Of a stretch of DNA of 64,000 bases, positions 1 through 64,000 are shown in pieces. Made by a program: the position numbers and the translations under genes. Numbering within the stretch: position 1 is the first letter of the stretch; each line of letters begins with the position of its first letter. The notes under the pieces are model-generated. The model did not search any database. It saw only the letters and a program-made list of their open reading frames with translations, and was not told the origin of the DNA. The stretch comes from Octopus vulgaris (Eukaryota), in NCBI GenBank assembly GCA_951406725.2, contig OX597818.1:96844001-96908000 (forward strand). The letters are read 5' to 3'.

Positions 1-1
1 A

Positions 2-130
2 CATTTGCGTTTAGATGCTCATGATGATTTCGATATAAAGGTTACTATTAAAAGTATCGATGGTCATACTTTACCAAATAGCTATCTCACCCCTCCGACG
101 GTTTTCTTCGTTCCGGCCAAAGGACACTAG
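2..130 (+). CDS. 3' end of an upstream hemocyanin paralog (C-terminus of FU-g, partial last exon)
   Basis: Frame 2 reads HLRLDAHDDFDIKVTIKSIDGHTLPNSYLTPPTVFFVPAKGH*, 29/42 identical to the C-terminus of the FU-g exon ending at 28721; AATAAA at 225-230. Confidence 0.93.
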   Translation, partial: HLRLDAHDDFDIKVTIKSIDGHTLPNSYLTPPTVFFVPAKGH

Positions 131-224
131 AATTTATTCTGCTTCTTTATATGATCTTTGAACGAATTAACTGGGAGAGATTTACTACTTGGCAATGAAA
201 TATTTTTTTGCTGCATTTTCATTC

Positions 225-230
225 AATAAA
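225..230 (+). terminator. polyadenylation signal of upstream hemocyanin gene
   Basis: AATAAA ~95 nt after the TAG, followed by T/GT-rich sequence; same context (ttcAATAAA) as 28796-28801. Confidence 0.7.
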
Positions 231-2344
231 AGTATTGCAAGCAATTAGTAATCTTGTTTTCATTATTTTCTACTCTCTTTTAGTATTTGTGTTTTGAATA
301 TATTTTTCTTGTGTTTGGTAGATATATCGTCAATATAAACAAGAATTTACACAATCATTATATAATAATTTTGTTTAGCGACGACACAATATTCAGTTTA
401 CAAACTAAAGCATCATAATATCAGAGGAATATATCTTAAAGAGCCAAACTGATATTTACACACAGTCACTCAAAGGGATGCTTTTGATATGCAGGTACGA
501 TTATGCATTTCACTTCTTTTTAAATGCAACCAATTTCTTATTATATCTCAAGGTATTTAAGCAATGAGACGCAAATGTAATATAACAGTATCAGTTGTAA
601 TTAAATGCATCTCATTATTAACGACGTAGGTAAATGTTGGATCTGTGATAACATTTGCAGTTGTTTGAATAAAATTAAGCCACTGTGATTGCTAAGTATC
701 AACCACCATTTACTGATCTTTCCTTGACACATCTTACTCAAAGCATAGCAAATATTGCATTCCAATGATTAGCCAGGATCAGGAAACATTTCTGGTCAGC
801 TACTGACTCTGCAACACTCAAGTCAAGTCAACTTTTAGATGAAATGTCCGGAAACTATGCAGTTACAATTATATGCAAAAATGCTAGTCCGTCGGCAAAC
901 GTTTTCACGAGAGTGCCCCATGCAAACAATAATCTTTTAAAACGTATCTGTAGAAAATTCTGAGTGTTAGATTATCATTTTTAATATATCTATATTTTAC
1001 AAATTATTTTACGGGAGGATGATGACAAAATGCTTTCAAATGTTCTTTAAAAAAGTCTGTTTAGAGAACCGTTAAACTGTAAATTGTCTGAATTGGCTAT
1101 CATTGGAAATTGCATGCTTGTTTTAAGATAGATATTCATAAAAAGTAAAATTACAGTGGTAATAAATCAGAAATAATTTTCACGAAAACCTTTTTGTTTA
1201 TTTTTTGTTTATAATATATAACAGAGAAACAGAAATAAATAGAAACATTTCAAGAAGTATATTGAAGCAGTTTCTAATGAATATATTTTAAAAATCAGTT
1301 TAAAAAATAATAAAGTATAAATAGTATTGTATATCATAAACATTTTCAATAATAATTAAAATCAATGTGTTTAAATACGACTGTTCAAAAATGTATCTGC
1401 TGTATATTATACCTTAATAAGACAGAATAAATATAAATGTTTATAAAATGAAAATTAAAAAAAATAATTAAAATCTATTTTACTATTAGCGAGACTTACT
1501 ATTCGTCCAGCTATAACATACTTTATATCAGGATTGTATTTAACAAATTTAAAATTTATGCAAGCAACAGTGACTTCATGAGTAACTACTATAAAAATTA
1601 GAACATCTATAGATTTGACATAGTTCATCGCTGAAACATTGATCCTCAGAAGCATGTTGAGAAAATATTAATATATTGTTACGGTAAGATTTTCAGACAG
1701 GCACCAGTTTCAGAAATGAAATTCTAAAGTTTCAACACACCGATCTCAGCATTTTTCAGCCCTAGTCAATCTTTTTCAATGTTTTTTTTTTCTATTTTAG
1801 TTTTTACGTCTACAACTCTTTGCTTATGAATTTAACTGCTTTGCAAATTAATCAGTTTTGTCCAAAATTATCCAATTCAATGCACTGCATACTTTCTAGA
1901 TTCTAATAACATAGAGTTACTTAGAAATAATTATGAAAGATCATGTACGACAATTATCGGAAAGAGTAAAGAGCGGATATTGATAAATCAGTCACTCTTT
2001 TATCCAGAATCAATACGATTTCGGCATTTGAAAACATTCGGTATCCTTCATTTGGAAAACACCAGGGTTCACATATAAAAAAGAAACAAGTCTTACAACT
2101 AAAGACAAATGGGGCGGAGTCGAAAGACTGGTGCGAAAAATAGAAACATATTGAATACAAGCAAAGATGTCTTTCGGCTTAAGATAGACACAGGGAAAAA
2201 TACTAGCGTGCAGAGAAAATATGAAAAAAACTTACTTCGAAAGAAGTGGTATATATTTTTTCAAAAATCATTTGTGACGACATATGAGCAATAAAAACAC
2301 AAAAACCTCAAAAGAAAATTCATGATGAGGAAATATTCACAGTT

Positions 2345-3200
2345 CAGGAAACACGTTAGCAGTCGTTTACTGGCTTAATGGAGTTGTGAAGTGTCAATTG
2401 GTGAAACCAGGTTTACTGACCTGGATTTTGCTGAAGATACGGTTATTCTACCTGAGTCTCTGGATGTCGTAAGGAGTTCTCTCTTTTCATTAGGTGAGGA
2501 AGTGGAACCACTTGGCTTTAGAGTTTCTTAGTTCAAGACAAAGATTCAGTCTTTTGTTGGTTTCCTGTGGCACTTCATTTCGTCTATCTCTGTTGCATGT
2601 GGAAATGTCGAAGTTGCTTGCCGCTTCACTTATCTCAGCAACGTGATCCGTGTCAGCTTTAAGTGCGAATCCAAAGTTTCAAAGCCTCTTGGGCAGTTGG
2701 GGACTCAGTGAACAAGGGTTTTTGGTGCTACTGATATTTGAGCAAGAGGACAAATGTCTTAAAGTCTTAAAGTCTTTGGTGCTTCATGTCTTTCTCTACA
2801 GTTGCGAGACCTGGACGCTTTCCGGGGCCCTAGGGGCCACCTGAATGCCTTTAATATCAGGACACTTCGCAGGATTATGGGATTCCCAAAGACAATACTC
2901 AAAAACTAAGATGTCTTGTTACTTGTATGATTCGAGAACATCATCTTAGACTGTTTGGTTATGTTGCTCGATTTCTTGAGATGGATCCAGCATACATGTT
3001 ATCTTTTCTGAGGATTCGGCTGGGGAAACAGCTAGTGTTGGGTTGTCACGTGCCTCATCGTCGTGACAGATGAGGAAGTGCTTCACGGAAACTGACTGGG
3101 ACACTGCTTAGAGGGTTACCCAGGACAGTCCGAGCAGATATCGACAACTGGTGGATGCAGCAACGCGCGGCAGTGCTACATGCCCCCGTACCTGACCTGA
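2345..3200 (+). mobile_element. degraded 5'-truncated RTE-group LINE fragment
   Basis: Broken frames give TDLDFAEDTVIL (RT FADD-like), KTKIQ and LYSCETWTL; ends in a short ACCTG repeat. Confidence 0.65.
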
Positions 3201-3302
3201 ATAACAACGACACAGTAGTAGTAAAAGTATATTATCTTTAACGAATCAGTGAAGAACAAAATACATTTGCAGTAACACACTATTATAAGTAGGTATATAT
3301 AT

Positions 3303-3515
3303 TGGTTTCAAATTTTGGTACAAGGCCAGCAAGTTCGAGTGAATGCGTAAGTCGATTACATCGACCCCACAACGCAACTGGTTCTTATTTTATCGACATC
3401 AAAAGGATGAAAAGAAAAGTCGACCTCGGGGGAATTTGAACTCAAAATGTAAAGACGGACAAAATGCCGTTAAGCATTTTGCCTGGCGTGCTAACAGTTC
3501 TGTCAGCTCACCGCC
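3303..3515 (-). mobile_element. tRNA-like SINE (family 1, tail type A)
   Basis: Reverse complement has the GGCGGTGAGCTGACAGAA head, GAGTTCAAATTC B-box-like motif, core GAGGTCGACTTT..CATCCTTT..GTCGATAAAATAAG and tail CCTTGTACCAAAATTTGAAACC. Further decayed copies at ~3880-4135. Confidence 0.8.
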
Positions 3516-4200
3516 ATAAGTAGTTATATATTAATAGCAAACATGAACAATCTCAGTAAAAGATATTAAGAAGAAAAAAACAGTAACAGTTATGAAGAAA
3601 CACCAGCATTAAAGACACATTCATAACATATAATCATTAATTATAAAGAAGCAAAATTCAATGAAACATTTACAATAACGGAACGCAGAGTCTAGAAATA
3701 TTCACAGTCGAGATATTCGCAATCAAACAATATCGATCAAAATTCGCAGTAGTGATATACTATCAGTGAAGAAAAATTGACAGACAAGAAATATTCACAG
3801 TAGATCAACATTCATACCTAAGAAACGGCCACAGTAGCCAAAAATTTAGAATATCCAAACTTCCAAGACAAATATTTTTCTAATTTTGGTAGAAAGCCAG
3901 TAATTACAGGGAGAGGGATAAGTCGGCGGTGATCAACAGTTACTTATTTTATAGGCCTTGAAAGGATAAAAAGCAAACCCAACTTCAACGGCATATGAAG
4001 TCTGAAAAGAATCAGAAGAAAAGCTGCAAAACATTATGCCCGAGGCGCTAACGATTCAGTCAACTCACGATTTCATTCACAAAAATATTGGTTTCAAATT
4101 TCGGTACAAGGCCGGCAATTTTAGGTGAGGGGTAGAAATATTTACAACTGAGAAACATTGACAGTTAATAAACTTTCACAACTAAGATACATTCACAGTT

Positions 4201-6960
4201 TTTTTTCATTTCAAAGCTGTGGCCATGCTGGGGCACCGCCGTTTTGCTACACTGTTATTATTGAGAGCCTCCTCCGATATGTGGCATTTGGTGAATAAGG
4301 GAGTTTGATGTCGCTGCCCTCATTTAAGCCTCCTGCCGCGAGATAGATTCATAAGGGACTCTTGACAGGAAGAGATCCAGTTTTGTCTTGAAAGCACCTA
4401 CATCCACTTTGTGTAGGTCTTTCAGGCTCTTTGAGAGAATATTAAAAATCTGTGGGCCCTTGAAACCCATGCTGTTGTAGTAACTGGTCCTGAAGCTCGA
4501 CCGCATTGTTGGAATCTTTGGCACTGTGCAGTGGCGATCCGTTCTGGCATCTGTGTAGCTTTCAATACCAAAATTTAGCACAATTCCATCCATGATCTTC
4601 CAGATGTATATCACTGCATATCTCTACTGCCTTCGCTCCAGGGAGTAGAGTCTTAGCTGTTTCAGCCTTTCCCAGTGGCTGAGCTGCTGCAATGAAACGA
4701 TATTCTTTGTGAAGTTTTGCTGGATTGCTTCAAGGCCCGCTGTTAATTTTACACTGTGGAGTGACCATAGTAGGGAGCAGTAGTCAATGCAGCTAAGGAC
4801 GAAATTCCTCCAAAAGTCCATCATGGTTTCCTTCTCTCTGGGTCTGAAGGTTCTCAGGATCCAGCCAGCCGTCTACACTTTGTCGCCATCTTGGTAATGT
4901 ACACTTGGAAAGAGGTATCATCACTCAGGCCGATACCCAGGTTATGCACTGATTTAGGCTTTGGGATTGTAATCGCTCCTGGCCCAGTGTATCCTGTAAG
5001 TTTTTCATTTAGTTTTGGGTACTAGTAGCGCAGGGCTTGGAATTTTCCAGCATTAAACTGAATATCATTGTCCTCAGCCCATCTGTAAATGGCGGCCAAC
5101 TCCTACTGCAGACATGCAACATCGCTAGAGTTTTGTATTTTCTGTGACACTTTCGTATCGTCTGCGTAGCTAGCAAGGGCGACTATCCAAGCAGCTGAGG
5201 GCATATCTGAGAAGACCACTATGAAAAGCAGTGGTTCCAAGACAATGCCCTATAGGTGGAACACCACTCACTATTTGTATTTTCTTTGAAGTGGCTCCAC
5301 TGGCCACCGCTGTCTGACTTTTATCTTTCAGAAAGTCATGTAACCACTCTCCAAGTTTTCCAGCTATACCAAGATTGCGTGGTTAGTGGCATATCATATC
5401 ATGATCAACTTTATCAAAAGCTTTTGCAAAATCAAGATATATTACGACCACATTTGAGTCGTTGAGTGACTTTTTCAGCACCTAATCATAGTGCTGTAGA
5501 AACTGGGTCAGGCAGTTTCTACCTGGTCGAAAACCATGCTGGGTATCGCTCAGCAAGTCATTTTCTTCAAGGAATGTGACTAGTTTCCCTCTGACTATTC
5601 GTTCCATGACTTAGCTGATCTGTGAAGTCAGAGAGATAGGCATATAATTTTCGGTACCTGTTCTGCTTCCTCCTTTATGGATTGGGCATTTTATTCTCTC
5701 CTTCAATTTGCTTGGCAACTTACCTTTTGCAAGAAAACTCTGGAAGAGCATTTGTAGTGGTTTTGCCAGGGCACGCTTGCACGATTTGAAGAGGATTGCA
5801 GGAAAACAATCAGGGCCAGCAGTTAAGTTTGCGTCTGGAAGAGGGGTTCTGTTTTGTAGCGTACTGAGACTGTTTCTTTGGCATAATCAAAGAAGGCCTT
5901 TGGGTTTGACTAGATGTTTTTTTTATTACCCAGGTTTTTTATTTGCTCTCTTTTGGCCCATACATAGACAGGTCTATTATGCTGTGATCCGAAGCTGATG
6001 TCGGTGTCACTTTCACATTATGAACAACGTCCATATTGTTTGTGAAGCAGAGATCCAATATGTTATTTGTCCTGGTTGGTCGAAGCACAATTTGCTCCAT
6101 GAATAGGGTATTGGTGAGGTTTTGCAAGGACTCCACCTGTACTTATTTGCAATGAGTCATTCCTGAGAACATGAGGCCCTCGGGCCATTTGATACTGGGG
6201 AAGTTGAAATCACCTATCAGAAACACACTCACGTGATGTTCCGGTTTCATGAGGGTTTCTTTAATTCTTATGAGGCAATCTTCAAACTTGCCTATGTGGT
6301 TTGGAGCATCCGGTGGGCGATATGTATTGCATATGACTATATTGTGTTGTCTTATGTATACAACTTGAGCGTCACATGCTGAATTTGAGCATGACAGTAT
6401 ACAGCAACTCCACCATGGCTCCTTTCCTTTCTGTCCGCTCGCAGTATGGTATATTTCGGTACGTATACTTATGCATCCTCTATATCAGGCCTAAGGGCTT
6501 GACTGCATGCAGCAAGGTCTCTCAGGAAAAATATTTTGTTTTTGTTGTTGTGATGCAACAAGCCTCCAATATTTAATAGAAATATTGGCGTGACGACTTT
6601 GCTGGCGTTATGGAAGGCCATCCCATCTCTGTTGTTTGTGGTGGTCTTGCGCAGTGGTGGGCAAGGTTCCTTGTTTGCGCTTGATATAGCCAGATCAGCT
6701 GCTGCACAGACTTTTGCGCCATGCACAAAAAAGACATTTTCTCAGCTGCTACCATTTTCATAACATCTGAATAGTGCGCTGCATGTGCATACTTACTCTT
6801 TGGAGACGACTGGTGCCTCTCCTCTGAGAAGTATTTCCCCATAAGGTCTCTGCAGTTTTGGTAGGGTCTCAGGTGAGCAAACCGGCAGTTTCTACCGTCT
6901 TCCCCATGCCAACATTTACCTTGCAGGTAAAATTTGCATGTCCTTCTCGTCTTTACTCCA
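4201..6960 (-). mobile_element. decayed CR1/L2-group LINE (CCCH-finger ORF1 remnant, APE endonuclease, RT)
   Basis: CKFYLQGKCWHGEDGRNCRFAH (6573-6977 ORF); endonuclease motifs GDFNFP, PTRTNNILDL and SDH; RT YADDT at ~5153-5168; C-terminal ERLKQLRLYSLERR and FKTKLDLFL. Many stops, frameshifts and an internal deletion. Confidence 0.85.
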
Positions 6961-7270
6961 TTAAGAAACATTTGCAACTAAGAAACATTCAGAGTTCAGA
7001 AAAATTCACTGTTAACAAATATTCACAACTAAGAAACATTCCCAATCGAGAAACATCCACAGTTAAGAAACATTCACAATAAAGAAACATTCAAAGTTAA
7101 GAGACATTCACAACTAAGAAACAGACAGTGTTAAGAAACATGAACAGTTATGAACCATTCACAATTAAAAGTCATTCTCACTGAAGACAGATTACCTCTA
7201 AAGAGACATTTATTGCATAGCTATTCACTGAAAATACACATTAACACTTAAGAGATATTGACAGTAAATT
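6961..7270. repeat. degenerate 17-bp minisatellite (AAGAAACATTCACAGTT-like); continues at ~3540-3840 and 4135-4200
   Basis: Successive 17-mers aagaaacatttgcaact, aagaaacattcagagtt, cagaaaaattcactgtt, aacaaatattcacaact, aagaaacattcccaatc, gagaaacatccacagtt. Confidence 0.8.
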
Positions 7271-7335
7271 AAAATTCTGTATAATGAAGTTTTAACAGTA
7301 GATGCAATAACATTATTGAGATATTAGCGTAACTG

Positions 7336-7655
7336 TAAGCGACGAGCTGGCAGAATCATTAGCACGCCGGGTTAAACGCTAAGCGCCATTTCGTCCGTCT
7401 TTACATTCTGAATCGAAATTCCGCCGAGGTCGACTTTGCCTGTCATCCTTTCGGGGTCGATAAAATAAGTACCAGCTGGGTACTAGGTTCGATTGCATCG
7501 GCTTATGTCCTTCCCCTGAATGTGCTGGCCTTATACCAGAATTTGAAACTAATATTAGCGTAACTGAGGCGGCGAGCTGGCAGAATTGTTAGCACGCCTG
7601 ACAAAATGCTTAGCAGCATTTCGTCTGTCTTTATTTTCTGAGTTCAAATGCCACT
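7336..7655 (+). mobile_element. SINE family 1: full copy plus adjacent partial copy
   Basis: Head GCGACGAGCTGGCAGAATCATTAGCACGCCGG, core and tail A; flanked by a 15-bp duplication ATATTAGCGTAACTG (7321-7335, 7552-7566). Confidence 0.85.
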
Positions 7656-8186
7656 GGAAGTTGGCTAAAAATTCCAGATCATCTATAAATTCTTCCAAGA
7701 GATACAGAGTCTGCATTCCAGAAAAGAGTATCATTATGAGGAAATTTATAAAAAGCAGATTTGACCTTAATGGTAAAACGATAAATTCTTACTTAGGCAC
7801 CTGAACACCCTCCTCATTATCCAGATTTTCCTAATATACTTTTGGCCTAAGACAAACAGAAGATGACACGGGAGATAACTCCCTGTTGAAAACATGAGTA
7901 TAGATACATGCTTAGCTAAAGAGATATAAATTTCAAATTTCAATTTTTCCTCGCATGACTTGAGTGCAGTAACAGATGACTTCCGGTTACTTTGAATAAT
8001 TTCCAATCTGCCTAGATACTTTTTTTGCACTGATTAAAGTCCAAAGTATTTTCCATAATATTTTCCGAAAGAAATTTTAGGCATGAGGCAAACAATTCCT
8101 TTTCTGACTGGAAATTAATGTACATTTAGGGAAGCGAGGATGGGTAATTTCTGATTCCTCATTATTTTCTGCCTACCAATTTGAAA

Positions 8187-8724
8187 GTGGAGGCGCGTGG
8201 CTTAGTGGTTAGGTTGTCAGCACTATGATCGTAAGATTGTGGTTTCGATTCCTGGACCGCGATGTGTTGTGTTCTTGAGCAAAACACTTCATTTCACGTT
8301 GCTCCAGTTCACTCAGCTGGCAAAAGTGGGTAACGCTGTGATGGACTGGTGTTCCGTGCAGCTGGGGAACACATACGCCATTGAAACCGGGAAACCGGGC
8401 CCATGAGCCTGGCTAGGCTTTAAAAGGGCGCAGTGGAGGCGCAATGACCCAGTGATTAGAGCAGCGGTTTCGATTCCCAGACCGGGCGTTGTGTGGGTTT
8501 ATTGAACGAAAACACCTAAAAAGCTCCACGAGTCTCCGGCAGGGGGTGGTGGCGACCCCTGTTGTACTCTTTCGCCACAACTTTCTCTCACTCTCTCTTC
8601 CTATTTCTTGAGTAACGCTGCGATGGACTGGCGTCCCGTCCAGCTGGGGGGAGCACACGCCACAGAAACCGGGAAACCGGGCCCATGAGCCTGGCTAGGC
8701 TTGAAAAGGGCGACGTTTATTGTT
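8187..8724 (+). mobile_element. dimeric tRNA-derived SINE (family 2) with 13-bp TSD
   Basis: A-box TGGCTTAGTGG and B-box GTTTCGATTCC. Two units share the tail CCATGAGCCTGGCTAGGCTT(T/G)AAAAGGGCG. TSD TACCAATTTGAAA at 8174-8186 and 8725-8737. Confidence 0.85.
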
Positions 8725-9289
8725 TACCAATTTGAAACCAATACATTGCAAGTATTGCTTCATCATTTTCTATTGTTGCATCATCTTTGGCGGTAAAAAA
8801 CAGGTCAGCATTGTTGTCGAAGTTGAAAGTTTGAGGTGTAGTCAAGTGGCTGGTACTTTGTTTTTCAAGAGATTTTTCCTCGATTTTAATGGAGGCTGCT
8901 AATAACATATCTGAATGATTTTTGCTGTTTAACAATAAATATTCTTTTCTCTGTTGGAGTCAATGCTTTCCCACACTAATGTTTAATTTGATCATTTTTC
9001 AATTTCCAAAACAATGATGCTTAAAGTGGGGAATAATGAGTAATTACTAATTTCAATAATTTTTTTCTCTTCAACTGCATGGTGCGTAAATATATCAGGA
9101 AAAAGGAACCCACTCCAGCAGATCGTGAAGAAGCTATAAAGAATATTCTAAGTTGACTTCGTTAATTTCTTATCATGTGCAATTTTCCTTCGATCTAAGT
9201 ATTCTAAATTTTTGTTGCACTTCTTATCTCTCTGATGTCGAAGGGTGGATATTACTATATGTGAGTCTTTTTGTAAAATATCAATATTT

Positions 9290-9966
9290 AGTTTTTCCTT
9301 GGGGCTGGCCAGATCGGAGCAATCCTAACATTAATCAGCCGAAATTGCGAAGATGATCCGGTTCATGACTGAAGATTAGAGGCTTCGAATGACCCGTCCG
9401 TGTTTTTTGTATCGTTTATTTGAATGTTTTGCCTTCTTGTCTCATTTTGTATTTATATATATATTATTGCGGCGTACGTACACCTTATTCTCTTATATGT
9501 AAGTACACATTCCACTAAACTTTGTACGACTTCAACACTCTCTCTCACATTTCTTTGCTTTTCTTACTTTGTACTTCACTGTCCCTGTCTTTCTCTTTTC
9601 TCGCATCCTTGATTCTTCGGTCTCCTCTCTCCCCTCTCTCTCACATTTCTTTGCCTTTCTTACTTTGCACTTCACTATCCCTGTCTTTCTTTTTCTCGCC
9701 AATCCTTGGCACTCTCTCTTTCTTCTCCCCCTCCTTAATTCCTTGTTCCTCTTTTTCTCTCTCTTCTCCCCCTCCTTAATACCTTTGTTCCTCTTTTTCT
9801 CTCTCTTCTCCCTCTCTTTAATTCTTTTGCCCCTTTTTTTCTCTCTCTTCTCTTCGGACCAGCGCCACGATAACATCGACTTCTTCGTCTGCCGTAAGGC
9901 ATTATTTTTCAAATACGCCAGCTGAGTTCAATTCGTCTAAGTCGAAAGACGCCTGTTCTTATGTCA

Positions 9967-10021
<55 letters not shown>

Positions 10022-10330
10022 GTTGTTGTTTTTTGTATTTATATTCGTATTATTTTTTATTTTTTGTATTTATATTCGTGTAACATCGTCCGTTTTTCTG
10101 TCCTTATTTCGTATACATTCGATCCTTTTTCCAAGAAATCTAATGCTCGTAGATCAGTTTTTCCTTGAGGCTGGCCAGATCGGAGCAATCTCAAGATTAA
10201 TCAGCCGAAATTGCGAGGATGATCCAGTTCTTGACTGAAGATTAGAGGCTTCGAAAGACCCGTCCGTGTTTTGTGTATCGTCTATTTGACTGTTTTGCGT
10301 TCTTGTCCCATTTTGTATTTATATATTTAT
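9290..10330. repeat. two copies of a ~170-bp unclassified repeat (9290-9460, 10155-10330) around pyrimidine-rich tandem duplications and (TTA)n
   Basis: GGCTGGCCAGATCGGAGCAATC...GACTGAAGATTAGAGGCTTCGAA.GACCCGTCCGTG occurs twice; ~100-bp CT-rich unit duplicated at 9538-9720. Confidence 0.7.
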
Positions 10331-10333
10331 ATT

Positions 10334-10374
<41 letters not shown>

Positions 10375-10375
10375 G

Positions 10376-11143
10376 GGGCATTGTTACACATAGGTGCCAC
10401 GCGCTAGGAGGGACTCTTAAAGTAAAAACTACTAAAATGAATAAACATATCGTACCGTATGCAACTCTCATTTAAAAACAGAATTCAGCTGCAGATCACC
10501 TGTGATTTCGTAATCAGTGCAAGCATAATTCAAGAATTATAATGAATGAACAAAATCAACATACCAGACGAACAACCATCGTGTCCACCATAGTATATAG
10601 AACTGTTCACCCCTTATACATCTATGTAAATGGTGGGTTTTTCCGAATTGCATTTCGGTAACAACGTGCTTATTCGGAATAAAAAGTCAGTAATGAATAT
10701 ACTCCGGTTAAATTTATAATTTAAAAATAGGATAAAATCTTCATAAGAATTTATCAAGTAGTTAGCGTGAAAAACATCATAAGAGAAAAATCCACCAATT
10801 TTTTCACTTAAATATATTTATTTATATTATATAGAGGTCATTATTACACATAAATGCCACACGCTAGGAAGGACTCTTAGAGTCAAAACTACTAAAATAA
10901 ATAAACATATAGTACCAAATGCAACTCTTGAAGCAAGTCATTTAAAAACAGAATTCAGCTGCAGATCACCTGTGATTTCGTAATCAGTGAAGTGTTTTGC
11001 ACTTTTTACTCATCAGCGCAAGCATAATTCAAGATTTATAATGAATGAACAAAATCAACATACTGCGGTGGATACGATGGTTGTTTGTCTGGTATGCTTG
11101 CACTGATGAGTAAAGAGTACAAAACACTGCACTGATTACAAAC
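10376..11143 (-). mobile_element. Penelope-like/retrozyme-like non-coding element: direct repeats plus inverted terminal piece
   Basis: 10376-10564 is repeated at 10838-11063; 11064-11143 is an inverted copy of internal segments. Abuts (TA)n(GA)n and contains a hammerhead fold. Confidence 0.6.
10951..11030 (-). ncRNA. type I hammerhead ribozyme
   Basis: Minus strand: GAATTATGCTTGCG-CTGATGA-GTAAaaAGTG..CACTgaTTAC-GAAA-TCACagGTGA-TC-TGCAGCTGAATTC. Complete catalytic core, three stems, AUC cleavage triplet. Confidence 0.75.
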
Positions 11144-11170
11144 TTATTCTGACAACGATCTCAACTACTT

Positions 11171-11517
11171 TTTTGCGTCCTTTTAAAGCCTAGCCAGGCT
11201 CATGGGCCTGGTTTCCCTGTTTCAATGGCGTATGTGTTCCCCAGTTGGATGGTACGTCAGTCCATCGCAGAATACGCCCTTTTAAAGCCTAGCCAGGCTC
11301 ATGGGCCCGGTTTCTCGGTTTCAATGGCGTATGTGTTCCCCAGCTGGACGGGACGCCAGTCCATCGTTGCGCTACTCATTTTTGCCAGCTGAGTGAACTG
11401 GAGCAACGTGAAATGAAGCGTTTTGCTCAAGAACACAACGCGTTGCTCGGTCCAGGAATCGAAGCCACAATCTTACGATCATGATGCTGACACCCCACTA
11501 AGCCATGCGCCTCCACT
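11171..11517 (-). mobile_element. SINE family 2 with duplicated 3' part and 12-bp TSD
   Basis: Reverse complement matches 8187-8430; tail segment present twice; TSD TCTCAACTACTT at 11159-11170 and 11518-11529. Confidence 0.85.
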
Positions 11518-12337
11518 TCTCAACTACTTAACATGACAAAAAAAAAACGACTGTGTTAATCATATCTCTCCGGGATTCAGAGAATAGCTGGAGGACAACT
11601 TATTTCTGCTTATTTGATAAATAAATGTACTTTGAAAGACCTAGTCGTCATTCCAAATTTTCTATCTAAAACTAATAGCTGTATTTTAAGAGAATGAAAA
11701 TTAAACAACGTTGCGTTCACAACATTCGGTGGTGGAGGTAATCACTTTTACGGCACCCAGTATGACTTACCTTGCGATATCGTTCATTATATAAATAAGT
11801 TAGATGCTAAAAGCTGATTGGATGCACAGATCCGTGATTAATATTTGTATGCTGGTGTTCCACTATTCTATGTCGGTTGTAAAAGCTCATAACTCTTTTA
11901 GATACAAATAATTTGAAGGAGAGGTATTATTCACTATTGAAAGCGGGTAAACTTAATAAATGCACTTTCACCAGTTTGCTGTGGCTACCTTCAAAGCCGC
12001 CTATGTACAAAAAAAAATATTCATGTTGGAAAATTAGTGGCTTTAAGTAATGGGAATTGGTTTCAAGCAGGAATCGAAACCGAACTGGGAATCCTGAATT
12101 ATGAAATTTTGCGTCTTTATATTTGGTTGTCACTACAAGAGGAAAATTGAGTGTATGTAAATCACAATCTTGGCTTTGAATCAAATTTACAGATATAAAT
12201 ATTTTTAAAAAAAAAGGAAATGAAAAATTTACGCCAAATCATGTAAAACAGCTGGGCTGTATAATGTTACAGTTACAGAATAATTGCATAATTGTAAAGC
12301 CACATCCATATCGAGATTTTGTGTGGTAGAGGTAGCG

Positions 12338-12367
12338 TTGGTGATAGTGGTGGTGATGGTGATGATG

Positions 12368-12399
<32 letters not shown>

Positions 12400-12431
12400 G
12401 ATGATGATGGTGATGATGATGGTGATGGTGG

Positions 12432-12490
<59 letters not shown>

Positions 12491-12698
12491 ATGATGATGA
12501 TGATGATGATGGTGGTGCTGGTGCTGGTGCTGGTGATGGTGATGGTGATGGTGCTAGTGGTGGTGCTGGTGGCGCTGGTGGCGGCGGCGGCGGTGGTGGT
12601 GGTGCTGGTGCTGGTGCTGGTGCTGGTGGTGCTGGTGCTGGTGGTGCTGGTGAAGGTTCTGGTGCTGGTGGTGGTGCTGATGATGGTGATGATGGTGG

Positions 12699-12766
<68 letters not shown>

Positions 12767-12890
12767 GTGGTGGTGATGGTGGTGGTGATGGTGGTGCTGC
12801 TGGTGGTGCTGCTGGGGAAAGAGATGACAGTAGTGATTGTGCTGCAAGTACTGGTAGTACTGGTGCTGGTGATGGAGTTAGTGGTGGTGA
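12338..12890. repeat. compound trinucleotide microsatellite (GAT/GGT/GCT)n
   Basis: Directly visible; explains the low-complexity ORFs in several frames. Confidence 0.95.
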
Positions 12891-13181
12891 CGTTGGTCAT
12901 CTATTACACTGGAAATTAAACGTCATTGCGAGGCGCTGATGATTTTGCTGGAAGGAAAGGGAACAATGGTTTACTACCACTGATTTAAGGTTACAATTAG
13001 GATATTAGTAAGGGACAGAGTTTAAAGTACTATATGATAGCAATCTATCCTTTTTTTGCGAAAGATACCTTGATATGTCATTTTGGCTCTGTAGATAACA
13101 TGATATGTCATAATTATGATGTATTGTCTAAAAGAGATAAACGTGTCCACTTTTTTGCTAACAAAGTATTACTGAAATTGT

Positions 13182-13215
13182 TATAAAAGGGGAATATCTC
13201 AGAGGTTTCATCAGT
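13182..13215 (+). promoter_or_regulatory. hemocyanin core promoter: TATA box and initiator
   Basis: TATAAAA at 13182-13188, TCAGT Inr-like motif at 13211-13215 (~30 nt downstream), ATG at 13260. Confidence 0.7.
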
Positions 13216-13259
13216 GTTGCCTTCAACCGAAGACTGAACACTGACTTGAAGAAGTCGTG

Positions 13260-13295
13260 ATGAAGATTCCTTGTCTCTTTGCGATCGTCTTCGCC
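13260..13295 (+). CDS. hemocyanin exon 1 (signal peptide, MKIPCLFAIVFA)
   Basis: ATG downstream of TATA/Inr; hydrophobic; followed by a perfect GTAAGT donor, phase 0. Confidence 0.8.
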
Positions 13296-16200
13296 GTAAG
13301 TTGAGCAGATTTCTTTACTTTTTTATGCACGAATCGAAATCAACTTTTCTATTTTATTATTTTGTCCAATGAGGGAAATGGGACGGCTGAATCATTAGAA
13401 CGCAGGAAAATGCCTTGTGGCCTTTTTTGGGCCTTAACGTACTGGATTGAAATCTTTCCCAGGTTAACTTTGTCTTTCATCCTTTCGGGTGTCGAAAGTA
13501 CCAGGCTATTAATGCGGTCGATGGCATTAACTAAGCCCTTACACTCAAACAGCTGACCTGGTGCCTAAATCATAAACTGTTATCTTTGCACATTGCCGGA
13601 GAGTATATTGACAGAGTCATAAGAGCGTCGGATAATACGCTTTGTGATATTTGTCCCCGTTCTACATATTTTGAGTTCAAATCCTGCCGAGATCAACTTT
13701 GTCCACGCTCTTTATATTCTGAGTACAAGTTCCGTCGAGGTCAACTTTGCTTTCATTCTTTCGGTGTCTAAAATAAGTAACAGTTAAACACTGGGGTCGA
13801 TGTAAGTGACTTCCCCTCTCTCCTAAAACTTCTGGTCTTATCTAAAAATATGAAACCATTAAATGCAGATAGCTGGTAGAATTGTTAGCGCTTTGGGTAA
13901 GATTCTAGGCGCTGATTCTTATGGCTCTATAATTTCTGACATCAAATTGCATCGAAGTCCACTTTCATTATTTCAAGGTCGATAACGTACAGTTAAATAC
14001 TATCGTCGATATAATTGACCTGCATTTCCCTCAAAATTGCTGATCTCATCCCAAAATTAAAAAAACATTATTTCATACACTGAGGCCAGCGAGCCGGTAG
14101 AATAGCTAAGAGCGTCGAAATATGCCTTCGGGTATCTACGATATGAATTGAAACGATATGAGTTAACTGAGGTTAACTTTGACTTTCATCCTTACGGGGT
14201 CGATGAACAAAATTACCAGCCAAGTACTAGGATCGATTGTATGAGTTAATGCTTGCCGCTCATAACTGATAGCCTTGTGCTTACATCAGAAATGATTACA
14301 TTTGAACGTCACAGGGTAGCAGGTTGAGGGAACCAATACAGCGTCGCAAAATATATAGTGGGGTACTAATCACCGCTCTATATATTCGGAGTTCAAGTTG
14401 CGCCGAGATAAATGTAGCATTTCATCTCCTGGGGTCGATAACATGAAGTATCAACCAAGAACTGGGAATGATGGTACAAACGAAACCCTTCCCTCAAAAT
14501 TCTGGTGTAGTTCCTTCATTAGAAACCATTATTTTCCATGTCAAAAATCTTTTAAATGGTAAATGCAAGAAATAAAGAATTTCTATTGCTTTGTCTTCTC
14601 AATTCATAATTAATACAGTTTTTAAATGTCTTATATCTAGATATAATCGGAAACATTTCTTTTTTTTTTTTTCCTGCTTCTTTTAGTTCTGGCTTTGCGG
14701 ATACATCGCAGAAGGTATTAAATATTTCCTTTTTATATATTATAATTGTCATATTGTCATTTGATAGGGAAGCAATCAGAAGAGGGATCAGTTAGTTTGG
14801 CTAAGTATCGACATGTAAATTTCTCAAAATATACTACATAAAGAGGTGTTTTGGTCAGTGTGTGTCTTGTTAGAATCTACTAAATCTGAAACTGTTACTG
14901 CTGTTATAATAAAAAAAGGAATCACTATTCACTCCGCTAAGCTGATTTTAGCATAGATGTTACACTTTATTGCTCACATTTTGTAATCACAAATATAACA
15001 TCGAAGTTCTGTTACAAATCTGTATCGCATTGAAAACAGTAACGAGCTGCATATACAGTTACATAAGGTCGATGGGACCTGGAAAAAATGCGTCGACCAA
15101 AGATTATTTGTTCACTGGGTTGTAATTTATACCACAGAATATCATTCGAGACACAATTAGTAATGAAGAGAAATCTCTATTGATATGTACTCTACAGACA
15201 GTACTAAATATTTGAAGTTGCCCCAAACTTCTTACGGTCTCGATCTAAATAAATGTATACATTACAGTGAATTGTTTTGATGGAGCACAAAGCAGTTATT
15301 GCTCTAATCTTGCTTTGGAAATGATATTAAGATATTTTACAAACAAAAGAAGTACATATATTTTAAACCACGGTGCGAATCTAATGAATTAAGCGTTTAA
15401 AAAACAAAGTAGTAGGAGATATCTATTGTTGTTCGGGATAATTTTATTTTAGTTCGAATGTGTCTTTGTAGCACAAAAATATACAAACTTTGACTGACTT
15501 TGAAAATTAAGATAAATTGGCCTCAATGTAAGATTTGTAGATGAAACCGAAAGTAAAATATTTTGTCCGTATATATATTTACACACGTAAACTCATTTCT
15601 GCACTTAACAAATGGCATCATTGAAATCTCATTCGAATTATCTGCCATCAGGATTCTGCAGAGTTTAAGGTTATGCTGATAACGTTCACTAAGTACTTTA
15701 TAACTATGTTTATGGAAGCAGAGACAACGGTTCTAAATATACCCTAAATTGAGTGAATAATAAATTACAGTGATTATAAAATTCCTTTCTTATATTGCTA
15801 AAAGAACAAAAAAAGTGAAAAAACAGGAGGGTTCAGATATGTAACTAGATACTTCATTGTATTAGATGTGGCAGTCTACACCTTCAGAAACTTCAACAAT
15901 ATTTAGATAAAAGATAATACTAATTATATTTTTTATTTCTAACCATTTCAGGTAATTTAATCCGTAAGAGTGTGGAAACACTAACAGAAGATGAAGTTCT
16001 CAACCTACAGGTAGCTCTTCGTGTCATGCAGGATGATGCATCTCCAACTGGTTACCAAGCCATCGCAGCCTACCATGGTGAGCCAGCTGACTGTAAGGCA
16101 CCAGATGGAAGTACTGTGGTCTGTTGCTTGCATGGTATGCCAACGTTCCCTCTTTGGCATAGATTGTACCTTGTACACTTTGAGCAAGCAATGGCAACTC

Positions 16201-19200
16201 ATGGTTCCACACTTGGTGTTCCTTACTGGGATTGGACTCAACCAGTGGATCATCTTCCTGAGCTCGTTAGCCATCCTCTTTTTATGGATCCCTCTTCTCA
16301 CAAGGCTAAAAAGAACGTCTTCTACTCAGGCGATATCGCATTTGAGCAGAAGGTCACTGCTAGAGCCGTTGATACAAGATTGTTCCAATCTTCAAAGGGA
16401 GGAAAGAACTTCTTATTAGATGGTATTCTCTTAGCTTTAGAGCAAGAAGACTATTGCCATTTCGAAGTTCAGTTTGAAGTTGCTCATAATCCAATCCACT
16501 ATCTCGTTGGTGGTCGCTTTGCTCATTCAATGTCTAGTTTAGAGTATACTTCATACGATCCACTCTTCTTCTTGCATCATTCGAACGTTGAACGTCTGTT
16601 TGTTATTTGGCAAGCTCTGCAGAAGCATAGAGGTCTTGACGGTAGTGCCAACTGTGGCTTGAACATGTTCCATAAGCCAATGGAACCGTTTGGTCGTGAC
16701 ACCAATCCTATTAGTCTTACTAAAGACCACGCCAAGGCTGTTGATTTGTTTGACTACAACGAATTAGGATATGATTATGATGATCTTCACCTCAATGGAA
16801 TGGACATTCCACAGCTAGATACGCTTTTGAAAGAACACCAACAGCACCCGAGAGCATTTGCTAATTTCAGATTAGGAGGTATCAAGACCTCTGCCAACGT
16901 TCGAGTCGCAGTTTGTGTTCCAACCGATGACAAAAGACACAGCGATAACTGCAACAATCATGTCGGTTCTTTCTTTATTCTTGGTGGTGTACACGAGATG
17001 ACCTGGAACTTCGGTTATCCCTTCCTCTTTGAGATTACAGATGTTGTCAAATCTCTCGGTGTTCCTTTGGATGGCAACTATTACATTCATGCTGATGTTA
17101 CTGCAATTAATGGCACTCTCTTACCCGATGGCACAATCCCAAGACCGACTGTCACATATATTCCAGCTCATGACTTTAAAGATGGTAAGTAGAAATCATT
17201 TATATATTTAGAGAATTTTGAGAATTCTGTTTATATTGCCGTATAAGCTGAATCTCCAATTACGTTCTAAACATAAAACTGAGTCACCAAATACCCATTG
17301 GGTTCATCGTCACACCTTAAAATATTTCCAAACGGGAGAATCTTTTCGCATAATACGAGATCGCATCATAGATGCAGAATAATTAAAGTAGGATCGTCAG
17401 AATAACAACATTCTTTAGAATCACTTGCTTAAATTTCATATTTATTTCATTTACTCCTTTTCAACAAATATTCCTTTTTTTAAAAACCTGTCCAGTTTTT
17501 TACCAAATTTTGAAGTTTATCTTCCTCTGTTTTTAACAATAATTCTGTATTATAAAACATGTAAATTTCTCGATTTAATATAAGAAGAATACGTTGTAAT
17601 GGACTTACATGAAATGAACCTGTGAAACACCAATTATAGTATGAAAGTAATAGATATGATAATTTCTCCAACATATGTTTTTAAATTTTCTTGACAACTT
17701 AAAACCATTATAAGATGTATGTTTAATATATATAATGTTTTTCCTTAGTGTCTCATTATATTGTCGTATATGTCTTAAATCATTATCAAGAGAGGTCACT
17801 TAAAGTGATGTAATTTCATAAACTAAACGGCCAAAGTATTAAAACCATATCCTATAAAGTTGTACTTTTTCATAATGAACATATTGTTTTTGTATTCTTC
17901 AAAAGTTATCACTTTGACTTTTTATAGCTGATATGGCACCAGTAGATAGAACTGGTTTAACCGTCCGTAAAGATCTTCGTAGTTTGACTATAGAGGAAGA
18001 GCATGAACTGAGAATTGCCATGGAACGTTTCATGGATGATAAATCCATTGACGGTTACCAAGCCTTAGCTGAATTCCATGGTCTTCCAGCAAAATGTCCA
18101 GAACCTGATGCTATCAACCGTGTTGCATGCTGTGTTCATGGAATGTCCACTTTCCCACACTGGCACAGACTTGTTGTCATACAGTTTGAAGATGCTCTTA
18201 TTGCCCGTGGATCCCAGATAGGTGTTCCTTATTGGGACTGGACGAAACCTAGCTCAGAATTGCCACCTCTGGTTGCTGCTGAAACATATGAAGATCCTTA
18301 CACAAAAGAAGTAAAACCAAATCCTTTCTTCCATGCACCAGTCGAGTTTTTGCACAATGATGTCTTTACTAAAAGAAGCGTTGATGCAAGGTTTGTAAAT
18401 TTCATAATATTTTAGATATTGTATCCTGAAATAGCTTCATTCAAACATTTAACAATAAACCTTATTTTTCATCCTCTTCCAAAACCTAGTTTAATTAATA
18501 ATTGGTAATACAGTGTTTCTTCATCAATCACACAGAAATCTTTACGATATCTATAACTACAAAGGTAACAGCAGGGGCCACATGACGCTTTCAAGTTAGT
18601 AGATGTCTTCGGATAAAACATTGGAAATTTGTTATTGTTAAGTGTACAAATGTTAGGTTTGAATTTTTAATTTAATTTCTTCATCAATCACAAAGAAACC
18701 TTTACGGTATCTATAATTACAAAGAATCACATATTTTCAAGTTTCTAGATGTCTTGCGATAAAACATTACAATTTTTCCAGTAATATAAAACTCAAATAT
18801 ATGTTACTGAAACTACTTCCCCAAAACTTTTGTGGTATCCTTCAAACACTCTAATATATACTTTTCACCCGGGACAGTATCTTTATTACTATTAAATGTA
18901 TAAATGTTAGATCTGAATTTTAAATTTAATAGAAAACTTTAATGTTCCTATCTGTTTACGTCTCAATTCCTCACATTTAATAAATACCGTTGAGAAACGC
19001 GCAAAAGATGGCGCTAATTCCTTCTAAATACATGTTAAACTACTTACCGGTCAGAAATATAAAGCCCTATATATGTTGTATGAGTTGTATTTTAGTTATT
19101 ATTCGTATATGAATCTGTATAGATTTCATTACTTTCATATTTATGATCTGTTTTCATTCTAATTGATTAGATTGTTTGAGAAACCAACAAAAGGACATCA

Positions 19201-22200
19201 CGGATATCTCTATGACGGTATGATGTTAGCCTTCGAAGAAGAAGATTTCTGTGATTTCGAAGTGCAGTTCGAAGTTACCCATAATGCAATTCATGCTTGG
19301 GTTGGTGGCAATGAACCTTATTCTATGTCGTCTTTGCATTACACGTCATTTGATCCCCTCTTCTGGCTACATCACTCACAAGTTGATAGATTGTGGGCAG
19401 TATGGCAAGCATTGCAGATCCATCGTGGAAAACCCTACAAACCATACTGCGCTCTTTCAGAGGTCCATCGTCCTTTGAAACCATTTGCCTTTGAACCACC
19501 ACTGAATAACAACAAACATACATATCGCCACGCAGTACCAACAGAGGTTTATGATTATCAGTCAGACCTTCATTACACTTATGATACGCTCTTCTTCGGA
19601 GGAATGTCCGTTAGAGAGCTTCAGAGACATATCGAAGAAGACAAGGCTAAAGATCGTGTGTTCGTTGGCTTCCTTTTGATGGGTATCAAAACATCAGCAA
19701 ATGTTGACATCACTGTCGACAGTGCAGGTAACACATACAATGCTGGATCAATAACAATCCTTGGAGGCAGCAAAGAGATGGAATGGAGATTTGATCGACT
19801 TTACAAGTATGAAATTACTGGAGCACTAGCTGAACTTGGTCTAGATATGCGCGCTGATTATAGCATAACCTTACAAATTACCGATATCAATGGAACAGCT
19901 CTTCCATCCACCGCAATTCCAGATCCAATTGTGATATTCACTCCAGGAAGAAGTAAGTGCTGTGAAATGTCTTCTCATTCTTGATTTATTCATAAAAATA
20001 TATTCTAAATATCAAACTAGATATAAACTGTATTCACCACACTCACTCGTTTTTATTATAATTTGATTTTGTTAATAACATTCTCATTGAAGTTAATTTT
20101 AATTTCATAAACATAACAGGTTCAAGAATCTCATGACGATTTTGTTTTGGATTTTTTTCAGAGGAATCAGACGTTGTCTTTGACGAATTATATCGTTCCA
20201 GACAAGACGTTTCTTCATTGACCCATGCAGATATGAATTCACTTAGGAAGGCTTTACAAGCTTACGAAGACGATAAAAGTCCCAATGGATATCAGCAAGT
20301 AGCTGCTTTCCACGGTTCCACACAATGGTGTCCTAGCCCTGATGCTGCAGTCAAATATGCTTGCTGTCACCACGGAATGGCAACATTCCCTCATTGGCAT
20401 AGATTGCTGACAATCAACTTTGAAAACGGTCTGCGAAGAAATGGTTATCAAAATGGTATTCCTTACTGGGATTGGACTCGCCCGATTTCGGAACTGCCTG
20501 CTCTGGTAAAAGAAGAAACATATCTCGATGAAAATGGGGAAGCTCACCCGAATCCATTCTTTAGTGGCGTTATTGATGAAGCTGGTGCTCAAACCACCCG
20601 AGCTCTTAATCCAGAGCTATTTGTTCAACCTCCTTTCGGAGAATTCACTCCCTTGGCAAATGAAGTTATGTACGCTTTAGAACAAGAAGACTTTTGTTCG
20701 TTCGAAGTACAATTCGAAATTGCTCATAATCACATCCATGCACTTGTTGGAGGTGGAGAACAGTATTCTATGTCATCACTTGAATACACAGCCTACGATC
20801 CTCTTTTCATACTTCACCATTCAAATGTTGATAGAGTTTGGGCCATTTGGCAAGCTCTGCAAAAGTTCCGAGGACATCGATACAACAGTGCTAACTGTGC
20901 TATTGAAACTCTACGTAAACCAATGTCTCCTTTTAGTCTCACCAGTGACATCAATGTTGATTCAATGACTCGAGAACATTCAGTTCCTTTTGATGTGTTT
21001 GATTACAAGAAGAATTTCCATTACGAATATGATGTTCTTGAATTGAATGGATTATCTATTCCAAAGTTACACAGAGAAATTAACAGACGTCGTATGAAGG
21101 GTCGCGTTTTCGCTACTTTCATGCTCGAAGGTATTAAACAGTCTGCATTAGTTGAATACTATATCAGGGCTCATGGTGCTACTGATCAGGTGAAAGCTGG
21201 AGAATTTTATGTTCTGGGTAGTGCTAACGAAATGCCTTGGAAATTTGACCGAGTTTACAAAGCTGATATCACGAAGCAGATGAAGGAAGCACATCTACAT
21301 TATAACGACCAATATCACATCGAATATCACGTGAAAGACTTGGCTGGAGCTGAAATAGCCGATGTTAATCTTGAACCTGCAATTGTCTACGAACCAGGTC
21401 TTGGTAAGTAACCATTATTATGTAAGTGCGACAAATGCTACAATAGAAACAAGAACCGATATTCTTTGGAGACTGACTTTTTGGCTTCATACTATAAGCT
21501 AAATTTCAAACGATATTTATTTTAACTTCACAAAATCGTTAAAAATATGTAAAAAAAATGTAACTGTAAAATTTTAAAATGTAATTATATAAGTTTTTAT
21601 TTTCTCGAACGTTTATGTTTTATCAATAGCTAGCTGACCCTGCGCCGTCAAAAGTGACGGATAATTGTAGTATTTTATATATAAAATTTGATAGCAAATC
21701 AAATTAATACACTTGTCAATGTTATTTAGTGGTTCTCTTTTGAGATGTGACATCAATCATTGCTTGTTACTGAAAGAACGCTGGTTCACACATAAAAACA
21801 TTCACATATTTCCGTTGCTCATGCACACACATACACACATATACTCACACAGGGTTGAAATGCTGTGAGATTTTTCTTTTCATCGTTGAATGTTCATCCT
21901 CCCACTTCCATTGTACACACACACACACACACACACACATGCACACACATACACACACAATAATTCACATACCTCCCTTTTGCATACACATGGACATTCT
22001 CACGTTGAAACGCCCCCACTATCTGTCTGCCACCAGTCCGTCCTTCCTTCTTTTCTCATTCATATGTTGTGACGGAGAAAAACGCCAGAGTATTATTATA
22101 GTAAATTCTTTGTGTTAAGAAAATATTAATGTAAAATATGAAATACAACATTTAACTATTTCAATTAATCAATATTCAAAATTTTTTCTACAGGTGATTT

Positions 22201-25200
22201 CGGCGAGGTGGGTGTATGGGTTGAACCTGTAACCAGTGCAAACCGAATTAGAAAGAATCTCAACAGTCTTACTACCGGCCATATCGAATCACTGAGAAAT
22301 GCTTTCAAAGATATGACAACTGATGGTAGATACGAAGAAATTGCCGCATTCCACGGATTGCCGGCTCAGTGTCCTAACAAAGATGGTAGTAAAGTATATA
22401 CATGTTGTATTCATGGTATGCCAACTTTTCCACACTGGCATAGATTATATGTTGCTCTAGTAGAGAACGAATTATTAGCCAGAGGTTCCGGTGTAGCTGT
22501 ACCTTATTGGGATTGGATACAACCATTTGATCAACTTCCAGCTTTGGTCAATGAAGCCACTTACTACAATTCAAGAACGCTTCACATCGAACCAAATCCA
22601 TTCTTTAAAGGAAAGATTTCTTTCTTAAATTCAGAAACCAAGCGAGATCCACAACCTAAATTATTTGGTAACAAATACCTTTACGAACACACACTTTTCG
22701 TCTTGGAACAGACTGACTTCTGTGAGTTTGAAGTCCAGTTTGAAGTACTTCACAATACTATCCACTCGTGGCTCGGTGGCCGTGATCCTCACTCTATGTC
22801 GTCGCTGGATTTTACAGCTTATGATCCAATCTTCTTCCTTCATCATAGTAATATTGATAGGATATGGGCAATTTGGCAAGAATTACAACGTTACCGAAAG
22901 CTACCTTACAATGAAGCTAATTGCGCATTGCCTCTGCTTAATGTACCTATGCGACCATTCAGTAACACTACTGCAAATCATGATCGGATTACACTCACTC
23001 ATAGCACTCCAAATGATGTCTTTGACTATCAAAATGTTTTACACTACAAATATGACACTTTGTCCTTCTTTGATCTCACTATTACCCAGTTGGAACATCT
23101 TATTGAAGAGAGAAAGGCTCATGACAGGATTTTTGCTGGATTCTTACTTCATGGTGTCAAAGCTTCGGCTGACGTACACATTTACATTTGTGTACCTACT
23201 TCTAAGCATGAAGAAAACTGTGCTCACGAAGCTGGTGTCTTCTCTGTCTTGGGAGGAGAGTCCGAAATGCCATGGCAATTTGACCGTTCCTTCCGATATG
23301 AAATAACAGATCAGCTGAAGTTGTTAGGTCTCAACCAAAACAGCCATTTCCGTATTAAAACTGAAGTCATAGCTGTCAATGGATCATCAATCCATGCTAA
23401 CATTTTCCCAAATCCAACTATTATTTATGTTCCAAAACAAGGTAAGAGATATATTGTTTTTTCTATTTTTATTCCATTTCCATTTTTATTCCAATCTCAA
23501 GCACAGAATGCGACGGCCTATTGTTCTGATGGCATTTGCAGCTGTTTGAGTCAACAGAAAATTCATTATTCACCCAGTAACCTAGCATAGTTTTTCATGA
23601 CTAAGATCATTACGAGCTAACGAGGCACTTCTCAGTTTTTCCCCCCTTTGATCTCTCCTTAGAGTTATGTATTATATGGCAGTTAGGCAGTTGCTTGAGT
23701 CAACAGAAAATTCATTATTCATCCAATAACCTAGCATAGTTTTTCTGAAGTGAAGAGCTTTTTCATGACTAAGATCATTACGAGCTAACGAGACACTTCT
23801 CAGTTTTTTCCCCTGTGATCTCTACTTACAGTTCTGTATTATATGGCAGTTAGGCAGTTATTACTTGTTCCATTTGTTTTATGAAAGTTTTCGAGACTAA
23901 GTGACAAACAATAGCATACGGTCTCACTTTTCTATTTAAGGAGTAATCTGCATATGTTAATTCTAAATAATCTAATATGTTAATTCTACATAACAAGTAA
24001 CAATAACTCTATTCCAATATCTTTTCAGGTCATTTAGCTGACTTCAAACATGAAGAAAGCAATGGAAATCTTGTACGAAAGAATGTTGAACGACTCTCTT
24101 TGTCTGAGATGAATTCATTGGTACATGCTCTCAAAAGAATGCAGAAAGACAAGTCATCTGACGGTTTTGAAGCAATCGCATCATTCCATGCTCTGCCTCC
24201 TCTTTGCCCAAATCCGACTGCCAAACATAGACACGCCTGTTGTCTTCATGGTATGGCTACGTTCCCTCACTGGCACAGGCTCTTCGTTGTTCAGTTTGAA
24301 CAAGCTTTACATAGACATGGAGCTACAGTTGGTGTTCCTTATTGGGATTGGACCCGTCCTATTTCAGAGATTCCTGCTTTCATAGCCTCTGAGATGTATT
24401 CTGACCCTTTCACTAAGATAGAATCGCATAACCCATTTAATCATGGTCATATTTCTTTCATCAGTGAAGACACTATGACTAAACGTGAGGTCAGCGAATA
24501 TTTGTACGAACATCCTGTATTGGGAAAACAGACATGGCTCTTTGATAACATCGCTTTAGCTTTGGAACAGACTGATTATTGTGATTTCGAAATACAATTA
24601 GAGATTGTTCACAATGCCATTCACTCTTGGATCGGTGGAAAAGAAGAACTTTCCTTGAACCATTTGCATTATGCAGCCTATGATCCATTATTTTTCCTAC
24701 ATCATTCTAATGTCGATAGATTGTGGGTTATTTGGCAAGAACTGCAGAAGCTGAGGGGTCTCAGTGCCTATGAATCTCATTGTGCTCTTGAGCTTATGAA
24801 AGTCCCATTGAAACCGTTCTCCTTCGGAGCCCCTTACAATTTGAATGCACTCACCACTAAATTGTCCAAACCTGAAGACATGTTCAGATACAAAGACAAC
24901 TTCCATTATGAATACGACATCCTAGATACTAACAGTATGTCTATTAATCAGATAGAGGCATATATCAGACACCAAAGAGAACACGATCGTGTTTTTGCTG
25001 GCTTTTTGTTGAGTGGATTTGGTTCATCAGCATATGCAACATTTGAGGTAAGTATAGAGACAAATCTTATTATTTATCGAAAGAATTCTAAAACAATATC
25101 ATGTTTCTAAAATTATTTGCCAAAACCTTATTTAAGAATTGCATTAAATTTGTTTTTTCATAAAATATAAAAGATTAAAGAAATTACTGAATACTGTAAC

Positions 25201-28200
25201 ACTTCCTTTTCTCAATTTTATAATTAGATTCCACCCAATTTCGGAGATATAAAATGTAATATATAAATGAATATTGAGATAATTATTCCACATTTTTCTT
25301 AAATGGATAATGTAATATAATTATTAGTACATCTTAGGTAAATTAATGACCTGTGTACATAAATATATAAAGAGTGTATATATTTCGTCTCTCTTTTGAT
25401 GTATTTTAGATCTGCGTTGAAGGAGGAGAATGTCACGAAGGAAGTCACTTTGCTGTGCTTGGAGGCAGTACAGAAATGCCATGGGCCTTTGACCGTCTCT
25501 ATAAGATAGAAATTACTGATGTTCTTGCTAATAATAATTTAGCTTTCGATTCACCTTTCACAATTAAGACGAAAATAGTTGCTCATAATGGAACCGAATT
25601 GCCAGCAGGCATTCTTCCTGAAGCAACTGTAGTAAGGATCCCACCAGCCAGTAAGTGCCTTTACTTCCTATAATATATAAATACAAATATTTATGCATAA
25701 ACAGGTCGACATTTCACACTAATTTTCTATTCTTTCAATTATCTTTTCAGAGAAAGACATCGATGTTGACATTCCACTAAATCATATCCGACGAAACGTT
25801 GATTCTTTGGACGAAAGAGATATCCAGAATCTTATGGCAGCACTTACACGTGTTAAGGAAGACAAAAGTGACCATGGATTCCAGACTATCGCTGGTTATC
25901 ATGGTTCAACGATGTGTCCTAGTCCAGATGACCCAAAATATGCCTGTTGCCTACATGGAATGCCAGTCTTCCCACATTGGCATCGTGTTTATTTGTTACA
26001 TTTTGAAGATTCTATGCGCCGACATGGCTCCAGTGTTGCCACTCCTTATTGGGACTGGACAGATAAGCTTACGAAACTGCCCAGACTTTTAGGAGATCCT
26101 GACTACTATGATGCTTGGACTGATAACGTAATCGAGAATCCTTTCCTTAGAGGCTACATTGAACATGAAGACACCTACACAGTCAGAGACATAAGACCGG
26201 AACTATTTGAAATCAGTGGAGGAGAGGGATCTACACTTTACAGACAAGTACTTCTCATGCTTGAACAAGAAGACTATTGCGACTTCGAAGTGCAATTTGA
26301 AGTTGTTCATAACTCTATTCACTATCTTGTTGGTGGTCACCAGAAATATGCCATGTCCAGTTTGGTTTATAGTTCCTTTGATCCTCTCTTCTACATTCAT
26401 CATTCAATGGTAAATAGCAAATAATTCATATATTTACCTTCATTTCTAATAATATTGTCTTTCTTTCCATAGTTTTCAAAATTATAATATTATGAAGTAA
26501 AATTAAATCTTCTTTCATCATGCTACTTCTGCAAAGATCAACATCTTCTAACAGTCTTTCGTATATTTCAGTCAGTTGGAACGAATATATTTTATAAATA
26601 GCTTTCTTGATTCACTTTGTTATTTCATCACATATTTTGGTGACGTTTTAAGTGATTTTCATCGTGTAAAGATCATTGTATCATTGTTCCGCCATAGAAG
26701 GACGTTTTTCCTATCTTTTCTTTCTCATTAAATTCAGGTTGATCGTCTCTGGGCTATTTGGCAAGCTCTCCAGGAACACAGAAAATTACCTTATGATAAA
26801 GCTTACTGTGCCCTAGAGCAACTGTCATTCCCGATGAAGCCGTTTTCTTGGGAAACCAACCCGAATCTACATACACGAGCTGCGGCAACACCACAGCATC
26901 TATTTAACTACCATAAACTTGGTTATAAATATGATAATCTTGACTTCCATGGAATGGATATTGATCAATTGGAGAAGACTATTCATAAACACCAGAACAC
27001 AGACAGAGTTTTTGCTTCATTCTTACTTTTTGGCATCAAAACTTCAGCTGATGTCCATTTGAAACTCTGCAACGACACAACTTGTGAAGACGCTGGTGTG
27101 GTCTTTGTACTTGGTGGCGACAATGAAATGCCATGGCATTTTGATAGAACATACAAGATGGATATTACTCATGTTATCCATAAAATGCATATTCCTCTGG
27201 AAGACCTGTACGTTCACGGAAGTACTATTCACCTTGAAGTTGTAATTGAAACAGTTGATGGAAAAGTATTAGATTCCAGTTCTTTACCTACTCCTACAAT
27301 GATATATGTCCCAGCTAGAGGTTTGTTGAATATTGTATTCTCTTTCTAACCTTTTTCTCTTCTCTTTAACTTTACGTCAAATATCAAGTTATTTTTGTCA
27401 GTTGACTGTTAAAACTGTTACCGTCTAAGTTTGTCCATTTGTTCATATATTTCGACGAATCCATTGTTCAAAACAGGTATTCATTTTTTGTTCTTCTACA
27501 GATTTCAAGAAAGAGGTACACAAGATAGCCGCAGAAGGTGCCATAATCAGGAAGAATGTCAATAGTTTGACTCCAACTGACATCAAAGACCTAAGAGACG
27601 CCTTAGCTAAAGTACAAGCTGACTCTTCTGACAATGGTTACCAGAAAATTGCTTCTTATCACGGAATACCTCTCAGTTGTCATTATCCCAACGGCACAGC
27701 TTACGCATGTTGTCAACATGGAATGGTAACTTTCCCTCACTGGCATAGATTGTTAGTTAAACAAATGGAAGACGCTTTAGTTGCTCATGGTTCTCACATT
27801 GGTATTCCCTACTGGGACTGGACAACTACTTTCGCTCATTTACCTGTACTGGTCGCTGAGAAGGAAAACAACCCCTTCCACCATGCTCATATCGATGTTG
27901 CTAATAAAAATACAACCAGAGCACCGAGAGCTCAACTTTTTGATGATCCAGAAAAAGGAGATAAATCATTCTTCTACCGCCAGATAGCACTTGCTCTGGA
28001 ACAAACAGATTTCTGTGATTTTGAAGTCCAGTTCGAAATCGGCCATAATGCTATTCATTCTTGGGTTGGAGGTAGTAGTCCATATGGTATGTCAACCCTT
28101 CACTATACTTCCTATGATCCTCTCTTCTACCTTCATCACTCCAATACTGACCGTATTTGGGCTGTATGGCAAGCATTGCAGAAGTATCGAGGATTGCCTT

Positions 28201-28721
28201 ACAATTCTGCCAACTGTGAAATCAATAAACTTGCTAAGCCACTGAAGCCGTTCAACTTGGAAAGCAATCATAACGCTGTTACAAAGGCTCATTCAACTGG
28301 CAATAAAGCTTTCGATTACCATGAACTTGGTTATGATTATGACAATCTTAATTTCCATGGTATGACCATTCCTGAATTGGAAGAACACCTTAAAGAAATA
28401 CAACATGAAGACAGAGTATTTGCTGGTTTCTTACTTCGTACCATTGGTCAATCTGCTGATGTCAATTTCGACATCTGCACCAAAGATGGTGATTGTGTGT
28501 TTGGAGGTACGTTCTGTATTCTCGGTGGAGAACATGAGATGTTCTGGGCATTTGACCGTCTTTTTAAATATGATATCACCTCAAGTTTGAAACAACTGCG
28601 TTTAGATGCTCATGATGATTTCGAAATAAAGGTTACCCTTAATGGTATCGATGGTGGTATCTTACCACATGACTATCTCTCTCCCCCCACAGTTTTCTTC
28701 ATGCCAAAGAAAGATCATTAA
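13260..28721 (+). CDS. molluscan (octopod-type) hemocyanin subunit, 7 functional units a-g, 12 coding exons
   Basis: join(13260..13295,14687..14714,15952..17184,17928..18390,19171..19952,20162..21403,22194..23441,24029..25047,25410..25650,25751..26409,26738..27320,27502..28721) = 8754 nt, 2917 aa. All introns are GT-AG and phase-compatible. Each FU has the CuA (HG..CxHG..WHR) and CuB (HNxIH..HHS) histidines. Phase-1 linker introns precede every FU. Confidence 0.96.
13370..14530 (+). mobile_element. stack of ~5 decayed family-1 SINEs in hemocyanin intron 1
   Basis: Core CTTTCAT(C)CTT.CGGGGTCGA and tail ..CCTTGTGCC.AAA...GAAACC recur about every 230 bp, all in the same orientation. Confidence 0.7.
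14687..14714 (+). CDS. hemocyanin exon 2 (28-nt signal-peptide micro-exon, FWLCGYIAE-G)
   Basis: Strong polypyrimidine tract plus TAG acceptor and a GT donor. Length 3n+1 bridges phase-0 exon 1 to the phase-1 FU-a exon, giving MKIPCLFAIVFAFWLCGYIAEG-NLIRK. Confidence 0.78.
15952..17184 (+). CDS. hemocyanin FU-a exon
   Basis: NLIRKSVETLTEDEVLNLQVALR...; acceptor TTTCAG, donor GTAAGT. Confidence 0.95.
17928..18390 (+). CDS. hemocyanin FU-b exon 1
   Basis: VRKDL..CCVHGMSTFPHWHR; followed by a phase-2 internal intron. Confidence 0.95.
19171..19952 (+). CDS. hemocyanin FU-b exon 2
   Basis: HNAIHAWVGG..LHHSQVDRLW; donor GTAAGT. Confidence 0.95.
20162..21403 (+). CDS. hemocyanin FU-c exon
   Basis: CCHHGMATFPHWHR, HNHIH, HHSNVDR. 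Confidence 0.95.
21630..22103 (-). mobile_element. non-autonomous Helitron-like element in the FU-c/FU-d intron
   Basis: Minus strand ends CCGTCActttTGACGG (hairpin) + 11 nt + CTAG and starts TACTATAATAATA; internal (CA)n. Confidence 0.6.
22194..23441 (+). CDS. hemocyanin FU-d exon
   Basis: IRKNLNSL, CCIHGMPTFPHWHR, HNTIH, HHSNIDR. Confidence 0.95.
23547..23859. repeat. ~150-bp tandem duplication in the FU-d/FU-e intron
   Basis: TTGAGTCAACAGAAAATTCATTATTC...GGCAGTTAGGCAGTT at 23547-23691 and 23695-23859. Confidence 0.9.
24029..25047 (+). CDS. hemocyanin FU-e exon 1
   Basis: VRKNVERL, CCLHGMATFPHWHR, HNAIH, HHSNVDR; phase-0 donor GTAAGT. Confidence 0.95.
25410..25650 (+). CDS. hemocyanin FU-e exon 2
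   Basis: ICVEGGECHEGSHFAVLGGSTEMPWAFDR. Confidence 0.94.
25751..26409 (+). CDS. hemocyanin FU-f exon 1
   Basis: IRRNVDSL, CCLHGMPVFPHWHR, HNSIH, HHSM. Confidence 0.95.
26738..27320 (+). CDS. hemocyanin FU-f exon 2
   Basis: VDRLWAIWQALQ...LGGDNEMPWHFDR. Confidence 0.94.
27502..28721 (+). CDS. hemocyanin FU-g exon (terminal)
   Basis: IIRKNVNSLTP, CCQHGMVTFPHWHR, HNAIH, HHSNTDR; stop TAA; no FU-h follows. Confidence 0.96.
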
Positions 28722-28795
28722 CATGTTCTTATCATGTACTTGATTAAATTTGCATAATTTTTTCTCGTTCTTGATGCACTTTGTTCTTTTTATTC

Positions 28796-28801
28796 AATAA
28801 A
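28796..28801 (+). terminator. polyadenylation signal
   Basis: AATAAA 75 nt after the stop, with T-rich sequence downstream. Confidence 0.7.
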
Positions 28802-30461
28802 TGATATCTCAAGTATATAATTTTGTTTTTCTACTTACTTCCAGTTTTTTTGTGTCAGAATACTCTTTTCGCTTTTTTTTGCATGACTTTACAGCGCCAT
28901 CGACATGAAATTACACAACCATTTCTTATACCGTATAATTACTTTTACTTTGAGGCTTTAGACTTCTATCTTTAAACTTTAGCACTGCTTCTCGATTTTA
29001 TATTCGACAATCTAAAACATCCTATTTTTTAAAGTAATATATTCTGAAGGACGCAGAACTGAGTGAAAATTTAGATACATGCGTACTTTTGTGAATTCCC
29101 CTCCTTTTGAGATGAGTTTAAATACCATCTTTGTTTAATGTCAAAGAGAATTTGTATTTTATTATATCAATGACTGTCGGCAGCATTCCTTTTATTGGAA
29201 CTTTTTCTCATAATGTCTCAAGGAAGGTTTAGTAAACAGCATCAGTTTACTAAAGGCATCTCCTTGTCAATGACTTAGCCAAATAGTAAATCTACGATAT
29301 TTGCAGTCATTGGATTTTAAGCGATTAGTTTTACACATCTTCCTGTCGGCACACACATTTTTGCTCATCTAATCGCTCGTCAGACCTTACTTTAACAATA
29401 TACTTAATCTTTATTTCTGAAGTGTCCATCTGCTTCATTTTCTTTCCAACCCACATTTTCCCACAAACGTTGACTTATATCAACAGTATCAAACTCAGCA
29501 ATATTGGACAAGCTATGAAGTCCATTATCACTACCCTTCGTTCTTGTCTGTACTATTAAAATTATTGACGCTCACTTAATACTGAAATTGAAAAATAACC
29601 AGATGTGTATTATCACGTTTTTAACTGCTCATGTGTTATGGGTCTGTGACTCGCTATTAAAACTGTTTTAAGAACCAAGACACTATATTAATCAATATAA
29701 CCATATATTTTCCACGAGAAATCACAATAAAATTATTCAGTTAGTCCCTTTATTTCTACTCACATTATATCCTGTTACCATTTTATAGTTTTCTAATAAA
29801 AAAAAGAAGAGTATAGTCTTAATAACAATCGGAATATCCTACTTAACGTTGCATACTGTAAGAAATCTTAATATTGTGGTATTCGTCTTGAGGAAATATA
29901 TTTTTATAGACGCGTAGCATTAAAAAGTACAGAAACAGCAGCAACTGACGAAAGTATACAGCACCAGCGGCAGAACTGCCAGGTCACGTGATTTCTACCT
30001 AGTTACATGCCATCAGTAGTAGGTATCCGCTATCACTGCATGCTAGCATATAGAAAACAGTGACTGATTGGTCACTGGTGCTGAAAATAGCTGGTTGGGC
30101 AAAAATCAGTTATTATCGACGGAAATAGCATCAGTACTGAACAGAAGTCCTTGTATCCTACTTAACGTGAATATACTTTAAGGGCGCCATAATACTGCGA
30201 TATTCACCTTGAGAAATCCTCTCATATAGACGTATTTCTAAGAACCACAGAAATATCGGTAGCAAACGAAAAGTGTCTAGTCCTTTTCTGTCGAAAAACA
30301 AAACTACTTCCACTCGAATTCAGCCATCCTCACCATTGCATTAGCAAAGCAACCTTATTAATCGACTATATGTCATCCATAATTTGAATAACATCATTCT
30401 TTTTTCTCAAATAATTTTTACAGAGACAGTTGCTGCACTTATAGCCAATATTTAGATAGTG

Positions 30462-31128
30462 AAGGCGGTGATCTGGAAGAAACGTTAGCACGCCGGGCGA
30501 AATGCCTAGCGGTATTTCGTCTGCCGTTACGTTCTGAGTTTAAATTCCACCGAGGTCGACTTTGCCTTTCATCCTTTCGGGGTCGATAAATTAAGTACCA
30601 GTTACGCACTGGAGTCGATGTAATCGACTTAATCCCTTTGTCTGTCCTTGTTTGTCTCCTCTATGTTTAGCCCTTCGTGGGCAATAACGAAATAAGAAAC
30701 ATTAGCACGCCGGGCAATATGCTTAGCGGCGTTTCGTCTGTTTTTACGTTCTGAGTTTAAATTGCACCGAAATCGACTTTGCCTTTCATCCTTTCGTGGG
30801 GTCGATAAATTACCAGTTGCGTAGTGGGGTCGATCTAATTGACTGTCTCCCCAAAAATGTTGAGCCTTGTGCCTAAAGAAGAAAAGAACATCCACACACA
30901 CTTACATTTTAAGGGCAGCGAGCTGGCAGAAACGTTAGCACGCCGGGCAAAATGCTTAAGGGTATTTCGTCTGTCTTTACGTTTTGAGTTCAAATTCCGC
31001 CGAGATCGACTTTGCCTTTTATCCTTTCGAAATCGATAAATTAAGTACCAATTGCATACTGAGGTCGATCTAATCTACTGAGCTCCTCCCCAAAAATTCC
31101 GGGCCTTGTTCCAGGAGTAGAAAAGAAT
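30462..31128 (+). mobile_element. composite of three family-1 SINE units (tail B, tail A, tail A)
   Basis: Three repeats of the TCGACTTTGCCTTT..TCGATAAATT core; flanked by the near-duplication AATATTT(A/G)GATAG. Confidence 0.85.
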
Positions 31129-31289
31129 ATTTGGATAGCGTTTCAATAACGTTTTCACCTAAAGTAGGTAACGAACCTTCAACTCCTAGTACCAGAAACG
31201 CTCTAACAGAGTTTGATTTTACTGCAAGTGGGATAATTGTCGCAAATGTAGATGCACTACAGCTTATATTCCAGCAAATAACATGTACT

Positions 31290-31572
31290 AAATACTCGGG
31301 TCGACCAAAGCCTTGTGAGTGAACTTGGTAGACGGAAACTGAAAGAAGCCTATCGTATATACGTTTATGTGTGTCTTCATGTCCTCACCACCACTTGACA
31401 ACGGTGTTGGTGTGTTTACGTCCTCGTAGCTTAGCGTTTCGGAAGAAAGACCGTTAGAATATTCACCCGGCTTAACAAAAAATAATAGGGTTGATTAATT
31501 CGACTAAAGATTCTTCAAGGCGGTGCCCCAGCATGGCCGCAGTCCAATGACTGAAACAAGTAAAAGATAAGT
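31290..31572 (+). mobile_element. 3' part of SINE family 3 (LINE-derived tail)
   Basis: GACCAAAGCCTTGTGAGTG..TTGGTAGACGGAAACTGAAAGAAGCC, shared with 57980-58030; tail GGCGGTGCCCCAGCATGGCCGCAG. Confidence 0.75.
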
Positions 31573-31576
31573 GGTG

Positions 31577-31612
<36 letters not shown>

Positions 31613-31904
31613 GTTCGCATAACATTTATATATTTGTCATGTGAACAATGATATTTTGAAAACAAATGAGTTTGATATTTAATTTCATTTTAACTTCATA
31701 TACTTATATTTGTGTATGAGAAACTGATAAACTACATACATTTTACGATAAAAACTTGCATTTTTATTTTGATTAAATTACCAGCAACTTCAGAACAAAA
31801 CCTTTGAATGTTTTTCGTCTGCATTCAGCGTCTCTTACTGTCACTCATTCCCACTCCGTTTGTTGTTTTACACTTCTTTTTCCAGCGCGATCCAATCTCA
31901 CCTA

Positions 31905-32426
31905 CCGTAAACCCTCGAGTATAATCCGCATTTTTTTCACAATATTTAAAGGTCAAAATCCCTCGTGCGTACTATATACGAGGTTAAAAATGAAAAATAT
32001 TTACTAAGCAATGTTCGAGTCTCTATTTGTTGTCCGGCAATGTTTATTCAGACGCATTTTATGATGTTGGGCGCGAAACTACCTTAAGCTAAGCTTGAAA
32101 GCAATGAGGTCATAAAAGAATCATCCATAACTTGCAGTAAGCAATATTTATTAAAATAAAAGTATTCAGAGCACAGAATAACATGTAGCAAAAACAATTT
32201 GCAAACATATTTACATTCCCATATAACAGTTAAGAAAATTACCATTATTATATTACGCATGCACAGAAGTGTTTGTTCGACTAGCTGCTGCTGGTTTAAT
32301 TATGCACGACTCAAATTAGAGAAGGGGTGCGTATTATACACAAGGTTTAGGTTTTTCAGAGGTACAGCCCCCTAAAAATCCCCTGCGTACTATACTCAAG
32401 AGCGGACTATACTCGAGGATTTACGG
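31905..32426. mobile_element. MITE with ~24-bp TIRs (Tc1/mariner-pogo type)
   Basis: TA|CCGTAAACCCTCGAGTATAATCCGC ... GCGGACTATACTCGAGGATTTACGG|TG; no ORF. Confidence 0.75.
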
Positions 32427-33180
32427 TGTGTTTTCCAGCAAACTCAGTTGTGACTACATGGAATTGAGTGTATAGTCTCTTGTTGCGTAATACTTCTTTA
32501 TGTCCTCTTTGTACTTCTTGCTTTGTCTTTTTTTCCCTTTTTTTCTCTGCTTTCAATACTCCCTCATTCCTAACTAATACTAGCAAGTTTTCCTTACTTT
32601 GGGATAGGTATCTCAGTAAGCTCCCGAGTTCGATACATATGCAGTCTTCCACATTAATCAGTCCCCTTCCTCCATTTGCTCTCTTCATGTATAGGCGATC
32701 AGTGCTGTACGTGGATGATGAGCTCCAAGCATCGTTAAGAACTTTCTTGTCCTCCTGTCCAACTCGTTTAGCTCCTTTTCTGTCAACTTCAGAATTCCAG
32801 CGTCATACCGAACTACTGCGACTGCGCGCGAGTTTATTACCGAAATTTTGTTCCTAGCATTCAGCTTTGAAGCCAATATTTTTCTCACTCACTTTTCCTT
32901 CATATTTTTGTGTTAAAATCCATCTGCCTCAAGTATTCCCAAGTATTTGTATCTGGATTCAGGTTCAATTGCCTTCAGCATTTCACCACTTGGCATACAT
33001 ATGCCTTGTGTCCTGACAAGCTTTCTTCGTCTCATCACCTTCGTAGCACATTTTGAGAGTCCTGAATCCATCCTGGTATCATTCGAGAAAATTCACGCAG
33101 ACTGGACTAGGGTGTCAAGTTCTGCCTCGCTTTTATAAACTACTTCAACTCATCCATGAATAGCAAGTGGTTCAGTTTAC
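32427..33180 (-). mobile_element. R4/Dong-like (RLE) non-LTR retrotransposon RT fragment
   Basis: NHLLFMDEL, YKYLGILE, ARNKISVINSRAVAVVRY and MKRANGGRGLINVED; abuts (TAT)n. Confidence 0.8.
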
Positions 33181-33214
33181 TTATTATTGTTATTATTACA
33201 ACTACTACTATTAC

Positions 33215-33333
<119 letters not shown>

Positions 33334-33345
33334 TTCTTTCGTAAC

Positions 33346-34040
33346 ACAGTGTAGGTTAAAATGCACCGGAGTCTTTAGTCAGCTGTCAAGTCACAACAAA
33401 GACCTCAGACAGATAATATTTTCCTGTAAGGGTACGTTTTGCAAGACGCCAATCTTGCAGTGGATTTCCAGTTGCCTTAAGAAGTTTTGAAGTTTCAATG
33501 GGATTGGGCCCAAAGCTCCGATCACCACTGGTATCACTTTTACATTACCCTCTCGCATTCCATACAGTCTTATTTCCACTTTCAATTCGGAGTACATGGT
33601 GATTTTTTTTTTACTCATAACATTCATGTCATTTGGTATGGCTACATCAATGGTCTGACAGTATCTGTCTCTCTTATTCAATATGACAATATCCAGTCAA
33701 CGGTGTTCGATTACACGATCTGTCTGAAAACATAGTCCCTGAGTTGCGTTATTTTTCCATCCTTCTGTATAACTTTACTTGGTACATGCTCATGCAAGTT
33801 CTCTGGTATTAATGGCATAAGAGCTTATGAAGATACATACACACTTTATCGTCGCGGCGCTTTTATTCTTTTTGTGCAAGGCTCTCGCATCCACTTACCA
33901 ACTGGGTCGCATTTTCTTTCCCTGTGAGATATCTAAACTTCTGGTAACTATTACCCCTCCTGCATAGATCAATAAGTTAGTGTCTCCTATATTTTAAGTA
34001 TCAATCCTACTGGTAACAGAATCTGCTTTCCTAGTCATTT
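33346..34040 (-). mobile_element. R4/Dong-like RLE-domain 3' fragment
   Basis: CESLAQKE..RRDDKV, IDVAIPND and VIPVVIGALG: restriction-like endonuclease C-terminus; lies between microsatellites. Confidence 0.7.
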
Positions 34041-34041
34041 C

Positions 34042-34732
<691 letters not shown>

Positions 34733-35288
34733 TGAGTGAGAGAGCAGTTCATGCCATCAAAGTGACACTGGGGTAAAATATACGAAGCCCAATATACCCA
34801 TCATGACTACCCGTCTGATAAAGGTACACCAGGCACATGCATCACAACCATATGTGCGCGACATGGTGATCTCATATCAAGATAAACAGCACATGACCTT
34901 GCAGGTGGAGCCCAGTTAGAATTTTCTTCAAGTTGAGTAGCCCATCCCGCTCAAACGGTCCCTGAATAAGGGTTGTTTAAGGATGTTGAAAGAACCACCC
35001 ATGTTTCCAGAGGTGAACTATTCAAACCCCAAAGAATCCCTCTCAACACATGGCTATGATGCTCCCCCACTACTTCTGCTCGTGATCAGAGATGCACATA
35101 TCGTCAGCCACTGAGGGACATGCTCAACTGGTTAAGGTCAAACAACTGACAAGCAAATCTGTGGTATTGAGCAGAATATTTGCTGTAGCCCATCTTTTAT
35201 AGCAAGACAAAACAATGTACATGATAACACTTCCAATCAGTTAAGATCAGAAGCCATGAGAGCCACTGCCTGGTACTGCATCAGGGCA

Positions 35289-35290
<2 letters not shown>
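34733..35290. repeat. ~550-bp unclassified interspersed repeat, copy 1 (copy 2 at 62824-63356)
   Basis: ATCAAAGTGACACTGGGGTAAAATATACGAAGC...CTGCATCAG occurs twice at high identity; both copies end in (TAT)n. Confidence 0.85.
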
Positions 35291-35325
<35 letters not shown>

Positions 35326-38300
35326 TTGCTCTTTATCACAGGTTATGTTGGTGCTCCTGGAGTCTTGCATGCGTAGCGGGCTTACTTCCTGCAGCCTACG
35401 GTACCATGCTATCCGTCCTTTTCAGCTATCTAGTATTTTCCTGATTATTCTGGCCGTGCCAAGGACGCAACCCTTTTGTAACAGTTCTACTGGGCACGCT
35501 ATTCCAATTTCCTTTATATTCCCCTTGATGCCTTCTGATACTGTTTCCAAGGACCCAAGATAGTACCAAGGTATTGGCACTATCTTCACCTTCATTTTCC
35601 ATAGCCGGGCTATTTCGTACATAAGATGGTTGTATCTATCTTTTCATCTCCCTTCTTGACTATTTGTGGGTCAAAGGGACATGCAACGTCAACTATGCAT
35701 ATGCAGTCTTCCACATTAATCAATCCCCTTCCTCTATTTGCTCTCTTCGTGTATAGGCGATCAGTGCTGTACGTGGATGATGAGCTCCAAGCATCGTTAA
35801 GAGCTTTCTTGTCCTCCTGTCCAACTCGTTTAGCTTATGCGGTGCACCTTGTCCATCACCACTAGATCCAGTCTCTTATGTTCTAGCACCTGATCTGTTT
35901 GGAGTGGAAAATCCCAGAGAATTTTGCTATTCTCCGAACCTGCCACTCTCAGCAGTGTGTTCTCATACCACGTCTCGCCTTTCCCTAACCTCCACTTTTC
36001 GCACAGTTGTTTCGATACCTGGTCGTGTCGCCACAACGTGTAGTGGTTTTGGGCAAGTCTAGGGCATTCGTTCGTGATATGAGCAATGGTTTCAACCATT
36101 CTATGTCAGATGCGACACAGCGGAGACACTTGCTCATTCCTAAGGTTAACTCTCTAGTCCGTGGTGAAATCTTGGTCTTGCGCTGCCAGTATAGTGTTCT
36201 CGGTCTCTTTGTTGTGGGGACTCCTATTATCAACCAATCCCACCTATTTTTCCAGCAACTTCTGTTGTGGTTACATGTAACTGAATAGGCAGTCCCTTCT
36301 TGCATAATTCTTCTTCATGCCCCTTTTGTACTTCATTCGTTTTCCCTTTTTTCTCTGCTCTCAATACTTCCTCGTTCCTAACTGTCACTAGCAAGGTTTC
36401 CTTACTTTGGGCTAGGTATCTCATTAAGCTCTCGAGTTCGATACGCACACAGTCTTCCACACTTATCAGTCCCCTTCCTCCGTTTGCTCTTTTCATGTAT
36501 AGGCAATCAATGTCTGCACATGGATGATGGGTTCCATGCATCGTTAGGAGTGTTCTTGACTTCCTGCCCATCTCCTTTAGCTCCTCCTCTGTTCACTTCA
36601 GAATTTCAGCATCATACCGAACTACTACGTCTGCGCACGAGTTTATTGACGAAATTATGTTTCTGGTATTCAGCTTTGAAGCCAATATTCTCTGCACTCG
36701 CCGCAGGTACTCTCTTTTTGTCTTTTCCTTCATTTCGAGGTGTTTGATTCCATCTGTCTCAAGTATTCCCAGGTATTTATAACTAGATTGAGGTTAAGTT
36801 TCTTTCACTATTTTACCACTTGGCAACCAAATGCCTCCTGTCCTGGCAAGCTTTCCTCGTCTCATCGCTATTTTGAGAGTCCAAACTCCATCTTAATATC
36901 ATTGGAGAAAATCCGCACAGACTGTACTAAGCTATCCAGTTTTCCCTCAGGTCATCAATGAATAGCAAGTGGTTTAGTTTTTCCTTACCACTTCCCAGAT
37001 CATACCCCAACTTTGTTTTCTGTAGTGTTTCACTCGAGGAGATCGTTCCCAACACGATTATCAGTGGAGACACACTGTCCCCCTTGAAGACTCCTCTCTT
37101 GATTTTTACCTCTCTTAATACTTACTTCCCTGCTATCAATTACGTTCGCCAGCATTTCATGCTATTCCATATAAGGCTTCTCATATTCTCTGCTACTCCA
37201 TGCATTTCCATTGTTCTTATTATCCAAGAGTGTTATATCATATCGTATGCTTTGCGATAGTCAACCTATACCATGTATGTCTTCTCCTGCAGTTCCTGAT
37301 AATTAGATTATAAATTAAGAGCTAATCCTTCGTTCCCCGGCTCCTTTTTCGGCACCCTTTCTTTTCAATGGGTATCAGCCCACTTTTTTCCAAGTACCCA
37401 TACAGTTCACCGACCAAAGCACCTGACATTAATTTCCAAATTAGCGGGAGGCATGCTATTGGCCTAAAGTTGGATGCAACAGTTCCCTTTTTAAGATCCT
37501 GGCCACATAATAATGTCTTCCCCTTTGTCATCTAGCTGGGTTCTGCACCTTCCTGCAAGCACTCATCTAGTTGTTGTGTTATCCATTCATCGAGCCCTCT
37601 CAGCTTCTTCATCCAATAACCTTGGACCCCATCTGGTCCTGGACTCTTCCAAATTGGGAATTTCCTCATTGCCTTTTTATTATTTCTGTAATTATCTTTA
37701 TTGTCTTCTTGGACTTCGTATCTATCTTGAATTTCATGCAACCTCTCTGCTTCATCATTATGTTCACAGGTTGGTCCCAGGTACCTCTCCAGGATGCCTT
37801 ATTTTCCTCTCATCTGTTATCATTGTTACGTATATTTGCCCATCTACTTCCTGAAACAGTTTCTTCTGATTTACTTCAAACAATCTATTTTGCTTGAACC
37901 GTTTTTTTTTTCTATTGCCATATCTTTCCAGTTTTGCTTTGATTGCTACTACTCTTTCTTCCAATTATTCCAATATCCCATCATAACCTTTATCTCTTAT
38001 TCTATATGTTCTTTCCAGCATTATTCTTCTGTTTTCGTTCTGAAATTTCCCATTTCTCAACCTATCAACTTGTCCTAAATGTCTTTTTAACCTTGTTTGT
38101 TTCTCACAAATTCGTCTACGCCAGTATGGTTCTTTACGTTCTGTTTGTTCTTTTCTTTTGTATCTAACTCTGTCTGTAGCAACCATAGCTGCAGTCCAAA
38201 TAATCTTGTCAGTCTCAGTTATATTTCTCGTCTGGAATAGCCCAAGAAACGAATCTATCTTTTCGGTTTCAACTTTGAGCTTGCGTCGATCAATGTACCT

Positions 38301-39420
38301 CAGGTTGGGAGTGGGTGCTTGATCCTGGTCTTCTCTAATATATTGGCAGAGCGTCCTCACTATGTCTTGATGGTCATCATCGTATTCTTGTGATATAGCT
38401 CTTCCTATTAATTCTGCATCATTTGCTGGGAATGCATTTACTTTTACACTTTGCTCTACGTCTTCACTGCTGCCTTCCATTTTTCTTTTCTTACTGGGCA
38501 CGATGTTATCTGTTGGTAAAGTATTATTTCTATCTTCTACTTTCCTTTTTATCTCTTCTATTTCCATGTCTGTTAACTACCCTTTTGCTCTTATTCCTCT
38601 AGCCTGATCGGCTACCCATTGCTCACTATCTCATCCCATTTTACTTTCATTCGATGTCGGAATCCCCTTCTGTTGAGTTCACTCCTGATCCAGTATTCAA
38701 TTACCGTTCGGTTGGCCTCCTTATTTCACCTTCATCTCTGCCTCTCGCTTTTTGTACAAGCAGTCTCTGGATGACGACTGGGCCTGCCACACAGCACCTG
38801 CCGGGCGAAAGGCTTTCACCTTTGGCTCCAGCCTCATTAACACCATTATTTGATACATTTGCATTAGACATTTTCGTCAACATTGAGGTATATGTTTTAA
38901 GGTTAGCCGCCAACCGGTATTTTTATCTAGACACCATCTCTAGTAAGATTGTCAACCAAGACAGCAGTGCTCTTACTACCCATAAGTTGGGTCTGTTCCC
39001 TTCGCATTTCTGTATATTGAGGATCATGATCGTGATTCTCACTAGGAGACAGGTGAGCGTAGGTTGATCCCTTATCTTCATACAAATATTGCTCAGGAGT
39101 TAAGCCCACTTCGCGATTCATTTGCCTTCATCCCTGGCGTGGAGCCGTTGGACACTGACAGGTTGACACCACTGTAACTAAGGTGTCCTATCTACTCCAG
39201 TTTTATATCAAAGTGTTCTTTCTCCAAGACAGACTATCAACCAAAGCTCACGAAATCTATCTACCCGTTTTCGGAAAGGCCATTAACTCTTTTGAGTTTC
39301 TCTGCTCTTTGCCGAGTTTTGTTTTTAATCCCACAAGGTGTCGAAAATCCACCCTCCTCACCAAGCAAGCTTAGTGGGGTTGCCAGTTTAGTCGCCGACG
39401 ACTCGACGGCTCTACAACGC
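35326..39420 (-). mobile_element. near full-length decayed R4/Dong-like non-LTR retrotransposon
   Basis: Fragments in order: N-terminal region, WKSPGPDGVQGYW, NFRPIACLP, GVFKGDSVSPL, NHLLFIDDL, GGRGL, ETIAHITNEC..RHDQV, ILWDF, DVACPFD, LLQKGCVLGTARIIRKIL; 3' end runs into (TAA)n. Confidence 0.85.
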
Positions 39421-39683
39421 CGCATGTTAATCATTCTGGGTAATTATCAATCTGGATAATTATTTACTTGGTTACTATTATAGTTTCACTATTACTACTA
39501 TAATCCCTATCTTGTTATTTACTTGTTCACTACTATAGTTTCACAATTATCACTATACTTATATCATTACTATAAGGCTTAGAGGTCCTAATATTATCTC
39601 CCCTGATTTCTTTAGGCAACAAATGATGACAGATTTACGGCTGTTGGTTTAGTTACTGATGATGCTGCGGCGCTAAATGGAAG

Positions 39684-40096
39684 AGTGAGCTGGCAGAATC
39701 GTTAGGACGCCGGGCGAAATGCTTAGCGGTATTTCGTCTGCCGTTACGTTCTGAGTTCAAATTCCGCCGAGGTCGAATTTGCCTTTCATCCTTTCGGGGT
39801 CGATAAATTAAGTACCAGTTACGTACTGGGGTCGATATAATAGACTTAATACCTATGTCTGTCCATGTTTGTCCCCTCTATGTTTAGCCCCTTGTGGGTA
39901 ATAAAGAAATAGGTATTTCGTCTGCCGCTACGTTCTGAGTTCAAATTCCGCCGAGGTCGACTTTGCCTTTCATCCTTTCGGGGTCGATTAAATAAGTACC
40001 AGTTACGCACTGGGATCGATATAATCGACTTAATCTGTTTGTCTGTCCTCGTTTATCCCCTCTGTGTTTAGCCCCTTGTGGACAATAAAGAAATAA
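39684..40096 (+). mobile_element. family-1 SINE dimer, both units with tail B
   Basis: Head + body + tail, then the body restarts at GGTATTTCGTCTGCC; flanked by GAAGAGTGA (39680-39688, 40097-40105). Confidence 0.88.
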
Positions 40097-40286
40097 GAAG
40101 AGTGAACTTCTAATTAGAAGAGTCTACTAATACAGGTTGTTTGATTGAACTGGTAGTTGACATACCTATTGGTGGAATGGGGATGGGTGAGAAGGGATTT
40201 CTGAGAGGAACATTTACACGTCGGACATAGCATAGCTAAGATATAGAGATTTATAAACAACATCAAAGTTTTAAAAAGTATAGTAA

Positions 40287-40531
40287 TCTATATAAATAAA
40301 ACTGAGAATGTGTGTTTGTCTGTCTGTGTGTTTCCCTAAAACTTGAGAACTACACAACCAATTTCATTCAAATTTTACACATGCCTTACTTAGGGTCCAT
40401 GTAGTGTGATGGGCAAAAAAATGTTTAACTTCTTGCCTAGAGCGAGCCCAAAGCAATATCATATCTTCTCCACTATTTCAGTATTACGTGTTAAAAGTGA
40501 AACAAAAACATATCTCTATTGTATGTATATG

Positions 40532-40588
<57 letters not shown>

Positions 40589-40770
40589 CAAAATATAAAG
40601 TTATATCTTGAGATCGTTAGTGACAACAACGCTCAAAATATATAACAGACTGGAATAGTAGTGCTCAAATGAGCTGTATACACTTTTTAATCCGAGGGGA
40701 GGCAATGCGAGCAGCAAACTACAAGAGCACTACAAAATCCACAGAAAGATCAAACACATACATATATTCA
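40287..40770 (+). mobile_element. Helitron-like non-autonomous repeat, 5' part (second partial copy 57437-57630)
   Basis: Starts A|TCTATATAAATAAAA followed by a GTCT-type microsatellite. ACTTGAGAACTACACAACC...CATCTCTATTGTATGTATATGGATG is repeated at 57437-57630. 3' end not identified. Confidence 0.5.
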
Positions 40771-41326
40771 TATATTCATTTATATCTACAGAACAAACAT
40801 AAAGCCCGACGTTTGGAAATATATAATAATATATAAATATATAAACATCATATAAAAATATATTGTACGCATAAGATCCACTCGACGTTCCATAAGAAAT
40901 TTAAAAATAAAAATTGCAATAAAAGTTAGAGGTAATAATAACAATTGAATTAAATATAGTAAATATAGTAAGTAGTAATTAAATATATTTTATTTTATTA
41001 AAATGGTAATTAAATCGTAATATAACAATTAAAAGAAAAAATAGCAATTAGTATAAAATGTATCAAGGACTTGAACTCGAATATGTGGCTTTGCATGAAT
41101 GGGAGAAATTAAAAGATGAAAAATTTAATTGAGTGCAGAAGTGAATTAGTCCAGATGGAGCTGTGCGCATACCATTTACTATAGCTGCTAGATTGAATTA
41201 TATGCTTATAAAGTAGCATTCAGTATCTATGAGAATTTTTGGGAGTATGTAATGTCTGGTCTTTCGCATGTAGCAGGTATGTAATTGTGCATTTGTTTCC
41301 GTGTACGATGTGTTGTGTGTAAAAAA

Positions 41327-41397
41327 CATCCTGACGAGGGGAGTGTCAATTTTAAATATATGATATGTTGGTGCATCTCCGAAACGGCCCGTAGATG
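41327..41397 (+). ncRNA. minimal type I hammerhead ribozyme (Penelope-like-element type)
   Basis: CATC-CTGACGA-GGGGA..TCTCC-GAAA-C-ggccc-G-TA-GATG: intact core, GUA triplet, very short stem III with a near-palindromic loop. Confidence 0.65.
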
Positions 41398-42489
41398 AAC
41401 TTTTATGTATTTTTGTAAATTTATATATTTATCTTCTATGTATTTCTCTCTGGAATTTTAATTCTTCTTTTTAATATGTCAATGTATGTTTTATTACCAC
41501 AAATTTTTTATTTAACAAATTTATACCAAACTAGCACTATGACGCGACATTGGGGCGACTGTACACAGCTACCGGCCCACAGTCGATGCTATGGCATTGG
41601 TGTCACTATTAAACACGGGTCGGGTCGGGTTGGGTTGGGAGAATTTCAATTATATATAGAGAACTATAGCGCGAAGGCGGCATAAAAAAAACAACCTTCC
41701 CTCAGTTGTTGGCAGTTTTACCTACTCCGCATTGCGAGCATTGCAACAAGATGCGTCTTCGTCAAAGCAATTGTTCCCCCAAAGTAAATTAAATAAAATA
41801 ACAGAAACAGGACACTGAAAAAATTCGGTAAGGGCTGTTTAACCCTAACGAGGTGAAGTGGTGAACGCTGGAGAAAAAAAGCTTTGTTAAGAGACAGAAA
41901 AGAATGCGTCTTATAGTTATAAGCTGAACGAGAAGAAAAAGAATTACATCTAGAAATAGAGATCTATAATTATTGAGGACAGAATTTCAGTTACAAATAG
42001 AGAACTATAAATATTGAATTATGCATAAAGTGGTGGCTTACATTCGGAGCTTCCAATTTCTCTGTAAAATATAAGGTAATCACAAAATCATCGCACATGT
42101 CACCATCGATTACAAACACTGGTGGAAGATAAAAGTTCCAGAGAACATTCTTGTTCTTTCGTTCGTACAAGGATCGTATTATGTTTCGGCTTAAAATAAA
42201 TTATAGATACAAATATAATGTATAGAAATATATAAAAACCAGAATAGAAAATAAACGTCTTAGGCATATAAAATGAGATAACATGAGATATCATGGTGTT
42301 ATAAACTTGAAACATACTAGAATATCATAGATTATATATATCAAGTCATTCAATCAGTTCCGTCCAATTTTACCTTTTTTTAGATTTGAATGAAATTTAA
42401 TAGTATTTTCAAATGTCTAATTCAATTAAAAATTATTTTTATGCATTTGTGTACGTTTAAACTAATTAAATATTGTTTTACAAAATAAT

Positions 42490-43470
42490 AGACGGTGTCC
42501 ACAAAGTCTGCGTACATGGGGATTAACACATACTTTTAAAGCAAAACAATTTTATTTAATTATAATGTTAATAAATAATATTTTCAAAGTGATTTCCATC
42601 ATTTTCAATGCATAACTTGATGCGCCTTGCAAAATTCAGGTGAACTTGATTAAATAAGTCTACATTGCCATCAATTTCAGCACACTGACTGGTAATGCGT
42701 TCTCTCGTGTGTTTTAAATCTAATCTTTTTTGAGTAAACTTTCTCTTTCAACATACCTCAGAAAAAGAAATCAAGGGGAGAAAGGTCTGGTGAACGAGGG
42801 TACCATTCCATATGCCCCCTTCTTCCAATCCAACGAGGAAAAGTGTCATTAAGCCAATATCTAACAGTTATGGCAAAATGTGTAGGGGCCCCATCCTGCT
42901 GAAACCCATTCGGAAGGCCCTCGCCTAGGCGCTCAATTTAAGATATTAATTTGTCTCTCAATATGTTTACATAAGTCTTATCCGTTATATGTTCAATGAA
43001 GAAGGGTCCTAAAACATGAGCTTTCCACAAACCACACCACACCATCACCTTTTTGCTGCCTTACTGTTTGGATGGATCCATCCAATGTAGATTACCTCGA
43101 GACCAGTATAGAAGATTCTGTCTGTTGACCTCACCATTTACATAAAACGTAGATTTGTCACTGAACAACACAAAGTTTTTCGTAAAATTGATACTTTCAT
43201 CCAATTTATCTGAAAACTATTCGCACGTCTACATTCGTCTATCAGGGTTGTCTTCATTTAAGTGATGCAATATCTGTAGGTTGTATCGATGAAACTTTTC
43301 CTCAACCAGCATTTTGTGGATGGTTGGTTTTGGAACACCGAACACCGTAGATGTCCGACGAAGTGATTTCTTTGGGCTAGCAGAAATTTTAGCCATGACA
43401 GCCTCTTTCGTTTCATCTGCGTGGAAGTTATACTCGGAGATTGGTCAATATAAAGATCGGCAAGAAATAG
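42490..43470 (-). mobile_element. decayed Tc1/mariner-superfamily transposon, DD41D-like
   Basis: Minus strand gives FSDKSTF, VMVWCGLW and FQQDGAPTHFAITVRYWLNDTFPRWIGRRGHMEWYPRSPDLSPLDFFF*G (40 residues between the 2nd and 3rd D here). Confidence 0.8.
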
Positions 43471-43510
43471 AACTTTTATCATCAGTCTTTAATTTATTTT
43501 CGCCAGTGGG

Positions 43511-43547
<37 letters not shown>

Positions 43548-43773
43548 GTATATGATACGGGAATTTTAATGGAGATAACCTGCAGTATATCGTACATTTT
43601 TTGTCTCCGTATATGAGCTAAGTATTAATAAAATGTGGTATACTATAAAAATTTCGGATATATGTGTCTTAAAACATTCAGACAAGAAAATTCAGATGTA
43701 GCACATGAGGTATTATTCCTTACGAATATCCACATATCTATATTAAAAGTTTCACGATAAAAATATAGAAATA

Positions 43774-44323
43774 TTGGGCTGTCCGGAAAGTTCGTGCCGA
43801 TTTATAGTAGCTTATATTTCGACTTATTTTAGAACATGTTTGAGTCCATAAAATAGGATTTCACTACACCTCCATTTAGAGCACAGTTTAAGCTATCTTT
43901 TCGTGGAAGAAGGTTTATGTTCCTATAACCTGTGTTAATTCTGTAACCCTTTAAAATAAAAGATGAGAAAGTTCATTTTCGGCACTTGATGCTTTGGGAA
44001 CCAGACAAAAATTGCTGCAGCTCGGCTGGGACGTGTTACCAAAGATATTGTTCCTTCGGATTTCCACTTATTCAGGTCTCTGAAGAATAGTCTTAATGGT
44101 GAACATTTCAATTCCTAAGATGACGTAAAAAGATACCTTGATGAATTCTTTGCCTTGAAATCACTCCAATTCTGGGAAGAGGGTATTTTTAAGGTAAAGG
44201 AAAGATGGAGACGTATAGTGAAATGAAATGTTTCAGATTTGGTTCATTAAAAATGTAATGGCAAGTATTTAGTGACCTTTTACTTTCCTTTAAAAATTGG
44301 AACGAACTTTCCGGACAACCCAA
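43774..44323 (+). mobile_element. internally deleted mariner element
   Basis: TIRs TTGGGCTGTCCGGAAAGTTCGT / ACGAACTTTCCGGACAACCCAA with TA on both sides; remnant PSDFHLFRSLKNSLNGEHFNS*DDVKRYLDEFF. Confidence 0.88.
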
Positions 44324-44404
44324 TATAAACATAACAATGAAATACGAATATAAACATGAGAAATAAAAACCTAAATTGTAAGAGGCGATTAAAATTTTTT
44401 TCCT

Positions 44405-44472
44405 AACCTGCAGCCATTTCAGAAAAGTGGTTGTACGAAGTATTCGAAATTCAGCCCTCCTTCCTCAGGGTT
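44405..44472 (-). ncRNA. degenerate hammerhead-like motif in the repeat hosting the retroelement array
   Basis: AACC-CTGAGGA-AGGAGG..TTTTCT-GAAA-T-ggct-G-CA-GGTT. Stems I and II pair, but the cleavage triplet is GCA rather than NUH. Confidence 0.4.
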
Positions 44473-44529
44473 CCTTTCTCGAGCTAAAATCGAGCAAAAG
44501 GCATTAAGGTACTACATGGTGAGTATTCA

Positions 44530-46404
44530 TGATTTTTTTATTACCCACAAGGGGCCAACAAAGAAGGGACAATACAAATCGGGGAACTTAAAAATAACAA
44601 AAGTGGATGAAAATAAGACGAAGAAAAATTTAAAAAATAATGAGTTATGAAAAGATACTACAATGCGGTGCAATGTCCACTCGATCCCCGAAATCGAGTG
44701 GTTACATTTTTGTCAGTCTCTCCCATTTTGATTTTTTTCAAAATATTATTACAAAATTCACAAAGTTTACCACACAAAAATTTCATAGAGTTTCAAAATA
44801 CCTTTTGCTAATAGAATTTTCTTTTTTTTTTCTTCTTTTCCACAATTTTAAGTGTATTCTATTTCGTGCACCAGTGTGTCGTCCACGCGAGATGGACGCT
44901 CTTTCAATCGACACTTCGATTGATCCACCACGTACTTCCCGGCGGCCTCCATGAATTCATGGTAACTGTCCTCGTGGACTAGAGCACCCGCCTCAAACTT
45001 GGTTCCCACTTTAACCCATGATACTTTTCTTGTTTTCCTTATTATTTCGTTCATTTCAGGGCAGTCCCTGTATATTACTAATGTTCCATAAAATTGGTGT
45101 CCCCATTTCGAAACTGTGGTTTCTGTTGAGTGTTCCCTTGTCTTCCTTTTAGGGCTGATTACTTCTTTATTCTCTTCCCTTGGTTTCTCCCTTTCTCTCT
45201 TCTTTCTTTCCATATTTTCTTTTTCTTTCGGTATATTGTTTTTTCCTTTCTCCTGTCTCTGTTCTTTCTTGAGCTCATTTTCTGCTGTTTCTCTACTTTG
45301 TTTCTTTTGTTCTTTTCCTGATGTTTCTTTTTCCTTGTTTTCTTTTTCTTTCATTGTACTGCATTTTCTTTTCTCTTGTCGCTTTTCTTTCTTTTGTTCC
45401 TTTTCTGTTGTTTCTTTTTCCTTGTTTTCTTTCTCTTTCAGTGCATTGTTTTTTTTCCATTCTCCTGTTCTTTTTTTTCCTCTCTCTGTTCTTCTTCTGT
45501 AGTTTCTCCGCTCTGTGTCTTATTTTGTTCCTTTTCTGTTGTTTCTTTCTCCACTGTAAATTCATATAATGGGCATTCTGCCCTTATATGACCTCTTGTT
45601 CCACATAAGTAACAATTCGGCCTTCTTCCCTCTACAATTACGCCAATTGTCCTTCCATTTTCTACCTCTATCTGAAAGGGAATTCGCTCGATATTTTCTA
45701 TTGTGGGCATCAACCACAACTCCACACCGAATCCCTTCCAGTTCACGACATTGGTTTCTGTGATCGACCCAAGTTCTATTTCATCTTCAGCCGACCCTAG
45801 AATGGCTGTCACCAGTCATTCTGTCTTTATCTCCGGCGGTACGTTTGAGATCTTAACCCTTACTCCTCGTCTACCTTTGTATGTAGGTAGCATTATAAAA
45901 TTTTCCGCTCTGAGTACAGTGGAAGAAGGCGAGGCTGCCTCTTCACTTGTTGCACACCTCACTTCCACCGTACCATATTTCTTCCCTCTGCTTACATACG
46001 TCGCTTTGTCCATTATGTCACCAAGACACTTTTCTATATCTTCTATCGATATTCGCATTAGTTTCCTTGAGTTCTTGTCCTGTGTCCTGTATATTATCAT
46101 TTTGTTGTCTCTCTCCTCCGTTGTTTCTGCTGGAGGGATCAGCTTGACGCTTTCACCCTCCCTTTTTACATATTTCTCATACTCCTTCATTTCTTCCCTC
46201 TTGAAAGTTGCGTCTCTTATCACAAGCGATGATCCACTCTTCGTTGCGGCAACCCCCGTATATGTCTCCATGACTGAGGGTCGACGTTCCTACTATGAAA
46301 AGTAACGACAAGCAGCGGCAAGCGCCTCGCGCGATTCGATCCTGTTTCGTCTCTCTCTACAATTTTTCACTCTTCTTCACACAAAAATAACATCCGACTG
46401 CGGC
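44530..46404 (-). mobile_element. array element 1: ORF1-only non-LTR element (type X) with perfect 19-bp TSD
   Basis: Gag-like ORF1 46271->44848 (one stop, frameshift) with CYLCGTRGHIRAEC knuckle; no EN or RT. TSD ACTACATGGTGAGTATTCA at 44511-44529 and 46405-46423. Confidence 0.85.
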
Positions 46405-46451
46405 ACTACATGGTGAGTATTCAGTTGGTGAAAGTTCAGTTGTTGAGTATC

Positions 46452-48172
46452 GATGATGATTTTTTATTACCCACAAGGGGCCAACAAAGAAGGGACAATA
46501 CAAATCGGGGAACTTAAAAATAACAAAAGTGGATGAAAATAAGACGAAGACAAATTAAAAAATAATGAATTATGAAAAGATATTACAATGAGGTGCAATG
46601 TCCACTCGATCCCCGAAATCGAGTGGTTACATTTTTGTCAGTCTCTCCCATATTGATTTTTTCAAAAATTTTACACAATTCACAAAGTTTATCGCACAAA
46701 AATTTCATAGAGTTTCAAAATACCTTTTGCTAACAGAATTTTCGGGGGTTTTTTCCTTCTTTTCCACAAATTTAAGTGTATTCTATCTCGTGCACCAGTG
46801 TGTCGTATCTCTCCATGCGAGATGGACGCACTTTCAATCGACACTTCCATTGATCCACCACGTACTTCCCGGTGACCTCCATGTGTTAGCTGGAAGGGGT
46901 TGGGGAATTTTTTGCTGTTGTTCATGTGTGCTTGTAGTTTTTCTTTTTGTTTGGGGAGGGGAGTCCGGGGTGCTTTCTTTTTTACGCTTGTACGTTACCG
47001 TTACGTATTCCACCTGTTCGTCTTCCTTTTGTTTTTTCTCGTCTTCTTTTTCTGTTCTTCATTCTTTCTTCCGCTTTCTTTTTTCTCCTCCTTCTGTTTT
47101 CCAATTTGTTTTTTCTTTCCGTCTTCATCGCTCTCCTGCCTCACAGCAGTTTTTTTTGGGGGGAGGGGGGGACTTCAACTGCTGTTGTTTTTTTTTGGTA
47201 CAAGTAGAGCAAACGTGGCCCTTCTGCCCACACTTAAAGCATCTGGGCCTACGTCCCTCTACCGACTCACGAATTGTGTGTCCCTCCCCTACGTCGATCC
47301 TGTCGGGCAAACTTTCAAGGGTTTGGTTGTCCCCTTGAACAACCATCTCCAAACTCTGACCCTTCCAGTTCGTCTCCTCTTTCATCCTCATGCTTAGTAT
47401 TAATACCTTAGCTTCCACGTCGTACACGACTGCTGTTGCTGCCCACATCACATCATAACCGGCCGGTATGTCCTCAACTGTGATTTTAGCGGTTCGCCGC
47501 CCTAAATAAGTCGGTAACAACATAATTTCCTCATTTTTGAGAGTCCTCGTGGATATCTCCTTTGCTACGTTAGCCGACCCGAATTGTGCTTCAACTGTAG
47601 CACTTCGCACACCTCGGCTAACGTAGCGTACTCTGTTCCAGATGGGAGCCATGCATCGCTCCACCACTTCGTTCTTCACCTCTGCAATTCTCTTCTCCTT
47701 GATGTTGAATACCTTGTATACGACAGTTTTCTCTCGTATAGCCTGGACAGTTTCCTGGGGAGGTACCAGCTTAGTCTCTTCGCCATTTTTTACAATGTAT
47801 TGTCTGAACTGGAAGAGCTTGTCCATTGCTACTTCCAGTTCGATAACTTTGCCACCTACTGCAGCTGAAAAGCTTGGTTTGTCCTTGTTGACCGTTTCGT
47901 TTCCGATATTTTTAATTGTTCCCATCTCGGGAAAATCCTTTTTTGACGCAAGGTCACACTCCATCGTATCCAAAAAATAAATAACCTTGTCGCAACTGAC
48001 AAGAAATAATTATAAATGCAGGAATTTTCTGCCCCATAGGGCGAAAATTACTGTATGTCGTGAGACAACAGTTCAAAAACAAATACACAGTAAACACAAA
48101 CTGGGACGAACTCACAATAACAAATAAGCAGCAACGAGGTACACGCGCAGTCGAGAATAAAGCAACCGGAGC
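46452..48172 (-). mobile_element. array element 2: ORF1-only element (type Y ORF1, type X 3' end)
   Basis: ORF 47973->47125 with LLPTYLGRR and EGRRPRCFKCGQKGHVCSTC; 46452-46883 closely matches 44530-44953. Confidence 0.8.
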
Positions 48173-48187
48173 CTAAGGGTATCGATG

Positions 48188-50176
48188 AATAAGTGAATTT
48201 TTTATTACCCACAAGGGGCCAACAAAGATGGGACAATACAATCGGGAAAAATAAAAAAAGACGAAGACAAATTTTAAAAATAATGAATTATGAAAGGATG
48301 TACAAATGCGGTGTCATGCCCACTCGATCCCCGAAATCGGGTGGTTACATTTCGTCAGTTCTGTTCACAGGGTTTCAAAATACATTTTACCAAAAATACA
48401 TTTCACAAAATTTCAAAATACATTTTCATAAAAAACATTTTACAGAATTTTAAAATACTGTTCACCAAATTTCAAAATACATTTCACAAAGTTTTCAAAA
48501 TACATTTTCAAAAAACATTTTACAGAATTTCAAAGTACATTTCAAAACTACATTTCGTTTAACAAGGTTTTTCTTTTCTAATTCTTTTTTTCCCATAATT
48601 TTAGATAAATTCCATTACCTCTACCGGATCATGGTAATACTCCATTGTACGTGGAAATTTTACCAGTCGGCACCTCGCGTGATTTACCACGTTCTTACCG
48701 GAGGTCTCGACGAACGCATCGGCGCTGTCTTCATGGATTAGTGCACCCGTTTCCTCCCACTTAGTACCCATCTTAACCCATGAATATCCTTCTGTTCTGT
48801 CTATTAATTCCTCCATTTCCTCACTACACTTGTGTTGGACCAATGTTCCATAGAATTTATACCACCTATTCAATCCTGTGTTTTCTCTTGTCTTCCTTTT
48901 AGAACTTATTTCTTCTTTACTCTCCTCTCTTGGTTTCTCTCTTTCTCTCTTTTTGCTTTCCTTTTTTTCTTTTTCTTTCTCTTGTCTTTTTAGTTCTTTG
49001 TCTGTCGTCTCTCTACCTTGTGCCTTATGTTCTTTTCCTGTTTTTTCTCTTTCCTTCAGTGTACTATCCTTTCCTTTCTCTTGGCTCTGTTTTGGTTCTT
49101 TTTCTATTGCTTCTCTACCCTGTGAATTTTGTTCTTTTTCTGTTAAATTTTTCCCTTTGTTTTCATTCTCCTTCAGTGTACTGTCATTTCCTTTCTCTTG
49201 TCGTTTTACCGTTATTTCTTTTTCCTTGTTTTCTTTCTCCTTTAGTGCACTGTTTTTTCCTTCGTGTTCTTTTTTCTTCTCTTTTTTGTTTTCTTCTGTT
49301 GTCTCTCCACTCTGTGTCTTATTTCGTTCCATTTCTTTCTCCACTGTGAATTCGTATAGTGGACACTCTGTTCTTATATGCCTTCTTGTTCCGCATAAGT
49401 AGCAGTTTGGCTTTCTTCCCTCTACAATTACGCCAATTGTTTTTTTCATTTTCTACTTCTATCTGAAAGGGAATTCGTTCTATATCTTCTATTGTGGCCA
49501 TCAGCCACAACTCCACACCGAATCCCTCCCAGTTTACGACGTTGGTCTCTGTGATCGACCCTACTTCCATTTCCTCTTTAGCCGACCCTAGAATGGCTGT
49601 CACCAGCCATTCCGTCTTTACTTCCGGCGGCACGTTTGGGATTTTAACCCGTACTCCTATTTTTCCTTTGTATGTAGGCCACATAATAAAATTCTCTGCT
49701 CTGAGTACAGTGGAAGATAGCGAGGCCGCCTCTTCTCTTGTTGCGCACCTCACTTCCATCGTACCATATTTCTTCCCTCTGCTCACATATGTTGCTTTGT
49801 TCATTATTTCACCGAGACACTTTTCTATCTCTTCTATCGCTATTCTCATTAGCTTCCTCGTGTTCTTGTCTTGTGTCCTGTAAATTATTGTCTCTCTCCT
49901 CCATTGTTTCAGCAGGAGGGATCAGCTTAACGCTTTCACCCTCCCTTTTAACGTATTTCTCATATTCCTTTAATTGTTCTTTCTTGAATGTTACTTCTCT
50001 TATTACAAGCGACGCATCACTCTTCGTTGCGGCAACACCCGCGTAAGTCTCCATGACTGAAGGTCGACGCTCCTTCTATAAAAGTACTTACACGCAGCGA
50101 CAAGCGCCTCGCGCGATTCTGTCCTGCTTCGTCTCCTTCTACAATTTTCCTCTTTCACACAATAATAACGTCTGAC
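48188..50176 (-). mobile_element. array element 3: ORF1-only element (type X)
   Basis: ORF1 50054->48601 in three frameshifted pieces, homologous to element 1 along its length (METYAGVAATK.., CYLCGTRRHIRTEC); 3' UTR contains TTTCAAAATACATT tandem repeats. Confidence 0.85.
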
Positions 50177-50193
50177 TCTAAAGAGTATCGATG

Positions 50194-53100
50194 TATTTCT
50201 TTATTACCTATAAAAGGCTACATAGTGGGGGACAGAACAATCACTAATGATTTTACAATTATGATGCATTTTGGGATCGATAAAAATTTGGATGATAGTT
50301 ATACGGTTTCGAATGATAGTACATATACATTGGACAATTTTTACAAATGGAGTGGGGCAGGTCTACGGATCCCACGAACCCCGCCACGACACTTGGTCTT
50401 ACGTTTTTTTTTTCGTTTTTTTTCTCCGTCCTATCTCGTATTTATGAGGGACCTTTTACTCACGACATTTTTCCTTTCATTGAACACTTTCTTACTCAGG
50501 CTCCTCCTCTCTAGTTCTATTTGTCTTTTCATGTGGAATTTAAAAAAGACCACCAGACTAGAACCAGAGATGAAGTCGCCTGTTATCATCCCTATCATCC
50601 TTGTCTTCCATACTACTTGTTTCGCAGTTGAAACTACAGAAAGAAAACAATTCTTACCTTCTTTCGTTAAGAAATCCGGTGGTCTGATTTTTACAATTGA
50701 TTCAGCTGACAGCTGTACTCCTCCTCCATCTGACAACAGCTGTTCGGCAAAAACCCACATATCTGCCACCTCCGAACACTGTACGATCGCGTGCGAGACG
50801 GTTTCCTTGTCTCGCCCACACCTGGGACAGGTCGGGCTGACTTGGTATCCATGCCTTGCGAGTTTGTCCCGAACAGGTAAGGCACCTCGGTAACACTGCC
50901 AAGCCAAGGACTTCTGAAAATTATCCAGGGTCCCCGGCCCAAATGTACGTTGGAACAGACTGGCCAGCTGATTATCGTCGAAACCTAGGGTCTCCCCTAG
51001 CGTATCATGGCAACCGGCCTCTACAAACCCTCTATAGAAAATAGCGGTAGAACCACTGCCGCAGGCATTGCCCGAGCGGCGGAATAGGCGGAGTGCCTTG
51101 CGACACTCCGTATACCATGAACCCAACTTCGATCTACGATTATACCAGTCTTCCCGTCCACCGAAACTGGTGAACCTGGGGAACATCTGTTTCGCCAGCG
51201 GAGACCACACCCGTTCACCATCCAGATGGATCCACAGGTGCCTTAGCCTCAGCGCATTTCTGCGCATCATTAGCCACGGCATCCCTAGTCCACCCTTTAA
51301 CGGTTTTTGACAACAAATAGAGCGTCTCACAAGTGGATTCGAGCCCTTCCACAAGAAGAGGAAGAGCTGTCTTTCCAACCTGGTCAACCATGAATCCGGG
51401 CGAGGCACGACGGCAAGGCGGTGGGTGATCACCGATGCGATAAACACATTGGCTACCTCCGTCCTACCTTTCAGGGATAACCACCGCCAAGACCAGGTCT
51501 TGACTACTGCGGCCACCCTGCTCGATACTTCGCTCCAGTTCTTCTCTATTTGGAGGTCTGGTCCAAACCAAACCCCGAGCAACTTAATCGGACCCTCCGT
51601 CAAACGTCCCAACTTTTGCTCCTGTCACCGTCTCGTAAACCTCTATGGCCTTGCCTACTTTACGTAGGAGGTCCACTTCGGTCATGATGATAGTAATGTC
51701 ATCCGCGTACGCCGAAACCGACATTCCACGACCTGGCTGCCTCGGGATGCCGCTCAGTTTTCGCAGCAGCGGCTCAAGAGCCACTACATACATAAGCGGG
51801 GAGAGCGGACATCCCTGACGAACCGAGCATTTGACCTTGAACGGCTTAGAAAGAAAGCTGTTCACCCGAACTACCGAGTCGGTGTTGTCGTACATTTCGA
51901 TGATCCACCTGAGGAAGCCAAGACCCAGGCTGAACTGAGCCAGAACGGACACCAGGTAGTGATGGTCGACCCTATCGAAAGCTTTTGATTGGTCTAAATG
52001 GACCACTGCCCCTCCCTTGCGGGGATCGTTATTAATTCCCTCTATAGTGTATCTAATGAGATGGAGATTATCCTGAATGGACCTGCCCGGTACGGCACAC
52101 GTTTGTGCTTTCCCAATCAGTCCACTCGCGACACGCGCCAATCTGTTCGATAACACTTGGGCCAAAATCTTCAGCTCTGCGTTAAGCAGAGTGATGGGCC
52201 TAAAATTATCAATGACATCCCCCTTACTCGGGTCCTTCCTGACTAGTGTCACCACTCCCCGACGCACAGATCTGGGAATAAACCCATTCTGTTGCCAGTT
52301 CGCGTAGACGTTCGCCAGTAAGTCCCCGAACAAGTCCGGCATACTCTTGTAAAGCTCGTAGAGTAGACCATCCAGTCCCGGTGCCTTACCTGCACCGCAG
52401 TCAGCCATGGCCTCTATCACTTCAAAACCAGCCTCTTGACCTTCACCTGGGCCTCAGTGCCAGTTCGTATTGCTTCCTCTAAGTCCTTGACTAGTGTTGA
52501 TTCCTTTCTAGCCTCTCTAGCTACAAGATCTATACTATACCTAATAGACTCGTATCGGATGGCTCGCTTGAGGGCATACCACCATTTGTTGTTAATAATG
52601 GATCCGGTCATGGCCCTCTGAATAATTAACCTAATCCTGTCACTGTACTCCTTAATCGCCAAGAGGGACGTATTAAGTTTCCAGTAACCAGAACCTCTAT
52701 TTGTCTTATCTATGTCTAGCCTACAGGTGACTATCTTGTGGTCACTGTAGCTGACCATGAGGAGCTGTGGACTCTTAGCTAGGTTTCTATCTACCTTTCT
52801 AATTAATATCCTGTCTAAGTATGACTTGGAAGATCCGCCGTCTCTTGACCATGTCCACAATGGCACGTTCGGATGTTCCAGCCTATATGGATCTACCAGC
52901 TCAAAACGTCTTAGTAGATCCAGGAAGCAAGCATTTCCTTTCCTATCTGTACGCGAGCCTTCACAGTCTACCCGCGCATCGCATACTGTGTTGAAGTCTC
53001 CTAACATTACTAAAGGATGCGTTGTACTCGGAAAATTACCGAGGTTCCGAAAATAATCACTTTGCCCTTTGTTTTCGTTGGGTGCGTAAATCGCACCCAG

Positions 53101-55191
53101 GCTGATTGTCTTACGACTACTGAACGTCAAATCAACGACGACCAGCCTACCCTCTGGATCTGCAAAAATCAACTTTTTCTCAGAAACCCGGTTCTTTTTA
53201 CACAGGACCAACACCCCGCTTCCGCCGGACGACGGGTTCGGAGAGATAATTCTCTCGTAACCGTCAAACAGCGGGAGCAGATCTCTTGGCCCCTTTAACC
53301 GGGTTTCTGTGGCAACAACAACATCTAAATCTCGTGACCTGATGTCATTTAGGAGGCGCCCTTGCTTCCAGTTCGACATCAGGCCACGCACATTTATACA
53401 CCCTACACAAATACGAGACATTTCTTACCTTTTTAAAAAGTGTTCTTTATATCCCTGTTGGTCGTGGGGGTGAAGTCCGCCTTAAAAAATAACTCGTGCA
53501 GGTCGAGTCGCGGACCCCTGACATCCCCCGAGTACTGCGCACTTATGATATTGTAGTTTAACATGTCCATCTTGTATACTTCCACGTTTTTTGGCAGTTT
53601 TTTAAAGGTCTGCACTTTTTCTGCAGTTGGTATGTTTTCCATTTCGCTCTTTAGTCTATCGTTTTCTTTGTTTATTGCGGCGAAATCTGTCTGGAACTCG
53701 GTAATTTTGGGGGGGGGCTTTGTGGGGGTGATGGGGAGGACAGCGGAGAGTATGATGGGGGGGGAGCACTGGGATATGTTTGGGAGGGGAGAGTATTGCT
53801 CGGCACTGAGGGGTGGGGGTGGTTCGGGTTGGACTGGGGGGGGGTCTTTTCTTTTTTACCTTTTTGTGGGGAACCGTGGTTGGGTGGGGTAGGTTTCCAC
53901 CCTGGGTGTTAGTCTTCTTTGTATATGGAATGGGTGGGTTTGAATCACTATTTTTCCTTTTTTTCTTTTGCCTCGGTGTTATGAAGGCATCTTCCTCTTC
54001 CTGTTTCTTCTCTTCTTTTGTCTCTGTGTTCTTCTTCTTCTTCGCCTCTTCTTCGGCTTTTTTCCTCTTCCTCTTTCTTGCGGGTGGGGCATTCCGCTCG
54101 GATGTGGCCCTTTTCGCCACACCCGTAGTATCTTGGCTTTCGCCCTTCTACCACCACCCGCAAGTTTATTTCTTCATCGAAGTTTATGTTTTCTGGCACC
54201 TCCTCTAGAGTTTCTGGGGCCGCCTGCACTAGTATCTGTAGTGTTTGGCCTCTCCAGTTCTCTTTTTGCATGTTTACTATGTTTAAAATGTTTATTTTAT
54301 TTTCTAGCCCTATTAATAGGGCTGGAATGAGGCACTTCACCTCAATTTCAGGGGGAATTTCTTCAATTCTTATTTTTGATGTCCTTCGTCCCATATACGA
54401 AGGTAGGAGAATTATTTCCGTTGTTTTTATGGGGTAAATAGAATGCTTTTTTGCCTGCTCTTCTTCTTTGAAATATACTGTTATTGTAGCATACTTCTTG
54501 CCCCATGTTACATAGTCTATGTCTCTCCATATCGGCTGGAGACATTTTTCAGCTTGTTCCTTGGTAACTTTATCAATTTTTTTCTCTTTTATAATAAAAG
54601 ATTTGTATATCACTGTTCTTCTCAATGTGCTGTTTTTAATCTCTTTTGGGAGGGTGGCCTTTACGCTGTTCCCCTCCCTTGTAAACATTGCTTTGTATTT
54701 ATCAAATTCTATGTCTTCTACTTTTATTTCTTCAGATTTCCTGCCGGCTGCGGCTGCAAAGTTGTACATCTTTTTTTCTTTCTCGGTTTCACCCGCAGGT
54801 GAAGTATCACATACTGTTTTTGGTTTGGACGCATCCATTTCTTTTTTAGACTGTATGGTTTTCTTTGTAGGTGAACCTACAATGGTTTCCCTTGAAGGTG
54901 AACCTTCGTCGGTTACATCTTCATACATCCTTTCGGAAGAAAGAACGTTTTCTTTATTCATTTTCAGCAAAAATGAGTGGGGGTTTGGGGGGGGGGGGGT
55001 TCTATGCTACAAAGCACACTTTCCCTTCCTTATAGGAGGGGACTAACAATATTTTCCTGGTCAAACACCAGGTGAATAACAGTTCAATTAACAATTTTTA
55101 ACAAGAGTTTAACACCACTTCAATATCCAAAAACAGATAAACATTTACTTACAAGCAATATAACATATGACAAAATCCAGTGTTACTGAGT
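50194..55191 (-). mobile_element. array element 4: L1/Tx1-group LINE with ORF1 and ORF2 (APE-RT-zinc finger), disabled
   Basis: ORF1 54970->~53433. ORF2 53421->50431: INVRGL, ETRL, IYAPN, GDFN, YLDR, SDH, GYWKLN; KAPGLDG, NFRPITLLN, DQSKAFDRVDH, RQGCPLSP, YADD; CPRCG..ETVSHAIVQC. Two frameshifting internal deletions (~52420, ~51600). Flanked by TCTAAAGAGTATCGATG (50177-50193, 55192-55208). Confidence 0.92.
50431..53421 (-). pseudogene. Tx1/L1-type ORF2 (endonuclease / reverse transcriptase), split in three
   Basis: ORFs 52417-53421 (APE), 51584-52420 (RT) and 50431-51612 (C-terminal CCHC-type finger). Confidence 0.9.
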
Positions 55192-55208
55192 TCTAAAGAG
55201 TATCGATG

Positions 55209-56861
55209 ATTTCTTTATTACCCACTAGGGGCGACATAGAGGGGACACTACAAGACATTGGGGACATAGAACATTATAAAATAAAAGTATGTGAGATGAA
55301 ATTTTGCAAATGATAATATGAAAGTGATGCTAACGGCCCAATCCGCCAGCACCACTTACCTGTCCTTCATAACCCATCGTCATTTATCATCTTCAATCAA
55401 AAGCCCATATGTCTTTATCATTCTCTCAGTCTTCCTTTCAATCTCTTTCACCGTCTCGTCCGCAAATGTTACCTTAATCACTTTCACACCCTCATTTACA
55501 CACTTCGCCATAATTCCCTCCATTTGTTCCCTAGGCCCCACCGCATAACTCCCTTCTGCTCTCTCATACCATGAATAATTGTTTATTATGTCTTTCGAAT
55601 CCTCAGTGTCCTCTCTTTTTACGAAACATAAAATATGGGGCTTGGGATCTTGTTTACTTTGTGTGTCTGCGTTGTTTTTTGGTTTTCTTGTAGGCGGGGA
55701 ATGGGTGGAATCACTGTTTGTAGGGGAAGGATGGGACTCAGAGGGTGCGGGTGGTGTTGGGGTGGGTTGGGGTTCACCATAATTCGATTTTCTTCTCTTT
55801 TTTCTCTTCTTTCTTGCATCTTCCCATTTAGTCTGAGCTTCCTCCTCCTCGGTTCTTCCTCCTCAACTTGTTTTTGCTCCACCTCCTCCTTTTCCTGGTT
55901 CACAGTTTCCTTTTGTGGGGGAGGGCAGTTATCTCCTATGTGGCCCCTCAGGCCACACTTATAGCATCTTGGTGCTCTGTCCTCCACCCATACTCTCATT
56001 ACAATATTTCCCATGTTTACGTTGTCGGTCATTCTTTCGAGTGTACCCTCCTCCGCTTGTACACTCATTTCAAGCGTCTTACCTCGCCAGCCTTCACTCT
56101 TTACGGTAGCCTGCAAGATGTCTACCTACTCTTCGACTTCTTTTATTACCGCTGCAACAACCCATTCACCTTCTATGTGGGCGGGGGGTTATCTCTTCCA
56201 CTCTTATTCTTGTGGTTCTCTTGTTCATATATGTTGGTAATAAGATTACCTTTTCTGTTTTGATCGCCTTTGCTGCCATTTTTCTCGCCATATTCTTACT
56301 TCCAAACTGCACCATTATCGTTCCGTACTCACTACCTCTCGCCACAAATACAATTTCTTCTTCCACTCTCCTTAACGCCTCCTCAATATCTTCCATTTTT
56401 ATCATCTCCACTCTCTTGTTATCATTTACATATGTCCGGTACTTAATAAATCTTTTCTCAAACCATTCACTACGTTTTTCTGGTGGTAATAGTTTTACCT
56501 CTCCTCCTTCCTTCGTCATATATGCCTGAAAGCCTGGCAACTTTTCCAGGTCTCTCTCCTTTTCTTCTGTCTTCCTTGCTGTTCCATCATACGTCTTACC
56601 GACCTTTACATCCATTTTATTGACGGCACCAATTAGCTCGTCCTCGGAGGTCGATGCCTCCGATATACTCTCGAATAGCCTTTCTTCTGCCGTCTCTCCC
56701 ATTAGGGAGGGGCGGTCCATCACTTTTTGTCTGTCTCAATACAGACAGACAACGGCCGACAGACCGAAAACAGTGTAACAAAGTCGTATAACAAAACGTA
56801 TAATTCAACAGCAAATTCAACAGCAAATAATTGGCAACTTACAATAAAGTCTAAAAGAGAG
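55209..56861 (-). mobile_element. array element 5: ORF1-only element (type Z)
   Basis: ORF1 56723->~55380, frameshifted, with VARGSEYGT, LLPTYMNKR and CYKCGLRGHIGDNC; no EN or RT; shared 3' tail. Confidence 0.82.
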
Positions 56862-56893
56862 AGTTTTTGAGTATCCTCTAAAGAGTATCGATG

Positions 56894-57058
56894 ATTTCTT
56901 TATTACCCACTAGGGGCGACATAGAGGGGACACTACAAGACATTGGGGACATAGAACATTCTAAAATAAAAGTAAGATGAAATTTTGCAAATGATAATAT
57001 GAAAGTGATGCTAACGGCCCCATCCGCCAGCACCACTTACTTGTCCTTCATAACCCAT
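56894..57058 (-). mobile_element. array element 6: 165-bp 3' stub of type Z
   Basis: Nearly identical to 55209-55377; adjacent to TCTAAAGAGTATCGATG (56877-56893). Confidence 0.85.
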
Positions 57059-57350
57059 ATACGATGTGTTCTATGGTGTTGATTCAGTAATTATCGATCA
57101 TCGTTAATTATACTCAATGTTAGACTGTATGAGGTGGTTAATGTATGATGCTAATGTCGTGGATTTTTTTATATAGTGGTGAATAAATGAATTCTTGCGT
57201 CCCCTATATCTATTTCTAAAATCAGTAGTACTCCCTATATAAATTTTCCTAAGTCCGGAGCGTTAAACTAATAAACCTGTTTGCTGTTTACACACCCGTC
57301 TTCGTCTTTTGTTCGTTTCTTTTGTAAATTCCAAATATATATTTATACAT

Positions 57351-57438
<88 letters not shown>

Positions 57439-57631
57439 TTGAGAACTACACAACCAATTTCATTCAAATTTTACACATGCCTTACTTAGGGTCCATGTAG
57501 TATCATAGGCAAAATAAATTCTAACTTCTTGCCTGGGGCGAGCCAACAGCAATATCATATCTTCTCCACTATTTCAGTCTTATGTATTAAAAGTGAAACA
57601 AAAACATCTCTATTGTATGTATATGGATGTG

Positions 57632-57694
<63 letters not shown>

Positions 57695-57876
57695 ATATAT
57701 AGTTGTATATGTATACATGTATTTCTATAGATATACATGTATGTATAGATGTATATATATATAGATGTACATGTAATATGCACACATATATATACACACA
57801 TATATATGCATACATATATACACCCATACACACATACACACACCGATCCACCTCCACCACACACACACATACATAG

Positions 57877-58200
57877 GTACAGGTGTGGCTGTGTGGTAAC
57901 AAACTTGGTTCCAAAACACATGGTCCTCAGTTCAGTTCCACTGTGTGGTAACTTGGCATGTGTCTTCTGCTATAGCCTGAGACCAACCAAAGCCTTGTCA
58001 GTGGATTTTGTAGACAGAAACTAAAAGAAATCAATTGTATGTATATGTATGTATATATGTAAGTCTATGTGTGTGTTTTTGTGTTTCTCCCTCATCACTG
58101 CTTCACAACTGTTCGTTTATTTACATCCCCATAACTTACTGGTTTCACAAGAAGAAACTGATAGAATAAGTACCAGATTTATCAAAATATAAAAAAGCAC
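57877..58200 (+). mobile_element. SINE family 3 (tRNA-like head); 3' part repeated at 58310-58387 and 61267-61480
   Basis: TGGCTGTGTGGT A-box-like and GTTCAGTTCC B-box-like motifs, then AAAGCCTTGTCAGTGGATTTTGTAGAC. Confidence 0.7.
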
Positions 58201-58254
58201 TACGCAGTGTCTCATATTTTTGTTTGCCCACTCAGTTGTATCTACCAATTTATC

Positions 58255-58296
<42 letters not shown>

Positions 58297-58387
58297 CATA
58301 CATATATATATATATATGGATTTCGTAGACAGGAACTGAAACAAATCAATCGTATATATATGTATGTATATATGTAAGTGTATGTGT

Positions 58388-61266
58388 TTTGGTATTGGTA
58401 ACATGAATGACAATGGTCAGAGACTACTTGAATTTTGCACATACCATAACCTGTGCATCACTAACACATTCTTTACCAACAAGACATCCCACAAGGCATC
58501 TTGGAGACCTCCAAGATCTCACCACTGGCATCAGCTGGATCTCATCATTACACGAAGATCCTTTCTGAATTCTGTTCAACTGACCCGTAGTTACCACAGC
58601 GCGGATTGTGACACAGATCATTCACTAATAAGAAGCAGGGTGAAGATTCTGCCTAAAAAAGTCCATCAATCCCAGAAAATGGGCCGACCACTTCCAGAAC
58701 CTCGGACCCTACACTGCGACAATGTTTTGCTGTTTCTATCAAGGTTGTCCTCAGTAGCTGCCCAACCTCCTCTGCTGAAAGTAGGTGGAATTATATCAGG
58801 GAAGCTTTGTATACCACATCAATAGATACTTTCGGCATGAGAGAAAGGTAAAACCCAAATTGGTTCAATGCTGAGCTCTCAGAGCAGGAAACAGTTATCG
58901 AAGCAAAGCGTGCAGCTCTGATGCAATACAAGAGTGATTCTTCTACAAAGTCACTCGAAGAACTCAGAAAGGCAAGAAATAAAACCCAACTGACTGCTAG
59001 ACGTTGTGCAAATAGGTATTGGCAGGAAATCTGTCAGAGTATCCAGTCAGCTGCTGACAGTGGCGATACCCGTGAGATGTATGCCGGTTTGAAGAAGGCC
59101 CTCGGTCCATCCGCAACCAAGTCAGCCCCTCTGAAATCAACTACTGGGGATCTCATCAAGGACCAAAGCAAGCAAATGGATACATGGGTGGAGTACTACC
59201 AGGTTCTCTACTCACGAGAGACCACGGTAGCCGAGGCTGCAATAGAGGGTATCAAGATCTTGCCAGTCATGTGTGAACTTGGCAGTCTGCCATCTATAGC
59301 AGAGCTCACCAAGTCTATTGACTCCCTAGCAAGTAACAAGGCTCCGGAAAAAGACGGCATCCCCTTAGAGATCATCAAAACCGGCAAAAACACCATCCTG
59401 CTTCGGCACATTCATGAGCTTCTGTGTCAGTGCTGGGAAGACGGTACAGTCCCTCAGGATATGGGGTATGCTAACATCATTACGCTGTACAAAAACAAAG
59501 GTGACCGTGGTGATTGTAACAATTACCGTGGAATATCTCTTCTAAGCACTGTTGGAAAGGCCTCTGCTCGCATACTCAACGGAGAGCTTGCTAGGGGCAC
59601 TAGGTCTGTGGGAAGACCGTTCTTACGATACAAGGATATTTGCAAAAGGGACATGAATGCCTGCAACATCAATATTAGCAGTTGCCAGCAACCGTGGAGA
59701 TTGGCGACGTACCGTAAAAGAAACACAAAGGAGTGACATAGAGAGAGAGGAGAAATGGAAAGACAAGAAAAGGGTCCAGGCTGCAACTGCTTGCTTCTCG
59801 AATTTATCTAGAATCGCAGTGTGGCTTTAGAAGAAGCAGATCAACTATTGACATGATATTCTCCATACGCCAACTTCAGGAGAAGTCCAGAGAGCAGAAA
59901 ATGCCATTATATATGGCCTTCATTGATCTGACAAAGGCCTTTGACTTGGTAAGTAGAGAAGGCCTCTTCATCCTGCTCCAAAAAATCGGATGTCCACCAA
60001 AGCTGCTGATGATCAAATCTTTCCATGATGATATGCAAGGCACCATACAGCACAATGGTTCAACATCAGCCGCCTTCCAAATAAAAAATGGGGTAAAGCA
60101 AGGTTGTGTCCTTGCTCCTACAATATTTGGCATCTTCTCGCTGCTGCTGTCACATGCCTTTGAGACATCAGATGATAGAGTGTTTCTGCACAGTAGAAGT
60201 GATGGGAAACTGTTCAATCTCTCGCGTCTGCGTGCCTAGACCAAAATCAGAAGCGTCCTGATCAAGGAGATGCTATTTGCTGATGATGCCACTCTGGTAT
60301 CACACGCAGAAGAAACCCTGCAAAGGGTCATCAACTGTTTTGAGCACGCATGTGGCACCTTTGGCTTAGTTATCAGCCTCAACAAGACCAACATCATGGG
60401 CCAGGCTACATCGGACATCCCAAACATACATATTGGAGACCACAGACTACAGGAGGTGAAGAAGTTTACCTATCTTGGCTCTACCGTCACCTACAACCTA
60501 TCCCTTAATGCTGAGCTCAATATATGCATTGGCAAGGCAACTGCTGTGATGGCCCAACTCTCCAAACGGACATGGGACAACAATAAGCTGACCAAGACCA
60601 CAAAAATGAAGATTTACCAGGCATGTGTACTTAGCACTCTACTGTATGGAAGTGAAACTTGGACGCCATACGTCGCCTAAATATCTTTCACCTGCGCTGC
60701 CTCCGGAAAATCTTTCGCATCAAATGGCAGAATCATGTCTCCAACAAAGATGACCTCAAGCAAGCAGGAATACCAAGCATGTTTGCACTCCTCACACAAA
60801 GACGTATGAGATGGCTTGGACATGTTAACCGTATGGAATATTGCAGAATTCCCAAGGACATACTCAACGGAGAGCTTGCTAGGGGCACTAGGTCTGTGGG
60901 AAGACCGTTCTTACGATACAAGGATGTTTGCAAAAGGGACATGAATGCCTGCAACATCAATATTAGCAGTTGCCAGCAACCGTGGAGATTGGCGACGTAC
61001 CGTAAAAGAAGAAACACAAAGGAGTGACATAGAGAGAGAGGAGAAATGGAAAGACAAGAAAAGACGTCAACAAGAAACTATGACATCACAACCAGCCAAG
61101 CAAAGTCTTCGCTACATTTGCGGCACCTGCCAGAGGGAGTGTTTGTCCAGGATAGGACTACACAGCCACAGCAGGAGATGTATTAGGACATGAAATGTAA
61201 AAGCCGGACTAGATTATTTTATGCATAACTCCATTGTCTCCCAAGACAAAAAGGATGCCAACAACA
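58388..61266 (+). mobile_element. 5'-truncated RTE (BovB-like) LINE, decayed
   Basis: NDNGQRLLEFC, DTDH, KAPEKDGI, NYRGISLL, FIDLTKAFD, GVKQGCVLAP, LFADD, LYGSETWT, RWLGHV, CGTCQRECLSRIGLHSH; (AAC)n tail. Confidence 0.92.
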
Positions 61267-61544
61267 ATATATATGGATTTGGAAGACAGGAACTGAAACA
61301 AATAAATCGTATATATATGTATGTATACATGCAAGTGTATGTGTGCGTCTTTGTCTCTGTGTTTCGCCCTCATCACTGCTTAACAATTGCTGTTCATTTA
61401 TTTACATCCACATAACTTACTGGTTTCACAAGAACAAACTAATAGAATAAGTACTAGGCTTATCAACATAAAAAAACACTAGGCTGTGTCTCATATTTTT
61501 GTTTGCGCACTCATTTGTATCTATCAATTTATCTTTGTATGTGT

Positions 61545-61557
61545 GTGTATATATCTA

Positions 61558-61591
<34 letters not shown>

Positions 61592-61612
61592 CCTATCTAT
61601 CTATCTATCTCC

Positions 61613-61682
<70 letters not shown>
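61545..61682. repeat. (ATCT)n(CT)n(AT)n compound microsatellite
   Basis: Directly visible. Confidence 0.95.
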
Positions 61683-61683
<1 letters not shown>

Positions 61684-62823
61684 TACATATATAAAATACC
61701 TTAACTCCCAAATTTTAGTCATTTCTTTTATGGTCCAAAACTAGGTCAAAAGTACTGAATGGATCTTTATGAAATTTGGAAACTATATTCTATGCATAAG
61801 GGCCATAAGCCCCATGACAATTCATATATTTTTGCTGTTGATGAAATTTTAACCATAGATATTAGACACGAAGTAATATTTATAAAATTTCATCTTCTTA
61901 CAAAGTTAGAAAGACCCCTCCATGGGGACTTAACACCCACAATTTTATCATTTTATCTAAGCAAAGACGAATACAGTTGTGCTCTTGGAAGCTGTAGGGT
62001 TACCCGAGCATAAAAGTTGGGAATTATTTCTAATTGAATGGTACAACAGTGTAACAGTTTGCTTTGACATACACTTACATTGTGATTTCTGCAATGTGGT
62101 GCATAAATTGTCAAGTAAATGAGAGGCATATTTGCCTCCACTGATTCAGTTGCAAAGTGTTGAGTAAAGTTATTTGATTGCAGACCTCCTTTCAGTCTTT
62201 TTATTATCACTCGGTCACACATAGTCTCCAGATGGTAACATTGATTTCAAGGCCTTCCCAGATAAGTGACTGGTTATTCAAAGACATTTATAGATTTTAA
62301 ATTTATTCTGTCCAGTTACGTATCAGTATAGTGGTCATTTGCAAACTCCAGAGGTGACACTTCAATTTATCCTTAGCCCTCACGTCACACAGTTGTTAGT
62401 GTTGATTTCAGTTGGGTCACGCCCTTCCAATTGCTATAGATTCGTAATGCATCTTACGGCTGTGCATGTCACCTGGATGGTGAGGAATCCTACATTGGGA
62501 GTGGTAACGACTAGGGTAGGGTACCTGACTGCTTATTGTGATCATTCGTCTTTTGGTTTCCTGTAGCTTTGTTCTCTTTTACAAACCCAGTGAACATATA
62601 TTTCCTCTTTCAAAGAAATTCAAACAATAGATATAAGACCCGAGTTTAAAATATTTTCAACAATTCAACTTCTCTGGTTGACATTAAGATGCCCACCCCC
62701 AACAGGGGACTTAACTCTCACATTTTAGAGCTCCATGACCTTCATTTTTCAGGAGCAAAATCTTTTTAACAGGTTCAGTAAGACTGGAATCTTGGAATAT
62801 GCGCATAAAAATCAGTAGTATGA

Positions 62824-63356
62824 AAATCAAAGTGACACTGGGGTAAAATATACGAAGCACATTATACCCATCATTACTACCCATCTGATAAGGGTACACC
62901 AGTCACACGCATCACAACCATATGTGCGCGACAGGGTGATCTCATCAAGATAAACAACGTATGACCTTGCAGTTGGGGCCCAGTTAGAATTTTCTTCAGG
63001 TTGAGTAGCCCATCCCGCTCAAAAGGTCTCTGAATAGGATTGTTCAAGGATGTTGAACGAAACACCCATGTTTTCAAAGTTGAACTATCCAAACCTCTAA
63101 GAATTCCTTTCAACACATGGCTATGATGCTCCCCCACTTCTTCTGCTCGTGATCAGAGGTGCACATATCGTCAGCCACTAAGGCACATGCTCAACTGGTT
63201 AAGGTCAAACAACGGACAAGCAAATCTGTGGTATTGAGCAGAATATTTGCTGTAGCCCATCTTTTATAGCAAGACAAAACAATGTACATGATAACTCTGC
63301 CAATCAGTTAAGATCAGAAGCCATGAGCGCAACTGTCTGGCACTGCATCAGTATAT
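62824..63356. repeat. ~550-bp unclassified interspersed repeat, copy 2
   Basis: Matches 34756-35290. Confidence 0.85.
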
Positions 63357-63378
63357 TTATTATTATCATTATTATCAT

Positions 63379-63965
63379 GGCGACGAGGTAACAGAATCGT
63401 TAGCACGCCGGGCGGACGAAAAGCTTAGCAACATTTCGTCTGTTTTTATGTTCTAAGTTCAAATTCCGCCTAGAGCGACTTCGCCTTTCATCCTTTCGGG
63501 GTCGATAAATTAAGCACCAGTGAAACACTGCGGTCGATGTAATCGACTTAATCCGTTTGTCTGTCCTTGTTTGTCCCTTCTGTATTTAGCGCCTTGTGGG
63601 TAGTAAAGAAATAGGTATTTCGTCTGCCGTTACGTTCTGAGTTCAAATTCCGCCGAGGTCGACTTTGCCTTTCATCCTTTCGGGGTCGATAAATTAAGTA
63701 CCAGTTACGCACTGGGGTCGTTATAATCGTCTTAATCCGTTTATCTGTCCTTGTTTGTCCTCTCTGTGTTTAGTCCCTTGTGGGCAGTAAAGAAATAGGT
63801 ATTTTGTCCGTCCTTACGTTCTGAGTTTAAATTCCGCCGTGGTCGACTTTGTCTTTCATCCTTTTGAGGTTGATAAAATAAGTACTAGTCAAGCACTGGG
63901 GTCGATGTAATCGACTAACCCCTCCTCCAAAATTTCAGGCCTTATGTCTAAAATAGAAAGGATTA
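63379..63965 (+). mobile_element. family-1 SINE trimer (tail B, tail B, tail A)
   Basis: One head; the body restarts at GGTATTT after each TAAAGAAATA tail; the last unit ends in CCAAAATTTCAGGCCTT..AGAAAGGATT. Confidence 0.88.
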
Positions 63966-64000
63966 CTATTATTATTATTATACACACTGTGAAGTATATA

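What the first reader, a model, noticed from the sequence alone, without database searches (positions are those of the whole stretch)
44511..57075. Target-site specificity: every junction lies next to a GAGTAT motif, and three neighbouring motifs of one host were all hit
Seen at the 3' junctions (+ strand): ggtGAGTATtca (44521), gttGAGTATcgatg (46445), ctaagGGTATcgatg (48173-48187) and tctaaaGAGTATcgatg three times (50177, 55192, 56877). Removing the inserts reconstructs ...catggtGAGTATtcagttggtgaaagttcagttgttGAGTATcctctaaaGAGTATcgatgtgttctatgg..., which has three motifs within ~55 bp, each occupied. The element tails end in AAAT(CAT)n on the element strand, overlapping the target CATCGATACTC. 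Inference: the endonuclease recognises GAGTAT/ATACTC, tail-target microhomology helps priming, and each TSD regenerates the target so arrays keep growing.
Basis: partly seen in the sequence, partly recalled or inferred. Interest (0 to 1): 0.75.

Follow-up and report, generated by a model that had tools for sequence, protein, structure and literature searches.

The report
LINEs landing behind TATA boxes
In an octopus-like genome, six related jumping genes are stacked at one short spot inside another transposon, a spot filled in 31 of 77 copies examined; their relatives do not follow the six-letter motif first proposed but mostly sit about 30 bases behind TATA-box-like sequences, so they likely seek transcription start sites and likely borrow the promoter they land on.

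Summary
The junction motifs are present at the stated coordinates, but they are duplication copies of only two host motifs. The 'third motif' is not host DNA: the 17-mer occurs only in this array and begins with element 3's own 5' end. The real host is a ~10-kb non-autonomous Helitron-like repeat. Its ~80-bp site is a true hot spot: 31 of 77 copies are occupied, with about 29 distinct junctions, all but one in the same orientation. GAGTAT is not the determinant: it is exact at 0 of 15 full-length and 0 of 27 truncated independent sites. A TATA-like box starts 26-33 bases upstream of the nick at 10 of 15 full-length sites, against 12 of 105 background windows. Best reading: Tx1-like LINEs and ORF1-only partners are positioned by core promoters, insert in sense at predicted start sites and borrow the promoter. 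Transcription and protein tethering are untested. The scan reported this habit before on other DNA of this genome; I took it as a lead and tested it here. I found no such report in print.

The parts
40287..40523 (+). Probable 5' end of the Helitron-like host (TC start after an A)
   Evidence: Same piece lies upstream of the left arm in other copies and follows a 3' end in L095
41617..44529 (+). Left arm of the ~10-kb host repeat, with captured Tc1/mariner pieces (mariner-like piece 43770-44325)
   Evidence: 88-95% identical to other copies; 146 first-look candidates for 44370-44530; transposase remnants in L079 (family labels recalled)
44511..44529 (+). Left TSD copy of E1, holding host motif 1 (GAGTAT at 44521)
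   Evidence: Exact 19-mer repeated at 46405
44530..46404 (-). E1: ORF1-only non-autonomous element with CCHC knuckle and the shared 3' tail
46405..46456 (+). Host hot-spot DNA: right TSD of E1, spacer, motif 2 (46445) and left TSD of E2
   Evidence: 20-mer has 77 matches genome-wide
46457..48178 (-). E2: ORF1-only element; 3' 420 nt 93% identical to E1, different ORF1
48179..48196 (+). Host DNA: right TSD of E2 continuing as the normal host sequence up to the E3 junction
   Evidence: Matches empty copies
48197..50182 (-). E3: ORF1-only element of the E1 family (77% identical); its 5' terminus supplies the first letters of the 17-mer
50176..50193 (+). E3 5' terminus plus TSD copy of motif 2; source of the repeated 17/18-mer
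50194..55191 (-). E4: autonomous-type LINE with ORF1 (53948-55006), APE (52417-53424), RT (51584-52453) and zf-RVT (50431-51624); ORF2 is broken over several frames
   Evidence: Pfam PF03372, PF00078, PF13966, weak PF00098; best solved relatives are LINE-1 ORF2
55192..55208 (+). 17-bp TSD copy between E4 and E5
55209..56875 (-). E5: ORF1-only element; its 5' end (about 56853-56875) carries pieces resembling two target sites, likely tags from donor loci
56876..56893 (+). 18-bp TSD copy between E5 and E6
56894..57055 (-). E6: 3' 160 nt of an E5-family copy (96% identical), cut by a deletion
57056..62561 (+). Right arm of the host, resuming about 360-400 nt past the hot spot (TATA-like box lost here), with a captured RTE-like LINE; 3' hairpin not found at this locus

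Best explanation
Six related LINE-type elements (one carrying endonuclease and reverse transcriptase, five carrying only ORF1 or a fragment) are stacked in one orientation at a hot spot of a Helitron-like repeat, and the spot is likely chosen because it is a predicted core promoter: full-length relatives mostly insert about 30 bases behind TATA-like boxes, likely at transcription start sites, and likely use that promoter to be transcribed. Shown: the hot spot, its orientation bias, the TSD structure, the TATA-like spacing across unrelated hosts, and target-like sequence on element 5' ends. Inferred: the first nick falls on the promoter's template strand near +1, with lesser positions near +10 and +40; the insertion complex is held there by the transcription-initiation machinery; family-specific endonuclease tastes pick the exact base; the ORF1-only elements use the ORF2 of complete elements through the shared tail; each TSD leaves target DNA beside the promoter, so arrays grow. 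GAGTAT marks the junctions here because it lies in that zone and is recopied by every TSD.
For: Host-first census: 31 of 77 copies occupied, 44 empty, 2 rearranged. About 29 distinct junction/tail types among 37 occupied copies, which argues for mostly independent events. One short opposite-orientation insertion against 37 in one orientation. No non-SINE tail elsewhere in 123 kb of host sequence in 20 loci. TATAWAWR (<=1 mismatch; consensus recalled) starts at -33..-26 from the TSD-defined nick at 10 of 15 independent full-length hosts vs 12 of 105 background windows (p=1e-5); exact 4 of 15 vs 0 of 105. It holds for all members of 9 of 15 host clusters and is absent from all sense-strand windows downstream of the nick. 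A second look at five further hosts gave 3 of 5. In this host 7 of 15 TSD-defined nicks have the TATTTAAA start at -27..-30 and 4 at -37..-42; that box is well conserved (pi 0.04) beside a variable landing zone (pi 0.17-0.31). 5' ends carry non-local target-like sequence: L333 and L347; the right TSD copies of L316-L318 show a variant absent from their left copies. Both other E4-family copies that reach the 5' terminus sit in this hot spot.
Against: Transcription from the predicted start was not shown. TATA is near-palindromic: the antisense control also peaks (7 of 15), and the zone is simply AT-rich (0.79). 5 of 15 full-length hosts lack the box, and truncated copies show it at only 5 of 27. 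In this host 4 of 15 nicks lie 51-70 or more nt from the box, including a recurrent site at motif 1. Families reuse their own sub-sites, which points to a sequence component. At this locus the box has been deleted, so the distances for E1-E6 are inferred from sister copies. Only 7 of 44, 15 of 84 and 4 of 30 tail-defined copies lie in this host.
Confidence: 0.6

Rival explanations
1. The site is chosen by DNA shape or accessibility (an AT-rich, bendable or nucleosome-free patch about 30 bp upstream of the nick) without any contact with transcription factors.
For: AT content peaks at -32..-25 in both full-length (0.79) and truncated (0.71) sets; the antisense control also peaks; nicks in this host are spread over about 45 nt.
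Against: The signal is on the upstream side only, narrow (9-10 of 15 in one 8-nt window, at most 4 in windows that do not overlap it) and stronger in sense; insertions are almost all in one orientation.
Confidence: 0.15
2. Each family's endonuclease has its own short sequence target, helped by pairing of 5' tags with the target, and several such targets happen to cluster in this stretch.
For: Families recur at their own sub-sites: one after motif 1 in four copies, one at TATCG-like ends, one at TTGTTC-like ends; E5-family sites often end in AGAG(A); TSD-like tags exist.
Against: One family uses unrelated host sequences that share only the TATA spacing; many different families converge on the same 80 bp.
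Confidence: 0.13
3. One reading: one endonuclease recognises GAGTAT/ATACTC and inserts next to it.
For: All six junctions here, and several in other host copies, lie within 7-20 nt of the motif; weak one-mismatch excess at truncated sites (6 of 27 vs 4 of 81).
Against: Exact motif at 0 of 15 and 0 of 27 independent sites; the offset from the motif varies widely; the third motif is a TSD product; arrays also grow at sites without the motif.
Confidence: 0.06
4. No targeting: a few chance insertions were multiplied by Helitron transposition or duplication.
For: Some occupied copies share a junction (groups of 2-4); a SINE at -1557 is carried by most copies, and an E1-family scrap was amplified by another repeat.
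Against: About 29 distinct junction/tail types in about 80 bp and none in the other 123 kb of host surveyed.
Confidence: 0.05

Closest known systems
Tx1-clade LINEs that target other transposons: Xenopus Tx1 in Tx1D; crocodilian Tx1-Mar, SINEU, Tx1-9_AMi (PMC4494074; passages and section 20 read)
   Same: APE-RT LINE with non-autonomous partners, preference for a site inside another transposon, tandem insertion, weaker preference in some families (13-23%), and a suggestion of transcription from flanking host DNA.
   Different: Host is Helitron-like; the same families use many unrelated hosts linked by TATA spacing rather than sequence; partners encode ORF1. That paper attributes target choice mainly to the endonuclease, and the passages read do not mention start-site targeting.
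Ty3 of Saccharomyces cerevisiae (PMC6673722; abstract and opening text)
   Same: Insertion at transcription start sites, with local sequence modulating frequency.
   Different: LTR element with integrase, at RNA polymerase III genes; here a non-LTR element at TATA-type, presumably polymerase II, promoters, with tethering untested.
TRE5-A of Dictyostelium (PMC3159450, PMC5391098; search listing and start of abstracts)
   Same: Non-LTR retrotransposon positioned at a fixed distance from a transcription-factor complex rather than by target sequence.
   Different: Inserts about 50 bp upstream of tRNA genes via TFIIIB/C; here insertion is at the predicted start site, in sense.
HeT-A of Drosophila (PMC1636488; passages)
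   Same: Head-to-tail arrays and transcription from a promoter outside the element, which adds upstream sequence to the RNA 5' end; that HeT-A encodes only ORF1 is recalled.
   Different: HeT-A is telomeric and driven by the neighbour's 3' end; here arrays are interstitial, each unit has a TSD, and the promoter likely belongs to the host.

Membership tests
Tx1 clade (L1 group) LINE | ORF2 with APE, RT and C-terminal zinc finger; ORF1 with CCHC knuckle | tested here: met
   Pfam PF03372, PF00078, PF13966 on E4; PF00098 on E1 above cut-off and weak on E4 and E5
Tx1 clade (L1 group) LINE | RT phylogeny places it with Tx1 rather than L1 | not tested
   No named Tx1 reference was obtained (searches gave no useful names); best solved relatives are LINE-1 ORF2, which supports the L1 group only
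Tx1 clade (L1 group) LINE | Target preference: one sequence type in more than 20% of flanks (criterion of PMC4494074) | tested here: inconclusive
   7 of 44, 15 of 84 and 4 of 30 tail-defined copies are in this host, below 20%; 3 of 3 E4-family copies reaching the 5' terminus are in it
Strictly sequence-specific LINE (single nick in a fixed motif) | Constant motif and constant offset at independent insertion sites | tested here: not met
   GAGTAT exact at 0 of 42 independent sites; variable offsets within the host
Helitron (host) | 3' GC-rich hairpin shortly before a CTAG end, followed by T | tested here: met
   10 of 10 right ends printed; not found at this locus, whose right end is cut
Helitron (host) | 5' TC after an A; no terminal inverted repeats | tested here: inconclusive
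   A|TC at 40287 and the same piece upstream in other copies at variable distance; no terminal inverted match seen in three copies; no single copy read end to end
Helitron (host) | RepHel coding capacity or a matching autonomous partner | not tested
   L079 shows only Tc1/mariner-like and RTE-like remnants; no partner searched
Start-site-targeted retroelements (Ty3, TRE5-A type) | Fixed distance and orientation relative to a promoter element | tested here: met
   TATA-like box at -33..-26 in 10 of 15 full-length hosts, none downstream in sense; statistical, not absolute
Start-site-targeted retroelements (Ty3, TRE5-A type) | Target shown to be a transcription start, and element protein shown to bind a transcription factor | not testable with these tools
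   Only assembled contigs of guessed RNA runs were available; no binding test was run

The most novel reading that the evidence does not exclude
These octopus LINEs are promoter parasites: their insertion complex docks on the polymerase II initiation machinery, nicks the template strand at the start site and so installs each full-length copy under a ready-made promoter. If so, the known 'target specificity' of Tx1 elements for other transposons may often be start-site targeting, and an APE-type LINE could be steered by a transcription factor instead of by DNA sequence.
Probability: 0.4. Interest if true: 0.8.

Novelty: new variant of a known kind. Interest (0 to 1): 0.62.

Why it matters
Target choice in APE-type LINEs is usually credited to the endonuclease reading DNA sequence (PMC4494074). 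Here many families converge on unrelated sequences that share only a TATA-box spacing, which points to positional targeting of polymerase II promoters by a non-LTR element. I did not find this described in the library searched. It makes a clean test possible (move or mutate the box and see whether insertions follow). It would explain why complete copies, ORF1-only partners and arrays collect inside other transposons, and it implies that such elements can also land on gene promoters. The specific claim under review, GAGTAT recognition, is a local artefact of TSD copying.

Tried and rejected
Rfam scan of the window: no match, so no known RNA gene as target. A piggyBac, Kolobok or CACTA terminus as target, suggested by short motifs near 44505, was dropped once the host proved to extend about 5 kb each way. 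RNA evidence: no RNA holder listed. Contigs of four guessed-RNA runs were laid on an empty copy; one run steps up in depth near the predicted start, but contigs cannot show starts or strand and the step also coincides with the end of the variable zone, so it is not used. The independent test of the TATA rule on two further families could not be completed: searches returned places only; by coordinates 1 of 40 and 7 of 40 lie within 12 kb of a known host site. Nine E1-family 5' matches at a second host turned out to be mostly an amplified scrap without tail, so they were not counted as independent insertions. A first measure of variability with fixed windows was confounded by indels and redone on an alignment; diversity also rises 150-290 nt to the right, so the landing zone is variable relative to its immediate flanks only. 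Insertion order within the array cannot be fixed: both growth towards the TATA side and E3-first fit the TSDs. Protein searches gave no clade names. No supplementary files were consulted; the target tables in the supplements of PMC4494074 could bear on novelty.
Full report
What is there. Between 44530 and 57055 lie six elements on the minus strand that share a 3' tail. E4 encodes ORF1, APE, RT and zf-RVT, with ORF2 broken over several frames; its closest solved relatives are LINE-1 ORF2. E1, E2, E3 and E5 are 1.7-2.0 kb and carry only ORF1-like frames; E6 is a 160-nt 3' piece 96% identical to E5. I call them Tx1-like; clade placement by tree was not tested.

Checking the observation. The junction motifs are at the stated places. 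GAGTAT is not enriched in the window as a whole (36 vs 32.8 +/- 5.3). The reconstructed three-motif empty site does not exist. The 17-mer has three matches in the genome, all here. Uninterrupted copies of the host have two motifs 30 nt apart. The extra letters are the 5' terminus of the E1/E3 family, seen also on L329 and L334, copied by the 17- and 18-bp TSDs of E4 and E5. E5 also carries a short piece at its 5' end that matches the usual host sequence rather than this locus's variant, likely a tag from its donor site. The DNA right of E6 belongs 413-448 nt from motif 1 in intact copies, so a deletion removed the rest of E6 or its junction and about 360-400 nt of host. The tails end in a single AAAT(C)A-type end with no CAT repeat at 62 TSD-defined junctions.

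The host. Both flanks belong to one repeat of about 10 kb. Ten of ten right ends show a GC-rich hairpin and CTAG followed by T, and a TC-starting piece lies upstream. It contains Tc1/mariner-like, SINE and RTE-like remnants. It is best read as a non-autonomous Helitron; no autonomous partner was sought.

A real hot spot. A 20-mer of the site has 77 matches, and all were read. One search lists 78 distinct contexts, including three found otherwise and merging identical ones; restricted to the 77 places, 31 are occupied, 44 empty and 2 rearranged. One search lists 39 first junctions; removing one duplicate locus and one inverted context leaves 37, and merging shared junctions leaves about 29 types. 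One short insertion is in the opposite orientation (L222). In 123 kb of host sequence from 20 loci no non-SINE tail lay outside the hot spot or its arrays; some of those loci were chosen because they were occupied. Seen from the elements, 7 of 44, 15 of 84 and 4 of 30 tail matches are in this host, although the known sites cover only a few millionths of the genome. Of 8 matches to the E4 5' region, the three that reach the terminus are all in it.

GAGTAT is not the rule. One search found 93 TSD calls; 16 were followed directly by another tail and 15 more were dropped (SINE tandems, a microsatellite, internal duplications, array-internal sites), leaving 34 long and 28 truncated copies in 15 and 27 independent host clusters. 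Exact GAGTAT lay next to the nick in 0 of 15 and 0 of 27; with one mismatch in 2 of 15 and 6 of 27 (background 4 of 45 and 4 of 81; p=0.015 for the truncated set). Arrays also grow at sites without the motif. Within the host, individual families do reuse their own sub-sites, so some sequence taste exists.

What the sites share. A TATAWAWR match (<=1 mismatch) starts 26-33 nt upstream of the nick, on the element's sense strand, at 10 of 15 full-length hosts against 12 of 105 background windows (p=1e-5); exact matches are 4 of 15 vs 0 of 105. Truncated copies show 5 of 27 vs 12 of 189 (p=0.045), significantly fewer than full-length ones (p=0.003). No sense-strand match lies downstream of the nick in the full-length set. 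Five further hosts with weaker TSD calls gave 3 of 5. Against this: the window was set after seeing some data; the antisense control peaks too (7 of 15); and the zone is AT-rich. In this Helitron 15 TSD-defined nicks place the TATTTAAA start at -27..-30 (7), -37..-42 (4), -51 (1) and -68 or further (3). If this locus had the common short form before its deletion, E3 would fall at about -32, E2 and E4-E6 at about -40 and E1 at about -73 (inference). The box is conserved (pi 0.04) while the 60 nt behind it vary even in empty copies (pi 0.17-0.31), three of which carry TSD-sized tandem duplications without an insert, as expected from repeated nicking.

Mechanism. Because the element lies in sense, the priming nick is on the template strand of the predicted promoter, at the upstream edge of a TSD that is mostly 11-25 bp long and up to 35 bp. 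A transcript starting there would read the TSD and then the element, giving 5' tags; such non-local target-like sequence is seen on L333 and L347, on L316-L318 and on E5. I infer tethering to the initiation complex, promoter borrowing and trans-mobilisation of the ORF1-only partners through the shared tail; none of these was tested.

Comparison. Tx1 elements that prefer other transposons, tandem insertion and possible transcription from flanking DNA are described (PMC4494074, passages and section 20). Start-site or factor-directed insertion is known for Ty3 (PMC6673722, abstract) and TRE5-A (listings and abstract starts), both at polymerase III genes. External promoters adding 5' sequence are known for HeT-A (PMC1636488, passages). 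A recent octopus repeat annotation lists active L1-Tx1 and Helitron families, and its main text has no occurrence of 'target', 'nested' or 'promoter' (PMC13282606, term search). Six searches found no report of a LINE targeting TATA-type start sites; subscription journals are mostly absent from that library. Earlier notes of this scan reached similar readings on other DNA of this genome and in other animals; they are leads, not support.

Verdict. Observation partly confirmed; interpretation partly supported. The locus is a good example of a strong, orientation-specific hot spot that is better explained by position behind a TATA-like box than by GAGTAT: a new variant of target-preferring Tx1-like LINEs, interest 0.62.

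Noticed in passing
window 39680-40080, 30450-31100, 63380-63930: An abundant SINE, often in 184-bp tandem units, shares the 3' tail of these LINEs; LINE-family copies insert repeatedly at one base about 11 nt inside this SINE's head (L098, L101, L102, L247).
   Followed up: partly
window 16100-28200: Seven diverged exon-like repeats that read like hemocyanin functional units (label recalled, not scanned).
   Followed up: no
L195, L197, L205 (empty host copies): Tandem 19-bp duplications at the hot spot without any inserted element, two or three copies long; possibly nicking and duplication without insertion.
   Followed up: partly
L392-L400: A second repeat family carries a tail-less scrap of the E1-family 5' end whose terminal ~20 nt match the variable zone of this host; direction of transfer unknown.
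   Followed up: partly
L361/L408 and L345/L403: Insertion sites with a TATA-like box or an upstream CCAAT-like motif that look like ordinary gene promoters rather than transposons.
   Followed up: no
G000:C5:100.95-100.98 Mb and C2:158.83 Mb: Near-identical head-to-tail arrays of one 1.7-kb ORF1-only family (12 and 5 pattern matches) at sites without GAGTAT.
   Followed up: partly
(tail-defined loci): Dispersed copies are mostly short 5'-truncated pieces of 100-900 nt, whereas full-length copies concentrate at a few repeated hosts; unexplained.
   Followed up: partly
L199: Inversion of the host with a breakpoint at the hot spot, next to an element tail.
   Followed up: no
window 57437-57617: A second copy of the Helitron-like 5' piece nested in the right arm of the host.
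   Followed up: no
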